From contig OZ245838.1 in NCBI GenBank assembly GCA_965228735.1, positions 6,016,001 to 6,080,000 of the forward strand: DNA of 64,000 nt, read 5' to 3'. Source of the stretch: Planctomycetota bacterium (lineage in GTDB: Bacteria > Planctomycetota > UBA1135 > UBA2386). The notes under the pieces are model-generated. The model was not told where the DNA came from. It saw nothing but the letters and a program-made list of their open reading frames with translations, and did no database searches. The position numbers and the translations under genes were made by a program. Of this stretch, positions 1 through 64,000 are shown piece by piece. Position 1 is the stretch's first letter, and each line of letters starts with the position of its first letter.

Positions 1-391
1 GCAGCGCTTGGATCTCGTCGGGCAGGATGACCCCGCCACCGCCGCCGAAGATCTGCACGTGGCCGGCACCGCGCTCCGCCAGCATGTCGAACATGTAGCG
101 GAAGAACTCGTTGTGGCCGCCCTGATAGGACGTCACGGCGATGCCCTGGGCGTCCTCGGCGATCGCCGCGTCGACGATCTCCTGGACCGAGCGGTTGTGG
201 CCGAGGTGGATGACCTCGGCGCCGGACGCCTGGGCGATGCGGCGGAAGATGTGGATCGAGGCGTCGTGACCGTCGAACAGGCTCGTGGCCGTGACGAGTC
301 GAACTTTGTGCCTCAGGGTAAGCGGGCCGTCCGCGGGGCCGTCGGATTCGGCCTGGTCCGCGGGGCGTTGCGGCGAAGCTGCAGAAGTCAC
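1..391 (-). CDS. icmF: Fused isobutyryl-CoA mutase/GTPase IcmF-type protein, N-terminal cobalamin-binding domain (runs off the window's left edge)
   Basis: Manual translation of the minus strand: [66 protein letters not shown]. DxH B12-binding motif at the N-terminus, the IcmF domain order. GTG start at 391 is tentative. Not in the ORF track. Confidence 0.85.
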
Positions 392-415
392 GCCTCCCAG
401 CTTACGCTGAATGGC

Positions 416-832
416 CTACTCGGTCGCTGCTTCCTCGGGCGCGAGCGGCGAGAAGTGCTGCGCGACGATCTTCCAGTCATCGCTCATCCGGCAGAGCGAG
501 AACGTGCACATGCCGCTCTGCTCGTGGGCCCGCCCCTCGGGGTCGATCTGAGCCATCTTCCAGCCGCCCACGGCCGTCGCGAACTGGTCGTCGAAGACCT
601 GGTAGTCCATGTCCTTGAGCTCGAGCTTGACCGAGTCGAGGTAGCGGAACTCCTGGTCGAGCACCTCCTCGAACGCGCCCCAGCCGCGGTCCTGCCGCCC
701 GCTGGCATCGAGGTTACGGAAGCGCTTGTCGGTCCAGTAATGCGAGCGGAACGTCTTCAGGTCGCGGCTGTTGAACGACTGCCGCATGCTGCGGAAGAAT
801 TCGTCCATCTCCTTCATGCTCTCGACGCTCAT
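416..832 (-). CDS. NTF2/SnoaL-like (DUF4440/YybH-type) small protein
   Basis: 138 aa, N-terminal helix then beta strands, ends with the typical WKIVAQHFS motif. Confidence 0.75.
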   Translation of the reverse strand: MSVESMKEMDEFFRSMRQSFNSRDLKTFRSHYWTDKRFRNLDASGRQDRGWGAFEEVLDQEFRYLDSVKLELKDMDYQVFDDQFATAVGGWKMAQIDPEGRAHEQSGMCTFSLCRMSDDWKIVAQHFSPLAPEEAATE

Positions 833-935
833 GCAGGTGGCTCTCGGCGAGTTCTCTCGGTTGCCTCGGCGGAACGCAACTCGTTTCCAGTGACGGAGAA
901 ACGGTTGCTCGAGGGCATGGTATGCGAGTGCTGGC

Positions 936-2309
936 TCAGCGCTCGATGTGACGGAAAAGCGGGTCCTTCGACTTCTCGTAGACGACCTTGCCGTTCACAA
1001 GGGCCGTTTCCACGAAGGTCGCATAGTGCAGCGGGTCGCCGTCGAGAATCAAGACGTCCGCGTCCTTGCCGGCCTCGAGCGACCCGACCCGGGCCTCGGC
1101 GCCGATTGCTCGCGCCGCATCCAAAGTGATCGTTCGCAAGGCCTTACGGTTATCGAGGCCGCCGCGCACGGCGTAGGCCGCATCGACGTGCGGGGTGTTG
1201 AGGTCCTGCCCGAGGATGCCGCCCGTGCCGACCGACGCGCCGCCGAAGCGCCCGCTCGGGGCCGTGACGGCGACGGGCACACCGGCCTGGCTGAGGATCG
1301 CGGCGCTCGCGAGGTTGGTGCCCGTGGTGTCCGGCTTCTTCGGGTCCGGCGCGGTCCGGTTGCGCGGGTTGAGCACGACCATCGACCCGGTCGCCGCGAT
1401 CTCGTCGGGCACGAGCCACGCGCTCATCGGGTTGTTGAGCACGACGCCCTTGCCGAACAGCTCGCTGACCCTGAGCGCCTGGCGGATCGCGTCGACGTCG
1501 CTGCCGTCACCGCCGCCGCCGCCCATCATCCGGCGGAAGCGCGCCATCCGGTCGCCGAGCTCGATCCACAGGCGCTTCTTGCCCTGCAGCACGGCGACGA
1601 TGTTCTCCGTGCCCCGCGGCACGCGCGGCTCCTTGGCCTTGGGATCCTTCGTCTTCTTGGCCGGGTACTCCGCCAGCTCGGTCAGGTACTCCTTCGCCTG
1701 TTCGACCTGCTGCGTGAGCTTGCCCCAGTCCGCGAGGCTCAGCGGCACGTTCATCGCGACCACGCTGTTCTCCTCGAGCACCATGCCGTCGACGTCGCCC
1801 CACGCGAGTTTGGCGATCGCGTTCGTGCCGCTCGGGGTCGAGCCGCCGCCCGCGCCGCCGACGAGGAACGACGTGATGCCCGCCGCGAGGCCCTGCTTCA
1901 TCTGCGGGTCGTAGGGGTTGCTGCCGTCCTTGAACGGCGCGCGGCGCGCGGCCCCCATACCCGAGCCGGCGACCGCGACGAAGCCCGGCGCGACCGTCTT
2001 GCCCTTGGCGTCGATCGTCGTGCACTTCTCGGGCAGTTCGAGGTCGTGGCCGACGGCTTCGATCTTGTCGTCCGCGATCAGCACGGTCGCGCCCGTGAGC
2101 CGCTGGCCCGTGCCGAGGTAGACGTCGCCGCCGACGATGGCGGTGTATTCCTTGGGCTTCTTCGCCTCGTCCTTCTTCTCGGGCTCGGCAGCCGGCGGTG
2201 CTGCGGGTGCCGGCGCGCGCATGCGGCCGCGGCGGCCGCGGCCCTGGCCCGGAAGGTCGGCGATGGTCGCGAGCGTGATCGTCGCGGCGAGGAGGAGCTG
2301 GATGCGCAT
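936..2309 (-). CDS. Exported amidohydrolase-fold protein (operon gene 9), metal ligands degenerate
   Basis: Signal peptide MRIQLLLAATITL; DAKGKTVAPGFV and GSLEAGKDADVLILDGDPL motifs; HxH replaced by AVAGS. Start reassigned to ATG 2309. Confidence 0.85.
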   Translation of the reverse strand: MRIQLLLAATITLATIADLPGQGRGRRGRMRAPAPAAPPAAEPEKKDEAKKPKEYTAIVGGDVYLGTGQRLTGATVLIADDKIEAVGHDLELPEKCTTIDAKGKTVAPGFVAVAGSGMGAARRAPFKDGSNPYDPQMKQGLAAGITSFLVGGAGGGSTPSGTNAIAKLAWGDVDGMVLEENSVVAMNVPLSLADWGKLTQQVEQAKEYLTELAEYPAKKTKDPKAKEPRVPRGTENIVAVLQGKKRLWIELGDRMARFRRMMGGGGGDGSDVDAIRQALRVSELFGKGVVLNNPMSAWLVPDEIAATGSMVVLNPRNRTAPDPKKPDTTGTNLASAAILSQAGVPVAVTAPSGRFGGASVGTGGILGQDLNTPHVDAAYAVRGGLDNRKALRTITLDAARAIGAEARVGSLEAGKDADVLILDGDPLHYATFVETALVNGKVVYEKSKDPLFRHIER

Positions 2310-2353
2310 TGGTGGGTCCTGCGGATGAACGTTTCTGGGCGGCTGGTGGCGGG

Positions 2354-3808
2354 CTACGGCTGCTTGCGTTCGACGGCGTGGCCGCGGAACCACACGGAGT
2401 CGATCTCGCTCGCGGGCGACAGCGGGTCTCCGGTGAACACGATGAGGTTGGCGTCCTTGCCGACCTCGAGCGTGCCGACGGACTCGTCGATGCCGAGCGC
2501 CTTCGCGGGCACGCGCGTGACGCCGGCGTAGGCGACGTCCTGCGGCAGGCCGCTGCGCACGAGCTCCATGAGGCGGAAGAACACGGACCGCGCGCTGCTG
2601 CTGTTGTCGCCGATCACGAAGCCGACCTCGACGCCCGCGTCGTGCAGCGTCCTGGCCGGGTGGGTGAGGTGACGCGACCGGCCCTTCGTCGAGAGAGCGG
2701 CCGGCAGCAGCACCGGGCAGTCGAGCTTCTTCACCTCGTCGAGCACGATGTCGAGCGTGCCCGAGTAGGGGTCGTGGCGCGTCGAGACGAGCGTGCGCGG
2801 GAACTCGAGCTCGGCGTCGATCGCGTTCTGCCAGTGCGCGAGGTCGGCGGCGGAGCCGATCTCGACGATCGCGCGCTTCTTGCCCTCGAGCAGGTCGGCG
2901 AGCACCTCGATGTTCGGGTCCTTCTTCTGCTGGCGCGTCGTCGGGCGCCGCGTCGGCTGCTTCGGCGGCTCCTTGCCCTCCGGCTTGGGAGTCGGCGTCG
3001 GCTTCGGCGTCGGCTTCGGACCGGGCTTCGGCGGCTCCTTCGTGTCGCCCTTCTTCTCGCCTGCCTTCTCGGCGGGCTTGTCGCCGTTCTTCTCGGCCGG
3101 CTTCTTCGCCTCCGGCTCTTGCGCGGGCTTGGGCTCCTCCTTGGGCTTGTTGCGTTCCTCGACGACCTTCTTGGCCTTGTCGAAGCTGTCCTTCAGCAGC
3201 TTCTTCGTGGCCGCGTCGCGCGCCATGCCGATCTGCAAGAACGCTTCACCGTCGGCAGTGAGCTCGCGGACGGTGGTGCCGTTCGGCGCGAGCACGGCGC
3301 CCGTGCCCGGGAACGCGTTGCCCGTCGGCGTGAGCGCGAGCGACGTCACGCCGGCTTCGAGCAGCTCGTGGAAGACCTTCTGCTTCGGGTAGAGCCCGTC
3401 GACGACGCGCGTCGCAGCTTTGTTGGCGGCGCGACTGCCGGACGAACGCATCGTAACGCCGCGGGGGAAGCCACGGCCGCGCCGGCTCGACCGTTGGACG
3501 AGATCCGGCTGCCCGCCGGACAGCCCCGCGCGCGAGTAGGCGCTCACGAGGCCCGGCATGATCGTCTTGCCCTCGGCGTCGACGATCTTCGCGCCTGCGG
3601 GCACCGTGGCGTCCGCGCCGACCGCCTCGATCTTGCCCTTGCGGATCACGAGCGTGCCCTGCTCGATCACCGGGCCGGCGACCGTGACGATGCGGGCGTT
3701 GGTGAACGCGACCGGGCGCCGGTCCTGGGCGCGCAGGGAATGCGGCAGCGCCGCGCAGAGTGCGGCGAACGCGAGAACGGGAAGGTGACAGTTGCGAACT
3801 CGGCTCAT
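2354..3808 (-). CDS. Exported amidohydrolase-fold protein (operon gene 8), metal ligands degenerate, Lys/Pro-rich insert
   Basis: Start MSRVRNCHLPVLAFAALCAA at 3808 overlaps upstream stop (ATGA); DAEGKTIMPGLVSAYSR (no HxH); GTLEVGKDANL. Confidence 0.85.
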   Translation of the reverse strand: MSRVRNCHLPVLAFAALCAALPHSLRAQDRRPVAFTNARIVTVAGPVIEQGTLVIRKGKIEAVGADATVPAGAKIVDAEGKTIMPGLVSAYSRAGLSGGQPDLVQRSSRRGRGFPRGVTMRSSGSRAANKAATRVVDGLYPKQKVFHELLEAGVTSLALTPTGNAFPGTGAVLAPNGTTVRELTADGEAFLQIGMARDAATKKLLKDSFDKAKKVVEERNKPKEEPKPAQEPEAKKPAEKNGDKPAEKAGEKKGDTKEPPKPGPKPTPKPTPTPKPEGKEPPKQPTRRPTTRQQKKDPNIEVLADLLEGKKRAIVEIGSAADLAHWQNAIDAELEFPRTLVSTRHDPYSGTLDIVLDEVKKLDCPVLLPAALSTKGRSRHLTHPARTLHDAGVEVGFVIGDNSSSARSVFFRLMELVRSGLPQDVAYAGVTRVPAKALGIDESVGTLEVGKDANLIVFTGDPLSPASEIDSVWFRGHAVERKQP

Positions 3809-5067
3809 CGGCAATCTCCGCTGCGGTAGATCAGACTTCCTTCGATGTAGACCTTGCTCGGTCCGATGCGCGGATCGAGCGGGTCGCCGGCCGTGACCTG
3901 GAAGTCGGCGTCCTTGCCGACGGTCAACGAACCGACGCGGTCGTCGAGGCCGATCTGTTGCGCCGGCACGAGCGTGACGGCACGAAGGGCGGCCTCGTAA
4001 GGCAGACCGAGGCGCGCGGCCATCGCCGCCTGCAGCTGCAGCTGCTCGGGCGGGATCACCGGCGCGTCGGTGTTGATGGACAGGTTGTGGCAGCCGGCTT
4101 CCCAGAACGCCTGGCACATGCCCTGCATGCGGCCGTAGCGGTCGAACTGGTACATGCGCGGGCCGAGGTTGATCGGCGTCTGCCATTCGGCGAGCGGGCC
4201 CGCCGCGATCCAGCCGTCGAACGAACCGTGCGACAGGATCATGCGGACGTCGAACACGCCCTGGAACATGCGGGCCGTCGCGACGCAGTCGCGCGCGCCG
4301 GCCGTGTGGATGAGCACGGGGACCTCGCCGTCGAACACCTTGCGCAGCTGCTCGAGCGTCGGGTCGAACTGCGGCGCCTCGCCCTTGCCGGCCCTGGCGT
4401 CGCGCCACGCGGTTGCGTAGTCGCGGCCCTTCTCGAGCGCCTGCGTGAGGAGCTCGCTGCTGCCCATGCGCGTCTGGCCGAGATCGCCGCTGTAGCGCTC
4501 CGGGTTGTAGCCCTGCGCGACCTTCATCGCGCCGAGCTCGCGGATGACCATGTCGTCGAGTCTGCTGCCCCAGCGCATCTTCATCAGCACGCCGAAGCCG
4601 CTGATGTTGGTGCCCGACCCCGGGATGAACAGCGTCGTCGTGACGCCGCCAGCGACGGTGCGCTGGATCATCTCGGTGTTGGGCTTGACCGTGTCGAGCG
4701 TGCGCAGCTCGGCGTTGATCGGCTGCACCATGTCGTTGATGTCGCCGCCGCCGCTGCTGACGTGGTGGTGCAGGTCGACGAAGCCAGGGCTGAGCCACTG
4801 ATCGCCGTGGTCGACGACCGTCGCGCCGGCCGGCAGCTTCGTCGTCGCCGCCGCGCCGACCGCGAGGATCTTGCCGTCCTGCTCGACGAGCACGCCGTCG
4901 TCGATCGGGGCGCGGTCGATCGGCAGGATGCGCGCCGCGCGATGGATCGTGACGGGGCCCGAGCCGAGGCCCTCGCGTCCCGATTCCGCTGCCCGATCCT
5001 GCGTGCCCACGCCGGCCGCGAGAGCGGCGGCGACGGCGAGGGTGCGGATCGTGGTGGTGGCGGTCAC
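3805..5067 (-). CDS. Exported amidohydrolase (operon gene 7), intact binuclear metal site
   Basis: PGFVDLHHH (HxH), AMKVAQGYNP (Lys), VLIHT, ILSHG, INTDAP; signal peptide. Confidence 0.9.
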   Translation of the reverse strand: MTATTTIRTLAVAAALAAGVGTQDRAAESGREGLGSGPVTIHRAARILPIDRAPIDDGVLVEQDGKILAVGAAATTKLPAGATVVDHGDQWLSPGFVDLHHHVSSGGGDINDMVQPINAELRTLDTVKPNTEMIQRTVAGGVTTTLFIPGSGTNISGFGVLMKMRWGSRLDDMVIRELGAMKVAQGYNPERYSGDLGQTRMGSSELLTQALEKGRDYATAWRDARAGKGEAPQFDPTLEQLRKVFDGEVPVLIHTAGARDCVATARMFQGVFDVRMILSHGSFDGWIAAGPLAEWQTPINLGPRMYQFDRYGRMQGMCQAFWEAGCHNLSINTDAPVIPPEQLQLQAAMAARLGLPYEAALRAVTLVPAQQIGLDDRVGSLTVGKDADFQVTAGDPLDPRIGPSKVYIEGSLIYRSGDCR

Positions 5068-5103
5068 GTGCCTTGGTGCTGAGGGGTGGGGGCTCGGGAG
5101 CGG

Positions 5104-6528
5104 TTACCAGACGGGGCGCTTGCTGTCGCGGCGGTAGCAGATCGTCCCACTTACGACCATGAGCTCGACGTGCGAGCGCGGATCGAGCGGGTCGCCGCTC
5201 CAGACGCCGATGTCGGCGTCCTTGCCGACGGTGAGCGAGCCGACGCGGTGGTCGATGCCGCCCATCTTCGCGGCGTTGATCGTCAGACCGCGCAGGGCCC
5301 ATTCGTGCGGCAGGCCGAGGCGCACGGCCATCGCGGCCTGCAGCGTGAGCTGTTCCTGCGCGACCACGGGAGAGTCGGTGTTGATCGAGATGCCGTCGCG
5401 GCCCACGCCGGGGACCGGGTCGCGCCAGCCGTGCTGACCGCCCATCGCCCAGTTGGCCGCGAGCCCCTCGATCTTGCCCGTGGCGCGATCGAAGTGGTAC
5501 TGGCGCGGTCCGTTCGCGATCGGCACACCGTGCTGGCGCATGTTGCCGCTGAGGCGGAACCCGTCGAACGTGCCGTGCACGACGACGGTCCAGAGGTCGA
5601 GCTCGAGGCGCAGCTCCTGCAGCGTCTGGAGGACGACCTGGTAGATCTGCGTGTGCACCGACACCGGGTACTCGTGGCGGAAGAGGCCGGATACGAGCTC
5701 GAGCGTCGGGTCGAACTTGGGCTTGTCGCCCTCGCCGCGTTCCGCCGCGAGCGTCTGCAGCCAGTAGTCCCGGCCGCGCACGAGCGTCTGACGGATGCCG
5801 TCGCTCATGCCCATCATGCCGTAGCCGAGGTCGCCGCTGCGCCGCTCGGGGTTGCCGGCCTGCGCGATCTTGAGGCTGCCGGGGAAGCGCACGAGCGCCT
5901 CGTCCGGGCTCTTGCCCCAGGTCTTGGTGATGGTGCCGAAGCCACCCATGTTGGAGCCCGACCCCGGGATGTAGAGCGCGCAGCTCACCCCGCCCGCGCG
6001 CGCGGCGCGGAACTGGTCGTGTTCCATGCTGATGAGATCGAGGGTGCGGAACTCGGGGTTCGTCGCGTGCACCGTGTCGTTGAGGTCGAAGCTCTCGCTC
6101 GCGACGTGACAGTGCATCTCGACGAGACCCGGGACGATCATCGCGTCATCGCAGTCGATGAGCTGGTAGCCCGCGGGCACCGGCGTCTCGTCGTAGGTGC
6201 CGATCGCCTCGATGATGCCGTTCTTCGTGACGACGACGCCGTCGAGGATCGGCGGCGCCGTGACGGGGATCACCTTGGCCGCGCGAAAGACGTAGCCGGG
6301 GCTCGGCAGCCCGCGCGGACCCCACTTCGCGACCTTGTAGTCGGCCTCCGTCTTCGGGCGGCGGGGGTAGTAGATCTCGAACGGCTTCGGTTCGGCCTGC
6401 TGCTCGACCGTCCGTTCGGTCGGCGCAGCGGGAGGCGCGGTCGCCCTCTCGTCCTGCGCGAACAGGCCGGGGGTGAGCAGCGCAGCGCAGGGCAGGACGG
6501 CGGCAGCGAGAGAACGGATACGCATCAT
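5104..6528 (-). CDS. Exported amidohydrolase (operon gene 6), intact binuclear metal site
   Basis: PGLVEMHCH (HxH), SLKIAQAGNP, VSVHT, VVVHG, INTDSP; start MMRIRSLAAAVL at 6528 overlaps upstream TGA. Confidence 0.9.
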   Translation of the reverse strand: MMRIRSLAAAVLPCAALLTPGLFAQDERATAPPAAPTERTVEQQAEPKPFEIYYPRRPKTEADYKVAKWGPRGLPSPGYVFRAAKVIPVTAPPILDGVVVTKNGIIEAIGTYDETPVPAGYQLIDCDDAMIVPGLVEMHCHVASESFDLNDTVHATNPEFRTLDLISMEHDQFRAARAGGVSCALYIPGSGSNMGGFGTITKTWGKSPDEALVRFPGSLKIAQAGNPERRSGDLGYGMMGMSDGIRQTLVRGRDYWLQTLAAERGEGDKPKFDPTLELVSGLFRHEYPVSVHTQIYQVVLQTLQELRLELDLWTVVVHGTFDGFRLSGNMRQHGVPIANGPRQYHFDRATGKIEGLAANWAMGGQHGWRDPVPGVGRDGISINTDSPVVAQEQLTLQAAMAVRLGLPHEWALRGLTINAAKMGGIDHRVGSLTVGKDADIGVWSGDPLDPRSHVELMVVSGTICYRRDSKRPVW

Positions 6529-9407
6529 TGCTTGCTCCGGTGATCGACGACCACGCGGCCGTTGCAGACGACGAGCAGCACGCGGCTCTGCGGCTCGAAG
6601 GGGTTGCCCGAGAACACGACGAAGTCCGCGTCCTTGCCCTTCTCGAGCGAGCCGACGCGATCCGCGATGCGGAACGCCTCGGCCGGCCAGAGTGTCAGCG
6701 CCTTGAGCGCGTCCGCGGGGCTCAGGCCGTAGCGCACGGCGTAGGCCGCGTGCATCGGCAGGTGGCGCGCGCCCTTGCACTCGCCGCTGCCGAACAGCAC
6801 GGGCTGACCGCGGTCGGCGAGAACCGCCGGCTTGTTCTGCAGCTGGCCCTTCTCGTCCTCGGTCACGACGACCGGGCCGACGATGACGGGCGGGTTCTTG
6901 CCGTTGCCGATCGCCTGATCGTCGACGAGGTCGCGCACGCCCTGCAGCACGTAGGAGATCTCCTCCTTCTCGAGCAGGTCGATCACGTCGCGCGTCGCCG
7001 CGCCGCGGTTCGTCACGACGACGAGAGCCGCGCGCTTCTCGAGCACGGCGCGGATCGGTTCGAGGTTGTGGTCGACCTTGGGCGCCTCGGGCTTGTCCGA
7101 CTTCGCTTCCTCGGCCTCCTTCGCGATGGCCTCGACCTTGCTCGGCTTGCCCTGGCTCGTGCGCTTGGCGGCGAAGTCCTGCTCGCCGAGACGGCCGAGC
7201 GAGATCTTGCCGCTCATCGACTCGCCGTTGATCGTGGCTTCGATCTTGGCGTCGCCGCCGCGGCCCATGCCGGCGAACTCGAGCACGAGCTTGCCGCCCT
7301 GGAACGAGCCGGAGTTGATCGGGCGCGGCTGCATGCGGCGGCCGCCGAAGCCGACGCTGATGTTGCCCGTGACCTTCGTGCCCTGACGCTCGAGCTCGAG
7401 GATCAGCTTGAGCTGGATCTGGCCGCGGATGTCGATGTCGGCCTCCCAGGTGCCGGTGACGGCGTCGGCGGTCTCGCCGGCGTCCTTCTCACCTTCGCCG
7501 GTCTTGTCGCCCTGCTTCGCGGCGGCCTGCTCGGCGGCCGGCTTCTCGGCGCTCGCTGTCGCGGTGCCGTCCTGCTTCTGCTGCCACTCGGCGAGCGCCT
7601 TCTCGTAGTCCTGCCACTTCTTGACGTAGGCCTTGCCGCGGTCGAGCTGCGACTTGACCGCGTTGATCGCGCCCGGGCCGATCGCGTCGTGCTGCATGCG
7701 CACGCCGGCGATCTCCCGCACGACGAGGCCGGCGCGGTCCTTGGCGCCGGTCTTGACCGCGGTCACGCGGTGCGGCGTCGCGCCGCGATCCTTGCCGGAC
7801 GCGAGCACGGTCGTCAGACCCTCCGCGAGCGCGCCCTCGAACATCGGGTCGTCGTACTCGATCGCTTCGTCGAGCCTGGCTGCGGCGGTGCCGCTCGGCA
7901 CGCCCTGGCCGTCGCCGGCGAGGCCGAGGTGCGAGAACGCGTCGACGAAGCCGGGCGTCATGACCGCCTCGCCGAGATCGATGACCTCGGCGCCGTAGGG
8001 CACCGCGAGCTCTTCGCCGACGGCCTTGATGCGACCGTCCTGCACGATGATCGTGCCGTCGCGGTAGACGCGGCCCGTCGCATCGAGGATCCGGCCGCAG
8101 CGCACGGCGAGCACCGCGCGCGTCGGCGACGGTTCGCGCTCGAACATCCGTTCGCCGCCGATCCAGGTCGACTCGACCATCGTGCCGACGGCGAGCGGGT
8201 CGCCGCTGAGGATCACGAAGTCGGCGTCCTTGCCGGCCGCGAGCGTGCCGACGCGATCGTCGACGCCGAGGATCGCGGCCGCGTCCGCGCCGATGGCGCG
8301 CAGCGCGTGTTCGCGCGACAGCCCGTGGCGCACCGCGATCGCGACCGCCATGAGGTAGTCGCGCGCCGAAACGCCGGGGGCGGGGCACAGGCCGATCTTC
8401 ATCCCGGCCGCCGCGGCCTTGGCCGGCGCGTCTGGCCGCGCTTCGAGCGTCTCCTGCTGGCGGTCCTCACCGCCCGGGTTGCGCTGGCCGAAGCGCACCG
8501 GCACGCGGAACGTCGCCGCGACCTGCTGGCCGGCGGCGCGCTCGGCGATCGGGCCGATGTGCTGCGGGTCCTCGAGCACCATCGTCAGCCCGAGCTCCTT
8601 CTGCAGCTCGAGCGCGCGGTGGATGTCGTAGGTCTTGACCGCGGCCGCGCGCACGCGCAGCTTGCCGGTCGCGGCATCGCGGATCGCGGACTCGTCGTAG
8701 AGATGCTCGGCCGGGCCCTCACCGCCGAGGCCGACGTCCTCGGCCTTGCTCGCCGCGGCTTCCGCGAACAGCGCGCGCAGCTCCGGCAGCACGGCGATGC
8801 GCGCCGTTGGCGTCTGGATGCGCGAGGGCTGCAGCGGCTCGTCGCTCGTCGGGAACGGGTTCGGCTCGAACACGCGGGGCGCGCGCACCGAGCTGTCGCC
8901 GAAGTCGACGCGCAGGCAGTTGGCGTCGTCGAGCACGCGCTCGACGATGTCGTCACCGGCCGTCTTCACGACCGCGCCCTGACCCGAGATCAGGCGCTGC
9001 CGCCCGGGTGACAGGTAGAGCGTCGTGACGCCGCCGGCGAGCTCGGCGCGGCGCCTGCGCTCGAAGTCGAACGCGTCGAGCGCGAGCGCGTCGGGCGTGA
9101 CCTGGTACTCGGAGTCGGCGGCGCCGCTGAGGTCGCTGTCGACCGCGACGATGCCGGGCATCACGACCTTGTCGCGCGCGTCCGTGACGGGCACGTTCGC
9201 GGGCGGCGCGGTCTTGCCGATGCTCTTGATCTTGCCGTTCTCGACGACGAGCCAGACGTCCTGCATGGCCGTCTTGCCGTCGCCGGTCAGCAACGTGCCG
9301 CAGCGGATCGCGCGCGCGCCGGTCTCGCCCTGCGCCGGCAGGAAGCCGGCGAGGGTGAGCAGCGCGGCCGTCGCCGCCGCCTGGAAGCGGAAGGAATGGA
9401 ATCGCAT
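6525..9407 (-). CDS. Exported protein with two tandem amidohydrolase-fold domains (operon gene 5), both degenerate, with an inserted small beta domain
   Basis: 960 aa; two copies of MPG/TPG..., G(T/S)LxxGKDADF; domain 1 AVDSD, domain 2 DAFSH in place of HxH. Confidence 0.9.
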   Translation of the reverse strand: MRFHSFRFQAAATAALLTLAGFLPAQGETGARAIRCGTLLTGDGKTAMQDVWLVVENGKIKSIGKTAPPANVPVTDARDKVVMPGIVAVDSDLSGAADSEYQVTPDALALDAFDFERRRRAELAGGVTTLYLSPGRQRLISGQGAVVKTAGDDIVERVLDDANCLRVDFGDSSVRAPRVFEPNPFPTSDEPLQPSRIQTPTARIAVLPELRALFAEAAASKAEDVGLGGEGPAEHLYDESAIRDAATGKLRVRAAAVKTYDIHRALELQKELGLTMVLEDPQHIGPIAERAAGQQVAATFRVPVRFGQRNPGGEDRQQETLEARPDAPAKAAAAGMKIGLCPAPGVSARDYLMAVAIAVRHGLSREHALRAIGADAAAILGVDDRVGTLAAGKDADFVILSGDPLAVGTMVESTWIGGERMFEREPSPTRAVLAVRCGRILDATGRVYRDGTIIVQDGRIKAVGEELAVPYGAEVIDLGEAVMTPGFVDAFSHLGLAGDGQGVPSGTAAARLDEAIEYDDPMFEGALAEGLTTVLASGKDRGATPHRVTAVKTGAKDRAGLVVREIAGVRMQHDAIGPGAINAVKSQLDRGKAYVKKWQDYEKALAEWQQKQDGTATASAEKPAAEQAAAKQGDKTGEGEKDAGETADAVTGTWEADIDIRGQIQLKLILELERQGTKVTGNISVGFGGRRMQPRPINSGSFQGGKLVLEFAGMGRGGDAKIEATINGESMSGKISLGRLGEQDFAAKRTSQGKPSKVEAIAKEAEEAKSDKPEAPKVDHNLEPIRAVLEKRAALVVVTNRGAATRDVIDLLEKEEISYVLQGVRDLVDDQAIGNGKNPPVIVGPVVVTEDEKGQLQNKPAVLADRGQPVLFGSGECKGARHLPMHAAYAVRYGLSPADALKALTLWPAEAFRIADRVGSLEKGKDADFVVFSGNPFEPQSRVLLVVCNGRVVVDHRSKQ

Positions 9408-9411
9408 CGGA

Positions 9412-10725
9412 CTACTTGTTGTCCTCGCCGCTCTTGTTGTCGCCGTCCGGGCCGCCGCCCTTCTTCTCCTTGTCCTGCTCGTCGCCGAACAGGTACTGGA
9501 GGCGCGGGTCCTTGTCGCGTTCGTAGACGACGCTGCCGTCGAGCAGCACCGTGTCGACCCACGTCGTGGCCTCGAACGGATCGCCCGTGAGCACCTGCAG
9601 GTTGGCGACCTTGCCGACCTCGATCGTGCCGACCTGGTCCTCCAGACCGAGGATCTTCGCGGGCACGACCGTCAGCGCCTCGAGGGCCTGGCGGCGCGAC
9701 AGACCGTTGCGCACGCACGTGCCGAGCTGCCACCACGGGTAGCTCGTCGGGCCGCTCGAGCCGAGCGTCAGCGCGAACGGCACGCCGGCGTCCGCGAGCA
9801 GCTTCGCGACGCAGATCTTCTTCTGCTCGCGCGTCTCCTCGTCGGTCTCGCGGTACTCGATGTTGTCGTCGAGGATCATCGGCATCTCGAAGCGCGCGAG
9901 CTTGCTCGCGGCCTCGTCCACGTCGCGACCGAGCACGATCTGCAGGTCGAGTTCCTGCGACAGGCGCAGCGCTTCACCGACCTCGGCGTAGGACGGCACG
10001 TAGAGCCAGCCCTTGGCCTTTTTTTCGACGAGCTTCGCGGCGGCCTTCTTCGTCCGGTCGTACTCCTCGTCCCACTCCTTGTCCGCGGGCTCGGCGCCGG
10101 CCTTCTTGGCGTCCTCGAACTCCTGCTTGCGGCGTTCGAAGTCGGCGATGTACTCGCGCACGTCGGCCAGCGCGCGGCGCAGCTCCCGGATCTGCTGCAG
10201 GCGCCGGCCGCGCTGGTTCATCAGCGACACCTTGATGCCGGTGTTGGCCGCGACCGTCATGTCCTCGATCGTCTTGCCGAACGGCTTCAGGACCATGCCC
10301 GAGCCGCCGAGCAACGTGCTGTTGCCGGGCTGCACGTGGACCGTGCCGACGCCGTTGCGCAGCGCGTCCTCGAAGTAGGTCGACGCCGGGTCGACCGCGT
10401 CGGCGACCGATAGCCACGGCACGTTCTGCATGCTCTCGTTGCTGCCGCGCATGCCGCCCGTGCCGTGCGCGATGACCCACGTCGGCATGACGACCTTGTC
10501 CGAGGCGTCGACGACCGTCGCCGTCCACGGGATCTCGACCTCGGTCGCCTTGCTGATCTGCTTGATGCGGCCGTTCTCGATCAGGATGACGCTGTTCTCG
10601 AGCGCCGGCCCGCTGACCGTGAGGATCTTGCCGGCCTTGACGGCGACCATGTCCTGCGCCGCGGCGGGTGCGGCGCACAGGGAGACCACCGCGCTGATCG
10701 CGGTGAGGGTGAGGAGCTTGTTCAT
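9412..10725 (-). CDS. Exported amidohydrolase-fold protein (operon gene 4), metal ligands degenerate
   Basis: Signal peptide ending AAAQD; VVMPTWVIAHGT (one His); GTIEVGKVANL. Confidence 0.88.
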   Translation of the reverse strand: MNKLLTLTAISAVVSLCAAPAAAQDMVAVKAGKILTVSGPALENSVILIENGRIKQISKATEVEIPWTATVVDASDKVVMPTWVIAHGTGGMRGSNESMQNVPWLSVADAVDPASTYFEDALRNGVGTVHVQPGNSTLLGGSGMVLKPFGKTIEDMTVAANTGIKVSLMNQRGRRLQQIRELRRALADVREYIADFERRKQEFEDAKKAGAEPADKEWDEEYDRTKKAAAKLVEKKAKGWLYVPSYAEVGEALRLSQELDLQIVLGRDVDEAASKLARFEMPMILDDNIEYRETDEETREQKKICVAKLLADAGVPFALTLGSSGPTSYPWWQLGTCVRNGLSRRQALEALTVVPAKILGLEDQVGTIEVGKVANLQVLTGDPFEATTWVDTVLLDGSVVYERDKDPRLQYLFGDEQDKEKKGGGPDGDNKSGEDNK

Positions 10726-11948
10726 CGGGAGGTGTGGACCGGTTGACCGTCGACGTGGACCGAGACGGGGGTGGCCGTGGGGTGAAGGGGATCGTGGGAC
10801 CAGACGACGAAGTCGGCGTCCTTGCCCGTGGCGAGGCTGCCGACGCGATCGTCGATGCCGAGGAGGCGGGCGGGGAGGATCGTCACCGCGTCGAGCGCGA
10901 GCTCGGGCGCGATGCCGTTGCGCGCGGCGAACATCGCCTCACGCACGAGGTCGAGCGCTTCGGGGTTGGTACCCGTCGTGATGACGAACGGGATCTTGCG
11001 GTCGGCGAGCTTGGACACGGTCGCGCCGCGCGGGTCGGCACCGTCGCGCCCGGCCGTGCCGGCGACACGCTCCGCGCTCGGGGCGCCGAGCAGCACAGTG
11101 ACCTCGGCCTTCTGCAGCTCGTCGAGGACGTAGTAGGCGTCCTGCGCGTCGTCGATGACGGTCTTGTAGCCGAACTCTTCGGCGAGACGCAGCGCGGTGC
11201 GGATGTCCTGCTCGCTGCGCGCGGTCGTGAACGCCGTGAGGTTGCCGGCGAGGACGCGTTTCAGCACCTCCATGCCGGGGCTCGGCGTCGGGTCGCCGCC
11301 GTCGAGCGTGTTCTCCTCCTTGGCCTGGAAGAACGCCTGCCGCGCGGCCCACACGACGCCCATGCGGGTCGTCGGCCGGCGGTAGTAGATCGAGTCGATG
11401 CGGCCGCCGCGGATCGCGCGGTTGCCGAGCGACGGTTCGCTGCCCATGACGAGACGCATGCTGGCCTCGCGATCGAGGATCATCTTGCTCGGGCTGCTGC
11501 CGAACGTCTTGATCGCGCAGCCGAGACCGGAGATCACGTTGCGCGTCCCGGGCATCACGTGCACGGTCGTCACGCCGGCCTCGCGGGCCCGGACGAACGC
11601 CGGATCCTCGGGGTCGATCGCGTCGAGCGCGCGCATGTGCGGCGTGACCTCCTCGCTCTGCTCGTTGAGGTCGGTGTAGTCGACGCTGATCTGAAACGAC
11701 GCGTCGACGAGGCCCGGCGTGATCACCTGACCCGCGCAATCGACCGTGACGGCGCCGTCGGGGATCGGCGTCGAAGCACCGCCGACGGCCTGGATCTTGC
11801 CGCCGGCGACGATGAGCACGCCGTCAGCGATCGGCGCGCCGCCGCCCGGCATGATCGTCGCACCCTTGTAGACCGTCACACGGTCCTGCGCGGCGAGCGG
11901 ACTCGCGACGACAGCGGCGAGGAGAACGGACAGAACGGGCGAACGCAT
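10722..11948 (-). CDS. Exported amidohydrolase-fold protein (operon gene 3), metal ligands degenerate
   Basis: Start MRSPVLSVLLAAVVASPLAAQD at 11948 (TGATG overlap); TPGLVDASFQ (no HxH); GSLATGKDADF. Confidence 0.88.
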   Translation of the reverse strand: MRSPVLSVLLAAVVASPLAAQDRVTVYKGATIMPGGGAPIADGVLIVAGGKIQAVGGASTPIPDGAVTVDCAGQVITPGLVDASFQISVDYTDLNEQSEEVTPHMRALDAIDPEDPAFVRAREAGVTTVHVMPGTRNVISGLGCAIKTFGSSPSKMILDREASMRLVMGSEPSLGNRAIRGGRIDSIYYRRPTTRMGVVWAARQAFFQAKEENTLDGGDPTPSPGMEVLKRVLAGNLTAFTTARSEQDIRTALRLAEEFGYKTVIDDAQDAYYVLDELQKAEVTVLLGAPSAERVAGTAGRDGADPRGATVSKLADRKIPFVITTGTNPEALDLVREAMFAARNGIAPELALDAVTILPARLLGIDDRVGSLATGKDADFVVWSHDPLHPTATPVSVHVDGQPVHTSR

Positions 11949-13129
11949 CAGCGGGTTTCCTCGGAGGTCTTGGTCTGGTTGGCGCGCTTCGACTCGGAGC
12001 CGCGCAGCAGCGTGCCGTCCACCCAGCACGCGACGTGCGCGCTGTGCAGGTCGAGCGGGTGACCGCTCCACACGTTGAAGTCGGCGGCGCAACCGCGGCG
12101 CAGCGCGCCGACCGTCGCGGTCTGACCGAGCAGGTCGGCCGGCGTGCGGGTCAGCGCCTGCAGCGCGACGGCGCGATCGAGGCCGTGCCGCACGGCGAGT
12201 ACCGCGGACAGCCGCAGCTTGCTCGGGTCGCCCGCGAACGCGAACGGCACGCCGGCCGCGGCGAGCTCGGCGGGCAGGCGGAGCTGCTCGAGACGCATCT
12301 CGGGGCGCAGCGTCGACAGCACGATCGCGGCCTTCTGCGCCGCGATCCGGTCCATCACCTTCTTCGCCTCGGCGCCGCCGACGATGACGGGGCTGAAGCC
12401 GAACTCCTCGGCGAGGTCGAGCAGGCCCGACAGCTCGGTGTAGGTGTCGGCGTGCGCGAACACGCGGCGCGAGCCGTCGAGCACCTCGCGAACGATCGCG
12501 ACGGCGGGGCCGCCCTGCGTGCCCTTCTGCGCGTCGCCGAACACCGTGCGGAGCATCTCGAGCGCGCCGATCAGCGATGTCGGCGCGCGCTGCTGATCGC
12601 GCGCGACCTTGGCGATCGACAGCTGCAGGTGCAGCTCGCGTTCGGCGATGCGGCCCTGGGCGTCGTCGCCGCTCTTGCCCGGCTTGGCGAGCGCCGCGAG
12701 GCCGCCCGCGACGTTGCGCGGCGACGGCGACAGCGCGACCGACGTGATGCCGGCGTCCGGCAGCTCGTCGAGCTCGTCGTTCCACGGATCGAACGCTTCG
12801 GCGGCGAGCAGGTCGGGCGTGAAAGCGAACGCGGCCTCGGCGAGGTCGCCGTCCTGGCTCAGCGTCGACTGCGCGAGCACGAAGCCCGGCGTGATCGTCG
12901 CGTCGCCGTAGTCGAGGCGGCGGGCCGTGCGGCGCGCTTCCGCGGGGATCTCGTCGCCGAGGTAGAGGACCTTGCCGTCGCGCACGAGCAGCTGGCCCGG
13001 CGAGAGGACGGTGCCCGGCGCGACGACGATGCGCTGCGCCTGGATCAACAGGTCCTGCGCGTTCGCCGCGGCGGTCAGAACGCCGAGGGCGAGACAGAAG
13101 GAGGGAAGGGAGCGATGCATGACGAGCAC
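11948..13129 (-). CDS. Exported amidohydrolase-fold protein (operon gene 2), metal ligands degenerate
   Basis: Signal peptide ending ANAQD; TPGFVLAQST (no HxH); GALRRGCAADF. True start may be ATG 13120. Confidence 0.85.
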   Translation of the reverse strand: MLVMHRSLPSFCLALGVLTAAANAQDLLIQAQRIVVAPGTVLSPGQLLVRDGKVLYLGDEIPAEARRTARRLDYGDATITPGFVLAQSTLSQDGDLAEAAFAFTPDLLAAEAFDPWNDELDELPDAGITSVALSPSPRNVAGGLAALAKPGKSGDDAQGRIAERELHLQLSIAKVARDQQRAPTSLIGALEMLRTVFGDAQKGTQGGPAVAIVREVLDGSRRVFAHADTYTELSGLLDLAEEFGFSPVIVGGAEAKKVMDRIAAQKAAIVLSTLRPEMRLEQLRLPAELAAAGVPFAFAGDPSKLRLSAVLAVRHGLDRAVALQALTRTPADLLGQTATVGALRRGCAADFNVWSGHPLDLHSAHVACWVDGTLLRGSESKRANQTKTSEETR

Positions 13130-13131
13130 GA

Positions 13132-14883
13132 TCAGTTGGCCTCGTATTCGGTGCGGCCCTTGCCGAGCACGAGCAGCACGCGGCTGTCGCTCTCGAACAA
13201 CGGTCGGTCGAAGATCACCACGTCGGCGAACTTGCCGCGGGTCAGCGACCCGGTGTCGCGGTTGATGCCGAGGATCTCGGCGGGGGTGAGCGTGATGGCG
13301 CGCAGCGCGGCGGCCGGGGCGAGGCCGCGGCCGACGGCCGTCGCGGCCATGAGCGGCAGCAGCGACGCGTGCCGCGCCTTGCCGGTCGCGATCGCGAACG
13401 GCACACCGGCCTTGTCGAGGTGCTGCGGTGCCGCGGCCGGATCGAACGCCTCGTAGAGCTTCGGCATGCTGCTCGGCAGCACGTCCGTCAGCACGACCGT
13501 CGCGCCGGCTTCGCTGATGGTCTCGGCGAGCTGGGCGACGCCGTAGGCCTGCTCGAGCACGAGCAGCGGCACTTCGGCCGCGCGCTGCAGCGCGAGCGCG
13601 GCGCGCAGTTCGTCCGGGCGGTGGGCTTCGACGCGCAGCGGCATCTCGCCTTCGAGGACCGCGAGCAGGGCTTCCTTCGTCGGGTCTTCCTTGACCGGCT
13701 TGGGGTAGGTCGGGCGCTTCGGCGCCTCGTCCTTCTTCGCGGCCGGCTTCTGGTCGTCGCCCTTCTTGTCGCCGGCTCCCTGCGCGGGCTTCTCGCCCTC
13801 ACCCTGCGGCGGCTTGCCCTGCGGGTCCTGCGCCGTCGCGGCGGGCTCGGCTGCGAGCAGCTCGAGCATCTCGAAGAACGCGGCCTCGAACTCGGGCGAC
13901 GCCAGCAGCTCTTCGCCGTTCATCGCGTTGCCGCCACCGGGTGGGCCGCCGCGCCGGCGCCGGCCATCGGCGCCGCCGGCGTTGCCCGGCCGGTTGCCGC
14001 CGCCGCGGCGTGCGTTACCGGACTCGCTGCCGCCGTCCTTGCCGTCCTCGGCCTTCTTCTTGGCCTTGTTCTTCTCGTGCCACTCGAGCCACTTCTTGAA
14101 GTCCTCGGCGTACTTGTCGAGGTCCTTGTTGTACTTCTGCTTGGCCTCTTCGTACTTGTCGAGACCGTCGAACGTCTTGAGCAGCGCGTCGAGTTGCTGC
14201 TGCCGCGCGAGCGCATGGGTCGGCACCGGACCGCGCGTCATGCGCAGCTGCACCGCGGCCTTGCTCTTGTCCTCCCACACCTCGAAGCCGTCCTTCCGCG
14301 GCCGCACGATCGCGCCCTGCCCTGCCGGCGCGCTCACGTAGGCGACCGTGATCCCCGCCGCCGCGAGCGCGTCGTCACGCGTGTGCCGCAGCTGCAGGTC
14401 GTCGGCGAGCGCCATGCCCGCGTCGAGCTGTCCGGTCTGCGTCGCGGGATCGGTGAACGCGTCGGTCTCGGCGTCGATCAGGCCCGGGTAGACGTGCCCC
14501 GCGGGGAACGCCCGCACGGTCGCGCTCTCCGGGATCTCGACCTCGCCCTGCTTGCCGACCGCGAGGATGCGCTCGCCGCGAATCAGCACGACGCCGTTCT
14601 CGATCGCCGGACCGCTGACCGGGTGCACGTGGCCAGCGGTGATCGCGATGACGGGCTGGCGGCGGCTGCCCCGACCTTGGCGACCGGGACCCTGGCGACC
14701 AGCTCGGTTCCCGCGGCGGTTGCCGCCCTGGCGACCCGGGTCCTGGGCCCCGGCCCGCTCGGTGCCGGCCCGTTCGGATTTCGGCGCGGGTTCGGGTTCC
14801 TGCGGTCGCACCACTGATCTGGCCGGCAGACCCAGGGTCGAAAGGAGGAACAGGACAGGGAAGTGCCAGGGAATCCTGCGCAT
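13132..14883 (-). CDS. Exported amidohydrolase-fold protein (operon gene 1), metal ligands degenerate, long low-complexity insert
   Basis: Start MRRIPWHFPVLFLLSTLGL at 14883; YPGLIDAETD (no HxH); GSLTRGKFADV. Confidence 0.85.
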   Translation of the reverse strand: MRRIPWHFPVLFLLSTLGLPARSVVRPQEPEPAPKSERAGTERAGAQDPGRQGGNRRGNRAGRQGPGRQGRGSRRQPVIAITAGHVHPVSGPAIENGVVLIRGERILAVGKQGEVEIPESATVRAFPAGHVYPGLIDAETDAFTDPATQTGQLDAGMALADDLQLRHTRDDALAAAGITVAYVSAPAGQGAIVRPRKDGFEVWEDKSKAAVQLRMTRGPVPTHALARQQQLDALLKTFDGLDKYEEAKQKYNKDLDKYAEDFKKWLEWHEKNKAKKKAEDGKDGGSESGNARRGGGNRPGNAGGADGRRRRGGPPGGGNAMNGEELLASPEFEAAFFEMLELLAAEPAATAQDPQGKPPQGEGEKPAQGAGDKKGDDQKPAAKKDEAPKRPTYPKPVKEDPTKEALLAVLEGEMPLRVEAHRPDELRAALALQRAAEVPLLVLEQAYGVAQLAETISEAGATVVLTDVLPSSMPKLYEAFDPAAAPQHLDKAGVPFAIATGKARHASLLPLMAATAVGRGLAPAAALRAITLTPAEILGINRDTGSLTRGKFADVVIFDRPLFESDSRVLLVLGKGRTEYEAN

Positions 14884-15220
14884 GTGGCCGGGCGATCGGG
14901 GTCTAGCGGGGGGCCGCTGGTGCGGCGCGGGGGGCCCCGCATTTACGGCGACGGGACGATGGTCTGCCAACCCTTTTTGCAGGCCCCGGTGCAACTTGGG
15001 TGTCGCGGGGCCGCCGGGCGGCAATTGTGCGGTGCGACGGAAGGTCGGACCGTCACAGTCAACCGTTGCCCATCGGCGGCACCCTGAGGCACGACAACCA
15101 CTTCGAAGTCATCGTCATCGGGCCCAGGATGGGCGGTAAACCGCTGATAAGGGTAAGATCGCCGGCGTTCTGGTGACGACCGGAGCCGGACCCGCGGACG
15201 CAGCGGGAAGAGAGTCGCCC

Positions 15221-17647
15221 ATGCGTAACACCGTCTCGATGTCCACCTGCCTCTTTGCGCTTCTGGCCTCGGCCCAGGCGCAATCGACGCTGCAGTGGCA
15301 GCCAGGATCCGCCATTCCAGGACCGATCGATGGCTACGGTCTCGCCCTCGTCGGCTGGGACCCTGACGGGTCGGGACCGCTCCCCGAGCGCATGGTGGTG
15401 GGTGGATCGTTCTTCGATGCCAGTGGTCAGGATCTGGGGACCGTCCTCGCCTTCGATCCGGCGGGGGTCAGCTGGACGTCGGTGTCGTTGGACAACTCGA
15501 CCGTTCGACAACTTGTGGTCCTGCCGAGCGGCGATCTCGTCGCTGCAGGCACGCTGTTCCTGCCCGGCACTACCACCAACATCGGTATTGCGTTCTGGGA
15601 CGGGCAAGGGTGGCAGGCTCTCGGTGGCGGCCGCAGCCGAACCGTCAGCGTCGTCACGCTCATGGCGAATGGTGACCTCGTTGCTGGTGGCGAAGCGCTC
15701 GAAGTCTGGGACGGTTCGGCGTGGAGCGTGATCCCGACGCCGATCGCCAACGCCAGCTCGTACTTGCCGCTCGCGCTGTCGAACGGCGATCTGGCCGTCG
15801 CCTTCGCCACCCCGACCGGTGCGTTCCTCGGCGTGCGGTCGGCCGCCGGTTGGCAAACCTGGGGCGCGTTCTCGACGCCGCCGATCGGCAGCTTCGTGTA
15901 CTCCATGGCCGCGTTGCCGAACGGCGACTTCGTCGTGGGCGGGGTCTTCGAAGCCGTTGGCGGCGTCGCCTCGCCCGATCTGATTCGGTTCCATCAGGGC
16001 GCTTGGGTGCCGTTGCCGCGGCCGGGTACGCACCGCGTGCCTGTACGCTTGTTCGCCCGCCCGGACGGCAGCGTGCTGATGGCGAACTACGCGGCAAGCG
16101 TGCTGCGGTGGGACGGCACCGATTGGATCTCGTTCGGCTCGCCGCTGTCGCAGATCGGCGCGTTCGGAGAGACCTCGACCGGTGAGCTGTTCGTCGCGGG
16201 TGGGTATTCGCACGATTTGGACGGCGTCGTGCGGCGCTACGACAGCGGCGCGTGGCGGCCGCTCGGGCACGGGTTCACGAGCCCGATCCTCGATCTCGAG
16301 GTCGACGCGCGCGGCGACCTGTTCGTTGCCGGAGAATTCGATCAGGCGGGTGACACGGCGGCGTTCGCGGTCGCGCGTCGTGACGCCGCCGGCTGGCACG
16401 CGCTGGGTGCAGGGCCGCGGAGTCCCGCGCAGACCGTTCTGCCGCTGACGAACGGGAACGTGGTGACGGGTACTTCGCACGGTGACGTCGAACTCTGGGA
16501 TGGCGCCCAATGGCGGACCATCGGGGATCTCGGCTACTACGCCGTCAAAGCCCTGATCGAACTCCCCAACGGCGACGTCGTCGCCGGCGGCAGGTTCAGC
16601 GCCACGGCGCGCCGCGTCGCGCGCTGGGACGGCTCCGCGTGGCACGCGCTCGGCACGGGGCTCGGTCCACCATTCAACGGTGGCGAGTACGATTCGGTCG
16701 AATGCCTGCTCGCGATGCCGAACGGTGATGTGATCGCGGGCGGCTACTTCAAGGACCCCAACAACAACAACCAACTCTGGAATATCGCGCGCTGGGACGG
16801 CAACAGTTGGGCGGCAGTCGGGCCGGGCATCGGCTCCGGGAACAGGGTCGTCGACCTCGCGTTGGCGCCGGATGGGAGCCTGCTCGCCGCGGTGAGGGGG
16901 GGATACAACCCGGGCATCCGGCGGTGGGACGGCACCGCCTGGTCGGCATTCGCAGTCGTCAACGACAACATCTTCGCGATCGACGTCCTGCCCAACGGCG
17001 ATCTCCTCGCAGGTGGCTCGTTCACCCAGATTGCCGGAGTCGCGGTTGCGGGGCTCGCGCGGTGGGACGGTAGCGTGTGGGCCGCGGTCGACCCGAGCGT
17101 CGGCCCAGTCGTCGAGGCGCTGGCGCACACGCCCGACGGCACGGTCCACGCCGCGACCCATATCGGCGCCTTCTGCTGCCGGCTCGAGATCCAAGGCGTC
17201 ATCACCCGGCACTACGCCACTCTGACGACGCAACTCCAGGCGCGCGCGGATCGGATACCGACGCCGTGCGTCGGCCCCGCCGGCCCTCTCGAGTTGACCG
17301 CGGCCGCGCTGCCGTGGATCGGCACGACGTTCCGTTCGACGGCGGCGGGCTTCGCGCCGGGAGCCCTGGCGCTCGCGATCGCCGGCACGGCGCCGCGCAA
17401 TCTGCCGCTGTCGCTGGTCTTGCCGAGTGCGCTACCCGGTTGCCACCAACTCGCATCGAGCGAAGTCGCCGCGTTCGCGATCCCGAGCGCCGGTGCCGCG
17501 TCGTTCGAGTTCGCCATTCCGAATACGATCGTCCTCGCACAGCTGCAGGCCTGGCACCAGTTCCTCCAACTCGAACTGACCCCTCAGGGCGTCCCCCTGA
17601 CTCTCAGCAGCAGCAACGGCCTGCACCTCGTCATTGGTGCGTTCTAG
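15221..17647 (+). CDS. Secreted beta-propeller repeat protein (WDG-x-x-W / PNGDL repeats) with conserved C-terminal domain
   Basis: Signal peptide ending AQAQ; about 13 repeats of ARWDGxxW...LPNGDLxAGGxF; paralog of 55367-57826. Confidence 0.85.
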   Translation: MRNTVSMSTCLFALLASAQAQSTLQWQPGSAIPGPIDGYGLALVGWDPDGSGPLPERMVVGGSFFDASGQDLGTVLAFDPAGVSWTSVSLDNSTVRQLVVLPSGDLVAAGTLFLPGTTTNIGIAFWDGQGWQALGGGRSRTVSVVTLMANGDLVAGGEALEVWDGSAWSVIPTPIANASSYLPLALSNGDLAVAFATPTGAFLGVRSAAGWQTWGAFSTPPIGSFVYSMAALPNGDFVVGGVFEAVGGVASPDLIRFHQGAWVPLPRPGTHRVPVRLFARPDGSVLMANYAASVLRWDGTDWISFGSPLSQIGAFGETSTGELFVAGGYSHDLDGVVRRYDSGAWRPLGHGFTSPILDLEVDARGDLFVAGEFDQAGDTAAFAVARRDAAGWHALGAGPRSPAQTVLPLTNGNVVTGTSHGDVELWDGAQWRTIGDLGYYAVKALIELPNGDVVAGGRFSATARRVARWDGSAWHALGTGLGPPFNGGEYDSVECLLAMPNGDVIAGGYFKDPNNNNQLWNIARWDGNSWAAVGPGIGSGNRVVDLALAPDGSLLAAVRGGYNPGIRRWDGTAWSAFAVVNDNIFAIDVLPNGDLLAGGSFTQIAGVAVAGLARWDGSVWAAVDPSVGPVVEALAHTPDGTVHAATHIGAFCCRLEIQGVITRHYATLTTQLQARADRIPTPCVGPAGPLELTAAALPWIGTTFRSTAAGFAPGALALAIAGTAPRNLPLSLVLPSALPGCHQLASSEVAAFAIPSAGAASFEFAIPNTIVLAQLQAWHQFLQLELTPQGVPLTLSSSNGLHLVIGAF

Positions 17648-17867
17648 GATTCACGCGAGACCTCCCCCAGCCTGCGCAACGCGTCCCGCCCCCCAGGCGC
17701 CGCCGATGCGGTTGTGGTAGGCCTTCGGGCCGCGGATTCCGGAACGCGGGCGGCGTCGACCGGGGCCGGGGGCCGGTGACGCGGCCCCGCTTGGCGCCGC
17801 CCGCGGCGGCGGCGAGAATCTCCGGGGATTGCCCGTCACGCCATGCCACGCGGCGGCGTCCGGGCCC

Positions 17868-20204
17868 ATGACGATGGCAGCGTTCTTCGACGACCCCGAC
17901 GATCTGGTCCGCGCGCACGAGAGCGTGCGGCGGCTCGCGGTCGCGATCGCCGGGCGGGCCGGCGACGGGGACGACCTCGCCCAGGAGGCCTGGCTCAAAG
18001 CCCTGCGAAACCGGGCTCCCGGCCCGCTGCGCGACCCCAAATCATGGTGGGGAAGTGTCTTACGAAACGCGAGGCGCGACCGACGGCGGGGTGACGCCCG
18101 CCGCGCGAAGCGCGAGCGGCTGGCGGCGGTGCCGGCCGGGACCGAAGCCGCGACCCCGTTCGACCTCGCGGTCTACGAAGAGCGCCGGCGGGGGCTCATC
18201 GCGGCGATCGAGGCCTTGAGCAGCCCGCAACGCGACGTGATCGTGGCGCGCTACTGGGAGGGGCTCGAGCCGCGCGAGATCGCGGCGCGGACCGGCGAGA
18301 GTGCGGCGGCCGTGCGGCAGCGCCTGCGGCGCGCGCTCGCGGCGCTGCGGGCCAGGGTCGAGCGGCGAGGGGACGCCGGCGCGTGGCTCGCGCCGCTCTG
18401 CGTCGGCGGGTTCGGTGGTCGCGAGTCGGCGGCCCTGGCCGGAACGACGTCATCGTCAGGCGCGACCGCGGTAGGGACCGCGGCGACCGCAGCGGCAGCG
18501 ACCGCTGGAGGAGTCCTGATGAACAAGGTTCTCGTGACGGCGGCCGCGGTCGTGATCGTCGTACTGGGATTCGGCGCGTTCGAGTTCCTCGGGTCGGAGC
18601 CCATCGATCCCGGAGCGCACGGTGCAGCGACCATCGCTGCCGCGGAACTCGATCCGGAGGCCGGGACGGAGCCTCGGCGCGACGTCGCCATCGCATCGGT
18701 CGATGTCGAACGGCAGCCGCGGGTCGTGTCCGAGGTGCCGGCAGTGACGCTCGTGGATCACCGCGGTGAGGGACTCGTCGGCGTGCCGTACTGGCTCGAC
18801 GAACGGCCGCACGACTCGCACCCGGGTACGGCACCCGCCGGCGCGCCGCGAACTCGCGCGGACGGTGCCGTGGACCCGGCGCCGCTCGTGCAGGAACTCG
18901 GCGCCGACGAAGGGTGGCGCGACTGGCTGTGGTTCGAGATCGACGGGCATCTAGCGATGGCCGTGTCGCTCGCGCGTCTCGCGGAGTTCCATCGCGACGA
19001 GACGAAGCTGCCACGGCCGTTCGAGATCGAGGTGCCGAAGCGTCGTCGAGTGCGAGTCTCTGTCGATCGCGTGCCACCGGGTACCCCGTGGCAGGTCAGC
19101 GTGATGATGTGGCGGCAAGGGCAACCACCCGCCAGCCGGCTCGCCACCGAGCTCTCGCGTTCCCAGGACGGCGTATGGCTGCTGCGCAAGGCACTCCGCC
19201 ACGACCACACGATGAGGGAGCCCGCCGTGTTCACGGTACTCGACTCGTGCACGTACTTCTTTCGTTGCGAATCGAGCGTCGTGTCGTTTCGGGATCCGGT
19301 CGTGGAGTCGCGTTCGGGCTCCCGGATCATCTTCTATGCCAAAAGGCCGCGCCCCGCGTTCCTGCTCGAGGTGCTCGAGCCGGGCGGCTGGCACCGCAGC
19401 ACGATCGGCGGCCATTGGCAGTTCGAGGTCGACAACGGCGCGCGCGGCGGCGACTTCGTGAACGGCGTCGCGGCGCCGACGAGCGCCGACTGGCGCCAGG
19501 AACGCTGGGACCGCATGGTCGTCGTCCTGCGCGACGGCGAGCTGTTCTCGATGAAGTGTTCCGAGCTGCCGATGTTCGATCGCGCGGTCACGGTCGTGCG
19601 CGCGTCGGGCCGGCCGGCCATTCGCGCCATCGAGGTCGCGACGTCGGTGATGGAGTGGCCGGGCGCGCGCACCTACTGGCAGGATGGTCTGCGGCTGCGG
19701 TCGACGTGCACGCCCGCGGCACTGCACACGCAGCAGACGAACGATCAGGTCGCGGTGTGGCTGCACGAGAACAACCTCATCGTGCAGACCAATCGACCGG
19801 ACGTGCTCGTCGGACCGTTGCTGCGCATCGCGGAGAACGGCTACGTCGCGCGCGAGACCGGCGGTCGCCTCGAGGTGCTCGACGGCGCCGAACTCGAACC
19901 GCTCGACCTGATGCGCATCGTTCGCCAGTACGCGCGGTCCCAACGTGACCGCGAACTCGTCGTGCGCCACGAACTCACGCTGTCCGGCGTCGTCGCGAGC
20001 AACGACAGCCCGTGGCTGCCCGTTCGCTCGTGGCGCCTGCAGCGAGTCACCGGCTTCGGCTGGCGCATCGTCGAGTCATCGGACGGCGACGTCCACCAAC
20101 GCATCCCGGACGCGATCCCGCTGTGGGCGCCGTTCGCGGCGGGGTCACGGTTGCTGGTGAAGTCTCCGAGCGCAGGCGAGGTCGCGTTGCCGCACTATCG
20201 GTAG
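17868..20204 (+). CDS. ECF-type sigma-70 factor fused to a transmembrane helix and large C-terminal extension
   Basis: Region 2 DDLAQEAWLKAL, region 4 LSSPQRDVIVARYWEGLEPREIA...AVRQRLRRA; hydrophobic helix VLVTAAAVVIVVLGFGAF; start 17868 or 17874. Confidence 0.85.
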   Translation: MTMAAFFDDPDDLVRAHESVRRLAVAIAGRAGDGDDLAQEAWLKALRNRAPGPLRDPKSWWGSVLRNARRDRRRGDARRAKRERLAAVPAGTEAATPFDLAVYEERRRGLIAAIEALSSPQRDVIVARYWEGLEPREIAARTGESAAAVRQRLRRALAALRARVERRGDAGAWLAPLCVGGFGGRESAALAGTTSSSGATAVGTAATAAAATAGGVLMNKVLVTAAAVVIVVLGFGAFEFLGSEPIDPGAHGAATIAAAELDPEAGTEPRRDVAIASVDVERQPRVVSEVPAVTLVDHRGEGLVGVPYWLDERPHDSHPGTAPAGAPRTRADGAVDPAPLVQELGADEGWRDWLWFEIDGHLAMAVSLARLAEFHRDETKLPRPFEIEVPKRRRVRVSVDRVPPGTPWQVSVMMWRQGQPPASRLATELSRSQDGVWLLRKALRHDHTMREPAVFTVLDSCTYFFRCESSVVSFRDPVVESRSGSRIIFYAKRPRPAFLLEVLEPGGWHRSTIGGHWQFEVDNGARGGDFVNGVAAPTSADWRQERWDRMVVVLRDGELFSMKCSELPMFDRAVTVVRASGRPAIRAIEVATSVMEWPGARTYWQDGLRLRSTCTPAALHTQQTNDQVAVWLHENNLIVQTNRPDVLVGPLLRIAENGYVARETGGRLEVLDGAELEPLDLMRIVRQYARSQRDRELVVRHELTLSGVVASNDSPWLPVRSWRLQRVTGFGWRIVESSDGDVHQRIPDAIPLWAPFAAGSRLLVKSPSAGEVALPHYR

Positions 20205-20288
20205 TGAACAAACGGAACCTGGCACACAATCCTCCCCCGCGGCTCGGCCGCGGGGGGAGGATTGTGTGCCAGGTTCCGTTTGCTCACT
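20203..20288. repeat. Long inverted repeat (about 41 bp arms, 3 nt loop) between convergent genes; REP/REPIN- or MITE-like
   Basis: AGTGAACAAACGGAACCTGGCACACAATCCTCCCCCGCGGC-tcg-GCCGCGGGGGGAGGATTGTGTGCCAGGTTCCGTTTGCTCACT; one mismatch and one 1-nt indel. Confidence 0.9.
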
Positions 20289-20298
20289 TGGGCCTCGC

Positions 20299-23200
20299 TC
20301 AACTTCGCACGGCTTTCAACAGGAACTCGAGCACTTCGCGACTCTGATACTGCTTGCCGCGCCGGCGCCGCGGCAGCATGAGGTGGGTCTTGTTGGAGTC
20401 GACCGGTCGCACCTCGGCGAACGCGTCGAGCCAGCTGCCGCCGAGGGGCACGCCCGGTTCGTGGCCGACGACGAGGCGGTCGTTCTCGACCCACTGCACG
20501 GAGCGGACGTTGAGGGCCTGCAGGCCGTGCTTGAGGCGGAACACGCGCAGCAACGTGCTGACCGGCAGCGGCAGTTTGCCGTAGCGGTCGCGCATCTCGG
20601 CTTCGAGCGCTTCGAGGTGCTGGTCGTCGATCGCCTCGTCCATCTCGCGGAGCAGTTCGAGGCGCTGGCGCGGGTCGGTCAGGAAGTCGAGCGGCAGGTA
20701 GGCCTGCAAACGAAGGTCGACGTCGACCTCGACGACATTGGCAATGACGGGTTTGCGCTCCTTGGCGGAATCGACCGCGGAACGGAGCAACTGGCAATAC
20801 ATGTCATAGCCGACCGACGCGATATGACCCGATTGCTGCGGGCCGAGCAGGTTGCCGGCGCCGCGGATCTCGAGGTCCTTCATCGCGATCGCGAAGCCGG
20901 CGCCGAGGTGCGAGAACTCCTCGAGCGCTTTCAGCCGCTTCTTCGCCTCGCGGCCGGGCGGCTCATTGCGGTCGATCAGCAGGTAGCAGTAGGCCTTCTC
21001 GGAGCTGCGCCCGACGCGGCCGCGCAGCTGGTGCAGCTCGGCGAGGCCGAAGTGCTCCGCGCGGTCGATGAGGATCGTGTTGGCGCGCGCGATGTCGAGG
21101 CCGTTCTCGATGATCGTGGTGGAGACGAGGATGTCGAACTCGCCGCGGACGAACGCGCGCACGGTCTTCTCGACCTCGGTCTCCGTCATCTGGCCGTGGC
21201 CGATCGCGATGCGGGCGCCGGGCGCGAGCTTGCGCAGGCGTTGCGCCAGCGGCTCGAGTTCCTGGATGCGATTGTGCAGCACGAAGACCTGGCCCTCGCG
21301 CGACAGCTCGCGCAGCAGTGCCTCCTGCACGACGCGGTCGTCGCGGAACGCGACGCGCGTCTCGACCTCCTGACGACCGGGCGGCGGGTCGTCGAGCGTG
21401 CTGATGCCGCGGATCCCGAGCAGGGAGCTGTGCAGTGTGCGCGGGATCGGCGTTGCGCTGAGCGTGAGCACGTCGATCGCGCTGCGCAGTTGCTTGAAGC
21501 GCTCCTTCTGACGCACGCCGAACCGCTGCTCCTCGTCGATGACGACGAGCGCGAGGTCTTCGAACTCGACGTTCTTGCCGAACAGCTGGTGCGTGCCGAC
21601 GACGATGTCGATCTGGCCCTTACTGAGCTTGTCGATGACCTCGCGCCGTTCCTTCGGCTTGCGATAGCGCGACAGCAGCTCGACGGTAAGGCCGAACGGT
21701 TCGCAGCGGGACCGGAACGTCTGGTTGTGCTGTTCCGCGAGGATCGTCGTCGGCGCGAGCACGGCGACCTGGCGGCCCGTGATCGCGACGCGGAACGCGG
21801 TGCGCAGCGCGATCTCGGTCTTGCCGAAGCCGACGTCGCCGCAGAGCAGCCGGTCCATCGGCGAGTCCTTCTCGAGATCCGACGTGATCTCGGTCCAGGC
21901 GCGCGCCTGGTCCTCGGTGTCGTGGAACGGGAACGTGTCGAGGAAGTCGCGCTCGAGCTGGTCCGTCGGATACGGCGGGCGCTTGACGAGCTCGCGCTGG
22001 CTCTGCACCTCGAGCAGTTCGGCCGCGAGGTCGAACAGCGCCTCGCTGACCTGCTCCTTGCGCCGCTGGAACGACTTGCCGCCGAGCTTGTCGAGCGGCG
22101 CCCGACCCGGAGAACCGCCGCCGCTGCCGACGTACTTCTGGACGAGGTGGATCTTGCTCGCGGGCACGAGCAGCTTGACGTCGTCCCGGAAGACGAGGCG
22201 CAGGTGTTCCTCGGTGCCCTCGCCGCGATGCACGAGCTCGGTGCCCTCGAAGCGCGCGACGCCGTGCACCGCGTGCACCACGAGATCGTTCGGGCCGAGC
22301 TCGAAGAAGCTCTGGATCGCGCGGCTCGGCATCTTCGGCCGCTCGCGCACGCGGGCCTGTTGCGGCACGCCCGCGAACTCGACGTTGCTCAGCGCGGTCG
22401 TCTGCAGCTCGGGAATGCGAAACCCTCGGCTCAGGCCACCGACGAGCAGGTCGACCTTCTCGCGCCGCAGGTCGACGTCCTTGTGCGCGAAGATCTCGAG
22501 CAGTCGGTCACGTTCGTCCGCGGTGCGGCAGTAGAGCAGCACGCGCCCCTGCACGCCGCGCACCGAGCGCAGGCGGCCGCCGGGGTCGGCCTCACCCGAG
22601 CCCGGCGCCGAGCCCGCGGACAGCACCTTGTAGTCGTAGTCATGGCTCGGCAGCGCACCGACGTCGACGCGGCGGCACGGGCGCAGCGTGTCCTGCACCT
22701 CCTGCACGCGCGCTGCGAAGTCGCTCTCGAACGCGACGACGCGGGCCGTGCGTTCTTCGATGCGCAGCGGCTCGTAGGCCACGACGAGCAGTTGGGCGGG
22801 CGCCAGGTGCTTCAGCACCGAGGTCCCAGCGTCGGCGTCCGCGCCGCTCTTGCCGAGCGCGAGCGCGTAGGTCTCGTGCACGGCGGTCGTGCGCTGCGTG
22901 CTCGGGTCGAACGTGCGGATCGACTCGAGCACGTCGTCGAAGAACTCGAGGCGGACGGCCGCGTCCGCGCCCATCGGAAACAGGTCGACGACGTCGCCGC
23001 GGACGCTGCACTCACCCGGTGCGAGCACGAGCGGCACGGAGCGCAGGCCGGCGTTCTCGGCGCGCACGAGCACCTGCGCGCGGTCCGCGCGCTGTCCGGC
23101 CGTCAGTTCGAGGCGACTCTTCTTCAGACTCTTGGGCGAGGGTGCCGGCTGCAGCAGCGCCTCGATGCTCGCCACGAGCGGCGCCTTGTCCGCCGCGTGC

Positions 23201-23541
23201 TGCACGAGCGCGCGCTGCCGTTCGCTGCGCGATGCGGCGTCGGGCTCGCCGTCGTCCGAAGTCTCCTCGCGCGGCAGCACGTGACTGCGCGCGGCGAACG
23301 CGAGCATGTCGGTCTGCAGCTGCAGGCTGTCGACGTCGTCGGCCGTGAGCACGAGCACGGGGCCCTTGTGCTGCTCTACGAGCGTCGCGAGCAGCAGCCC
23401 CGCGCTCGCGCCCCAGAGCCCGCCGGCCTTGACGTGCGCGCCGCGCGCGAGCTGCTGGGTCAGGTTCTTGGTGACCGTCAGCCCCGCGAACTGCCGCAGC
23501 AGGCGCTCGGTCGCGGAGCTCTCTCGGTCAGTCGCGGGCAC
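20299..23541 (-). CDS. mfd: Transcription-repair coupling factor Mfd
   Basis: 1080 aa; UvrB-homology N-terminus, RID ([11 protein letters not shown]), GDVGFGKTE Walker [28 protein letters not shown]. Confidence 0.97.
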
Positions 23542-23578
23542 GGAGGGATGGTCGAAGCGGCGCGGGGTTTGGTGCGGG

Positions 23579-24418
23579 CTACTGCGTGAACGCGATGAAG
23601 TCCCGCTGGCCGGCGCCGCTCTCGATCGCGCGGTCCATCGCCGCGGCGATCGCCGGCAGACTGATCGTCTTGTGGTTGCCCGCGGCTTCGAGCATGAGTC
23701 GAGCGTCCTTGCGCGCCATCAGAAGTTCGAACGACGGCGCGCCGCGTTCGCCGGCGCTCACGTTCTTGCCGATCATCGGCATCGCGTGCGCGACCTTGAA
23801 GATGTCGAACAGCTGCAGCATGTCGGCGTCTTCGATGTCGTTGCCGCGGCCGATCGCGAGCACGTCACTGAGCGCCGCGGTCATCGCGAAGTAGACGGAG
23901 TTGCCGGCGAGCTTCCACGCGGCCGCGAGCGCCGGGTGATCACCGACGCAGTGCAGTCGCCCGGTCATCGCTCCGAGGTGGCCGTCGAGCGCCGCCTGGT
24001 CCGCGTCGTTCGCCGCAAACACCATCATCCCGCTCGCCTCCCGCGCGTTCTGCGGCGACATGAAGACGGGGGCCGGGACATAGCGCACGCCCTCATTGCG
24101 CAGGCGCTCGTGGCGCTCCGCGACCTTGGGCGGGGCGTTGGTGCTGTGGTCGATGAGCCACGCGTCGGGTGAAAGGCCCGGGCGGAGGGCGGTGATCACC
24201 TCGTCGACGGCGGCGTCCTCGGCGAGCACGAGATGCACGTGCGAGCGGCCCGCGACGGTCGCGGCGGGGTCGCCGGGCGCCGTCGCGCCGCGGCCGACGA
24301 GGGGCTCGGTCTTGCTGGTCGTGCGGTTCCAAACGGCGACGGAATGGCCCTTGTCGAGGAGGCTTTCGACGAATCCGGCGCCGAGCAGGCCGGTTCCCAG
24401 GAGTGCGGTGTCGGTCAT
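23579..24418 (-). CDS. NAD(P)-dependent beta-hydroxyacid dehydrogenase family oxidoreductase
   Basis: LLGTGLLG Rossmann motif, VWNRT, IDHST, catalytic KLAGN, KDARL; start reassigned to ATG 24418. Confidence 0.88.
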   Translation of the reverse strand: MTDTALLGTGLLGAGFVESLLDKGHSVAVWNRTTSKTEPLVGRGATAPGDPAATVAGRSHVHLVLAEDAAVDEVITALRPGLSPDAWLIDHSTNAPPKVAERHERLRNEGVRYVPAPVFMSPQNAREASGMMVFAANDADQAALDGHLGAMTGRLHCVGDHPALAAAWKLAGNSVYFAMTAALSDVLAIGRGNDIEDADMLQLFDIFKVAHAMPMIGKNVSAGERGAPSFELLMARKDARLMLEAAGNHKTISLPAIAAAMDRAIESGAGQRDFIAFTQ

Positions 24419-24566
24419 CAGGTTCTCGATGGAATGCGGGCGGCGCATCGTCGAGCCCCGGGGCGGTCGGCGCAACGCTCGCGATCCGGGATCGCCGGGA
24501 ACAAACGGAGCAGTCGTTCGTCGACGCGTTGGCGCGACTATGGTCCCGTCGCCGATAGGTGCCCTG

Positions 24567-25169
24567 ATGACCGACGATCGATCCCGTTCTCCTCGTTCGG
24601 CCACGCTCGGACTGACCGTGCTTCGCGGTCTGGCCGTGCTCTTCGCCGTCTCCGTCATGGGCTGCTACGTCTGGGACGCCCAGCGCCGGGCCGACGAGCG
24701 CGCGGCCGAGCAGGCCCGCCAGAGCGAGTCGGCGGTCCCGGCCGGAGCGGCTGCCGACGGAACCGTGGCCAACGGCACCGTGGCCAACGGCACTGGGCTC
24801 CAGGGCAACGCGGTGTCCGGCAACGGGACCGCGGAGCTCGAACTCCCGCTCGGCTCGCCGCACACCCCGCCGGAGTTCCTGTCGAGCTCCAAGTTCGCCG
24901 TGATCGTCGACCAGAACGATCAGCCGTTGCCGTCGAGCAAGGGCATGGTGCTTCCGACCGACGTGTTCCTGATGGGTTCGAAGTCGGGCGTTTCGCCGCC
25001 CGCAGTGCTGCCGTCGTCCAAGGTGCTCGTGATCGACGAGTCGCAGTTCCTGTTCTCGTCGAAGTCGGCGGCGCCGCTGCCGGTGCCGTCGCCGCCGGCC
25101 GGCGTCGAGCCCCCTGCACCCGAGAGAAAGCAGGACGAGTCCGGCACCGAGCGCAAGCCCGAGCGATGA
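24567..25169 (+). CDS. Membrane-anchored low-complexity hypothetical protein with five (S/G)SK motif repeats
   Basis: N-terminal hydrophobic helix; FLSSSK, LPSSK, FLMGSK, LPSSK, FLFSSK; stop overlaps next start (ATGA). Confidence 0.75.
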   Translation: MTDDRSRSPRSATLGLTVLRGLAVLFAVSVMGCYVWDAQRRADERAAEQARQSESAVPAGAAADGTVANGTVANGTGLQGNAVSGNGTAELELPLGSPHTPPEFLSSSKFAVIVDQNDQPLPSSKGMVLPTDVFLMGSKSGVSPPAVLPSSKVLVIDESQFLFSSKSAAPLPVPSPPAGVEPPAPERKQDESGTERKPER

Positions 25170-26086
25170 TCACGACCGAACTGCTGCTGCACACGGCGAA
25201 GACGTTCGGGATCCTGTTCGTCGTGTTCCTGCCGCTCGAACGGCTGGCGCGCGGCCACGAGCAGCCCGTCTTCCGTCGCGGGTACGGCACCGATCTGCTG
25301 TTCTTCCTCGGGCAGTACCTGCTCTGGACCGCACCGGTGCTGCTCGCGCTGGCGTGGATCTTCAACAATTCCCAGCACCTGCCGCTCGAGCCCGTCCGCG
25401 CCACCGTCGCGGCCTGGCCATGGCCGGTGCAGTTCGTCGCGGTGATGTTCCTCAGCGACCTCGCGATCTACTGGGGGCATCGGCTGTCGCACAAGTACGA
25501 GTTCCTGTGGCGCTTCCACCGCGTGCACCACACGGCCGAACGGCTCGACTGGCTCGCGGCGCATCGCGAGCATCCGTTCGACAACCTCTACACGCGGACG
25601 ATCGAGAACGTGCCGTTGATCCTGCTCGGCTTCCCGCTGCACACGATCGCGGGCTTTGCGATGTTTCGCGGGCTCTGGGCGATCTACATCCACAGCAACT
25701 GCGCGCTGACGCCCGGGCCGCTGCGGTACCTGATCGGCGCGCCGCGACTGCACCACTGGCACCACGCGATCGAGGCGCGCGGGCAGGTCAACTTCGCCAA
25801 CCTGAGCCCGCTCATGGATCTGATGTTCGGCACGTATCACGACCCGGGGCACATGCCAGCCCGGGTCGGCATCACCGAGCCCGCGCCGAAGGGCTACGTG
25901 ACGCAGCTCATCGACCCGCTGCTTCCCGCCCGCGTGCGTCGGCGGCTCGCGGCGAGGGACGGCGGCGGGGCCGTTCCCGAGCCGGTTGCGCCGGTCGCGC
26001 CGGTCGCGCCGGTCGAGCCGATCGCGGCGCCCGAGCCCGCGCTGAGCGGATCAGGCGTCCGCGTCGGCCTGGAGCTCGTCGAGTAG
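25166..26086 (+). CDS. Sterol desaturase/fatty acid hydroxylase family membrane di-iron enzyme
   Basis: His boxes HRLSH, HRVHH, IHSN, HHWHH; several TM helices; start ATG 25166. Confidence 0.92.
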   Translation: MITTELLLHTAKTFGILFVVFLPLERLARGHEQPVFRRGYGTDLLFFLGQYLLWTAPVLLALAWIFNNSQHLPLEPVRATVAAWPWPVQFVAVMFLSDLAIYWGHRLSHKYEFLWRFHRVHHTAERLDWLAAHREHPFDNLYTRTIENVPLILLGFPLHTIAGFAMFRGLWAIYIHSNCALTPGPLRYLIGAPRLHHWHHAIEARGQVNFANLSPLMDLMFGTYHDPGHMPARVGITEPAPKGYVTQLIDPLLPARVRRRLAARDGGGAVPEPVAPVAPVAPVEPIAAPEPALSGSGVRVGLELVE

Positions 26087-26779
26087 CGCCGCCGCGGCGA
26101 CCTTCTCCGCGGCGCGCTTCGTGCGCCCGAGCCCGTCCGCGTGCCGTCCGTCCTCGATGCGGGCGCGCGCGCGAAACTGCTGCTCGTGCTGCAGTCCCGT
26201 CGTCTCGACGAGCTCGTAGCGTGGCTGCCCGAGGCCGACGTGCTGGCAGTAGTGCAGCAGCGCCGTCTTGGCGTCCTTGCTGGGTTCTTTCTGGCGCTTC
26301 GGCGGTTCGTCCGCGGGCAGGCAATGGCGGCGCACGAACGCGCGAGCCGGCCGGATGCCGCCGTCGACGAGGATCGCACCGAGCACCGCTTCGACGAGAT
26401 CCGCGCGGATGCGCGCGCTGCGGGTCTCCTCCTCGCGCAGTCCCTTGCCGGACAGCAGATGCTGCGCGAGGCCGAGCTCGTCCGCGATGGTCGCGAGCGG
26501 CGTGCGGCTCACGATGTTGGACCGCGTCTCCGTGAGCTGACCCTCGGCGACCTCGGGAATGGCAGCGAAGACGACCTCCGCGACGGCGAAGTTGAGGAAC
26601 GCGTCGCCGAGGAACTCGAGGCGCTCGTAGCTCTTCTTGCCCTCGTTGCCGAGTGAGCTGTGCGTGAGTGCGCGGTCGAGCAGCGTGAGATCTTCGAACG
26701 CGTAGCCGAGCCGCTTGGAAAGCGCGAGCAGCTCGTCGCGGCGGCTGTCGTTCTCGAGTTGGTCGTCGGTCGCGGTCAT
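26051..26779 (-). CDS. rnc: Ribonuclease III
   Basis: ALTHSS, ERLEFLGD signature, ADLVEAVLGAI, C-terminal dsRBD (KTAL...G.GRTKRAAEKVAA). Confidence 0.97.
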   Translation of the reverse strand: MTATDDQLENDSRRDELLALSKRLGYAFEDLTLLDRALTHSSLGNEGKKSYERLEFLGDAFLNFAVAEVVFAAIPEVAEGQLTETRSNIVSRTPLATIADELGLAQHLLSGKGLREEETRSARIRADLVEAVLGAILVDGGIRPARAFVRRHCLPADEPPKRQKEPSKDAKTALLHYCQHVGLGQPRYELVETTGLQHEQQFRARARIEDGRHADGLGRTKRAAEKVAAAALLDELQADADA

Positions 26780-26832
26780 GGCGGTTCGTCAAGCTAGTCC
26801 ACCGAGGAAGCAGTCGCTACCCTTGCCGGCCG

Positions 26833-28380
26833 ATGGCGTTGCCACGCGCGACTACCGGCCCTGGCTCGTCATGGGGCGTGACGCTCGGTTTCGGCGTGGT
26901 CGCCGCCGTGCTCTACGCCGTGACGTGGCAGGACGCGCTGCACGGACTCGACTGGCGCTTCATGGTGCTGTGGTACGAGGACGGCTACGTGCATCCGCAG
27001 CACCCGGGGTATCTGCTCGCGGCTCACGTCCTCGGCTGGCTGCTCGTACCGTTCGGTCTCTCGACGTTCGACCTGCTCGCGGCGCTGTCGGTTCTCGGCG
27101 GCGCCACGGCCGTGGCCGGGCTGCATCGCATCGCCTCGGTGGCGTCGGCCGACGTCGGGATTGCCGATGCGTCCGAGACCGGCGTCGCGGCTCGTTGGTT
27201 GCCGTGCTGGTTCGCCGGGCTCGGGATGCTGACCCCGGCGGTGTGGCATCACTCGACGGTGGTGGAGCTGCACGCGCCGTTCCTGGCCGTCGTCGTCTGG
27301 GCAGCGTTGCCGCTCGTTCGCTGGGCGCGGAGTCCGGCATACGGCCAGGTCGTCCTGCTCGGCGTTCTCACTGCGATCGCGGCGCTCATGCACGCGACCG
27401 GGCAGCTGCTCGTGCCCGTCGCCCTGGTAGCGTTGGTGTTCTCGCGGGTTCGCGGCGGTGCTGCGGCGCCGAGCTGGCCGCGAGTCGGGGGCGCGTTCTG
27501 CGCGTTCTTGGTAGCGCACGGCGTGACGTTCGCGACCCTGTTCGCGCTGGTCCGTGGCCTGGGCCCGTTGCCGCCCGCGGCGTTGGCGGTGCCTGGTGCG
27601 CCCGGCCTGGAGTTCGCGGACAACCCGGCGGGTTACCTGCTGAACGCTCTCGGCGGTTCGGACGTCTTTGCGCAGTTCTGGCCGACCATGCGGCGCGAGT
27701 GGCTCGAGCCGTTCGCGCCCTGGTCGGTGCTCGTGTTGATCGCCCTGGCGCTCCGTGCGACGCGCCGCGCGGCTGCGAGCTTCGCGATCTTGTTGCTCGG
27801 CTACCTCCTCGTCGCGGTCGTGCTGTTGCGCGCACAGGTCGACGAACGCGGGGCGTATCTGTTGCCGCTGCTCGGCCCCGCGGTTTGGCTCGCACTGCGG
27901 TTCGCGACGACGATACCGCTGCGGTGCGCGTTGCTGCTCTTCACCCTGCTCGCCGGGGTTGCGTGGCGCGGAGAACCCGGTCGGCTGCCGCCGGATCACG
28001 CGTTCGGCCGCGCAGCCCTGACGCTCGACGAGGTGCGGCCGACGGCGTTCTTCGTCGCCGGCTATCCGGAGATGGACGGCGCGTTGCGCGCGGACCCGCG
28101 TCTCGATGTCGATGTCGCGCTGCGGGCGTGGGGCGAGTTGCGAGCGTTGGGCGGCGACGCCGCGTTCGAGCCGAACGAAGCGCAGATTGCGGCGTGGCTG
28201 CAGCTGCTGGCCACTTCGGCAGGGGAGCGGGGGCGGCGTTTTCTGATCACCGATCGCGCGGTGGAGTGGCTCGGCGAACGCGTGCCGACGTTCGCGAGCG
28301 GGTTCGAGGCCTTCGTCGTCGCCGCCGATGCGAAGCGCGTTTCGGCCGCGGCCGGGGTGGGGGGCTACCTCATCGAGTAG
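26833..28380 (+). CDS. Polytopic membrane protein, possibly GT-C fold glycosyltransferase-like
   Basis: About 10-11 hydrophobic helices; HPQHPGY in first external loop resembles HP(P)GY motif of GT-C/DUF2723-like proteins. Confidence 0.6.
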   Translation: MALPRATTGPGSSWGVTLGFGVVAAVLYAVTWQDALHGLDWRFMVLWYEDGYVHPQHPGYLLAAHVLGWLLVPFGLSTFDLLAALSVLGGATAVAGLHRIASVASADVGIADASETGVAARWLPCWFAGLGMLTPAVWHHSTVVELHAPFLAVVVWAALPLVRWARSPAYGQVVLLGVLTAIAALMHATGQLLVPVALVALVFSRVRGGAAAPSWPRVGGAFCAFLVAHGVTFATLFALVRGLGPLPPAALAVPGAPGLEFADNPAGYLLNALGGSDVFAQFWPTMRREWLEPFAPWSVLVLIALALRATRRAAASFAILLLGYLLVAVVLLRAQVDERGAYLLPLLGPAVWLALRFATTIPLRCALLLFTLLAGVAWRGEPGRLPPDHAFGRAALTLDEVRPTAFFVAGYPEMDGALRADPRLDVDVALRAWGELRALGGDAAFEPNEAQIAAWLQLLATSAGERGRRFLITDRAVEWLGERVPTFASGFEAFVVAADAKRVSAAAGVGGYLIE

Positions 28381-28390
28381 CGGCGCGGCC

Positions 28391-30226
<1,836 letters not shown>

Positions 30227-30327
30227 TGAAGGCGAAGCATTGTGCCGCTGGCGGGGCCGCCGTCAACCAGGGCCGGGGCCAGACGTGAACATACGGCACC
30301 GTGCCCAACCGGATTCCGTGAGGCCGG

Positions 30328-30942
30328 CTACGGCACCCGGAGGCCGAGTTGGCGCAGTTCGGCCGCCAGGCGCAGCAGCGGCAGGCCGACGATCGCCGTC
30401 TGGTCCTCGCAGTTGATCCCGGCGAACAGGCTGATTCCGAGCCCCTCGATCTTGTAGCTGCCGGCGCAGTCGAGCGGTGAATCGGCCGTGACGTAGCGCT
30501 CGATCTCGGCGCGTTCCAGTGGGCGCATGCAGAGCCGGGTCACGTCGACGAACTCGATGGTTCGTTCGCCAGCCGTGATCGCGACGGCGGTGACGAGTTC
30601 ATGCTCGCGCCCCTGCAGGAGGAGGAGCTGCTCGATCGCGCGCTCGGTGTTGCCGGGCTTGTCGAGGACCCTGCCGTCGATCGTCGCGATCTGATCGCTG
30701 CCGATCACGAGGGTCTCGGACGCCGTCGCCACGGCCGCGCCGGCCTGGGCCTTGGCCGCGCCAGCTTGGGCCTTCGCCCGGGCGAGCCGCTGGGCGAGTT
30801 CGAGCGGCGTCGTGCCCGGCGCCGCGTCGGCCTTGATGGTGGCCTCGTCCACCGCCGGCGCGACGCAGTCGAACGGCAGCCCGAGCCGCTCGAGCAGGGC
30901 CTTGCGGTAGGGCGAGGTGCTGGCCAGCAGGAGCTTCTGCAT
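30328..30942 (-). CDS. maf: Maf family nucleoside triphosphate pyrophosphatase, YceF-like
   Basis: LLLASTSPYR, LARAKA, IGSDQ, CAGSYKIEG (Q and E typical of the YceF subfamily); start reassigned to ATG 30942. Confidence 0.92.
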   Translation of the reverse strand: MQKLLLASTSPYRKALLERLGLPFDCVAPAVDEATIKADAAPGTTPLELAQRLARAKAQAGAAKAQAGAAVATASETLVIGSDQIATIDGRVLDKPGNTERAIEQLLLLQGREHELVTAVAITAGERTIEFVDVTRLCMRPLERAEIERYVTADSPLDCAGSYKIEGLGISLFAGINCEDQTAIVGLPLLRLAAELRQLGLRVP

Positions 30943-31062
30943 GGCCGGATCACACGGGCGCCCCGGTTCTCGCCCAATCGAAATCTCGATTGTGGCGGCG
31001 CGTTGGACTACTTGGGTCGTCGGGCGACCGCTGTCCGTTCCGCCCCCGCCGAATCTCGAGCC

Positions 31063-32142
31063 ATGAACCCCAGCATGAAGCCGATCCTGACCGTCGGCAG
31101 CGCCCTGGCGCTGCTCATTCTCCCAGCCTGCGGTGGCGACGAGCCCGCCAAGCCCGCGCCCACGCCCGCGCAGAAGAAGCAGGCCCCGAAGCCGTCGCGG
31201 CCGAAGCGCGAACTCCCGGTGCGGCTCAACATGCCGATCATCAAGGCGACGTTCGGGATGGAGCCGTCGGGGAACAAGCTCGACGCCGCCCCGACCGAGG
31301 CGCAGGTCGCGCTCGGACGCACGTTGTTCCACAACGCCGCGATCTCGGCCAGCGGCGAGGTCAGCTGTGCGACGTGTCACGACCTCGCCAACTACGGCCA
31401 GGACGGGGCCGTGACGACGGCGTTGCAGGGCGACGCCGGCGACACGATCGCACGCAACGCGCCGACGGTCTGGAACGCCGCGCGGCAGATGTTCCTCGGC
31501 TGGGCGTACGAGTATTCATCCGTCGAGGAGCACGCAGTCGGCCACGCGACGAGTCCACGCGGCCTCGGACTCGCCTCGACCGAGGAGCTGGCCGCGAAGG
31601 TCAACGAGGATGCCGCGCTCGTCGCGGGGTTCGAGAAGGCGTTCCCCGGCGGCAACGCCGTCACGGCCGAGAACTTCGGGCGGGCGGTCGGCGCATTCGA
31701 ACGCACGCTCGTGACGCGCAGCAAGTGGGACGAGTTCCTCGACGGCAACGCGCGGGCGCTGTCCAACGCCGAGAAGAAGGGGCTCAAGCTGTTCTACGAC
31801 GCCCAGTGCTTCACGTGTCACATGGGCCGGACCGTCGGCGGCACGATCGTGCAGAAGCTCGGTGTCCACAAGCCGTACCACAACCAGAAGGACACCGGTC
31901 GGCACACGGTCACCGGCGACGACGGGGACAAGATGATGTTCAAGGCGCCCAACCTGCTCAACGTCGCCAAGACCGCGCCCTACAACCACGACGGCCTGAC
32001 CGCGTCGCTCGCCGATGTGGTCAAGCAGATGGCCGATATCCAGCTCAACCGGTCGTTGAGCGACGACGACGTCGCCGCGATCGTTGCGTTCCTCGAGGCG
32101 CTCACGGGCGAGCTGCCGGCCGACATCGTCGGGCAGAAGTAG
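31063..32142 (+). CDS. Di-heme cytochrome c peroxidase/MauG superfamily lipoprotein
   Basis: Lipobox LPAC; two CxxCH (CATCH, CFTCH); RNAPTVWN; FKAPNLLNVAKTAPYNHDG. Confidence 0.9.
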   Translation: MNPSMKPILTVGSALALLILPACGGDEPAKPAPTPAQKKQAPKPSRPKRELPVRLNMPIIKATFGMEPSGNKLDAAPTEAQVALGRTLFHNAAISASGEVSCATCHDLANYGQDGAVTTALQGDAGDTIARNAPTVWNAARQMFLGWAYEYSSVEEHAVGHATSPRGLGLASTEELAAKVNEDAALVAGFEKAFPGGNAVTAENFGRAVGAFERTLVTRSKWDEFLDGNARALSNAEKKGLKLFYDAQCFTCHMGRTVGGTIVQKLGVHKPYHNQKDTGRHTVTGDDGDKMMFKAPNLLNVAKTAPYNHDGLTASLADVVKQMADIQLNRSLSDDDVAAIVAFLEALTGELPADIVGQK

Positions 32143-32172
32143 TTCTGCCCGCGGCTGGGCGTCCGCCGCCGG

Positions 32173-33951
32173 TCAGCGCCGCACGATGAGCTGCACGCCG
32201 TTCGTCGGCGTCAGCGTGCCCGACGTCGCGCCGAAGACGAACGCCTGCAGATACAGGCGGGTGCCGTGCCACGCCACTGCTGGCGGGATCGTCACTGTCT
32301 CCGACGCCGTGCTGCCGTTCCAGAAGCCGATCGAGAGCGGCGATGACGGCGTTCCGAGCAGGTAGCGCCCGCTGAACGGTGCTGGCATCGGCACGTTGTC
32401 GGGGTCGAGGCTGCCGACGAACGCGTAGAGATCGCCGTTCTGCACGGGGAACCGCGGGTCCAGATCGATGAAGCAGGTCGTGCCGGTCCGCGGCTCGTTG
32501 CGCACCGTGAGGCCGTTCTCGAGTCCGGCGGCCGCGAGCATCGCCGCGGTGTCCGGGCGCCGCGCGATGCCGCTGACCTGCGGGCCGTGGGCCCGCAGCA
32601 GCGCGCGGATCGCGAACATGTCCATCGCGGCCGCGGCCGCCGGCTCGAGCTGGGAGCGCGCCGCGCCGAGCATCGCGGTCACCGCGCCGGTGACGATGGG
32701 GGTCGCGGACGACGTGCCGCTGAAGCTGTCCGTGTAGCGCTGCCGCACATCGCCCGGATCGAACAAGCTGCCGTAGCCCGTCGTCGCGACGGAACCGCCC
32801 CAGCCGTTGGCGTCGATGCGGCTGCCGTAGCAGCTGAAGCCGGCGCGCGACAGCGGACCGCCGAGGCTCGCGCCGACGATGATCGCGCCCGAGTCGCGCA
32901 CGTTGAGGTTGAACAGTCCGCCGAGCGACGGCGAGTCGAGGTTGACGCCGCCGTTGCCGGCCGCTTCGACGGTCACGATGCCGAGCCCCGTCGCGATCAG
33001 GATCGCGTCGAAGTCGGCCTGGTTCCACTCGGTCGGCCCGAGGCCGAGCGGCGTGCCGGTCTGCGCCTCGAGCACCATCACGTCGCCTGCCGTGAGCACG
33101 GGCAGGCCGACGGCGATCGCGTTCGCGACGCTGTAGCCCGACGCCGGGAAGTCGGTCGCGACCCGGATGTCGACGTCGGGGTTGAAGCCCGTGACGCCGT
33201 AGATGTCGTAGTCGGCCGCGATCTCGCCCATGACGGCGGTGCCGTGGTTGTTGAAGCTCGGGTTGGCGATCGGTGGGCCGACGAGCGCGCTGGCCACGAG
33301 CTCGCGGATGTCCTCGTGATCGAAGTTCCAGCCCCATTCGATGTCGAGCACGGTGATGCCCGCGCCGGTCGCGCCCAGCGAGGATGCGATCGCATGGCCG
33401 TCGATGCCGTTCGGGGAGCTGTCGCGGTAGCCCTGTTGGATCGTGAAGTCCGGGGTCGGCGGGAAGATGTCACCAGGTGGGGGCGTGGGCAGCTCGCGCG
33501 GGTATGCCAGTTCGACCGCCGCCAGTTCGTTGAGCCGCGCCGTGAGCTCGCGGGTCGCCGCGCCGCCCGTCGTGTGGACCTGGAAGTAGAGCCCGAGGTC
33601 GACCGGCGGGCGCTGCCCGGGCGGCGTGCGCGCGAGCTGGCGGGCGCGGATCGCGCGCAGCTCGGCTGCGAGGCCCGGGAAGAACGAGCCGACCTGGCGG
33701 CCGCCGATCACGGCGAGGACGTCGGGCGCGACGATCCTGCCGTCCGCGACGAGCTCGGGGCGGCCTTCCGCGAGCTTCAGCACGACGCGGTCCTGCCCGA
33801 TCGTCGCGGGCAGAGCGTTGGCCATCGCCTTCGGCATGACTCCGCGGACCGGCAGCCCGGTCGCGATGGCGGCGGACTCGGGCGGGGGTGGTAGCTGCGG
33901 CGCGAGCAGGGCGCTGCCGAGGGTCAGACTGAGAACGGCAGAGAGCGTCAT
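32173..33951 (-). CDS. Secreted subtilisin-like (S8) serine peptidase with C-terminal domain
   Basis: Triad VLDIE / HGTAV / FSGTSSATP, oxyanion AAGNG; signal peptide and prodomain. Confidence 0.92.
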   Translation of the reverse strand: MTLSAVLSLTLGSALLAPQLPPPPESAAIATGLPVRGVMPKAMANALPATIGQDRVVLKLAEGRPELVADGRIVAPDVLAVIGGRQVGSFFPGLAAELRAIRARQLARTPPGQRPPVDLGLYFQVHTTGGAATRELTARLNELAAVELAYPRELPTPPPGDIFPPTPDFTIQQGYRDSSPNGIDGHAIASSLGATGAGITVLDIEWGWNFDHEDIRELVASALVGPPIANPSFNNHGTAVMGEIAADYDIYGVTGFNPDVDIRVATDFPASGYSVANAIAVGLPVLTAGDVMVLEAQTGTPLGLGPTEWNQADFDAILIATGLGIVTVEAAGNGGVNLDSPSLGGLFNLNVRDSGAIIVGASLGGPLSRAGFSCYGSRIDANGWGGSVATTGYGSLFDPGDVRQRYTDSFSGTSSATPIVTGAVTAMLGAARSQLEPAAAAAMDMFAIRALLRAHGPQVSGIARRPDTAAMLAAAGLENGLTVRNEPRTGTTCFIDLDPRFPVQNGDLYAFVGSLDPDNVPMPAPFSGRYLLGTPSSPLSIGFWNGSTASETVTIPPAVAWHGTRLYLQAFVFGATSGTLTPTNGVQLIVRR

Positions 33952-34004
33952 CGGGACTCCTTGGGCCGAATCGGTAGGGGCCGGTCGTGGGGGCGGCGAT
34001 GCTA

Positions 34005-35795
34005 CTACGCGACGTCGCTGATGTGGGCGAGCATCCGGGCGTAGGCGCCGTTCCTGGCCACGAGTTGCCGATGCGTGCCGGCCTCCGTGATCGCGCCGTG
34101 CTCGAGCACGAGGATCTGGTCGGCATCGCGCACCGTGGAGAGTCGGTGGGCGACGACGATCGCGGTGCGGCCGCGCAGCAGCACGGCGAGCGCGCGCTGG
34201 AGCCGCGCCTCGGATTCGCTGTCGATGCTCGCCGTGGCTTCGTCGAGCAGCAGCACATCCGGATCGACGACGAGGGCCCGGGCGAAAGCGAGCAGTTGGC
34301 GTTCACCCTGGGAGAACGTCGCGCCGCGTTCTTGCACCTGGGTCCTCAGACCGTCCGGCAGCGCGTCGACGAAACGGTCGGCGCCGACGGTGGCGAGTGC
34401 CTGCTGCACCCGTTCCTCGGAGATCGTCGGGTCGAACAGCCGGACGTTGTCGAGCACGGTGCCCGTGAAGAGGAACAGGTCCTGCGCCACGAACGCGATC
34501 CGTTGCCGCAGCTGGGTCGGATCGAGGTCGCGGACGTCGACGTCGTCGACCTCGACGCGGCCGCCAGTGGTGTCGCGCAGGCGTGAGATGAGCGCGAGCA
34601 GCGTCGACTTGCCCGCCCCGGTTGGCCCGACGACGGCGACGGTCTGGCCCGGCTCGACCGTGAAGTCGACGCCGCGCAGGACCGGTTCGTTCTCGAGGTA
34701 GGCGAAGTCGACGCCGGCGAAGCGGATGCGCGCCGCGCCGCGGCGGGTCGTCGGCAGGGCGCGGCCGCCCGCCGGCGGGAACGTCGGTTCGTCGAGGATC
34801 TGGAAGACGCGTTCGCAGCTCGCGAACGCGGCCTGCAGCACGTTGTACTTCTCGCCGAGCTGTCGGATCGGCGCGGTCAGCAGCTGGTAGCAGAGCCAGA
34901 ACTGCACGAACTGCCCGGGCAGGAGCGTGCCGGCGAGCACGGCGCTGCCGCCGAACCACAGCAGCCCGACCGTCGTCGCGCGCATCGCGAGGTCGATGAG
35001 CGAGAAGAAGATCGAGAAGTGCAGCACCGCACCGCGCCAGGCGTTGGCCGTCTCGCGGTTGCGCTCGCGGTAGCGCGTTGCGATCGCGGTTTCGCGGCCG
35101 AACGCGCGGGTCGTCGCAGCACCGCCGATGAGCTCCGCCGTGTACGCGTTCTGCAGCGCGAGGCGGCTGCGGACGGCGCGATAGGCCTGCTCGGCGCGCT
35201 TCCGAAACAGCAGGCTGATGACGAGCAGGATCGGCGTGGTCGCGATCGTGAAGAACGCGAGTGCCGGGTCGAGGAAGAACAGCACGACGACGACGCCGCC
35301 GATCTTCATCAGGTCGAAGACCGACTGCAGCACGCCGGTCGCGATCAGCTCGTTGAGGTTCTCGACGTCGCTCGTGATGCGCGTCGTGAGCTTGCCGGCC
35401 GGGTTCTTCTCGTGATAGCCGAGGCGCGTCCGGAGCAGGTGGTCGAACAGGTGGCGGCGCACGTCGCGGATCACGCGCTGCCCGTTCCACGCCGTCAGCA
35501 GGCCGTAGACGTAGCCGAGCAGCGCGCCGCCGCCGATCGTCGCGGCGAAGCCGATGCCGAGCCAGATGAGCGACTGCAGCCGATCGTCCGTCGGCAGCGA
35601 GTCGTCGCGCATCGGGCCGTCGATCGCGAGCCGCAGCAGGTAGGGGCCGAGCAACTCGAGGACGAACGAGACGACGAGGATGCCGAGGCAGGCGAGGAAG
35701 CCGCGACGGTAGGGCCGCACGAACGGCCAGAGCCGCCGCAGGAACGTGAACGAGAACCGCCCCTCGGGCGCGTCGTCGAGGTAGGGGTCGCTCAC
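34005..35795 (-). CDS. ABC exporter subunit (TMD+NBD), MdlB/YheH-like
   Basis: GPTGAGKS, FSQGERQL, LLLDEATASID, VAHRLST. Confidence 0.95.
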   Translation of the reverse strand: MSDPYLDDAPEGRFSFTFLRRLWPFVRPYRRGFLACLGILVVSFVLELLGPYLLRLAIDGPMRDDSLPTDDRLQSLIWLGIGFAATIGGGALLGYVYGLLTAWNGQRVIRDVRRHLFDHLLRTRLGYHEKNPAGKLTTRITSDVENLNELIATGVLQSVFDLMKIGGVVVVLFFLDPALAFFTIATTPILLVISLLFRKRAEQAYRAVRSRLALQNAYTAELIGGAATTRAFGRETAIATRYRERNRETANAWRGAVLHFSIFFSLIDLAMRATTVGLLWFGGSAVLAGTLLPGQFVQFWLCYQLLTAPIRQLGEKYNVLQAAFASCERVFQILDEPTFPPAGGRALPTTRRGAARIRFAGVDFAYLENEPVLRGVDFTVEPGQTVAVVGPTGAGKSTLLALISRLRDTTGGRVEVDDVDVRDLDPTQLRQRIAFVAQDLFLFTGTVLDNVRLFDPTISEERVQQALATVGADRFVDALPDGLRTQVQERGATFSQGERQLLAFARALVVDPDVLLLDEATASIDSESEARLQRALAVLLRGRTAIVVAHRLSTVRDADQILVLEHGAITEAGTHRQLVARNGAYARMLAHISDVA

Positions 35796-37696
35796 GCGTC
35801 GCCCTCCGGCAGCCCGCCGCCGTCGCTGCTGTCGCCGTCACCGCCCTCGCCCGTGAGCGCCGCGGCCTCCGCCTGCAGCTGCCATGCGGCAGCGTAGGGC
35901 CCGGCTCGTTGCAGGAGCTCGGCGTGGGTGCCACGTTCGCGCACCGTACCGTCCGCGAGGACGAGGATGACGTCCGCATCGGCGACGACCGACAGGCGAT
36001 GGCTCGCGGCGACGACCGTGCGCGCGCGGCGTTCGGTCTCGAGGCCGCGCAGGATGCGCCGTTCGGTGCCGGGGTCGACCGCGGAGAGGGTGTCGTCGAG
36101 CAGCAGTCCCGGGCGGTCGCTGAGCAGGGCGCGCGCCAGCGAGACGCGCTGCTTCTGGCCGCCCGACAGCGTGACGCCGCGTTCGCCGACGAGCGTGTCG
36201 AGCCCCGCGGTGAACTGCGGCAGGTCCTGGTCGAGCGCCGCGGCGGCCACGGCGGCGTCCTTCGCGTCATCGAGCGCGACGTCGGCGCCGTGGTTCTCGG
36301 GGCCCTGGCCGGCGTCCGCGCCGAAGGCGACGTTGTTGCCGATCGTGTCGGAGAACAAGAACGGCTCCTGCGCCGCGAGCGCGAATCGCGCACGCACGAC
36401 GGCCGGCGACAGATCGAGGATGTCGTGGTCGTCGACGAACATCGTGCCGCGCGGCGGGTCGTAGAGCCGCATGAGCAGCGCGAGGAGCGTCGACTTGCCG
36501 CTGCCGACGGGGCCGACGAGGCCGAGCTTCTGGCCGGGTTCGAGCACGAACGACACGTCGTCGAGTGCGGGTCGGCTCGCGCCGTCGTAGCGGAACGTCA
36601 GGTGCTCGACCCGCAGCCGGCCGACGAGCTCCGGCGCGATGCCGGTCGCGACCTCGGGCTCGACCTCGAACAGTTCCGCGATGCGGGTGGCGCCGGCATA
36701 GGCGCGCGGCAGCATCGCGAGCGTCCACCCGAGGATCTCGAGCGGGAACGTCATCAGCGCGAGGTAGCCGATGAACTGGAACAGCTCCCCGACCGACAGC
36801 CGGCCGTGGATCGCCTCGTAGCCGCCGACCGCGAGCACGCTGAGGAGCACCGCGCCGCTGGTCGTGTGGGTCAGGGCGTTGAGCGCCGAGCGCAGCCGCA
36901 CGAGTCTCAGGTTGGCCAGCAGGTAACGCCGGTTCTTCGTGGCCATCGCGGCGCGTTCGCGTTCGACGCGCGCGAACTGGTGCACGACGCGGATGCCGGC
37001 GAAGTCCTCCTGCGCCTGCTGCGAGATCTCGGCGACGGCCTCCTGCGACTTCTTGCTCCAGCGGTGCAGCCGCGGCATCACCGCGCGGAACGCGAGCAGC
37101 AAGACGCCGAACACGCCGGCGGCCGCGAGGGTCACGGGCACGTTCATCGACGCCATGAGCCAGGCGCCGGCCGGCAGCACGAGCAGCGCGTTGCCGCCGT
37201 GCAGCAGCAACGGCCCCATGACGAACCGCACGAGCTCGGCGTCCTGGGTCAGCCGGCTCACGATGTCGCCCGTTCGTGACCGGTCGAACCAGGTCATCGG
37301 CAGCCGCTGGAGGTGGTCGACGAGGTCGTTCTTGAGGTCCTCCTCGACGTGGCGCGAGACGTCGATGAGGAGGCGCCGCGAGATGAATCGGCTGCCCGCT
37401 TCCGCCACGCCGAGGCCCAGCAACAGGAGACAGGTCGCGGCCAGGGCGTCGCGGCCCGCGCTCGATTCGCTAGAGACCTCGCGCTCGAGCAGATCGAGCG
37501 TCTCGCCGATCAGCGCCGGCATCCACAGCGTCACGGCGGCGTGAACGGGGACGAACAGCATGCCGATGACGACTTGGAGCCGGTGCTGCCAGAGCAGCCG
37601 CAGCGGGCGGCCGAAGGCGCGGCGCCAGCGCCGAGAGGTCGGTGGCGCCGCGCTCTGGTCGGGGTCGGTCGTCGGGCTGGCCACTGTGCACAGCAT
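35792..37696 (-). CDS. ABC exporter subunit (TMD+NBD), MdlA/YheI-like; heterodimer partner
   Basis: GPVGSGKS, LSGGQKQR, degenerate Walker B LLLDDTLSAVD; GTGA overlap with partner; start 37696 or GTG 37684. Confidence 0.93.
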   Translation of the reverse strand: MLCTVASPTTDPDQSAAPPTSRRWRRAFGRPLRLLWQHRLQVVIGMLFVPVHAAVTLWMPALIGETLDLLEREVSSESSAGRDALAATCLLLLGLGVAEAGSRFISRRLLIDVSRHVEEDLKNDLVDHLQRLPMTWFDRSRTGDIVSRLTQDAELVRFVMGPLLLHGGNALLVLPAGAWLMASMNVPVTLAAAGVFGVLLLAFRAVMPRLHRWSKKSQEAVAEISQQAQEDFAGIRVVHQFARVERERAAMATKNRRYLLANLRLVRLRSALNALTHTTSGAVLLSVLAVGGYEAIHGRLSVGELFQFIGYLALMTFPLEILGWTLAMLPRAYAGATRIAELFEVEPEVATGIAPELVGRLRVEHLTFRYDGASRPALDDVSFVLEPGQKLGLVGPVGSGKSTLLALLMRLYDPPRGTMFVDDHDILDLSPAVVRARFALAAQEPFLFSDTIGNNVAFGADAGQGPENHGADVALDDAKDAAVAAAALDQDLPQFTAGLDTLVGERGVTLSGGQKQRVSLARALLSDRPGLLLDDTLSAVDPGTERRILRGLETERRARTVVAASHRLSVVADADVILVLADGTVRERGTHAELLQRAGPYAAAWQLQAEAAALTGEGGDGDSSDGGGLPEGDA

Positions 37697-37866
37697 CGAC
37701 GGGCAGCACCGGTGTTGCAAACTCCGACAGCGGCAGCTCGCCCGCGCGGAGCGCGTTCGTGCCTCGTTCTGAGACGAGCCCGGGGTTCCGCAGAACCCGG
37801 AGGCAGGGAAATGCCGATAGGCCGCGAACACCTATTCCGGGATGTCCCCGTCAGGAGTGTCTGCGA

Positions 37867-40800
37867 ATGCGTACTTATCGAGCCGGTCAGAAGGAGGCGG
37901 GCTTCACGTTCGCCGAGGTGGCGTTCAGCATGTTGATCCTCGTGATCGGCGCTGCGGTGCTGATCAACCACCTCGCGGTCAACTACCAAGCCACCAAGAC
38001 CGAGCGTGACAAGGTCTTCGCCTACGCGAAGGCCCAGGCCATCCTCGCCGAGATCCAGAACCTCGTCGACCGCGGCGGCGTCGACTCGGCGGTCGACCTC
38101 GACGTGCTCGACGATGGCGTGGTCAGCAAGAACACGCTGACGATCACGGAGGACGGCTCCGGCAACCTGGTGCTGCCCGACCACGTGCTGTCGGGCAACT
38201 ACCAGCGCTACGAGAACTGGATCTGGTCCCGCCGCATCTCGGTGCAGCCGTTCAGCGGCGTGGACAACCGGAACGTGCGCTACGTGACCGTGACGATCTT
38301 CCGGCGCGACCAGGACGGCAACGAGACCGCGATGGCGGACCTGTCGTCGGTCATCAACTCGGCGGCGGTGGCCTACCCGACGACGCAGGTGTTCGACGTC
38401 TACCTCCTGGCCGTCGAGAACATCCCGGGCTGGTGGGTCTACATGGACACCATCAAGCCGTTCGTCGAGTCGATGATCACCGACCTCGAGAGCCGCAACC
38501 CGGGGCTCGAGTACCGGACGCACTGGATCACGAAGGCCGCGTTCGGCCGCAACCAGGGCTACCGGCCGTTCATCAACGACGCGGTCGACAGCTACGACCC
38601 GATCGCCGACGTCTACCACTACCCGGGCACGATGCCGTCCGGGTCGTCGTCCGTGTACTACTACGTGCCGGACAACTTCAACGGGTACGTCAACCTCGAC
38701 GGCGTCGCGACCAACGGCTACGACGCGACCGACAATCCGGTTCCGTACGCGCTCGCGGACTTCTTCAACCACGCGATGCGCTACCCCGACGAGCTGGAGC
38801 TCTGGGAGCGTCGCGTCGCGGCGATCGAGCAGCGCGAGGCGGACATCGCGGCGGCGATCCTCGCGGGCACGACGCCCCCGGACGAGCTCGACGACATGTC
38901 GAAGGAGCCGACGCTGCGCCTGTTCCTCGAGGACCTCAACACGGACCCCGACAAGTACCGCAACGCGCTCGTCATCAACCTCCACGGCGAGCTCCTGCCG
39001 ATGCCCGCGCTGCGCAACTACAGCGATGCGGCGCGCGTCCCGGACGTGCTGCCGAACATCCGCGCCGTGACGCACCCCGAGCAGCTGCGGACCCTGCGTG
39101 ACCCGGTGACGCCGAGCTCGAGCGATGTGGTCTCGCTGCGTGTCTACGCCTACCACGACGATCCGAGCTACAGCGGCGACGACCGCATCTGGTACGACCC
39201 GGGTGCCGGCAAGAACAACTACATCGTGCTCGAGATCCCGGGCCTCGACATCGTCGACAACTCGACGTACGAGCTCGATCCGTCCGCCCGGCTCTTCAAC
39301 GTGCACGGCGGCGTGCCGTGGGGCTTCGCCGGCACGACCGACTACGACCTGAACTGGCAGCCCGCGGTCCACTTCGACGACCCGGCGCGCGAGCCGGGCC
39401 AGATGTGGTACTTCGCGTACCTCGCGGTCGACCCGGAGGGTGGCCCGCCGGTCAGCCGCATCCTGCTCGGCAACACGCCGGTCATCTGCCCGCTGGACAG
39501 CAACAACCGCGGGCTCGCGGCGACGGACCGAGCGATGCCGTACGGCATGCCCTACGTGCCGTGCTCGATCGAGACGTCGCCGGCATTCGACACGGACCTG
39601 ACGACGATCGGCGCCGTCGGGCCGAAGAACACCGCGCGCTGGAACCTCCAGATCTCGCCGGACGTGCTGACCAACTCGTCGTTCGTCAACCAGTCGGGGG
39701 TCTACTACAACCCGCCGGGTGACGTCCAGCTCGAGGTCCGGACCTACATCTACGCGGGCTCGTACGGGCCGGGCGTGATGTGGCCGGCCGCGTCGCGCGT
39801 GCAGCCCGACAACAAGTCCAAGACCTACACGTGGTGGGCCGACAGCGCCGAGGACGTGCCGTTCACCGAGCGGTCGCAGTTCAACGGCGACCCGCGGCAC
39901 ATGCCGTACGTGGACTGCATGACCGGGGCGACGGACTTCCCGGACGGCTACAACTGGTACTTCAACGATCTCGCCGCCGGTGGCAACGACGCCGCGCCGG
40001 ACTTCCCGTCGATCGACGACGCCCGCCTGCGTGATCGCTGGAACGGTTCGATGTCGTGTGACGTGCCGCGCTACATGCAACTGCTGCGCCGGGGGCTCGC
40101 GCGGAGTTCGTGCGTCTACACGACGTTGACGGGCTATTCGTACTACTACCTCGGGATCGGCAACGACATCGGCTACGACAGCGCGAACGGCTACCCGAGC
40201 TCGATTCCGCTCAACATGACCCCGCACGGCGGGACTGGCAACGGCTACCTCAACACGATTACGAGCAGCCGGCGCTACGTTCGCTCCAACGACGCCACTC
40301 CGTGGTGGGGCATGCCGTGGCTCGGCGAGCTCTACCCGGACTCGGCACAGGCGACGTGGTTCGCGGAAGACGGTTCCGGCAACATGCGCGGCAACCTCGA
40401 CCCGGGCACGAGCGCGGGTGAGTTCTTCCAGACGCCCGTCGCGACGGCCTACGACCTCGGTACGCGCACCAGCTACGGCATCGACATCGTCTCCAACCAC
40501 CAGCGAACGTCGAGCCGCGGCTGCATCTGCTTCTTCAACATCGGGTCCGGTGGGTCGACGTTCGACCACGTTCCGAGTGGCGGCAACGGTAGCACGACGA
40601 CGATCGGCACCGAGGTCGCGACCAACTACAACATCGAGTTGGTCACGACCGCGCCGATCTCGCGTCCGTTCCGGTTGAACGACAACGCGTGGCCGGCCGA
40701 CGAGTGGAACTACAGTCCGTACACGAGCCGCAACACGGCTTCGCTCTACAAGGAGTACTTCACGCACGGTTCGGGCGTCGGCTCGGGCCTCGTGAAGCTC

Positions 40801-41370
40801 GTCGACAACGCCGGTACCGACGCGGCGTACATCGTCGTGAACGGCATCGACAAGACCGTTCAGTCGGGCACGTCGTTCATCGCCAAGTGGTCGGTGCTCA
40901 CGCTCACGCACTCGTTCTTCGAGGCGGGCGACACGGCGAACACGCTGCGCATCAACCAGCTGCCGCGGGTGGAGATCAACTACCCCAACGACATCACCGA
41001 GCTCGTCTCCGTGACGTCGATCGACGTCGTGTACGACGTCGAGTGGACGCGCTGGGACGGTGAGCCCTACACGCTCACCGGCACGTTCAGCGAGGACGAG
41101 TCGTTGCTCGAGTACGTGATCATGTACTCGCGCGACAACGGCGACACCTGGCTGCACGTGCAGGACAACGCCGTCGCGACCCCGGGCGAGCGCCCGACCA
41201 ACGCGACCTACCTCGAGCCCGACGTGTCGGTCGGCGAGGAGACCTACACCTGGCCGACACCGGCCAGCAACTTCCCAGAAGGCACGTACCTGCTCCGCAT
41301 CGACTGCTACCGGCAGGGCGCGCAGGTCCACTACGCCTACCACCAGACGAAGATCTACATCCAGCGATGA
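37867..41370 (+). CDS. Very large (1167 aa) protein with type IV pilin/pseudopilin N-terminal cleavage-methylation motif
   Basis: MRTYRAGQKEAG|FTFAEVAFSMLILVIGAAVL (G-1, F+1, E+5); Tyr/Asp/Asn/Thr-rich beta body; Ig-like C-terminus. Confidence 0.85.
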   Translation: MRTYRAGQKEAGFTFAEVAFSMLILVIGAAVLINHLAVNYQATKTERDKVFAYAKAQAILAEIQNLVDRGGVDSAVDLDVLDDGVVSKNTLTITEDGSGNLVLPDHVLSGNYQRYENWIWSRRISVQPFSGVDNRNVRYVTVTIFRRDQDGNETAMADLSSVINSAAVAYPTTQVFDVYLLAVENIPGWWVYMDTIKPFVESMITDLESRNPGLEYRTHWITKAAFGRNQGYRPFINDAVDSYDPIADVYHYPGTMPSGSSSVYYYVPDNFNGYVNLDGVATNGYDATDNPVPYALADFFNHAMRYPDELELWERRVAAIEQREADIAAAILAGTTPPDELDDMSKEPTLRLFLEDLNTDPDKYRNALVINLHGELLPMPALRNYSDAARVPDVLPNIRAVTHPEQLRTLRDPVTPSSSDVVSLRVYAYHDDPSYSGDDRIWYDPGAGKNNYIVLEIPGLDIVDNSTYELDPSARLFNVHGGVPWGFAGTTDYDLNWQPAVHFDDPAREPGQMWYFAYLAVDPEGGPPVSRILLGNTPVICPLDSNNRGLAATDRAMPYGMPYVPCSIETSPAFDTDLTTIGAVGPKNTARWNLQISPDVLTNSSFVNQSGVYYNPPGDVQLEVRTYIYAGSYGPGVMWPAASRVQPDNKSKTYTWWADSAEDVPFTERSQFNGDPRHMPYVDCMTGATDFPDGYNWYFNDLAAGGNDAAPDFPSIDDARLRDRWNGSMSCDVPRYMQLLRRGLARSSCVYTTLTGYSYYYLGIGNDIGYDSANGYPSSIPLNMTPHGGTGNGYLNTITSSRRYVRSNDATPWWGMPWLGELYPDSAQATWFAEDGSGNMRGNLDPGTSAGEFFQTPVATAYDLGTRTSYGIDIVSNHQRTSSRGCICFFNIGSGGSTFDHVPSGGNGSTTTIGTEVATNYNIELVTTAPISRPFRLNDNAWPADEWNYSPYTSRNTASLYKEYFTHGSGVGSGLVKLVDNAGTDAAYIVVNGIDKTVQSGTSFIAKWSVLTLTHSFFEAGDTANTLRINQLPRVEINYPNDITELVSVTSIDVVYDVEWTRWDGEPYTLTGTFSEDESLLEYVIMYSRDNGDTWLHVQDNAVATPGERPTNATYLEPDVSVGEETYTWPTPASNFPEGTYLLRIDCYRQGAQVHYAYHQTKIYIQR

Positions 41371-42410
41371 ACGTTCTCAGCTCACGCCAGATGCCCCGCG
41401 AGGGCGGCTTCTCCTTGCTGGAAGTCGTCATCGCGTCGGTGCTGCTCTTCGTCATGATCTACTCGGTGGCGAACCTGAGCCTCTCCGGGGCCGACGCCTC
41501 CGACCTTTCGCGACGGATGACGCGGTGCTCGGAGGTCTCGTCGGAGGTGCTCAACGACACACGCATCGAGCTCGTGTCGTCGGTGCGCCTCTTCGGCAAC
41601 AACACCGAGGGCAACGCCAACCTCGCGATCTTCGATCTGAGCGCGGCGCCGACGCCGCTCGACACGAGCATCCTGCCGACGATCTCCGCGACGGGCACGA
41701 TTCAGGCCGACACCGTCGGCAACGAGATCACGGGCAACTCGCTGTTCTTCGCGCGACTTGCGTGGACCGACCGATTCGTCTGCACGAGCGGCAACGAGTA
41801 CCTCGTCGACATCGTCCGCTGGGTTCATATCTACCTGACGCTCGAGGATGGCGGGCCGGTTCCCGGCAGCCCGCTCGGCCTCAACCTCGTGCGCGTCGTG
41901 AGCGAACCGATCGCGGACGCGGCGAGCGTCGACGAGATCACGGACTCGACGGACCAGGCCGAGGTCCTGCTCCATCTGCTCAACGCCACGCCGGATAGCA
42001 ACGGCGATACCCACGACCCGGTCGAGATCGTCTGGTCGCGCGGCGATCTGCCGAGCGTCACCGGCACGATTCGGCAGATCGACTCGGCGGACGGCTCGCT
42101 CAGTGACACCCCGCTGAGCGGCCGGGCCAACCCGTTCGAGGTCGAGCCGCGCGACGACGCGATCCAGGGCATGCTCTACTACCGTCACCACTCGGTGGCG
42201 TCGAACTACTCGCAGCCGAGCTACGGCGTCGCGACGTTCGGCATCCCGGACAACACGAACAACGGGTTCCCGCACGGCCTCGAGGTCCAGATCGTGGGCC
42301 CCAGTTCGGCCCGCCAGGTGATGATGCACCTGGTGCTTACTACGACGAACTCGCGCGGCCACCGGGCTTACACGGACACGACCGTCGTGGTGGACGCGCG
42401 GGAGATGTAG
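41367..42410 (+). CDS. Prepilin-type (minor pilin/pseudopilin, PilW/GspJ-like) protein
   Basis: REGG|FSLLEVVIASVLLFVMI; ATGA overlap with upstream gene. Confidence 0.85.
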   Translation: MNVLSSRQMPREGGFSLLEVVIASVLLFVMIYSVANLSLSGADASDLSRRMTRCSEVSSEVLNDTRIELVSSVRLFGNNTEGNANLAIFDLSAAPTPLDTSILPTISATGTIQADTVGNEITGNSLFFARLAWTDRFVCTSGNEYLVDIVRWVHIYLTLEDGGPVPGSPLGLNLVRVVSEPIADAASVDEITDSTDQAEVLLHLLNATPDSNGDTHDPVEIVWSRGDLPSVTGTIRQIDSADGSLSDTPLSGRANPFEVEPRDDAIQGMLYYRHHSVASNYSQPSYGVATFGIPDNTNNGFPHGLEVQIVGPSSARQVMMHLVLTTTNSRGHRAYTDTTVVVDAREM

Positions 42411-43049
42411 CGCCCCGGCCGCTTCCGCGAGATCGTCTTCTGCCAACGACGAACTCGCGCGGCCACCGGGCTTACACGGACACGACCGTCGTGGTGGACG
42501 CGCGGGAGATGTAGCGCCCCGGCCGCTTCCGCGAGATCGTCTTCTGCCCAACGACGAACTCGCGCGGCCACCGGGCTTACACGGACACGACCGTCGTGGT
42601 GGACGCGCGGGAGATGTAGCGCCCCGGCCGCTTCCGCGAGATCGTCTTCTGCCAACGACGAACTCGCGCGGCCACCGGGCTTACACGGACACGACCGTCG
42701 TGGTGGACGCGCGGGAGATGTAGCGCCCCGGCCGCTTCCGCGAGATCGTCTTCTGCCCAACGACGAACTCGCGCGGCCACCGGGCTTACACGGACACGAC
42801 CGTCGTGGTGGACGCGCGGGAGATGTAGCGCCCCGGCCGCTTCCGCGAGATCGTCTTCTGCCCAACGACGAACTCGCGCGGCCACCGGGCTTACACGGAC
42901 ACGACCGTCGTGGTGGACGCGCGGGAGATGTAGCGCCCCGGCCGCTTCCGCGAGATCGTCTTCTGCCCAACGACGAACTCGCGCGGCCACCGGGCTTACA
43001 CGGACACGACCGTCGTGGTGGACGCGCGGGAGATGTAGCGCCCCGGCCG
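42342..43049. repeat. Tandem array, 6.75 copies of a 104/105 bp unit
   Basis: Units start at 42342, 42446, 42551, 42655, 42760, 42865, 42970; identical except TGCCA versus TGCCCA. Confidence 0.97.
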
Positions 43050-43107
43050 GGCCCGCCCAACTTGGCCCGGCCACGGGTCCGGCGGCGCCGGATGGGCGGA
43101 TCCGGGC

Positions 43108-43135
43108 TTGCATCCGGTCGGGCCGGGCCTACGCT
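43108..43135 (+). promoter_or_regulatory. Putative sigma-70 promoter of rpoZ
   Basis: TTGCAT-16 nt-TACGCT, ending 47 nt upstream of the ATG. Confidence 0.45.
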
Positions 43136-43182
43136 GCTTCGCCCGCTTGCGGCCCAGCCCGGCCGCGCGGCCCCCGACCGCC

Positions 43183-43398
43183 ATGGATCAGAGCCTCCCG
43201 CAAGAACTGGTGAAGCAGGTTTCCGGTTCGTTCCGCCTGACGGCGCTGCTGCAGAAGCGCGTGCGTGAGCTCGTTCGCGGCCAGAAGCCGTTGTTCGAGA
43301 CCCGGGAACGCAACTACATCAAGATCGCCAGCGAAGAGCTGAAGCGGGGTCTGATCGAACTCGTCCCCGACGAAGAGCAGGCCGAGCCGACCATCTGA
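43183..43398 (+). CDS. rpoZ: DNA-directed RNA polymerase subunit omega
   Basis: 71 aa; FRLTALLQKRVREL..G.KPL...IKIASEEL..G.I matches the omega pattern. Confidence 0.85.
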   Translation: MDQSLPQELVKQVSGSFRLTALLQKRVRELVRGQKPLFETRERNYIKIASEELKRGLIELVPDEEQAEPTI

Positions 43399-43484
43399 GC
43401 CGACCATCTGAGTCGGCCGTTCGGGTCGCCCATCTGGGTTGACCGCATGTGGGCTGGCCACCTTTGGGCTGGCCGTCGGAACGT

Positions 43485-45254
43485 CTACGGGGCGCGCCGA
43501 TCCTGTTCGAGCTTCGCGATGGCTTCGAGCAGTTCGTCCGGCGTCGTCGCGACGCTCTCCACGCGGCTGCCGATCGCGAGGTAGGCCGTCGGGCGGTCCC
43601 GCACCTCGAGGCCGCTGCGTTCGAGCAGCACCGGGTCGTGGTTCGGGTCGAGCGACTGCACGATGCGCGAGGGCACGTACTGGGTGAGCGCGGCGCGGCG
43701 CAGGGCCACGGCTGCCTCCGTGTCACGGTCGCCGACGATCGTCACGAAGAGCGGTTCGTAGAAGATCAGGTCGACCGCGCGACCGTAGCTCGCGACGTAG
43801 TAGCCGTACTCCCGGTAGTCGCCGGCGAACGATTCGAGCGCTGCGACCGCTTCGTCGAACAGGTCGGGGCGGCGAGCGAGATAGGAGAGCCGCACGAGCG
43901 ACTCGGCCATCTGCGCGTTGTCGAGAATCGACCGGTTGCGCCGCCGCATCGAGCCGTGCTGCTCCGGATCGTGCAGGATGTCGTAGAACCCACCCGAACT
44001 GGCCTTCTGGCGTTCGATGGCGCGTTCCGCGATCGCTTCGGCCGGCTGCAGCAGGTCCGCATCACCGGTGTTCTGCGACGCGTCGATCAGTGCGCGGATC
44101 AGGCAGGCCTGGTCCGCGAGCATGCCGGGCAGGTGATACGTGCCGTCCCAGTAGTGGTAGACCTCGCGACCGTCGTAGAGGTTGTCGAGGACGAACTGCA
44201 GCGTCGTCATCGCGTGCTCGCGCCAGTGCGGCTGATCGAGAACGGCCGCGGCCTTGAGCAGGCTCGAGACCGCGATCGCGTTGGAGTTGCAGTAGACGGT
44301 GCGGTCGACGTGGGGCGCGGCGCGGCGGCTGCGTTCCTCGCCGCTCGTCGTGAAGTAGTCCATGTCGCCGTTCTGGCTGCCGGCGAACGCGCCCGTCTGC
44401 TCGTCGCGCATCGTCGTGAGCATCCACTCGACGATGCCCTCGGCCGCGCGACGATAGGCATCCTTGTCGAACACCTGGTAGGCCTCGAGGTAGGCCCGTA
44501 GCACGAGCGCGTTCTGGTCGAGCAGCTTCTCGTAGTTGGGCGTGTGCCAGTCGGGCGTCCGCGAGAACCGGAAGAAGCCACCGTCGACGTGGTCGTGCAG
44601 CGGGCTCTCCATCATGCGATCGAGCGTCAGGATGACGACCTCCCGCATGTTGGCGTCGTCGCGCTTGCTGACCTGCACGAGCGCGAAATCGAGGGCCTCG
44701 GGGTGCGGGAACTTGCTCGTGTCGCCGAAGCCGCCGTGCACGCGGTCGAACTTCTCGTAGATCGAGCCGGCGACGTTGGCCGTCATCTCCTGGCGCAGCT
44801 TGCCCTGCTCGGGGCTCGCGTGCTCAGGGCGGCCATGTTCGGGCGCGCTCGACTCGGCGTCGGCCCGCAGCTCGGCGAGTCCCTGCTCGATCGCGCCGCG
44901 GTTGTCGCGCCACGCCGTCCGCACGCGGTCGAGCTGCGCCGTGAGCGCTTCCGTGTCGAGGAAATTGCTCTGCGTGATGAGCTCGCCGTCCGGCGTGAGC
45001 CACGCGATCGTCGGCCACGCGCCGGCGCCGTAGCGCTGATTGACATCGGGTCGGCGTTCGGCGTCGACGCGCACGGGCACGAACGCCTCGTTGATCCGAT
45101 CGATCACCTGCGGATCGGCGAAGCTCGTCGCCATGAGCGCGCGACAGTGCTGGCACCACGGGACCGTCAGCACCATGACCACCGGGCGGTCCGCTTTCGC
45201 GGCGGCCGCGAGGACCGTCGAGTCGAAGTGCTGCCACTGGATCGTGTCGCTCAT
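43485..45254 (-). CDS. Thioredoxin-domain/DUF255 (YyaL/SSP411-like) protein with alpha/alpha-barrel domain
   Basis: IQWQ, WCQHCRALM, VRVDAERRPDV, GGFG...KFP, DHVDGGFFRFS...W..PNYEKLLDQNA. Confidence 0.9.
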   Translation of the reverse strand: MSDTIQWQHFDSTVLAAAAKADRPVVMVLTVPWCQHCRALMATSFADPQVIDRINEAFVPVRVDAERRPDVNQRYGAGAWPTIAWLTPDGELITQSNFLDTEALTAQLDRVRTAWRDNRGAIEQGLAELRADAESSAPEHGRPEHASPEQGKLRQEMTANVAGSIYEKFDRVHGGFGDTSKFPHPEALDFALVQVSKRDDANMREVVILTLDRMMESPLHDHVDGGFFRFSRTPDWHTPNYEKLLDQNALVLRAYLEAYQVFDKDAYRRAAEGIVEWMLTTMRDEQTGAFAGSQNGDMDYFTTSGEERSRRAAPHVDRTVYCNSNAIAVSSLLKAAAVLDQPHWREHAMTTLQFVLDNLYDGREVYHYWDGTYHLPGMLADQACLIRALIDASQNTGDADLLQPAEAIAERAIERQKASSGGFYDILHDPEQHGSMRRRNRSILDNAQMAESLVRLSYLARRPDLFDEAVAALESFAGDYREYGYYVASYGRAVDLIFYEPLFVTIVGDRDTEAAVALRRAALTQYVPSRIVQSLDPNHDPVLLERSGLEVRDRPTAYLAIGSRVESVATTPDELLEAIAKLEQDRRAP

Positions 45255-45422
45255 GTCGCTCGGTGGGTCAGGGGAGCCGGCCGTCGCCGGCTGCCGTTCT
45301 ATCGTCGGCGGACGCCCTCAAACTGCAAGCCGACTCGGAAACGTCGTCGTGTCGGAGCCGCCCACGCCATCGCGGGTTCGGCCCCCGTTCGGTCCGGCGG
45401 GGCGGCCTCGACGCCGGGGGCT

Positions 45423-46088
45423 TCAGTTCGGGGCGCCGTCGGGCCCGTCACTGCCCGGGTCGTCACCGCCCGGGTCGTGACCGTCCGGCGCGCTGCCATC
45501 CGGTGCGCTGCCATCTGGCAGGAACGCGCCGAAACCATCCAGCGTCGGCTGGCGGATCTCGTTGCCGTCCGCCGCGTCCTTTTCGGTCGGCGTGGCGCTC
45601 GGCTCGAACGGCACGCGCGGCACGTCGGCCCACAGCGTCTCGAGGCCGTAGTACGACCGGGCCTCGGGCTGGAACAGGTGCACGACGACTTCGTCGAAGT
45701 CGAGCAGCAGCCAGTTCGACACGTCGCCGTCGAGGCCACTCGCGTGCCGCCGGCGGCGGCCGCGCATGGCCTTGCTCGCGGCGTCGAGTTCGCGCGCGAG
45801 AGACTGCGCCTGGCGCGTGCTCTGCACCGTCGCGATCACGAAGTAGTCGGCGATGACGAGCGGGCCCGACACGTCGAGGATCGCGATGTCGCGGGCCTGC
45901 TTCTCGTCTAGTGCCTCGGCGATCTTCAACGCGAGTTCGGTCGCAGCCGGATCGGGCGTCGCGGCGGTCGGCGTGTCGGTGGCGGTCCCGTCGGACTTCG
46001 TGCGCGGCGTCGTGATCGGGTCGGAACTACGGTCGGATGCGGGTGTGCTCAAAGCGATGGTGGTGGGTTCGCGCTCATCAGCGCCCAT
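45423..46088 (-). CDS. rsfS: Ribosome silencing factor RsfS with low-complexity N- and C-terminal extensions
   Basis: EKQARDIAILDV, ADYFVIAT, WLLLDFDEVVVHLF...RSYYGLETLW; start uncertain. Confidence 0.92.
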   Translation of the reverse strand: MGADEREPTTIALSTPASDRSSDPITTPRTKSDGTATDTPTAATPDPAATELALKIAEALDEKQARDIAILDVSGPLVIADYFVIATVQSTRQAQSLARELDAASKAMRGRRRRHASGLDGDVSNWLLLDFDEVVVHLFQPEARSYYGLETLWADVPRVPFEPSATPTEKDAADGNEIRQPTLDGFGAFLPDGSAPDGSAPDGHDPGGDDPGSDGPDGAPN

Positions 46089-46371
46089 TGCAAGGATAGC
46101 AGCCTCATGCCGCTTGATAAGCCCCTGGTCCCCGGGCGTACCAGGGAAACTCGCGGTCGTGGGGCAGCAATTCGGGCATCTGCGCTTTCATCGTCCCTTG
46201 ACCGCCGCGGGCTGGGGGATTTCACCGACCCGTGCCTTCCCATGGGGGACTCGAGGGGCGCCGTGGGGCGTCCCGGCTGGCGCGGGAGCCGGCCGAGCGC
46301 GCCGGCCCGGTCCTCGCATGGCCGGTCCCGAATGGCCGGCCCCGTTCCGCGGCGGGTCGGCGCCCCAGATC

Positions 46372-46481
46372 GGCCAGCTCCGGAACGGGCCAGCTCCGGA
46401 ACGGGCCAGCTCCGGAACGGGCCAGCTCCGGAACGGGCCAACTCCGGAACGGGCCAGCGCCGAGACAGGTCAGTTCCGGAA
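46372..46481. repeat. 16 bp tandem repeat (CGGAACGGGCCAGCTC), about 5.5 good copies plus degenerate copies across the hppA stop
   Basis: Units at 46381, 46397, 46413, 46429, 46445; degenerate at 46461. Confidence 0.92.
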
Positions 46482-48566
46482 GAGGGGTAGCGCGATCAGC
46501 GCCGCGATCGTCATGAGCTTCATGAGGATGTTGATCGACGGGCCGGCCGTGTCCTTGAACGGATCGCCGACCGTGTCACCCGTGACTGCGGCCTTGTGCG
46601 TATCGCTGCCCTTGCCGCCGAGCGCACCCGACTCGATGTACTTCTTCGCGTTGTCCCACGCGCCGCCGGCGTTGGCCATGAACAGCGCCATCATGACGCC
46701 GGCCGCCGTCGCGCCGGCGAGCAGGCCGCCGACGGCCGCCTTGCCGAAGATCATCCCCATCGCGATCGGGGCGAGTACCGCGAGCAGACCCGGCACGACC
46801 ATCTCGCGCAGCGCACCCTTCGTCGAGATGTCGACGCAGCGCTCGTAGTCGGGCTTGCCCGTGCCTTCCATGATGCCCGGGATCTCGCGGAACTGACGCC
46901 GCACCTCCTCGACCATCGCGTTGGCGGCCTTGCCGACCGCCTTCATCGCCATCGAGGAGAACACGAACGGCAGCATCGCGCCGATCAGGAGACCCATGAC
47001 GACGTTGGCGTCCTCGAGGCCGAGCGACGTGTTGGCCGCGACCTTGTAAGCCGAGAACAGCGCGAGCGCGGTGAGCGCCGCCGAGCCGATCGCGAAGCCC
47101 TTGCCGATCGCGGCGGTCGTGTTGCCGGTCGCGTCGAGCGAGTCGGTGCGCTGGCGCACCGACGGGTCCTGGCCGGACATCTCGGCGATGCCGCCCGCGT
47201 TGTCGGCGACCGGGCCGTAGGCGTCGACGCCGAGCGAGATGCCGAGCGTGCTCAGCATGCCGACGGCCGCGACGCAGATGCCATACATGCCGCAGAGGTG
47301 GTTGCAGAAGTAGATCGCGAGCGCGAGCAGAATCGTCGGGATCCAGGTCGACGCCATGCCGGTCGCGAGGCCGTGGATGATGTTGGTCGCGGCGCCGGTC
47401 TTGCTCTGCTCGGCGATCATCTGGGCCGGGGCCATCTTCTCCGAGGTGTAGTACTCGGTGACCTTGCCGATGATGACGCCGGTCGCGAGGCCGATGACGA
47501 CCGCGAAGAACACGTTCCAGTGCGAGTGCGTCTCGGTGCCGCCAGCGGCGACGGCCGGGCTCGGCTGCATGATCGCGGTGATCACCGCGGCGCCGATGAC
47601 GAGCAGCACGGATGCGGCGATCAGGCCGCTGAACAGCGCGGCCGACAGCTTGCTCTCGTCGTCCGCCTTGACGCGGAACGTGCCGAGGAAGCTCGCGACG
47701 ATGCCGACCGCGGCCAGCACGACCGGGAAGAGCATGAGGCTCGCGCGTGCCGTGTTCTGGGCATCGACATCGTCACCGAACGCGCCGATCGCCGGCACGA
47801 GCGAGAAGCCGATGATCGCGGTCGAGATGATCGCGCCGCAGAAGCTCTCGAACAGGTCGGCGCCCATGCCCGCGACGTCACCGACGTTGTCGCCGACGTT
47901 GTCCGCGATCGTGGCCGGGTTGCGCGGGTCGTCCTCGGGGATGCCGGCTTCGATCTTGCCGACGAGGTCGCCGCCGACGTCCGCCGCCTTGGTGTAGATG
48001 CCGCCGCCGACACGCGCGAACAGCGCGATCGAGCTCGCGCCGAAGCTGAAGCCCAGCACGTAGTTGACGAAGTTGGTCTCGCCGCCGTCCTGACGGAAGA
48101 GCAGCATCAGCAGCGCGATGCCGCCCAGGCCCATGCCGACGACGACCATCCCCATGACCGTGCCCGACTTGAACGCGACGTCGAGCGCCGCGCCGAGGCT
48201 GGTCTTGGCCGCCTGCGTCGTGCGCACCGCGGAGCGGGTCGCGCAGTGCATGCCGAAGTAGCCGGCCGTGCCCGAGGCGAGCGCACCGAGCAGGAACGCG
48301 ACGCCCGTGCGCCAACCGAGGTACTGACTCTTCTCCGGGTTGTCCGGGCCGAAGCAGATGCCGAAGAAGACGACGACGACGAACAGCGCCAGCCACTTGT
48401 ATTCGGCGTGGAGGAACGCGCGGCCGCCGGCCTGCACGGCGCGGGCGATCTCCTGCATCTTCTCGTCGCCCCCGTCCTTCTGCATGATCTGCTTGAACAG
48501 GTTGAACGCGTAGACGATCGCCGCCGCGGCAATGATCAGGGAGAGAATCGAATAGAACGAATACAT
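46470..48566 (-). CDS. hppA: Membrane-integral pyrophosphatase, K+-dependent, probably Na+-translocating
   Basis: GGGIYTKAADVGGDLVGKIE, DNVGDNVGD, GNTTAA (Ala = K+-dependent), ADLFES, GDTVGDPFKD. Confidence 0.97.
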   Translation of the reverse strand: MYSFYSILSLIIAAAAIVYAFNLFKQIMQKDGGDEKMQEIARAVQAGGRAFLHAEYKWLALFVVVVFFGICFGPDNPEKSQYLGWRTGVAFLLGALASGTAGYFGMHCATRSAVRTTQAAKTSLGAALDVAFKSGTVMGMVVVGMGLGGIALLMLLFRQDGGETNFVNYVLGFSFGASSIALFARVGGGIYTKAADVGGDLVGKIEAGIPEDDPRNPATIADNVGDNVGDVAGMGADLFESFCGAIISTAIIGFSLVPAIGAFGDDVDAQNTARASLMLFPVVLAAVGIVASFLGTFRVKADDESKLSAALFSGLIAASVLLVIGAAVITAIMQPSPAVAAGGTETHSHWNVFFAVVIGLATGVIIGKVTEYYTSEKMAPAQMIAEQSKTGAATNIIHGLATGMASTWIPTILLALAIYFCNHLCGMYGICVAAVGMLSTLGISLGVDAYGPVADNAGGIAEMSGQDPSVRQRTDSLDATGNTTAAIGKGFAIGSAALTALALFSAYKVAANTSLGLEDANVVMGLLIGAMLPFVFSSMAMKAVGKAANAMVEEVRRQFREIPGIMEGTGKPDYERCVDISTKGALREMVVPGLLAVLAPIAMGMIFGKAAVGGLLAGATAAGVMMALFMANAGGAWDNAKKYIESGALGGKGSDTHKAAVTGDTVGDPFKDTAGPSINILMKLMTIAALIALPLFRN

Positions 48567-48716
48567 GGAGACGCGAGTGGGCCGTGGATCCGGGAGGATC
48601 GGGCCGGGGGATTGGGGATCCCGACGAGGATCCGGAGCAGAGTTGGAGTTCCGGCGGAAAAGTGGGGCGGCACCTTAGCCGGGCAGGCCGGTCAGGGGCA
48701 AGCGATTGCCCGCCCC

Positions 48717-49652
48717 TCAACCCGCGTTGTCCGCATCGGTGCCTGACGGCGGCGGTGCGGGAGCGCGATCGCGACCACGGACCTCCTCCGAGGCGCCCGT
48801 ATCGTCCGCGCGAGGCGTGGAATTGCGTTCCGGTGCCGGGTTTTCGTCCGTTGCCGGTGATTCGTTCGCACCGGACTCGGCCGCGGCCCGATCGTCGGGG
48901 GAGCGGTCGTCGGGGGAGCGGTCGTCGGGGGGGCCGTCGTCGGCGATCGCGTCGGCGGCTGCCGGCTCGTCGGGCGCTGCCAGCGGCGGCGATTGACCCG
49001 CGATCGGACGGCTTGGCTCCACGAACGCCTCGCCGACGTCGCGGCGGGCCGCCCGTCGCCGGCGCCGCCGCCACCACCAGAACCACAGCGCGAGCACGAC
49101 ACCGCCGCCGATGGCGGTCCAGAGGATGCCGCGTTCGACCTGCTGCACGTCCTCGATCAGCTGGTCGATGTACTCCTGGCTCGCGTAGGCCAGCCAGGTG
49201 AGCAGCGGAACGATGAGCAGGATGCCGATGCCGTCGTAGAGCAAGAATCGCCGCCACGGCATCTTCATCGCGCCAGCGGTGAAGAACGCCACCATGCGCA
49301 GGCCGGCGATGAAGCGCGCGATCAGGATCACCCAGTCCCCGCGCCGCCGGAACCACAGGTCGAACGTGGCGAGGCGCCGCTTCGTCACGAAGATCCGCAT
49401 CCAGCGCAGGCGCAGCAGGCGGGGCCCGAACACCCGTCCCAGCAGGAACGGCAGGATGTCGCCGGCTGTGATCGCGCCGCCGCACCAGACCATCATGACC
49501 CAGAGGTTGAGATCGAGCTTGGCGCAGACGTAGCCAGCCGCGAGCAGGACCAGCTCCTCGGGCAGCGGCAGCCCCATGCCGCAGAGTAGAAATACCGCCG
49601 CCACCCCGAGATAGGGGTAGGCCTCGAGCCAAAGGACGATCTGGTCGAACAT
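48717..49652 (-). CDS. dedA: DedA family membrane protein with acidic disordered tail
   Basis: GLPLPEE, GD...F.LGR.FG, ARFIAGLR....F.AG. Confidence 0.9.
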   Translation of the reverse strand: MFDQIVLWLEAYPYLGVAAVFLLCGMGLPLPEELVLLAAGYVCAKLDLNLWVMMVWCGGAITAGDILPFLLGRVFGPRLLRLRWMRIFVTKRRLATFDLWFRRRGDWVILIARFIAGLRMVAFFTAGAMKMPWRRFLLYDGIGILLIVPLLTWLAYASQEYIDQLIEDVQQVERGILWTAIGGGVVLALWFWWWRRRRRRAARRDVGEAFVEPSRPIAGQSPPLAAPDEPAAADAIADDGPPDDRSPDDRSPDDRAAAESGANESPATDENPAPERNSTPRADDTGASEEVRGRDRAPAPPPSGTDADNAG

Positions 49653-49682
49653 CGACGGGGTCGGGGGACCGGCTGGGGGGGG

Positions 49683-50471
49683 CTACCGCAGGTAGGGCTG
49701 CAGGTGGTTCAGGCGTGGATCGGCGCGCACGTCGTCGAGGTTGACATGTTCGCCGCGAAGATGTCGCAAGACCTTACGAAGTAGGTCGGCCCATTCCTCG
49801 GCCTTGGTGCGATCGAGGCTCGTTCGAGCGCGGCCGACGGCCCATTCGATCACCTCGATCGCGCGCTGCCGGTCGCCCCAGCGGAGGAAGCTCGCTGCGC
49901 GTTCCAGGGCCGTGTGGAACCGCTTCTCGCGCAGGATCCGGCTGTCGGTGAGCTGCTCGGCGATCGCGAGGTAGCGGTCACCGAGCGCGACGGCGCCGAG
50001 CCCGGTGCGTTTGCGGAGGAGCGCCTCGAGGCCGGGGAACCGGCGCGCCATGATCTCGGGCAACATCGCCATGCCCTCCAGCAGTTCGACCTCGCGGCGA
50101 CCGGCGGAGCGGCGGGCGGATTCGAGCCAGGCGAGCGCGACCTGCAGGCGGTCCGCGGCCGCCGCGGCCGCATCCGCATCGGCGCTGGCGCGAGCCAGCC
50201 CGCCGTCGGTCGCGAAGCGGTAGGCGAACACGGTCTGGGCGTCGGTCCAGCTCGGCACGAGTTCGAGGAGCTGCTGGCTGCGGGCAAAGGCCTCGGCGCC
50301 GTCGCCGGACGCGACGGCGAGATCGAGGTCGCGCCAGAGGAACGGCAGGACCGCGGGGCGGACCAGCCAGCGCGCGGTCTCCGCTGCGGCGGCGGGTCGG
50401 GGTGGCTGCAGCCAGAAAGCGGTGCCGAGGCACAACACGCCGGCTGCGCCGAGTGCGAGTGCGCGCTTCAT
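49683..50471 (-). CDS. Hypothetical exported/membrane-anchored helical protein, third gene of an ABC-type operon
   Basis: Start MKRALALGAAGVLCLG at 50471 overlaps upstream stop (ATGA). Confidence 0.65.
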   Translation of the reverse strand: MKRALALGAAGVLCLGTAFWLQPPRPAAAAETARWLVRPAVLPFLWRDLDLAVASGDGAEAFARSQQLLELVPSWTDAQTVFAYRFATDGGLARASADADAAAAAADRLQVALAWLESARRSAGRREVELLEGMAMLPEIMARRFPGLEALLRKRTGLGAVALGDRYLAIAEQLTDSRILREKRFHTALERAASFLRWGDRQRAIEVIEWAVGRARTSLDRTKAEEWADLLRKVLRHLRGEHVNLDDVRADPRLNHLQPYLR

Positions 50472-51592
50472 CGCGCGAGCCTCCAGCGCACCGCGACCGC
50501 CGCGGCGAGCCCGCCGAAGCCCGCGAGTGCGGTGGTTGCAGTCGTCGCGAACGCGGGGCTCGTCGGCAACCAGTAGCCGCGGAGCAGCGCGAGCAGCGTC
50601 GCGTGCCCGGGGCCGATGCCGGCGACCGACAGGATGAAGAGCAGTGCGAACGCCACGGTCAGGACCGTCGGGCGGGCGGCGGCGGCGCCCGCGAGGTTGG
50701 CGAACGCGAGCACGGTGAGCGCCGGCAACAACCAGAGCAACGCCGCCAGGGCGCCGTTCAGCAGGCCGCTGCGCGGCGTCGCTTCGATGCCGAGCACCGC
50801 GCCCGGTGGAAAGAACAGCGGAACGTTGCCGGACTCGAGCAGCAGCTCGATGCGCGTGATGGTCCGCGGCTCGAAGTCGATACGCGCGAACTGGCCGGTC
50901 TGGTCGAACACCGCGGTCGCCGACGAAGCGGTGGGCGACGTGGAGGTCAGCGGTTCGTTGCCAGCGCGCACGACGACGCGGCTCGGGGCGAGCGTTGCGC
51001 CCGGCGGCCCGGCGAGCGGTCGCAGCTCGATCGCCGCGAGCGAACGCTTCTCGGCGCCCGGCAACTCGAACGGCAACGCCTGCTGGCCCGGCGCGAGCAG
51101 CACCGGGGCGTCGGTCGCCGGGGTCAGGGTCAAGCGTGCCGTGATCGCAGCCGGAGCGCCGAGCAGTCGCGGCAGGATCATCGTGAGCGGCATCGTGAGC
51201 ACGAGCTGGGCGAGCAGCGCGCCCGCGATCGCGCCGCCGCTGCCGCGCAGCGGTCCGCGCTGCAGCCGTCGGATCCAGTCGGCGCCCTCCGCGCCGGAAC
51301 CGGCCGCGCCGGAACTGGCCGCGCCGGAGCCGCTCGCGCCGGGCGCGCCCGCGCAGAACGTCGGCCAGGCGGTGATTGCCGTCGCGGTGCACATCGCGAC
51401 GGCGACGACGAGCGGCAGCAGGAGCCACGACGTCAACGCTCCCGGCGCGGTCGCGCCGGTCGTGAGGACGGGTGCGACCGAGGTCGCACCGAGCCACGCG
51501 ACGATCGCCGTGCCGAGCGTCGGCAGTGCCGCGCGGCGCAGGCCGAGCGCGAACGTGATCGCGACGGCGGAACGGGTCGGGAGGACGCTCAC
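50468..51592 (-). CDS. Membrane protein, probable ABC-2-type permease with extracytoplasmic beta domain
   Basis: 3+3 TM helices flanking a soluble domain; coupled to ABC ATPase by GTGA overlap. Confidence 0.65.
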   Translation of the reverse strand: MSVLPTRSAVAITFALGLRRAALPTLGTAIVAWLGATSVAPVLTTGATAPGALTSWLLLPLVVAVAMCTATAITAWPTFCAGAPGASGSGAASSGAAGSGAEGADWIRRLQRGPLRGSGGAIAGALLAQLVLTMPLTMILPRLLGAPAAITARLTLTPATDAPVLLAPGQQALPFELPGAEKRSLAAIELRPLAGPPGATLAPSRVVVRAGNEPLTSTSPTASSATAVFDQTGQFARIDFEPRTITRIELLLESGNVPLFFPPGAVLGIEATPRSGLLNGALAALLWLLPALTVLAFANLAGAAAARPTVLTVAFALLFILSVAGIGPGHATLLALLRGYWLPTSPAFATTATTALAGFGGLAAAVAVRWRLAR

Positions 51593-52515
51593 GAGTTCCC
51601 GTCGTGCTCGTTGGTACCGTGCTCGGTCGTACCGTGCTCCTGCTGGCCCCGCTCCGGGCCCCCGTCCGGTCGGGGCCCGCGAGCATCGGCGAGGCGGCGG
51701 AACAGCGCGAACAGATGTTCGCGTTCGGGTTCGTGCCGGACGATTTCACCGCCGAGTTCTCGGGCCGTCGCCGCGAGCGACTCGCGTTTGCCGTCGTCGA
51801 GCCCGCGCACGACGAGCGCGTGCGCGTCGGTGCCGAGCAGATCGTCGAACGTGCCGCGGGCGCGCATGACGCCGTTCTGCAGCACGACGACCTCGTCGCA
51901 GAGCTCTTCGATCTCGAGCAGGTGGTGCGACGCCATGAGGATCGTCACGCCGGCCGCCGCGCGTTCGCGCAGGATCTCGAGCACGGTCGCGCTGCCGAAC
52001 GGATCGAGCCCCGACGTCGGTTCGTCGAGCAGCAGCACGGCTGGGTCGCCGAGCAGCGCGGCGGCGAGCGCGAGGCGCTTCTGCATGCCGGTGCTGAACG
52101 TGCGCAGCCAGCGGCGGCCGGCATGGCGGAGGTCGAGGCGTTCGAGCCAGTGGCTGGCGCGCGCATCGGACTCGCGGTTGGCGAGGCCGAGCTGCGCGCC
52201 GACGTAGGCGAGGAACTCGGGCGCTGACAGCACGCCGAGCGGCAGCGCGCCTTCGGGCTGGAACGCGAGTCGCCGGTGCAGCGCCGCGCTGCCCGGCGGG
52301 TGGCCGAGGATCGTCGCGGTGCCCGCGGTCGGGCGCTGCAGTCCGGCGAGCACGCGCAGCAGGGTCGTTTTCCCCGAGCCGTTGGGGCCGAGGATGCCGG
52401 CGATCCGCCCACCTGGCAGCTCGAGGTCGAGCGGCGCGAGCGCGAGCACGGGCCGGCGGCCGCCGAAACGGACCGAGAGCTGCTGAACGGAGATGGCGGG
52501 CGCTTCTGCGGTCAC
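51589..52515 (-). CDS. ABC transporter ATP-binding protein
   Basis: GPNGSGKT, FSTGMQKR, LLLDEPTSGLDP, ASHHL; GTG start at 52515 tentative. Confidence 0.93.
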   Translation of the reverse strand: MTAEAPAISVQQLSVRFGGRRPVLALAPLDLELPGGRIAGILGPNGSGKTTLLRVLAGLQRPTAGTATILGHPPGSAALHRRLAFQPEGALPLGVLSAPEFLAYVGAQLGLANRESDARASHWLERLDLRHAGRRWLRTFSTGMQKRLALAAALLGDPAVLLLDEPTSGLDPFGSATVLEILRERAAAGVTILMASHHLLEIEELCDEVVVLQNGVMRARGTFDDLLGTDAHALVVRGLDDGKRESLAATARELGGEIVRHEPEREHLFALFRRLADARGPRPDGGPERGQQEHGTTEHGTNEHDGNS

Positions 52516-52612
52516 GACGATCGGGCGGGGATCCCGCCGGCGGTCGATGCTATCCTGCGCGGCCCCCGTTTCCCCACAAGCGCGTCGGTTCGGCGCCAAG
52601 GAGTCCGGTCGT

Positions 52613-53530
52613 TTGAGTGGTCATTTCGCGTTGTCCGACGGTCGCACGGTCGCCCTGCGCGACGGTCTCGTGATCGGTCGCGGCAAGAACTGCGACATCG
52701 TGCTCGACGACACCAAGGCGTCGCGCCGGCATGCCAGGGTGATCGTCGAGAGCGGCGTGGTCGAGATCGAGGATCTCGGCAGCAGCAACGGCACGTCGTT
52801 GAACGGCGTGCAGGTCGATCGCCGGATGCTGCGGGACGGCGACCAGGTGCAGATCGGCAAGACGACGCTGACGATGCGCGATGCGCCCGCGCCGACTGCG
52901 GGCGGGGGCGATGACGGCGACGAATTGTTCGGGGACGCGCCGGCTGCCGCCGGCAGTCCCAGTACTGGCGCGGCTGGCGGAACCGCGGCGGTCGACGACG
53001 GGGACGAACTGTTCGGCGAAGCGCCCGCCGCGACCCCCCAGCCAAAGTCCCAGCCGAAGTCACAGCCGAAGTCACAGCCAAAGCCCCAGCCGAAACCGCA
53101 GTCGACACCGTCGTCGACACCGGCCGCTCCCGCGGCCGGTTTCGAGGACGAGGACGAGTTGTTCGGGGGCGGTACCGACGTCGTGTCGAAAGAGCCTGCG
53201 CCGCCACCGGCCGCCCCGAAGCCGGCCGCCCCGAAGCCGGCCGCCGCGAAGAAGAACGTCGTCGAGTTCGCCGACGAGGTCGTCGAGGTCAAACAGACGG
53301 CGAAGCCGAGGTCCGAATCCGTGGCTTCGCGTCCGCTCTCCGGCGGCTCCGGCGAGCCCGTCGTCGAGTCCAAGAACCGCGTGCTGCAGTACTCGAAGCA
53401 GGCCGGCAGCCGATCGATGCTCGGCGACGACGTCGGTCAGATGAGCGGTGGCATGCGCGCGCTCATGTTCGTGCTGATCATCGGCGGCATGGGCGCGCTG
53501 GCGTGGTTCGTCATGAACGCCGTGCGCTGA
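52613..53530 (+). CDS. FHA-domain protein with disordered linker and C-terminal TM anchor
   Basis: IGR, SRRHA, DLGSSNGT, LRDGDQVQIG; repeated DELFG motif x3; AAGGAG upstream of TTG 52613. Confidence 0.9.
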   Translation: MSGHFALSDGRTVALRDGLVIGRGKNCDIVLDDTKASRRHARVIVESGVVEIEDLGSSNGTSLNGVQVDRRMLRDGDQVQIGKTTLTMRDAPAPTAGGGDDGDELFGDAPAAAGSPSTGAAGGTAAVDDGDELFGEAPAATPQPKSQPKSQPKSQPKPQPKPQSTPSSTPAAPAAGFEDEDELFGGGTDVVSKEPAPPPAAPKPAAPKPAAAKKNVVEFADEVVEVKQTAKPRSESVASRPLSGGSGEPVVESKNRVLQYSKQAGSRSMLGDDVGQMSGGMRALMFVLIIGGMGALAWFVMNAVR

Positions 53531-54617
53531 CGAGCCGGCGCCACAGCTCGACCACGCGCTCGGCCGTGGTGCGCCACGACAGTGCCGTCGCCCGCGCGAT
53601 GCGCCGGCTGCGAGCCTCGACATCGTTCCCGGTTTCGGGGGCCACGGCAGTGCGGATCGCGTTGGCCCACGCGGCCGGGTCGTCGGGGGGCAGCACGACG
53701 CCCGCATCCGAGACGACCTCGGGCAGCGCGCCCGCGTCGGCGACGAGCGTCGGCCGGCCGTGCGCGAGCCCGTCGAGCGCGGGCAGGCCGAAGCCTTCGT
53801 AGCGCGAGGGCACGACCACGGCGGCGGCCGTGCGCAGCAGCGCCGTGACCGCCGGATCCGGCAGCACGCCGCGCCACTCGATTGCATCGCCCACGCCGAG
53901 CTCGACCGCGCGGTCGCGGAGCGCGGTCCAGGCGCCGGCGTCGCGACCGACGAGCACGAGTCGAGGTCGGTCGTTGCCGGGCAGCAGCGCGAGGGCGCGC
54001 ACGAGCACGTCGAGGTTCTTGCGCGGCTCGAGATGACCGACGTGCAGCAGGATGGCGGGCCGATCGTCGCGCGGCGGTTCGAGCGGCGCCGCTGCCGGCA
54101 CGTCGACGCCGTTCCCGATGACTTCGATCGTCGCGTTCTCGGTGACCGAACGAACGCGCGCGGCCGTGAACTCGCTCGGCACGACGAGCGCCGCCGCGCG
54201 GTCGGCCGCCCGGCGCACCGCCGCCCGAGCGATGAACTGCGGCCAACGGGTCAGCCCGTCCACGGCGCGCAGGTCGTGGATCGTAACGCAGATCGGCAGG
54301 CTGGCCGGCAGCGGCGGCACCGGCAGCAGACCGTGATCGAGGAGGTTCGCGTCGAGCCGGCGCAACACGCTCGGCAGCTCGCGGCGTTCGGCGAGAACGC
54401 GCTGGGGCAACGGGCCGGCCGGGATCGCGACGCGCTGCCAGCGCACCGCGGCGGTGTCCGCGCGCTCGGGAGTGTCGCGATGCAGCACGGTGATTCGTTC
54501 GCCGTTCTCGAGCAGCGCGTCGGCGTGGTCGAGGATCGCGCGCAGCCGGCGGTTGGCGCCGGACTGCGGGCCGAGCAGCCAGCCGGAGACGGCGACGTGC
54601 AGCGATCCGGCCGTCAT
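53511..54617 (-). CDS. Glycosyltransferase family 4
   Basis: TIHDL, GHLEPRKN, PSRYEGFGLPALD, ALPEV. Confidence 0.92.
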   Translation of the reverse strand: MTAGSLHVAVSGWLLGPQSGANRRLRAILDHADALLENGERITVLHRDTPERADTAAVRWQRVAIPAGPLPQRVLAERRELPSVLRRLDANLLDHGLLPVPPLPASLPICVTIHDLRAVDGLTRWPQFIARAAVRRAADRAAALVVPSEFTAARVRSVTENATIEVIGNGVDVPAAAPLEPPRDDRPAILLHVGHLEPRKNLDVLVRALALLPGNDRPRLVLVGRDAGAWTALRDRAVELGVGDAIEWRGVLPDPAVTALLRTAAAVVVPSRYEGFGLPALDGLAHGRPTLVADAGALPEVVSDAGVVLPPDDPAAWANAIRTAVAPETGNDVEARSRRIARATALSWRTTAERVVELWRRLVSARRS

Positions 54618-55330
54618 GCGAGAGTGGCCGCGATCTCACGCAGCAGCCCCGGCACCTCGTCCTTGGCGTGGCCCGCGACGAAGCGGTCGGTGCCGAGCGC
54701 GAGGTTCTGCGGTTCGTCGAGCGCTTGCACGAACGTCGCGGCCCCGATCTGGCGGGCCGCGTGCAGCATCCCGGCGGCTGGCCACACGGCGCCGCTCGTG
54801 CCGATCGCGATGAAGTGGCTGCACGTGCGCAACGCGCTTTCGATCGTCTCGAGGTGCAGCGGCACTTCACCGAACCACACGACGTCGGGGCGCAGGCGGT
54901 CGTGCCCGCACGCGGGGCACGGCACGAAGAGCTCCGGGTCGACCCGCTCGAGGTCGCGCTCGCGATGGTCACACCGCTCGCAACGCAGGACGGCGAGCTC
55001 GCCGTGCATGTGCAGCGGCGTGCTGCCGGCGCGGTCGTGCAGGTCGTCGACGTTCTGGGTGACGAGCGTCACGCGATGGCCGTTCCCCGTCGCGTCGCGT
55101 TCGAACTCCGCAACCGCCGCGTGCGCCGGGTTGGGCTCGACCGTACGGAGCTGCGCCCGCCGCAGCTGGTAGAACCGCCAGACCATCACCGGGTCCTTCG
55201 CCCAGGCCTCGGGCGTCGCGACGTCCTCGGGTCGGTGCCCTTCCCACAGGCCGCCGGCGTCGCGGAACGTGCGCACACCGGAGTCCGCCGAGATCCCGGC
55301 TCCGGTCATGAACACGATGTGCGCCGCCAT
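54614..55330 (-). CDS. cobB: NAD-dependent protein deacylase (sirtuin class III)
   Basis: TGAGISADSG..TFR, YxxR (FYQLRR), TQNVD, HGEL, CERC/CPAC, RPDVVWFGE, IGTSG. Confidence 0.95.
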   Translation of the reverse strand: MAAHIVFMTGAGISADSGVRTFRDAGGLWEGHRPEDVATPEAWAKDPVMVWRFYQLRRAQLRTVEPNPAHAAVAEFERDATGNGHRVTLVTQNVDDLHDRAGSTPLHMHGELAVLRCERCDHRERDLERVDPELFVPCPACGHDRLRPDVVWFGEVPLHLETIESALRTCSHFIAIGTSGAVWPAAGMLHAARQIGAATFVQALDEPQNLALGTDRFVAGHAKDEVPGLLREIAATLA

Positions 55331-55366
55331 GCGCGCGATTAGAGCGCGTGCCGGTCGGCGACTTCC

Positions 55367-57826
55367 CTAAAAAGCCCCGACCGTGAGCTCGAGCGCGTTC
55401 GAGCTGCTGAGCGACATCAGCAGACCGCCGCCGTCGAGCTCGACCTGGATGTACTGATGCGACAGCGGCAGTCCGGCGAACGCGGGGTCGTTGGGGATCG
55501 AGAACGCGTACTCGACCGCGCCGGCGATCGGCAGGCCGAGGAACGTCGCCTCGGTGTTCGCGAGCAGGTCGCAGTTGGGCAGGGCCGCCGGGTCGAACGC
55601 CTGGAGCGGCACGTTCTGCGAGCCGATGCCGACGAGCCCGAACGCGAGGGCGCCGGGCAGGAACCCGTTCGCCGTGGACTCGAACGTCGAGCCGGTCCAC
55701 GGCAGCGTGCTGCTGGTCAGCGTGATCGGACCCGCGGGGCCGACGCACGCCGTGGTCACGTTGGTGAGCGTCGCCGGGCAGGTCGTCGTGACGATCGCGA
55801 GGTTGCCCGCGGCGCCGCTGCCGGCCAGCGTCAGCGAACCGCCGACCGCGAGATCACCGTTCGGCAGCTGCGCGAGCGCCGTGAGGTCGCTGTCGGTGTC
55901 CGTGCCGAGGAGCGGCGCCCACGCGGTCCCGTCGAACCGCGCGAGGTTCGCGACCGCGACACCGCCGGCCGTGGCGAAGCTGCCCGCCACGACGAGGTCG
56001 CCGTTCTGCAGCTCGACGACCGCGCGCGCCGGGCCGTCGACGCCGCCGCCGAGATCGTCCCACGTCGCGCCGTTCCAGCGCGCCACTCCGTTCGCGGGCA
56101 CCCCGTCGACGCCGGTGAACTCGCCGACGATCACGAGGTCGCCGTTCCCGCGTTCGAGCACGTCGAGCACGATGCCGCCCGTCGGGCTCGCGAACGGCGT
56201 CCACGCGCTGCCGTCCCAGGTCGACAACTGCGGGCCGAGGATCGGATCGCGGTGCGCGGCGAGCAGATCGCCGCTGCCGAGCTCGATCACCGCGCGCGGA
56301 TCCTGCGGCAGGCCGCCGCCGAGCGTCGACCACGTCGCGCCGTTCCAGCGCGCGACCCGCGACGCGAGGATGCCGCCGATCGTCGTGAAGTTGCCGACCG
56401 CGACGAGGTCGCCGGCCGCGGTCACGACGAGGTCGCGCACGGTGTTGTTGGCGTCGCCCATCGACTGCCACGCGTTGCCGTCCCAGCGCGCGATGCGATC
56501 GATCGACTGCCCGCCCGCGGACCGGAAGTCGCCGCCCGCGATGATCTCGCCCGCGCGCTCGACGACGGTGCGCGGGATGTTGACCTCGAAGCCGCCGCCG
56601 AATGCGTGCCACTGCGTGCCGTCCCAGCGCGCGATGCGGTTGGCCGGCGTCGTGCCGGCCGCGAGGAACGAGCCGACCGCGATCAGGTCGCCGTCGCCGT
56701 TGACGAAGAGATCCTCGACCGGCAGGTTGAGCCCGTGCCCGGCGCCGAGCGGTTGCCACGCGCTGCCGTCCCACTCTGCCGCACCGCGCGCGCCGACGCC
56801 GCCAACCGTGAGGATGTTGCCGCACATCACGAACCCGGTCGGCGTCGGCAGGAGATCGCGCACGTTCCACGGGTCGCCGAAGGCCTGCCACGTCGTGCCG
56901 CTGCGGCGGGCGAGGCCGCGGATGTTGGTGCCGCCGACGTTGGTGAAGTCACCGCCGATCAGCAGATCGCCGTTCGGCAGGTCGAGGAACGCGTAGACGG
57001 CCTGGTCGGCGCCGCCGAGGTTCTCCCAGATCGAGCCGTTCCAGCGCGCGAAGCGTTGGATCGGCGCGCCGCCGATGAACGTGAAGAAGCCACCGGCGAG
57101 GAGGTTGCCCGCGGCATCGACGTGCAGCGCTTCGACGATCGCCGAGGCGCCACCGCCGAACTGCTGCCACGACACGCCGTCCCAGACCGCGAGGTAGTTG
57201 GTCGCGACCGCGCCGGCGTTGAGGAAGTTGCCGCCGGCGACGAGGTCGCCGTTCGGCAGTTCGGCGAGCGTGTACGCCGGGCGGTCGAAGCCCGTGCCGA
57301 TCGCGGAGAACGTCGCCCCATCCCAGCGGGCCACGCGGTCGACGGGAACGCCCGCGATCGACGTGAAGAACCCGGCGAACGCGAGGTCGCCGCTGCTCAG
57401 CACTTCGATCGCGCGCACGACGCTGTTGCTGTCGTGGTCGGTCCACGTCGTGCCGTCGAAGCTCGCGAGCCGCACGGCTGGTTGGCCATCGATCGTGGTG
57501 AACGCACCGCCGACCCAGAGGTCGCCGTTGCCGTCGACCGCGACGGCCTCGACGTTGCCGTCGAGCGCGGCGATCGCGTGCCACTCGGTGCCGTCGAAGC
57601 GCGCGAGCTTGCTCGCGGCGACGTTGCCCGCGGCGACGAACTCACCGCCGACGACGAGTTGTTCCGCGAGCGGTCCCGCGCCATCGGGGTCCCACATCGT
57701 CGCGCAGTAGCCCCAGCGGCTGAGACCGGCGAAGCCGAGCCCGGGAACGAACTCGTTGTCGCACTGCGAACGCAACGGGCCACTGCTCGCGAGCCCCGCG
57801 AGCAGGATGAGCGTGGTGGCTCTCAT
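55367..57826 (-). CDS. Secreted beta-propeller repeat protein with conserved C-terminal domain (paralog of 15221-17647)
   Basis: Signal peptide MRATTLILLAGL; about 14 ARW(D/N)GxxW...NGDLxxxGxF repeats; start reassigned to ATG 57826. Confidence 0.88.
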   Translation of the reverse strand: MRATTLILLAGLASSGPLRSQCDNEFVPGLGFAGLSRWGYCATMWDPDGAGPLAEQLVVGGEFVAAGNVAASKLARFDGTEWHAIAALDGNVEAVAVDGNGDLWVGGAFTTIDGQPAVRLASFDGTTWTDHDSNSVVRAIEVLSSGDLAFAGFFTSIAGVPVDRVARWDGATFSAIGTGFDRPAYTLAELPNGDLVAGGNFLNAGAVATNYLAVWDGVSWQQFGGGASAIVEALHVDAAGNLLAGGFFTFIGGAPIQRFARWNGSIWENLGGADQAVYAFLDLPNGDLLIGGDFTNVGGTNIRGLARRSGTTWQAFGDPWNVRDLLPTPTGFVMCGNILTVGGVGARGAAEWDGSAWQPLGAGHGLNLPVEDLFVNGDGDLIAVGSFLAAGTTPANRIARWDGTQWHAFGGGFEVNIPRTVVERAGEIIAGGDFRSAGGQSIDRIARWDGNAWQSMGDANNTVRDLVVTAAGDLVAVGNFTTIGGILASRVARWNGATWSTLGGGLPQDPRAVIELGSGDLLAAHRDPILGPQLSTWDGSAWTPFASPTGGIVLDVLERGNGDLVIVGEFTGVDGVPANGVARWNGATWDDLGGGVDGPARAVVELQNGDLVVAGSFATAGGVAVANLARFDGTAWAPLLGTDTDSDLTALAQLPNGDLAVGGSLTLAGSGAAGNLAIVTTTCPATLTNVTTACVGPAGPITLTSSTLPWTGSTFESTANGFLPGALAFGLVGIGSQNVPLQAFDPAALPNCDLLANTEATFLGLPIAGAVEYAFSIPNDPAFAGLPLSHQYIQVELDGGGLLMSLSSSNALELTVGAF

Positions 57827-58030
57827 GGACGGCGACGATACCGGAAACCACTCGGTTCGGGCACGGCGACGGCAGGGTCGCAACGCCCTTCCCGGGCGGC
57901 AATGCGGCGCAGTGGAAACCTTCACGCGATGTTCGCGTGTGACGCCAGCCGGAGCGCGCGCGGGGCGCGATCTGCCGTTGCCAACGAGACGACCGTGGGG
58001 TGTCGCGCGTCCGCGGATACCCTCGCGCCC

Positions 58031-58999
58031 GTGACCGACTCCCACGCGTATCCCCCGCTCGAGCCGTTCGACACCGGCGAGCTCGCCGTCACCGCGCCGC
58101 ACGTGCTCTACTACGAGCAGTGCGGCAAACCCGACGGCGAGCCCATGCTGTTCCTGCACGGTGGCCCGGGCGCGGGCTGCACGACGACCGACCGCCGGTT
58201 CTTCGACCCCGAGCACTTTCGGGTCGTGCTGTTCGACCAACGCGGCTGCGGCCGGTCGCGACCCGTCGGAGAGCTAACGAACAACTCGCCCGATGACCTC
58301 GTTGCGGATATCGAGCGGTTGCGTGAGCACCTCGGCATCGACACGTGGCACGTCTTCGGCGGCTCGTGGGGCAGCACGCTGTCGCTCGCGTATGCGCAGT
58401 CGCACCCCGAGCGTTGCCGCAGTCTGACCCTGCGCGGCATCTGGCTGCTGACGCAGGAGGAGATCGAGTGGTGGCTCTACGGCATGCGCCTCATCCAGCC
58501 CGAACGCTGGCGGGAGTTCGCCGCGATGGTGCCCGAGGCCGAGCGCGGCAATCTGCTCGACGGGTACTGGCAGCTGTTCGACAGCGCGGATCGTGACGTC
58601 GCGTATCGCGCCGCCGCGGCGTGGGCGAAGTACGAGTTCGCGAGCTGCACGCTGCTGCCGAACCCCGAGTTCCTCGCGCAGGTCGACAATCCCGAGGTGT
58701 CGTGGGCCGTGGCCCGCCTCGAGGCGCACTACTTCCGCAACGTGCGCTTCGATCCCGACGATCGCCTGCTGCAGAACGTCGACCGCGTGCGATCGATCCC
58801 CGGGTTCATCGTGCACGGGCGCTACGACATCGTCTGTCCGATCAAGAGTGCGTTCGACCTGCACGAACGCTGGCCCGAGTCGAGTCTCGTCGTCGTCGAC
58901 GACGCCGGCCACAGCTCGCACGAGCCCGGCATCATGAAGCAGCTCGTCGCCGCGACGGATCGGATCCGCGATCACGGCAGCCCGGTCGTGCGCGATTAG
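58031..58999 (+). CDS. pip: Proline iminopeptidase (S33)
   Basis: HGGPGAG, DQRGCGRS, GGSWG nucleophile, GRYDIVCP, AGHS; GTG start. Confidence 0.95.
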   Translation: MTDSHAYPPLEPFDTGELAVTAPHVLYYEQCGKPDGEPMLFLHGGPGAGCTTTDRRFFDPEHFRVVLFDQRGCGRSRPVGELTNNSPDDLVADIERLREHLGIDTWHVFGGSWGSTLSLAYAQSHPERCRSLTLRGIWLLTQEEIEWWLYGMRLIQPERWREFAAMVPEAERGNLLDGYWQLFDSADRDVAYRAAAAWAKYEFASCTLLPNPEFLAQVDNPEVSWAVARLEAHYFRNVRFDPDDRLLQNVDRVRSIPGFIVHGRYDIVCPIKSAFDLHERWPESSLVVVDDAGHSSHEPGIMKQLVAATDRIRDHGSPVVRD

Positions 59000-59979
59000 T
59001 CGACCGCAGCCGTGTGGAGCTCGCGCCAGCGCGACGCGATGTCTTCCGGCGGCCGCGGCGCAATGGCGACAGGCGGTGCACACAGGGCGGCCGCGATCGC
59101 GTCGACGTCCGTCGGATCGACGAACGTCGCGACTCTGCCCGCGATCTCGCCCGCAGTCTCGCCCGTAATCTCTCCCGCGATCTCTCGATGGGGCGGAATG
59201 TCGGAGCAGATCAGCGGGGCGCCGTGCACGAGCGCTTCGAGCACCGGCAGACCGAACCCCTCGTAGAGCGAGCACTGCACGACCGCGCGACACGTCGCGA
59301 GCAGTTCGGCCTTCTCCGCCTCGGTCACGTAGTCGTCCGGAGGGCCGACGAAGCGCAGGTCCGGCAGGGTCGGGTCGGCGCGGCGCGCGATCGCGTACGC
59401 CTGTCGAACGCGGTCGCGGTTCTTGCGCGGTCGGTCGTCGCCGAACGTCACGAACGGACCGTTCCGCGGCGGCGCGGCGGCACGGGCCGGCGCCGGTGGG
59501 GTGACATGTGGCACGAGCCGCAGCGTCCGTTCGGTGCCGAGGAGTCGGGCGGCGGCCGCGAGCGTGAAACGCGACGGCGCGATCACGAGCGTGGCCGAAC
59601 GCAGCGCGCGCGTGGTCGCAAACCGCCGCCACCACGTCGAACGTTCGCCGGCTTCGGGGTGCAGCCACGGCAGGTCGTGAACCGTCGCGATCGTCGGGCA
59701 CGGTGCGCGCAGCGGGACGGCGGCGACGGAGCTGTGCAGGACAGCGGCGCCGAGATCGCGCACCAGTCGCGGGATCTCAAGTTGGCGGCGCCAGGCGCCG
59801 TGCGGCGCGGCGACGGTTCGCACCTCCGGCAGCTCGCTCCCGTGCGCGTCTTCTGGCACGAGCACGATCATGTCGTCGCCGAAGCGCTCCGCGTATTGCG
59901 TCAGCCCCGTGAGGAACGCGCGCGCCACACCCGTCACCGGGCCGTCCGCGAGGCAGATCGCATCGAACGCGACCTTCAC
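58996..59979 (-). CDS. Glycosyltransferase family 4
   Basis: TGVAR, TVHDL, RPRKN, SLYEGFGLPVLEA, SDIP.HREI; GTG start overlapping upstream stop. Confidence 0.9.
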   Translation of the reverse strand: MKVAFDAICLADGPVTGVARAFLTGLTQYAERFGDDMIVLVPEDAHGSELPEVRTVAAPHGAWRRQLEIPRLVRDLGAAVLHSSVAAVPLRAPCPTIATVHDLPWLHPEAGERSTWWRRFATTRALRSATLVIAPSRFTLAAAARLLGTERTLRLVPHVTPPAPARAAAPPRNGPFVTFGDDRPRKNRDRVRQAYAIARRADPTLPDLRFVGPPDDYVTEAEKAELLATCRAVVQCSLYEGFGLPVLEALVHGAPLICSDIPPHREIAGEITGETAGEIAGRVATFVDPTDVDAIAAALCAPPVAIAPRPPEDIASRWRELHTAAVD

Positions 59980-61049
59980 GGGGCGAGCTCGCGGTAGAGC
60001 GCGGCATGCTGCGCAGCGCAGTCCGCCCAGCGGTAGCGGGCGGCGTGCTGTCGCCCGGCAGCGACGCGGCCGATGCGATCGGTGAGTGCGGTCTCGATTC
60101 CGGCCGCGAGGGCCTCGGGGTTCGTCGCGTCGACGAGTAGCGCAGCTGCGCCGGCGATCTCGCGCAGCGCGGGCGTGTCGTTGCAGACGACGGGCACACC
60201 ACAGCGCATCGCCTCGAGCGGCGGCAGGCCGAAGCCTTCCCACAGCGACGGATAGACCAGCAGCTCCGCGTGGTGCAGCAATCGCCAGACCTGCGCGTCG
60301 TCGGCGCGGCGCAGCCACGTGACGTGCCCCGCGCGCTCGGCGGCTTCGAGGTCGCGCACGATCGCGTCGCACTCCCAGCCGACGCCGCCGACCACGACGA
60401 GGTGTGGCGCGACATCACCTGGCAGCGCGCGCCAGGCCTGCAGCAGCGTCCGGTGGTTCTTGCGCGGCTCGATCGTGCCCAGGCAGAGCGCGTACGGAGC
60501 GCCGCCGCGCGGGTGGTCAGCGCTACGCGGTGGCACGTGGTCGGCGCCGAACGGAATGACGCGCGGCTCGACCGTCGGCGTGAACTCCCGCAGGTCGGCC
60601 GCCGTCGTCGCGGATGGCACGACGACGGCATCCGCGCGTTCGATCGCCAGCCGCGTTCGTTCTCGCAGCGTCACGGCGTCCTGGCCGTGCCACGACGGCT
60701 CGCGGACGAACGCGAGGTCGTGCACCGTGAAGACGGTCCGCGCCCGCCGCACCGGCGGCTGGATGAAGTCGAGCCAGTGGAAGACCCGCGCCGAGCCCGC
60801 GAGTCGTTCGGCGCCGAGCCCGAATCGCGCGAGCGCCGGCAGGCCGCGGCCGGGCAGCGGCAGGCGATGCAGTCGGGCCGCTGCGGGGATCTCCGGCTGC
60901 ACGCGCGCGGCCGCCACGCTGTGGCCGAAGAGATGCACGAGGAGTTCGTCGTGGCCCGCGAGGTGCCGGGCGAGCTCGCGCGTCACGCGACCGATGCCAG
61001 CGCGGGACAGGAGCGCGGGGCGGTAGTCGAGGGCGATGGGCAGGCGCAC
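59976..61049 (-). CDS. Glycosyltransferase family 4
   Basis: AGIGR, TVHDL, GTIEPRKN, PSLWEGFGLPPLEAM; GTG start at 61049. Confidence 0.92.
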   Translation of the reverse strand: MRLPIALDYRPALLSRAGIGRVTRELARHLAGHDELLVHLFGHSVAAARVQPEIPAAARLHRLPLPGRGLPALARFGLGAERLAGSARVFHWLDFIQPPVRRARTVFTVHDLAFVREPSWHGQDAVTLRERTRLAIERADAVVVPSATTAADLREFTPTVEPRVIPFGADHVPPRSADHPRGGAPYALCLGTIEPRKNHRTLLQAWRALPGDVAPHLVVVGGVGWECDAIVRDLEAAERAGHVTWLRRADDAQVWRLLHHAELLVYPSLWEGFGLPPLEAMRCGVPVVCNDTPALREIAGAAALLVDATNPEALAAGIETALTDRIGRVAAGRQHAARYRWADCAAQHAALYRELAP

Positions 61050-61116
61050 GGCGGCGGAGAAGATCACGATACCTGGGACGTCGGCGAGGCTATCCTCTTC
61101 CCGTCCTCCCCACGGC

Positions 61117-62679
61117 ATGCAACGTACCAACGCCCTGCTCCTCGTCACCGTCCTGATCGGGCTCGCGATCATGACGCTCTGGCGTCTGACGGCCGAGGAG
61201 ATCCGACCGCTCGATCCGAGCGACCCGGTATCGGATTCGGGTGAGGGCGTAGCGAGTGGCGACTCGGGCGGGGCTGGCGACGCCGGCGGTGGCAGCCAAC
61301 CCCTCGTCGAACTCGCGCCGGGGGCGCCCCGGGTCGTGGTTCGGGTCACGGCGCGCGAACGCTACGTGTTGCCCGATCCGTCGCCGGTTCGGGCCGTGTT
61401 GCTGCCGCGGCGCGACCCGCTGCCGACCACGCTCCTCGCGGGCACGGGCGCGGAGCCCTGGGCCGGAGCGCAGGCGGAACGCGCCCCGCGCGCCGGTGCC
61501 GCGCTCGTTCGCGTCGCGATCGACGGCAGCTTCCTCGTGCGGCAGGCCGTCGTCGACCCGGCAGTCGGCACGGCGGAGCTTCTGATCGGCAGTGAGCTGC
61601 GCATCACGGGCACGATCCGCGATGCGACGAGGCAGCCCGTGCAGGACGCGCGCGTCTGGCTCGGGCAACTCGAGAGCGACGGCCGCACGCGGCACGTGCG
61701 CACGGACGGGGAGGGGCGGTTCGAGGTGTCGGTGCGCGCGGGGCCGGGTGTGCCGTTCGTCGCGTGGGCCGAGGGACACGCGGCAGCGTGGCGGGCGGTC
61801 ACAATCGGTGTCGATCTCGATCGTGACCTCGAGATCACGCTGCCGGCCGGCGGCGAACTCACGGTGCAGCTCGCCGGCCAGGCCGTCGAGGTCCAGCGCG
61901 GTCAGGCGTTCGTCACGCCGGCCGCCGCGATCTCCGCCGAACTCGCGAGCTACCCGTTCTTCCTGCAGGGGCTCGTCGGTGGGATCGAGTTCGACGCGCG
62001 CGGCCGCGGGCGCGGCACGTTCCTGCCGCAGAACGGCAACGTCGGGGTCACGCTCGTGCACCCGCTCCTCGCGATCGGTCGGAACAAGGAGGTCGAACTC
62101 GGTGAACGGGAGCAGTGTGTCGTGCCCGTCGACTTCCGACCCGCGTGGCGCACGCGGGTCACGGACAGCGGCGGCGTGGCGGTCCCCGCCGTCGAGGCGT
62201 TGTTGCGGCCCGAGGGGCGGCGGCCCGCGGTCGTGTCGCGTCAGCGCCTGTTGCCGCCGCACGTCGGCGCGGCCGGCTGCTACTACGCCAAGGCCGACCC
62301 CGACGGCGCGCTGCTCATCGCGCGACCGAGTGCGGGCGACGTGCTCGCGCTGCGGGCGCCGGGGTTTGCCGGGCGCGACGTCGTGATCCGTGACGCCCTG
62401 CCCGAGCCCATCACGCTGCATGCCTGGGACGGGACCGAGCCGGCGCTCGCATTGCAGCCGCCGGTCACAGGCCGCGACTGGCGCGCCGAGTTCAGCCTAG
62501 GCGAAGGCGTGACGATCGATCTGCCGGCCGGCGAGGCCGCGATCGTGGCGTTGCCCCACGCCGGTCGGTTCGCGGTCGAGATGATCACGTTCGTCGGCGA
62601 GGAGGAACGCGGCCGCGAGGATCTCGGCGAGATCGTTGCCACGGGCCGGACCGCGCTCCAGGCGCCGCGGATCGAGTGA
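61117..62679 (+). CDS. Membrane-anchored protein with carboxypeptidase-regulatory-like (prealbumin-fold) domains
   Basis: N-terminal TM; ITGTIRD...PVQDARV...RTDGEGRF motif; start ATG 61117. Confidence 0.75.
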   Translation: MQRTNALLLVTVLIGLAIMTLWRLTAEEIRPLDPSDPVSDSGEGVASGDSGGAGDAGGGSQPLVELAPGAPRVVVRVTARERYVLPDPSPVRAVLLPRRDPLPTTLLAGTGAEPWAGAQAERAPRAGAALVRVAIDGSFLVRQAVVDPAVGTAELLIGSELRITGTIRDATRQPVQDARVWLGQLESDGRTRHVRTDGEGRFEVSVRAGPGVPFVAWAEGHAAAWRAVTIGVDLDRDLEITLPAGGELTVQLAGQAVEVQRGQAFVTPAAAISAELASYPFFLQGLVGGIEFDARGRGRGTFLPQNGNVGVTLVHPLLAIGRNKEVELGEREQCVVPVDFRPAWRTRVTDSGGVAVPAVEALLRPEGRRPAVVSRQRLLPPHVGAAGCYYAKADPDGALLIARPSAGDVLALRAPGFAGRDVVIRDALPEPITLHAWDGTEPALALQPPVTGRDWRAEFSLGEGVTIDLPAGEAAIVALPHAGRFAVEMITFVGEEERGREDLGEIVATGRTALQAPRIE

Positions 62680-62699
62680 GTCCCGCCGCGCGCGACTGA

Positions 62700-62886
62700 C
62701 GCACTCTGCGACACACCGGGTCGGGAGTCTCTCGGCGAGACGCGTGGACCGCGCGATGGGACCGCACCGTGCGCGCCGGGCGACCGGGGCGCTGGCGGTC
62801 CGTCCGACCCGAGCATCGAACTCGGGGTATCCTGTCCGTGCGTGTCGCTTCCGTGGCGCGCACCTCGTGTGGCTTCGTTGTGTGGT
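62700..62886 (+). ncRNA. Candidate structured ncRNA (6S-like long irregular hairpin); boundaries approximate
   Basis: Nested pairings 62769-62777/62855-62863, 62780-62784/62844-62848, 62807-62813/62821-62828 in a 300 nt intergenic gap followed by a terminator. Confidence 0.4.
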
Positions 62887-62924
62887 GGGGGGCCGGTCCT
62901 TCGGGGCCGGCCCCCGCTTTTTTT
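62887..62924 (+). terminator. Rho-independent terminator
   Basis: GGGGGCCGGTCC-TTCG-GGGCCGGCCCCC followed by GC and T7. Confidence 0.88.
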
Positions 62925-62983
62925 CCTCCGCGTCACACTGCGCCGTCGACCCGACCTGGCCGGCGCGCGAAGCTCTGTCGCCA

Positions 62984-64000
62984 GTGAGCATCCTGCGCGA
63001 CCCCGTCCACGGTGACATCGAGCTGACGGCCGATGAACTGCGACTCGTCGACACGGCCGAGTTCCAGCGCCTGCGCGGCATCAAGCAACTCGGTTCGGCG
63101 AGCCTCGTCTTCCCCGGTGCGGTGCACACGCGGTTCGAGCACTCGATCGGCACGATGCACCTGGCGGACCGTCTGCTCGATGCGTGCAACAAGAACGCGG
63201 CGCGGGATCCGGCCGGCTGCCATCGCGTGACCGAGGAGGAGCGTCGCATCCTGCGCGCCGCCGCGCTGCTGCACGACGTCACGCACATTCCTTACGGCCA
63301 CAACATCGAGGACCAGACGGGCCTGCTCGCGCGGCACGACGAACCCGAACGGTTCGCCGGCGTGCTCGGCGACACCGAGCTCGGGCGCGAACTCGAACGC
63401 CAGGGACTGCATCGCGAGGTGCTCGCCGTCCTCACGGGTGAGCCGGTCGCCGGCACCGGCGCGACCGTGCCGCCGTTCTGGCGGCAGGTCCTCAGTGACA
63501 CGATCGACGCCGACCTGCTCGACTACCTGCGGCGTGACGCGCTCTACACCGGGCTCGAGCTGCGCTACGACCGCCGTGTCCTCGACTACTTCCGCATCGA
63601 CCGCCGCACGCAGGAGCTGTTCGTCGACTGCGAGAAGAACGGCATGCTGCGCGAGGACATCGTCAGCGAGCTGCTGCGCGTGCTCGAGTGCCGCTACCAC
63701 TTCAGCGAACGCGTCTACTACCACCACGCCAAGATCGCGGCCGGCGCGCTGCTGTCGCGCATGGTCGAGCTCGCGCTGCGCAGCGGCGCGCTCGAGGGCG
63801 ACGAGCTGCAGACGATGACCGACGAGTCGCTCGTCGTGCGCCTCGCCGCGCTCGACCTCGGTGACGCGGAGCAGAACGCCCGGCTGCAGCGCTTCGTCGA
63901 ACGCTTCCGCCGCCGCGCGTTGCCGAAGCGCGTGCTCGTGCTGCCGTTCTACAGCAACCGCGACCAGCAAGACGAGCTGCTCGAGCGCTACTTCCAGCCA
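62984..64000 (+). CDS. HD-domain phosphohydrolase, dNTP triphosphohydrolase (SAMHD1/YdhJ-like); runs off right edge
   Basis: Manual translation: ILRDPVHGDIEL...EFQRLRGIKQLG..SLVFPGAVHTRFEHSIG...ALLHDVTHIPYGH...DADLLDYLRRD...VYYHH. Not in the ORF track. Confidence 0.92.
   Translation, partial: MSILRDPVHGDIELTADELRLVDTAEFQRLRGIKQLGSASLVFPGAVHTRFEHSIGTMHLADRLLDACNKNAARDPAGCHRVTEEERRILRAAALLHDVTHIPYGHNIEDQTGLLARHDEPERFAGVLGDTELGRELERQGLHREVLAVLTGEPVAGTGATVPPFWRQVLSDTIDADLLDYLRRDALYTGLELRYDRRVLDYFRIDRRTQELFVDCEKNGMLREDIVSELLRVLECRYHFSERVYYHHAKIAAGALLSRMVELALRSGALEGDELQTMTDESLVVRLAALDLGDAEQNARLQRFVERFRRRALPKRVLVLPFYSNRDQQDELLERYFQP

Follow-up and report, generated by a model that had tools for sequence, protein, structure and literature searches.

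The sole close structure for the proteins studied here is PDB 3OOQ, an amidohydrolase from Thermotoga maritima MSB8, which is a structural-genomics entry with no function in its title. The entry has 10 chains, and a preprint benchmark of 10–30-chain complexes lists it as a dihedral homomer. From these two sources, 3OOQ would appear to be a decamer. Its metal-site residues (HxH, Lys, His, His, and Asp) are the same as those of the catalytic-type proteins of the present operon. However, 3OOQ is a homomer made from a single gene, whereas the operon encodes nine diverged kinds of domain, eight of which lack the metal site, and its proteins have signal-peptide-like starts. The operon proteins share the motifs NE..TP..RALD, PGS.N..GG.G, NP.R, and TRMG with 3OOQ, indicating a 3OOQ-like subfamily. 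We take this subfamily to be CDD cd01309. The catalytic-type proteins read AQxxNPE where 3OOQ reads AFGENPK.

The next-best structural matches were the cog1228 metallo-carboxypeptidases/prolidases (3MTW Cc2672, 3FEQ/3N2C, and 2QS8) and the ochratoxin amidohydrolase ADH3. These have the binuclear fold but differ in sequence and structure (13–19% identity, TM ~0.5–0.57), with one sequence per entry, and their substrates cannot be transferred to the operon enzymes. The NCBIfam models for HutI, Xaa-Pro dipeptidase, PhnM, NagA, and dihydroorotase gave no match at cut-off (best 114 bits vs. 500). Metal-dependent bile salt hydrolases, which two reports describe as Amidohydro_3 proteins (PMC13081902 and PMC13081988), were set aside.

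Enzymes that need an inactive homologue have been described. The metformin hydrolase MetCaCb is a paralogue heteromer whose binuclear metal cluster is held by just one subunit, with its partner as an indispensable binder (PMC11271267); it differs from the present system in its ureohydrolase fold, two subunit kinds, and hexameric form. The pseudo-dihydroorotase of Pseudomonas ATCase is an inactive homologue required as a scaffold of the enzyme complex (PMC7053772), but it is a single dead kind and scaffolds an unrelated enzyme. No paper describing a nine-kind amidohydrolase operon was found.

Layout, metal ligands, and signal-peptide-like starts of the operon

The window, the whole stretch of 64,000 nucleotides analyzed, was spanned unbroken and with zero differences by contigs of two of three public runs, which may be its source samples. 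Nine coupled ORFs, A–I, occupy positions 936–14883 on the minus strand, with intergenic gaps from A to I of 11, −1, −4, 4, −4, 36, −4, and 44 nt. All nine proteins matched Pfam Amidohydro_1/Amidohydro_3, and E matched in two stretches, giving ten domains in total. Pairwise identity among the nine kinds was ~23–43%. The Pfam matches, together with the structural models of F and E, identified the nine genes as members of the amidohydrolase superfamily (TIM barrel plus beta-sandwich).

Gene A (13132–14883, 583 aa) encodes an exported-type protein with AETD at the HxH site and a long, charged, low-complexity insertion. Genes B (11948–13120, 390 aa), C (10722–11948, 408 aa), and D (9412–10725, 437 aa) have AQST, ASFQ, and AHGT at this site, respectively; C scored 161 bits to 3OOQ. 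Gene E comprises domain E1 (8124–9407, AVDSD), which bears the signal-peptide-like start, and, after a linker of ~9 residues, domain E2 (6525–8123, AFSH). Following a long helix, E2 carries an inserted small all-beta domain with eight predicted strands (7155–7454; model residues 622–721). Genes F (5104–6528, 474 aa, MHCH) and G (3805–5067, 420 aa, LHHH) are 43% identical and represent the F- and G-subtypes of the catalytic-type class, termed X. Gene H (2354–3808, 484 aa) has AYSR and a long Lys/Glu/Pro-rich insertion, and gene I (936–2309, 457 aa) has AVAGS. All of these features are on the minus strand.

HxH, Lys, His, His, and Asp were scored as six metal-site residues. F had all six (H139, H141, K220, H292, H318, and D385), as did G, while A, B, C, D, E1, E2, H, and I, called dead domains here, had 0–2/6 even with a two-residue slip allowed. 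The complete set was found in 97/97 X domains (64/64 and 33/33) and in 0/507 non-X domains (0/284 and 0/223). By sequence, F and G would be of the binuclear amidohydrolase ligand type of 3MTW and 3OOQ, and A–E, H, and I would not. An alternative metal site in the degenerate copies was also sought; none was complete, and there was no conserved replacement ligand set.

The match to 3OOQ scored 154.8 bits with G and 274.6 bits with the X profile. The model of F had a TM of 0.80 to 3OOQ; that of E had a pLDDT of 87.6 and a TM of 0.85 to one 3OOQ chain. The dead domains are predicted, from the E model, to retain the whole amidohydrolase fold. The pTM of the E1-E2 model was 0.62, a score that does not show a fixed packing of E1 against E2.

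Each of the nine starts combined a hydrophobic stretch with an N-terminus that was short and mostly basic, and an Ala/Gly-Gln site was usually present. These features were judged by a hydrophobicity heuristic rather than SignalP. With the same heuristic and the best start chosen, a hydrophobic start was found in 293/308 operon genes vs. 177/1740 internal windows. A lipobox was present in 4/308 genes. Judged from their N-termini, the operon proteins are putatively of the Sec-exported soluble type, with an SPI-type signal peptide and no lipobox. These analyses bore out an earlier note on this DNA, which had described nine consecutive minus-strand genes with ten amidohydrolase domains, an N-terminal signal peptide on each gene, a full metal site only in F and G, and the eight altered motifs given above.

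The search for a sigma-70-type promoter of the operon was negative, as was that for a terminator on its strand. A SnoaL-like gene (416–832, minus strand) lies 103 nt downstream and has no signal peptide. It adjoined 25/60 loci, every one within the host's taxonomic order, and is probably a lineage-limited neighbour outside the system. Among the 60 loci, no neighbouring gene was conserved across taxonomic classes, and the neighbours gave no hint of a substrate.

Conservation of the operon in Planctomycetota

The order A-B-C-D-E1E2-X-H-I was unchanged in 84/84 Planctomycetota genomes with loci read. Among 269 gene junctions, 254 were ≤50 nt and 141 were overlapping or abutting. In a tree of 348 domains, 9/9 position classes were monophyletic, with support of 0.93–1.0 except for A (0.44). 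The dN/dS of the dead modules was 0.06–0.24 in the three closest genome pairs, indicating purifying selection; values of 0.2–0.7 in distant pairs are likely inflated by saturated synonymous sites. Conserved order, a clade for each position, non-neutral evolution of the degenerate copies, and the lack of a rebuilt full metal site were the checks proposed by the earlier note, and each came out in its favour, although the number of catalytic genes varied. Identity levels, clades, and dN/dS spoke against a recent tandem duplication and against decay into pseudogenes, and both readings were rejected. Since the layout recurs across the phylum, the operon is not a chance arrangement.

Of 201 genomes of the phylum, 57 had D (E<1e-100), 58 had X, and 56 had both. 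Thus 56 of the 59 genomes with either module had both, and the three mismatches were fragmented assemblies; in both X-only genomes, an H match lay next to X. Three genomes retained the full set in split operons: G184 and G169, divided as ABCDE and XHI, and G076, with I elsewhere. The operon was found in ~29% of sampled Planctomycetota genomes. Carriage of a 14-kb operon at this frequency, including in genomes of only 2.2–2.9 Mb, points to an important envelope function.

E1 and E2 were fused in every operon. Other genuine fusions, in frame and with linkers and a single signal peptide, were H-I (G064), A-B (G090), and A-B-C (G232); A-B was also fused in G056 and in the second operon of G127, and A-B-C in G202. 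Natural fusions connected dead modules exclusively. An apparent X-H fusion (G022, P0151) and an apparent E1-X fusion (G225) were frameshift read-throughs, and no longer X- or D-containing fusion was found among ~8000 candidates scored per search. As far as sequences tell, the dead paralogues would follow an enzyme–pseudoenzyme pattern: they are conserved, under selection, and co-inherited with the active subunit.

A proposed mixed assembly and its alternatives

From the observed order, ligand pattern, clades, selection, fusions, and co-occurrence, we infer an assembly. With a probability of about 0.6, the eight dead kinds and X form one extracytoplasmic mixed hydrolase particle, a ten-domain double ring like 3OOQ. 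Joint assembly is supported because neighbouring dead modules fuse and D and X strictly co-occur. A hetero-decamer with eight dead domains and two X slots is proposed because of the ten chains of 3OOQ and its listing among dihedral homomers.

The operon proteins would be carried into the periplasm by Sec export. The set may have derived by duplication from a 3OOQ-like homo-oligomer, with every dead paralogue taking a unique position. X would cleave an amide bond via a binuclear metal centre in which a carboxylated Lys forms the bridge. Its substrate would most likely be a peptide or N-acyl amino acid; a carboxylate on the substrate is proposed because the GPR arginine is invariant. The dead subunits might make X more stable and might also shape its access route or act as a gate; their charged helical arms, together with the beta-domain of E2, could be docking surfaces.

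The earlier note had proposed a fixed stoichiometry of two catalytic and eight other domains. The eight dead domains were invariant, but two catalytic genes were not fixed: operons had one to four X genes, and the F-type and G-type each occurred alone in some of them. Eight dead and two X domains would require that one X gene supply two copies where the operon has a single X. The two catalytic slots might be filled by a single X, or F- and G-type isoforms might share or swap them. Codon bias was considered as evidence that a lone X is made in double dose, and was rejected; the first-pass p = 0.007 came from G-type genes, and for the same orthologue the values in single- vs. multi-X operons were 0.034 vs. 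0.029 (p = 0.59).

The best-surviving alternative, which we consider unlikely, is a mixed assembly with one copy per kind (a 9-mer or 18-mer), possibly built of the triads A-B-C, D-E1-E2, and X-H-I, with extra X genes as isoforms for one slot. It would fit the single X gene that was usual outside the host's taxonomic order (36/39 operons). It would also fit the fusions, all of which lie within triads with none at C-D or at E2-X, and the position of both natural splits, E2|X. Three-domain dead-active-dead chains are also common in the family, and the host genome has one triplet locus of this type. However, the only solved relative, 3OOQ, has ten chains and, in the benchmark, dihedral symmetry. 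The D-E1 and X-H fusions expected in triads were not found in limited searches, and operon modules branched apart from the triplet domains in the wider tree, where deep support is weak.

It is still less probable that X is a stand-alone homo-oligomeric periplasmic enzyme and that the dead paralogues are separate co-regulated proteins for ligand binding, sensing, or structure. Pocket residues do remain in the orthologues of D (first His 83%, Lys 88%), I (Arg of the GPR motif 96%), and E2 (H2 55%); G129 carries an additional X outside its operon; and E1-E2 packing was not confidently predicted. However, no transporter or signalling gene was a conserved neighbour among the 60 loci, and X without dead partners occurred in 0/201 genomes. 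This explanation also leaves the invariant order, the retention of all eight dead kinds, and the neighbour-restricted fusions unaccounted for.

That some dead domains are active through a changed or single-metal site, in a multi-enzyme pathway, is very improbable: B, the module most often with remnant ligands in relatives (H1, Lys, and H3), reaches 4–5/6 by lenient counting in a few lineages (G011, G014, G016, G038, G064, G152, G155, and G232), but its ligands are not conserved within the class (H1 39%, H2 16%, K 42%, H3 32%, D 9%), the window's B lacks both HxH histidines and the Lys, and no dead class shows conserved replacements.

Comparison with known multi-paralogue systems

In the wider 3OOQ-like family, active and dead domains are repeatedly joined in one chain, and dead-active-dead three-domain chains are widespread. 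The host genome itself has two pair or triplet loci (C1:5726088-5728780 and C1:3099240-3103687). These pairs and triplets have the same fold as the operon proteins, with active and dead domains adjoining or fused. They differ in having two or three kinds rather than nine, and they form clades separate from the operon modules, with weak deep support. They are annotated merely as "imidazolonepropionase-like" or "amidohydrolase family", and no functional paper on 3OOQ-like active/dead pairs and triplets was found. Triplets do not divide into ten, which counts against a ten-domain ring; the family may have rings of different sizes.

The 20S proteasome, CCT, the RNA exosome core, and CRMP hetero-tetramers arose from homo-oligomers by duplication into fixed-order heteromers. 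Many of their subunits are catalytically dead, and their catalytic isoforms can be exchanged. Extending the mixed particle in this direction, we tentatively suggest that Planctomycetota have an ancient, operon-encoded periplasmic particle, in which a homo-decameric amidohydrolase became a fully asymmetric machine: its eight dead subunits would each be unique, and its two catalytic slots would be exchangeable. In the bacterial envelope, it could be a counterpart of the subunit specialisation of the proteasome and CCT, working either as a hydrolase with a gate or as a charged-arm scaffold that selects macromolecular substrates; this broader proposal has somewhat less than an even chance of being right.

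The folds of the proteasome, CCT, and exosome are unrelated to that of the operon proteins (CRMP excepted), and those systems are cytosolic and mostly eukaryotic. The present system is bacterial, predicted to be exported, and encoded in one operon. Since it sits in one cloneable operon, it is directly testable. The homomer, pair, triplet, and nine-kind forms give a natural series for asking whether such complexity is adaptive or the product of a ratchet. Known enzyme–pseudoenzyme heteromers usually have one or two dead kinds. If the proposed assembly is true, eight distinct dead paralogues in a fixed order in several lineages of the phylum would stand out as an extreme example among bacteria.

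Operon layout and metal sites

Nine consecutive minus-strand genes of the window encode amidohydrolase paralogues: A (13132-14883), B (11948-13120), C (10722-11948), D (9412-10725), E (6525-9407), F (5104-6528), G (3805-5067), H (2354-3808), and I (936-2309). Intergenic gaps were -4 to 44 nt. Pfam Amidohydro_1/3 matched all nine proteins, and E twice (E1 and E2), giving ten domains; the NCBIfam cut-off was reached by none of the nine. Each gene had a signal-peptide-like N-terminal segment by a hydrophobicity heuristic. The ten domains are old paralogues, since they were only ~23-43% identical in full-length local alignments. F and G contained the ligand set HxH, Lys, His, His, and Asp, which is established for the superfamily as forming a binuclear centre in which the Lys is carboxylated (PMC13081902). 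The other eight domains, here called dead, kept 0-2 of the six ligands each. The nine-gene, ten-domain operon described in the earlier note was correct in all details checked.

Among the window proteins and their orthologues, Gln was the predicted mature N-terminus after an Ala/Gly-Gln site in 221 of 293 proteins with a hydrophobic stretch. These starts resemble the N-terminal pyroglutamate "Q-rule" of Bacteroidota.

Conservation of the dead domains and number of catalytic genes

The operon is a real, phylum-wide feature of Planctomycetota. E was matched in 40 of 41 genomes from the taxonomic order of the source genome (same order). In 201 phylum-wide genomes, D orthologues (E<1e-100) were found in 57, X (the catalytic-type domain with the full metal site; F and G in the window) in 58, and both together in 56. 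The mismatched genomes were G080, with D and no X, and G042 and G153, with X adjoined by an H match and no D; all three are fragmented assemblies.

Operon loci were read from 84 genomes (sets of 40, 20, 11, and 13), which share kinship and are not independent samples; several loci end at contig ends. Three checks proposed in the earlier note came out in favour of its specialised subunits. The module order A-B-C-D-E1E2-X(n)-H-I was unchanged in all 84 genomes, and the exceptions concerned linkage only: ABCDE and XHI at two separate loci (G184, G169), I away from the operon (G076), and two operons in one genome (G127). Every operon position formed its own clade in a tree of 348 domains, which excluded 13 fragments of <300 aa and the frameshifted G pieces of G022; support was 0.93-1.0, but 0.44 for A. 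The dead modules were under selection: between the three most closely related pairs of genomes, dN/dS was 0.06-0.24. It was 0.2-0.7 for five pairs at greater distance, in which saturation of synonymous sites is likely. Frameshifts in operon genes at L051 (G022), L133 (G225), and L103 (G104) imitate fusions or split genes and are possibly assembly errors.

All six ligands were present in X (64/64 and 33/33 in two sets) and in no other domain (0/284 and 0/223). B departed from this in part: by a lenient count, 9 of its 61 copies had 4-5 ligands, but each ligand position was conserved in at most 42% of copies. Retained residues were the first His plus Lys in D, the GPR Arg in I, and, frequently, the second His in E2. 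Over 28 genomes, X averaged 57% pairwise identity and the dead modules 40-50%. AlphaFold2 models gave a complete fold for F (pLDDT 88, pTM 0.89) and two fully folded dead domains for E (pLDDT 87.6, pTM 0.62), the latter establishing no fixed E1-E2 packing. Longer insertions, mostly Lys/Glu-rich, occurred at one helix position in A, H, D, I, and E2, with a small all-beta domain modelled within that of E2.

X genes were counted only where the operon sequence extended past X on both sides. In the same order, 13, 25, 3, and 1 of 42 operons had one, two, three, and four X genes, respectively; in other lineages, 36 of 39 had one and three had two. The two catalytic domains of the earlier note are thus not a fixed number. 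F-type and G-type are old X subclades in the tree, and either can be the sole X (G-type in G031 and G038; a single F-side copy in eleven other genomes). Since the eight dead kinds were invariant and X gene number varied, the system is composed of nine domain kinds: eight dead and one catalytic. A lone X-type gene (L126:8780-10000) also lies apart from the complete operon of G129.

Proposed assembly of active and dead domains

Neighbouring dead modules were fused in-frame, with a linker and one signal peptide, in separate lineages: H-I in G064; A-B in G090, G056, and the second operon of G127; and A-B-C in G232 and G202. More fusions of these three types occurred among the best 150 matches of a representative search. 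Gene junctions were ≤50 nt in 254 of 269 cases. In the wider family, active and dead domains were frequently joined, as pairs or dead-active-dead chains. Pair and triplet domains branched in clades separate from the operon modules, and therefore active-dead pairing arose more than once.

Outside the window, the source genome has two loci of the 3OOQ-like family: a triplet locus of a dead-beta-active fusion and a dead gene (C1:3099240-3103687), and an active and dead pair (C1:5726088-5728780). Three-domain dead-active-dead amidohydrolases of 1300-1550 aa are widespread (P0012, P0015, P0019, P0029, P0159, P0173, and others) and have all six ligands in the middle domain where aligned; relatives are named from Aquisphaera, Phycisphaerae, and Tenacibaculum.

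The sole close solved structure was the Thermotoga maritima amidohydrolase 3OOQ. It is probably a D5 decamer, because the PDB entry has ten chains and a figure legend gives it as the dihedral case within a benchmark set of complexes with 10-30 chains (bioRxiv 10.64898/2026.08.06.736029). Eight dead domains and two X make ten, the exact domain count of the window, and a 3OOQ-like decamer with two catalytic slots is the single best model. The three-domain dead-active-dead relatives are at odds with an assembly of ten members. The main rival is three triads, ABC, D E1 E2, and X H I, with which the observed fusions and operon splits are also consistent. Some mixed assembly of active and dead domains, by the decamer and triad models jointly, is likely, with a probability of about 0.8. 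Given the orphan X of G129, X may also act alone. A codon-bias test gave no support for a double dose of a lone X; its signal was gone once the same orthologue was compared.

Putative function, neighbouring genes, and known analogues

The system is a putative exported amide hydrolase. Its substrate may carry a free carboxylate and be either a peptide or an N-acyl amino acid, a guess drawn from the next-closest structures, which are carboxypeptidases and prolidases, and from an Arg conserved in at least 93% of X. No conserved neighbour gene indicating a substrate was found at 60 loci. Downstream of the operon lie a SnoaL-like gene (416-832, minus strand) and the first part of a mutase-type, B12-binding gene (2-391, minus strand); they were syntenic in 24-25 loci, in the same order only.

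Two repeat proteins that look exported, each matching Rax2/DUF5122 beta-propellers weakly, are encoded at 15173-17647 (+), divergent from the operon, and at 55370-58240 (-). At 17829-20204 (+), an ECF-type sigma factor has a long extension, ~600 aa, at its C-terminus. Four ORFs (1242, 347, 515, and 374 aa) in 37642-42407 (+), 26833-28377 (+), and 50471-51592 (-) show a base bias like that of coding sequence and had no Pfam match at 1e-5. The region 20299-64000 is otherwise ordinary (Mfd, RNase III, TypA/BipA, di-haem peroxidase, S8 peptidase, ABC exporters, RpoZ-like, RsfS, H+-pyrophosphatase, sirtuin, and GT4 glycosyltransferases).

The operon system is apparently undescribed; a literature search, with most subscription papers outside its coverage, found no published description. 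It would belong with the enzyme-pseudoenzyme heteromers, a known kind. The proteasome, CCT, the exosome, and CRMP are among its analogues in logic. Analogous logic is also seen in MetCaCb (PMC11271267) and in the ATCase-pseudo-dihydroorotase complex (PMC7053772).

Follow-up and report, generated by a model that had tools for sequence, protein, structure and literature searches.

An Ig-like domain of exported proteins in Planctomycetota as a candidate tether to the cell surface

A 64,000-nucleotide stretch of a planctomycetal genome (hereafter the window) encodes two beta-propeller proteins and an unrelated S8 peptidase that end in similar segments, raising the question of whether such a segment directs exported proteins of different types to one destination or holds them there. 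The original prediction had read it as a lineage-specific Ig-like domain serving as a C-terminal sorting or anchoring signal. We examined the domain in the window, throughout the source genome and across the phylum.

The shared domain and its predicted fold

Matches to the domain were recovered at all three predicted places in the window (Table 1). The two propeller tails share 48% identity over 135 aa as opposed to 30% for their passengers, consistent with their having been singled out as better conserved than the repeats of these proteins. The S8 tail gives a non-significant pairwise match to propeller tail A (E 0.007); it is detected, as the proposed relationship would have it, by profiles built without this tail and without its paralogue (Table 1), and when the S8 catalytic region was used as the query, 65 of 120 database homologues had the domain at most 18 aa from their end. 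The tail common to the three window proteins is real, the weak S8 copy included.

Table 1. Features in the window and elsewhere, with their coordinates
Feature	Position	Strand	Remarks
Run of ~ten exported amidohydrolase-like genes	window 936-15024	-	Lys-rich, without the domain; five genes with adjoining orthologues in the distant genome G180 (L184)
Rax2/DUF5122-type beta-propeller protein, 808 aa	15221..17647	+	signal-peptide-like start; 2 Lys
Domain copy 1 (unnamed, Ig-like, terminal)	17243..17638	+	model pLDDT 94.9
ECF-type sigma factor fused to ~600-aa C-terminal extension	window 17868-20204		hydrophobic stretch in the extension
S8 (subtilase) peptidase, 592 aa	32173..33951	-	signal-peptide-like start; 2 Lys
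Domain copy 2, divergent and shorter	32182..32517	-	without the Cys pair; held-out profiles E 8.4e-6, 3.9e-5
1167-aa protein with pilin-like N-terminus (N_methyl E 0.074), then second pilin-like gene	window 37867-42410		second gene without Lys beyond its first 35 residues
Rax2/DUF5122-type beta-propeller protein no. 2, 819 aa	55367..57826	-	signal-peptide-like start; 1 Lys
Domain copy 3	55376..55774	-	48% identity with copy 1
Carriers with the second half of the domain only	G000:C1:5780-7918 and 3180940		three genes; common 35-aa tail
Conserved type II/IV-like cluster	G000:C1:1397583-1412826; L249:7825-19981		~1730-aa pseudopilin-like protein; unannotated 495-aa exported protein
Large Lys-poor Big_5 lipoprotein-like proteins	G000:C1:2569111-2575679 (L140), 731484-734378, 2655148-2660637		two tandem pairs; first family marks the clade
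Second unnamed C-terminal module, ~150 aa	L300:860-1309 (G129)		family f10, same order

An AlphaFold model of the window copy (Table 1) is an all-beta sandwich and its top fold matches are generic Ig-like folds (6grq_A, with the best Z of 8.9, rmsd 2.9 and 92 aligned), in agreement with the Ig-like fold that had been foreseen. The macroglobulin (MG) domains of complement C3 and alpha-2-macroglobulin (C3: Z 8.6, rmsd 2.7, 101 aligned) and the Ig domains of LILR, which are among the best of these, share 8-12% identity with the model, score barely above the generic Ig background, and are not taken as a guide to function. Foldseek with the domain model returned nothing at E<=0.001, a PDB sequence search returned complement C3 alone (E 0.02), and 63 copies scanned against Pfam and NCBIfam gave chance matches of single members only (best E 0.023), as had been expected of a domain that falls in no known carbohydrate-binding or catalytic family. 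We found no description of it in the openly accessible main texts that were searched, and the accessible parts of 10.1101/817700, 10.64898/2026.10.26.761892, PMC11131199 and PMC11032199 contain no mention of such a domain.

In databases, 26,134 protein clusters (50% identity) match the domain at E<=0.001; the ESM Atlas clusters are unnamed, with Planctomycetota as the commonest taxon. The copies are very divergent, with a median identity of 27% among the 31% of pairs detected by BLAST. Conservation over 313 aligned copies is highest at a Gln (97%), at two Pro (94%), at a Gly (89%) and at a Ser/Thr (96%), which precedes a more variable Asn (55%); the end motif originally described is thus borne out in part, well for the Gln and the Ser/Thr and less so for the Asn. 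A pair of Cys residues, which we infer to form a disulfide, covaries across the family (both present in 163 copies, neither in 33, a single one in 11, uncovered in 106). The domain is predicted to be an Ig-like module of ~130 residues, present once per protein.

Copies and carriers in the source genome

The source genome (G000) comprises 7.19 Mb with 69% G+C and is 93% complete. For one housekeeping protein encoded in the window, the nearest relatives come from draft genomes of Planctomycetota, one of which, labelled CL500-15, has it at 79% identity. Five profile iterations over its 61,526 six-frame ORFs recovered 288 ORFs with the domain at E<1e-3, a threshold at which reversed-sequence decoys gave none. 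A search restricted to protein ends yielded ~320 copies, with 0-1 decoy matches at E<0.01, and further proteins resemble members by eye. Carriers make up ~6% of the 5184 genes called with our own codon model, in line with the many copies that had been anticipated. The carrier genes are clustered, forming 60 adjacent pairs among 317 genes as against ~19 expected.

The copy ends within 5 residues of the stop in 222 of the 288 ORFs, at 6-15 residues in 38 and at 16-50 residues in 17. No ORF of the 288 has two copies, nor does any of the best 150 database representatives, 148 of which end at most 5 residues from the terminus. The expectation of an invariably C-terminal position failed: 11 of the 288 copies lie near the N-terminus, at least seven proteins consist of a signal peptide and the domain alone, and in nine proteins the domain is inserted in a jelly-roll and is followed by a tail of 34-45 residues. 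This tail directly adjoins the N-terminal passenger in three relatives from the same genome (one by profile, two by eye), and the inserted architecture is a conserved family with 150 database matches. A model of one such protein (pLDDT 96.2) matches a jelly-roll over residues 7-342 (7tog_A, Z 9.3, rmsd 3.1, 149 aligned), while over residues 182-310 its matches are Ig folds; as modelled, the domain is therefore kept where no free C-terminus exists. The N-terminal, inserted and stand-alone copies argue against a cleaved signal of the T9SS or sortase type, and they weaken the reading as a C-terminal sorting signal while leaving that as an anchoring module intact. In three carriers the domain is reduced to its second half (Table 1); a profile of its first strands gave no support to the circular permutation suggested by eye for those at G000 5780, 6752 and 3180940.

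By a crude rule, a signal peptide is present in 225/287 carriers versus 1504/4346 other genes, a background of 35%. With alternative starts allowed the counts rise to 259 and 2052, and many of the 28 carriers still without a signal peptide resemble fragments or mis-called starts. The predicted association with signal peptides thus holds as an enrichment, and not for every carrier. Membrane helices beyond the start are found in 6/287 carriers versus 744/4346 other genes; Tat motifs occur in none of the 287 and lipoboxes in four. Directly after the signal peptide predicted by the same crude rule, Gln is found in 222/225 carriers versus 746/1504 others (e.g., the proteins starting at window positions 15221 and 57826), a pattern similar to the Q-rule of Bacteroidota, in which Gln follows the signal peptide.

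The carriers are also poor in Lys (0.5%; the figure is 2.5% for the remaining proteins with a signal peptide and 2.8% for those that lack it), and the domain tails are of very low charge (Lys 0.2%, Glu 1.7%). Among references from the same genome, Lys makes up 0.0% of what we take, by its motifs, to be flagellin and 0.6% of the presumptive hook protein, as against 1.3-7.8% of six periplasmic proteins named via the Pfam matches of their G180 orthologues. That carriers are as Lys-poor as flagellin suggests, on compositional grounds, a location outside the outer membrane. A comparison of extracellular with periplasmic proteins found cheap residues to be favoured outside, Lys not being singled out in the accessible part of that study (PMC2932507). 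Lys depletion is not a rule specific to the domain: S8 homologues with PEP-type tails share the depletion, and in some domain-bearing homologues Lys reaches 2.5-5%. The cargo among 64 carriers from dense clusters includes propellers (Kelch, Rax2, sortilin, FG-GAP), trypsin, M14 and M43 peptidases, beta-lactamase-like proteins, sulfatase, LamG and di-haem peroxidases.

Distribution and alternative tails

The domain is matched in 39 of 40 relatives from the same order, the exception being G027, which has no match even at E 10. Of 301 genomes sampled evenly across the phylum, 67 have the domain, six of these with a single match; it is confined to part of the phylum, as its presumed lineage-specificity had implied. 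In two of five single-copy genomes inspected it lies within the chain, and a different C-terminal region comes after it. In G236 and G206 (L162, L163), the copy is embedded in a di-haem peroxidase-like protein, with another C-terminal region of ~320 aa behind it, an arrangement that looks as if a local tag had been added after transfer.

The exceptional genome, G027, has 39 matches to type I dockerins (PF00404), of which 29 of 30 checked end at most 40 residues from the stop. Its 32 dockerin-like ORFs include 12 with a match in G000, and on 7 of those 12 the domain is found. In a syntenic FG-GAP gene beside a di-haem gene, 49% identical over 475 residues between the two genomes, the tail is a dockerin in G027 and the Ig-like domain in G000. 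The median G+C of G027 is 49% at dockerin loci, 51% at housekeeping loci and 49% at lipoprotein loci, which argues against a mixed bin; the same-order swap is known from this single draft assembly, with 91% completeness and 4% contamination. Across the 60 genomes searched, expansions of the domain and of dockerins never occur together: the 33 genomes with at least four domain matches have 0-4 dockerins each (none in 22 of them), and other dockerin-rich genomes (84, 81, 34 and 12 PF00404 matches) have 0-1 domain matches. The genomes with 0-1 domain matches are without a dockerin expansion in 22 of 27 cases.

The domain resembles the dockerin and the C-terminal domain (CTD) of T9SS cargo in position and cargo, yet it belongs to neither family. 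Dockerins of type I are helical calcium-binding repeats of ~60-70 aa. Like them, it is a terminal module, carried once by each of a wide range of exported proteins, and it takes the identical position in the syntenic gene described above; unlike them, it is an all-beta sandwich of ~130 aa with a Cys pair. There is no sequence match between the two, the duplicated calcium-binding loop-helix that typifies PF00404 is lacking in the domain, the 63 copies searched have no Pfam match and G000 has no PF00404 match. Type A CTDs of Bacteroidota (PF18962/TIGR04183) are likewise Ig-like terminal domains carried by hundreds of Sec-exported proteins. The domain differs in its length (130 aa against the 75 positions of the Pfam model), in its lack of a match to either profile, in its 11 N-terminal and nine inserted copies, and in the lack of a PorV match above the cut-off and the patchy C25 peptidase of its genomes (see below). 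The top 50 fold matches are to generic Ig folds; no solved T9SS CTD is among those 50, which is compatible with the domain nevertheless sharing the CTD fold. PEP-CTERM/exosortase and IPTL-CTERM tails occupy its position in S8 homologues of other genomes; these comprise a short motif, a membrane helix and a basic tail, whereas the domain is soluble and folded, has no NCBIfam match, and shares its chain with a membrane helix in just 6/287 carriers.

Among S8 homologues outside the clade, an IPTL-CTERM tail was found above the cut-off in one (P0085) and below it in another. Tails assigned by eye in homologues without the domain were PEP-type in 11, Cys-Gly-membrane in four and dockerin-like in two; the only PEP-type tail rescanned at a loose threshold fell below the cut-off. 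Known anchors at the domain's position in these homologues and in the G027 gene are what the predicted anchoring role would lead one to expect. A second unnamed C-terminal module, seen in a family of the same order (Table 1), is ~60% identical across unrelated passengers that include Rax2/DUF5122 propellers, and has 1179 database matches and one copy in G000. Its homology to the window domain is unsupported by hhalign (E 0.078 and 0.13; 0/120 at E<0.1).

Cohesin (PF00963) gave no match in G000, G027, G116 or G051, its control ringing in 2/14 genomes. In the last three genomes (e.g., L315-L344), which have 34-84 dockerin matches, the dockerins, too, may therefore bind something other than a protein scaffold. 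The accessible part of an earlier study proposes a non-cellulosomal cohesin/dockerin "planctosome" for freshwater Phycisphaerales-type planctomycetes of the Nemodlikiaceae (PMC6461901).

Export machinery and the role of the domain

Given that dockerins stand in its place in G027, the likely role of the domain is to hold enzymes at the cell surface, and dockerins themselves likely fill such a role in other Planctomycetota. In its full form, as a non-covalent, dockerin-equivalent tether of several hundred exported proteins to the outer cell surface, this proposal has in our judgement about an even chance of being correct. A carrier would cross the inner membrane by Sec and fold in the periplasm, where its Cys pair would become a disulfide. 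The folded carrier would then cross the outer membrane, most likely by a type II secretion-like machine, a route favoured because no T9SS parts were found; finally, the domain would bind one common envelope receptor, and the carrier would thereby be held on the surface.

Seven secretins are encoded by G000, which has relatives of GspD, GspF and GspG in common with the distant G180. The conserved type II/IV-like cluster (Table 1) stands out for its giant pseudopilin-like protein. Among 33 domain-bearing genomes, its 495-aa gene is present in all and the giant pilin-like gene in 32; the cluster is also found in G027 and in 9-14/26 genomes with 0-1 domain copies, or 43-47 of the 60 Planctomycetota genomes searched, and we rejected it as a domain-specific machine on account of this wider distribution. 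The leading protein candidate for the receptor is a family of Lys-poor Big_5 lipoproteins ending in YWRQ, an envelope polymer being the alternative. They are found in 29/33 domain-bearing genomes, in G027 and in 0/26 others, counts drawn from kin and hence not independent; as they were missed in 4/33 domain-bearing genomes and are kept in G027, they too are not specific to the domain and stand as a candidate only.

We also sought partners by comparing 119 stretches (2.34 Mb) of the domain-bearing G180 with G000 (BLAST, E 1e-6). Among the 1032 best-hit pairs, Pfam scans of the 132 signal-peptide candidates and of 119 out of the 145 membrane candidates revealed nothing T9SS-like; fast-evolving barrels could have escaped the BLAST threshold. 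The prediction that the domain would co-occur with an outer-membrane machinery of its own was not upheld, none specific to it being found among the clusters and families profiled. In G000, SprA (PF14349) and the T9SS CTD (PF18962) have no matches, the controls for both being silent, whereas the control for the PorV family (NF033709) rang, and no match lay above the cut-off in any of 10 genomes. G000 encodes a C25 peptidase, but we rejected it as a dedicated sortase on account of the family's patchy distribution (23/35 domain-bearing versus 16/26 other genomes). We likewise rejected the exosortase as a route: the enzyme is present in G000, and PEP-type proteins number only two by pattern.

These data bear unequally on other roles that might be assigned to the domain. 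A possible, if doubtful, one is that of a folded export tag, recognised in the periplasm by the type II-like machine anywhere in the chain, with retention secondary or absent. It would accommodate the secretins and Gsp relatives as well as the near-universal cluster of the domain-bearing genomes, and equally the dockerin-rich G027 and G116, which have no detectable cohesin yet encode the giant pilin-like gene. However, the cluster is unspecific, a machine inherited vertically would have had to exchange an all-beta tag for a helical dockerin in G027, and in the case of the stand-alone copies there is no cargo that a tag could export. Those same stand-alone proteins are what one would expect as filler if the domain self-associated into an S-layer-like lattice, with fused copies displaying cargo, and the low charge of the tails and the lack of a cohesin-like receptor would also fit; but lattice contacts are hard to reconcile with such divergent copies and the S-layer has 0 occurrences in the accessible text of the Saltatorellota preprint, and we consider this unlikely.

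More improbable still is a general substrate or surface binder resembling a carbohydrate-binding module (CBM), or a periplasmic retainer, with no part in surface display. Ig-like folds do include CBMs (BhCBM56: Z 7.3, rmsd 2.9, 85 aligned) and di-haem peroxidases, which mature in the periplasm, are part of the cargo; against this, the 63 copies are without a Pfam match, tandem repeats are never seen, the cargo is too varied for a single substrate and the composition is flagellin-like rather than periplasmic-like. Highly improbable, too, is the T9SS-like reading, in which export would remove a C-terminal signal and a covalent bond to a surface glycolipid would then secure the cargo. The 260/288 copies at most 15 aa from the stop, the beta-sandwich fold and the C25 peptidase of G000 would suit it, but not the N-terminal and inserted copies, since cleavage there would leave the fold around an inserted copy in two pieces. 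The PorV result and the distribution of C25 also count against it, as do the SprA and PF18962 searches to the extent that their silent controls allow.

Returning to the non-covalent tether, we put forward, with considerable reservation, a wider model of a hitherto undescribed surface-display pathway in a large clade of Planctomycetota. Type II-like export of folded cargo by the giant-pseudopilin machine would be combined with a scaffold of Lys-poor Big_5 lipoproteins, on which a plug-in handle would retain 5-7% of the proteome. Within a single order, at least two other modules, unrelated to this handle or very distant from it, would be able to take its place, namely the second unnamed tail and the cohesin-less dockerins. 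Whatever its role, a family of 26,134 clusters that has no Pfam or NCBIfam model marks ~6% of the genes of G000, and its profile can be used to predict the surface proteome (proteases, sulfatases, peroxidases, propellers) of a large and mostly uncultured part of the Planctomycetota. The replacement by dockerins without a detectable cohesin offers a way to test what non-cellulosomal dockerins bind, through a comparison of the receptors of closely related genomes. If true, the pathway with a replaceable handle would also account for the orphan dockerins elsewhere in the phylum.

Follow-up and report, generated by a model that had tools for sequence, protein, structure and literature searches.

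The window, a 64,000-nt stretch of a Planctomycetota bacterium genome (contig OZ245838.1), contains a pair of adjacent genes on the forward strand, the first encoding a small anchored protein with five short SK motifs (here called the partner) and the second a His-box membrane enzyme (Table 1). The preliminary description of this DNA had reported that the partner's stop codon overlaps the ATG of a gene of the sterol desaturase family, and both points stand: an ATGA sequence joins the two genes, and the downstream gene is intact and matches PF04116 with 97.9 bits (gathering cut-off 31). The overlap suggests that the two genes are translationally coupled; in 44 related pairs the gap between them ranges from −10 to 101 nt, as roughly estimated start positions place it. 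A divergent NAD(P)-binding oxidoreductase gene and a convergent RNase III gene flank the pair, which therefore forms a separate unit. The oxidoreductase gene (window 23579-24418, minus strand; PF03446) lies outside the conserved unit, since its synteny is restricted to the close relatives L004, L024 and L025. The RNase III gene overlaps the final 36 nt of the enzyme gene (window 26051-26086), inside a low-confidence Pro-rich tail. A promoter scan gave no match exceeding those in shuffled sequences. Elsewhere in the window, an ECF-type sigma factor (Sigma70 regions 2 and 4) is fused to about 600 amino acids that have no Pfam match (17868-20204, plus strand), and a 515-aa membrane protein (26833-28380, plus strand) has a weak, below cut-off match to PMT_2 (E 0.0058). 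A glycosyltransferase beside a putative hydroxylysine protein is a tempting link; this PMT_2-like gene is shared with just one other locus.

Table 1. Features of the partner-enzyme gene pair, with positions in the window
Feature	Position	Strand	Basis or remark
SK-motif partner protein gene, 200 aa	24567..25169	+	ORF; basic N-terminal tail, one helix, disordered Pro/Ser-rich tail, five motifs
Anchor/leader helix, residues 16-46	24612..24704	+	Orientation (N-in/C-out) and docking (enzyme TM1, TM5) are predictions; interface list, charge bias
Motif 1 (K109)	24876..24902	+	9-codon window
Motif 2 (K125)	24924..24950	+	9-codon window
Motif 3 (K139)	24966..24992	+	9-codon window
Motif 4 (K152)	25005..25031	+	9-codon window
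Motif 5 (K166)	25047..25073	+	9-codon window
ATGA stop/start overlap of partner and enzyme genes	25166..25169	+	Sequence
His-box di-iron membrane enzyme gene, PF04116, 306 aa	25166..26086	+	ORF and Pfam match
Clade-specific G49-Q50...W54, TM2	25310..25327	+	Clade/outgroup alignment
His boxes 1 and 2 (H105, H109; H118, H121, H122)	25478..25531	+	Invariant in 120/120 clade proteins
E135-H136 and TM4 face (N140, R144, E147, N148); E135 and N148 clade-specific	25568..25609	+	Alignment
R168-G169-x-W171 in TM5, and H176	25667..25693	+	R168: clade 100%, outgroup 0%
His box 3 (H196, H197, H199, H200) and clade-specific N212	25751..25801	+	Clade/outgroup alignment

AlphaFold2, run with 90 relatives of the partner, predicts a single confident helix at residues 10-55 and no secondary structure in the remainder, a Pro/Ser/Ala-rich tail. 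The five motifs in this tail follow the pattern hydrophobic-hydrophobic-x-(S/G)-S-K, and all five, which had been described as having conserved residues and diverged codons, are present as written. Their Ser codons are a mixture of TCG, AGC and TCC, and thus the motifs are not a DNA repeat. When the partner was shuffled 100,000 times, no shuffled version had five motif matches and the best, four, occurred once; no second such motif cluster is present in any other frame of the 7.19-Mb genome, and in a genome-wide profile scan the five motifs rank 1-4 and 6. The regular spacing that had been noted is true of this copy (16, 14, 13 and 14 aa) but does not extend to 150 relatives, in which the spacing varies from 8 to 92 aa (median 25).

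A profile search with the partner found 614 clusters at E<=1e-3. The best 150 of these contain 492 motifs, 0 to 7 each, with the consensus (F/L/Y)-(L/M)-(P/S)-(S/G/T)-S-K-(S/V/F)-(G/L/A)-(V/A/P)-(I/L). When the respective position was left free in these 150 partners, which came from a motif-bearing profile, the lysine position was occupied by K in 336 of 339 cases and by R in none, and the residue preceding it was S or T in 336 of 338. Partners picked by gene position, a set that was also motif-screened, gave K in 65/65 and S/T before the lysine in 65/70. This strict use of lysine and never arginine suggests chemistry on the amine rather than a need for charge. In the motif-bearing representatives 24 aa or more separate the helix from the first motif, and the alignments contain no conserved cleavage motif in the spacers; in one partner (L126) a motif lies right at the helix end. 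No Pfam or NCBIfam family is common to the partners; a Pfam scan of 90 members gave no match to a carrier domain (acyl, lipoyl or biotinyl), and the model of the partner shows no fold beyond the helix. The ESM Atlas gave no usable partner match, and the homologue P0108 led just to generic sterol-desaturase clusters there. A partner-side search for fusions over proteins of 677-2000 aa returned one match, P0271, a Kelch-repeat false positive; its Kelch-repeat turns resemble one variant of the motif, a hint of hairpin propensity, and AlphaFold2 formed no hairpins in the motifs. Some of the partners P0175, P0267, L030 and L032 have an extra C-terminal membrane helix and a basic tail, and at least one of them matches TPR families.

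The enzyme is the sole match of its family in the genome, and its model has a pLDDT of 89.8. In a tree of 185 enzymes (5 duplicate loci, fragments below 200 aa and 10 sequences scoring below 150 omitted), a clade of 61 has a support of 0.999 and a branch length of 0.49; support was weak (0.52) in an initial tree that included very distant sequences and became 0.999 once the 10 low-scoring sequences were dropped. Members of the clade are found in Planctomycetota, Verrucomicrobiota, Bacteroidota and Myxococcota, and an annotated enzyme from a named species is that of Roseimicrobium gellanilyticum (WP_113962155.1; the enzyme gene alone was considered). No clade member was found in a plasmid search, where the best match is 39% identical, and no solved sequence in the PDB matched the clade profile. 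The 11 His positions examined do not vary among the 120 database proteins that score highest against the clade profile, and Q50, E135, N148, R168 and N212 are each likewise present in 120/120 of these top scorers. Residues G49, Q50, W54, E135, N148, R168, G169, W171, G191 and N212 are present in 89-100% of the clade but in 0-9% of 124 outgroup enzymes, which are mostly hydrophobic at these positions. Helix register, rather than coordinates, would place Q50, R168 and N148 at membrane depths of about 10, 12 and 18 Å, measured from the metal side. Ninety-four of 119 outgroup enzymes, and OlsE-like proteins too, have one more helix at the N-terminal end, whereas among 57 clade loci there is one instance, an out-of-frame artefact; clade enzymes begin at TM1, and their annotated N-termini are uniformly short in 120/120. 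Twenty-five outgroup loci (e.g. L132, L147, L155, L171) also have neither the extra N-terminal helix nor an SK partner, and other partners are possible there.

The enzyme is patchily distributed, with matches at E 1e-90 or better in 19 of 401 Planctomycetota genomes, its own included, and the partner goes with it. At least one upstream motif occurs at 51 of 57 clade loci versus 12 of 120 loci outside the clade, and at least two at 39 of 57 versus 1 of 120. These counts come from a recount that applied a single loose rule, free of hand edits, to loci having 300 nt or more of upstream sequence; it thereby removes the hand-set labels of the tree, in which 8 loci whose motifs the helix filter had missed were set to "SK" and outgroup locus L171 to "none". 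Close homologs without an SK neighbour had been named beforehand as evidence against the pair, and an SK ORF stands immediately in front of the enzyme gene in each of the 16 distinct loci that reach 50% identity (17 rows less one duplicate, own locus included), which belong to Planctomycetota, Verrucomicrobiota and Bacteroidota; the enzyme loci that rank next, at 42% identity or less, have just scattered single motif matches. Clade loci sampled later, from 251 Myxococcota, 251 Verrucomicrobiota and 301 Bacteroidota genomes, have a partner in 8/8 cases, plus 1/1 more. Among 41 relatives, strong partner matches are confined to the same 5 genomes that carry the enzyme and lie beside it, and four weak matches sit in long ORFs that on inspection are not motif proteins. 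In a second family the partner profile matches 4 of 6 enzyme-positive and none of 23 enzyme-negative genomes, and the two enzyme-positive genomes that it missed have motifs by eye. All these counts include related, non-independent loci and many incomplete genomes.

No acyltransferase, protease, transporter or transferase accompanies the pair in 59 neighbourhoods, many of them short. An all-against-all comparison of the ORFs in these neighbourhoods found no third gene common to them beyond close kin, save one 5-locus cluster that resembles a Ser/Thr kinase. The pair is a real, widespread and unannotated two-gene system, and its two proteins very probably work together. With none of the enzymes or transporters just named beside the genes, there is no support for the acyl attachment to the motif suggested earlier or for a classic released RiPP.

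An SK motif is missing from six clade loci whose upstream sequence is long enough to judge: three have partners with IAP repeats, two have GPK partners and one is an orphan. Their enzymes retain R168 in all six cases and E135 in five. At the three IAP loci (L114, L117 and L123, all from metagenomes) a short lipoprotein-like partner ORF has repeated IAP in a Pro-rich context and no motif lysine, and their enzymes, alone in the clade, carry H (one enzyme) or R (two) at position 50; these loci possibly represent a switch to another substrate residue. The L123 enzyme also carries E135K and D139G. The two GPK partners (L203:1005-1487, plus strand, presumably a pilin-like protein, and the ORF upstream of the L137 enzyme) have GPK directly after the helix, and residue 148 of their enzymes is M or T. 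Within the SK loci, Ala at motif position −2 goes with enzyme residues G140/Q144 (6/6 motifs) and Ser at this position mostly with N140/R144/E147 (40/46); the evidence for covariation, here and at position 50, comes from one to three evolutionary events in related lineages. Three further loci may be decaying copies: L145 has a clade enzyme and no partner ORF was found there, L201 has an N-terminally truncated enzyme without a partner, and L202 has a partner and a stop inside the enzyme match.

More positive charge precedes the partner helix than follows it in 107 of 150 partners (the reverse is true of 19) and in 36 of 47 in another set. By the lipobox rule, the signals of three myxobacterial partners end in lipobox-like sequences, and 2 of the 150 partners end in another helix and a basic tail. 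On these grounds the motifs are predicted to be exported, and they likely lie outside the cytoplasm. The loop composition of the enzyme and knowledge of its family suggest that its iron site faces the cytoplasm. The preliminary description did not contain this prediction of exported motifs opposite the iron site. According to PMC10110569, the His boxes of AlkB sit on the cytoplasmic side and its substrate channel runs into the membrane. With such an arrangement two routes are left to a motif: through the channel from the periplasm, to us the likelier in view of the location of the polar residues, or modification ahead of export.

A model of the complex, built from enzyme residues 1-262, partner residues 8-172 and two irons, has a score of 0.86, against 0.00 for the best control. 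The mark applied to this score is reached by 116 of 157 solved pairs and 2 of 215 mismatched pairs, a calibration that holds roughly here, as custom alignments and iron lie outside it. The runs share at least 23% of their contacts, with a partner pLDDT of at least 45. The confident interface consists of partner residues 16-46 on enzyme residues 16-28, 158-174 and 181, and the partner helix is modelled antiparallel to TM1 and along TM5. Partner residue 23 contacts enzyme residues 23-24, residue 27 contacts 20-21 and 174, and residues 35-42 contact 162-167; the partner would therefore be N-in/C-out, in agreement with the charge bias. The model supports binding of the partner's anchor helix to the enzyme, where the docked helix would occupy the place expected of the lost N-terminal helix. 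The controls were unrelated proteins and not signal anchors; an empty groove for a helix might therefore accept any hydrophobic anchor, and a high score can also arise simply because the added chain completes a truncated fold. Motif residues are not confidently placed in the model, which is evidence neither for nor against motif binding; the suggestion that the motif is a docking element gives way to the N-terminal helix as the predicted one. For descent of the partner helix from the enzyme's lost helix by a split of the gene, HH-align gave no support: it found no profile similarity between the partner helix and the outgroup's extra helix (probability 0.8%, control helices 0.3-2.8%; power is low with such short helices).

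A close known counterpart in the His-box family is OlsE (NCBIfam NF052566, fatty acid hydroxylase superfamily), which hydroxylates C4 of the ornithine headgroup (PMC12971839) and so acts on a basic amino-acid side chain. OlsE-like proteins and the clade are both polar at alignment positions 50 and 212. The clade enzyme is nevertheless not OlsE, to which it is 24-27% identical (113 bits against a cut-off of 475); OlsE-like proteins keep the N-terminal helix and do not have E135 or R168, and the known substrate of OlsE is a lipid. The top structural match of the enzyme in both searches, a weak one, is the yeast sphingolipid alpha-hydroxylase Scs7p (PDB 4ZR0/4ZR1; Foldseek E 2.6; Z 4.7, rmsd 6.5 over 177 residues, 18% identity), which acts on an acyl chain, unlike the lysine substrate proposed below. 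In multi-core RiPPs such as the cyanobactins, microviridins and dikaritins, a precursor with several cores is processed by a cognate modifying enzyme. The SK pair resembles these in its disordered chain, along which short conserved cores occur in varying number, its adjacent enzyme, its conserved (here predicted) N-terminal recognition element and the apparent co-variation of core and enzyme. It differs in having a membrane anchor or lipoprotein signal for a leader and an integral membrane di-iron protein for an enzyme, and in that there is no protease, transporter or other conserved gene and no conserved cleavage motif in the spacers; we do not file it as a RiPP, because the test for cluster-encoded release machinery fails. 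The protein lysyl hydroxylases (collagen LH1-3 and JMJD6) have a chemistry like that proposed here, O2-dependent lysine hydroxylation at a short repeated motif, but LH and JMJD6 belong to the 2-oxoglutarate/Fe enzymes, which have no kinship with membrane His-box proteins; EpmC, the EF-P hydroxylase, is another protein lysyl hydroxylase. We know of no His-box enzyme that modifies a protein, and the literature search did not contradict this; that search, made at the level of titles and abstracts in a collection with few subscription journals, returned no relevant report on the pair, and supplements of genome-mining papers may list it.

The reading we favor, to which we give a probability of roughly 0.5, is that the two genes encode a dedicated enzyme and substrate, in which the partner's anchor serves as leader and the enzyme oxidizes the invariant lysine of each motif. 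The earlier proposal that the motif is a modification site for the neighboring enzyme gains support from the strict lysine and Ser/Thr and from the polar enzyme pocket. The partner's membrane helix would dock on the di-iron enzyme and work like a leader peptide, filling the gap at the enzyme's N-terminus. The hydrophobic-flanked motif would then loop from the periplasmic side into a polar channel (Q50, R144/E147, N148 and R168), where E135, beside the metal ligand H136, may hold the lysine amine; alternatively, modification could take place on the cytoplasmic side prior to export of the tail. O2-dependent oxidation of the lysine, by analogy with OlsE most probably hydroxylation of its side chain, would draw electrons from a donor encoded elsewhere. 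The product would be a tethered or lipidated envelope protein with several hydroxylysines (or aldehydes) and not a released peptide. The fuller version of this scheme is tentative, and we lean against it as a whole: a lipid-hydroxylase branch would have turned to protein modification, with the substrate's signal anchor acting both as leader and as the missing helix and with exported lysines drawn through a transmembrane polar channel to a cytoplasm-facing di-iron center.

The main objection to lysine oxidation concerns topology, since the motifs probably end up outside and the iron site is expected on the cytoplasmic face. The channel geometry is moreover read from helix register, the Arg/Glu pocket fits an amino-lipid headgroup equally well, and the SK-less clade loci have kept the pocket residues R168 and mostly E135. 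In the main rival, the partner is a structural subunit that stands in permanently for the lost first helix, and the substrate of the enzyme is a lysine- or ornithine-lipid headgroup, hydroxylated on the cytoplasmic side. The exported SK motifs would have another role, for example in binding a periplasmic or outer-membrane partner or as substrate of an unlinked enzyme. We consider this rival possible though doubtful. It needs no membrane crossing, it agrees with the presence of the extra helix in most outgroup enzymes and its loss in the clade and with a predicted interface whose confident part is the helix alone, and R168 and E135 would suit a carboxylate and an amine. Hydroxylysine lipids do exist in a Bacteroidota species, with no hydroxylase assigned to them (PMC4484230). 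On the other hand, a structural subunit leaves it unexplained that this partner alone in the genome carries the motif and that pocket residues vary along with it; partners with lipobox-like ends would presumably lose the helix on maturation, 25 of the 119 outgroup enzymes manage without either extra helix or SK partner, and the partner helix has no detectable sequence kinship to the lost one in the low-powered comparison above.

Of the remaining explanations, one retains the interaction of motif and pocket without any modification: the motifs would be pseudo-substrate plugs, mimics of a lysine lipid that regulate or gate the enzyme according to the state of the envelope. This would explain the strict lysine, the covariation, the tethering and the distance of the first motif from the helix, but one plug per enzyme would be enough, yet 1 to 7 near-equivalent copies are kept, and a non-covalent plug might tolerate arginine; it is an unlikely reading. 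Another would make the motif an acyl or cofactor arm, its Lys or Ser loaded by an unlinked transferase in the style of lipoyl, biotinyl or phosphopantetheine groups, with the enzyme hydroxylating or desaturating the tethered chain. The invariant S/T-K, loosely like the turns of swinging arms, speaks for such an arm. The enzyme family also normally acts on acyl chains (PMC10110569), but the 90 partner members scanned have no carrier-domain match, the modelled partner has no fold, the 59 neighbourhoods contain no transferase, and the pocket has become polar instead of greasy, and we think an arm of this kind very unlikely. That the genes are neighbors by inheritance only, and the motif a product of low-complexity drift, would be in keeping with the Pro/Ser/Ala-rich tail and with kin that are not independent samples; it is largely refuted by the persistence of the pair in four phyla with no other shared neighbor, by joint gain and loss within families and by varying codons under a fixed motif, and hardly any weight is left to it.

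Even if the partner should turn out to be a structural subunit, it represents an unannotated family of at least 614 clusters that belongs to an enzyme clade spread over four phyla. If lysine oxidation is correct, membrane His-box di-iron enzymes, which have been described as acting on lipids and alkanes, also modify proteins, and RiPP-like genome mining should add "sterol desaturases" and membrane-anchored precursors to its targets. The pair would then be a new route to the oxidative modification of bacterial envelope proteins, and switches of substrate, from SK to IAP or GPK, would already be visible within the clade.
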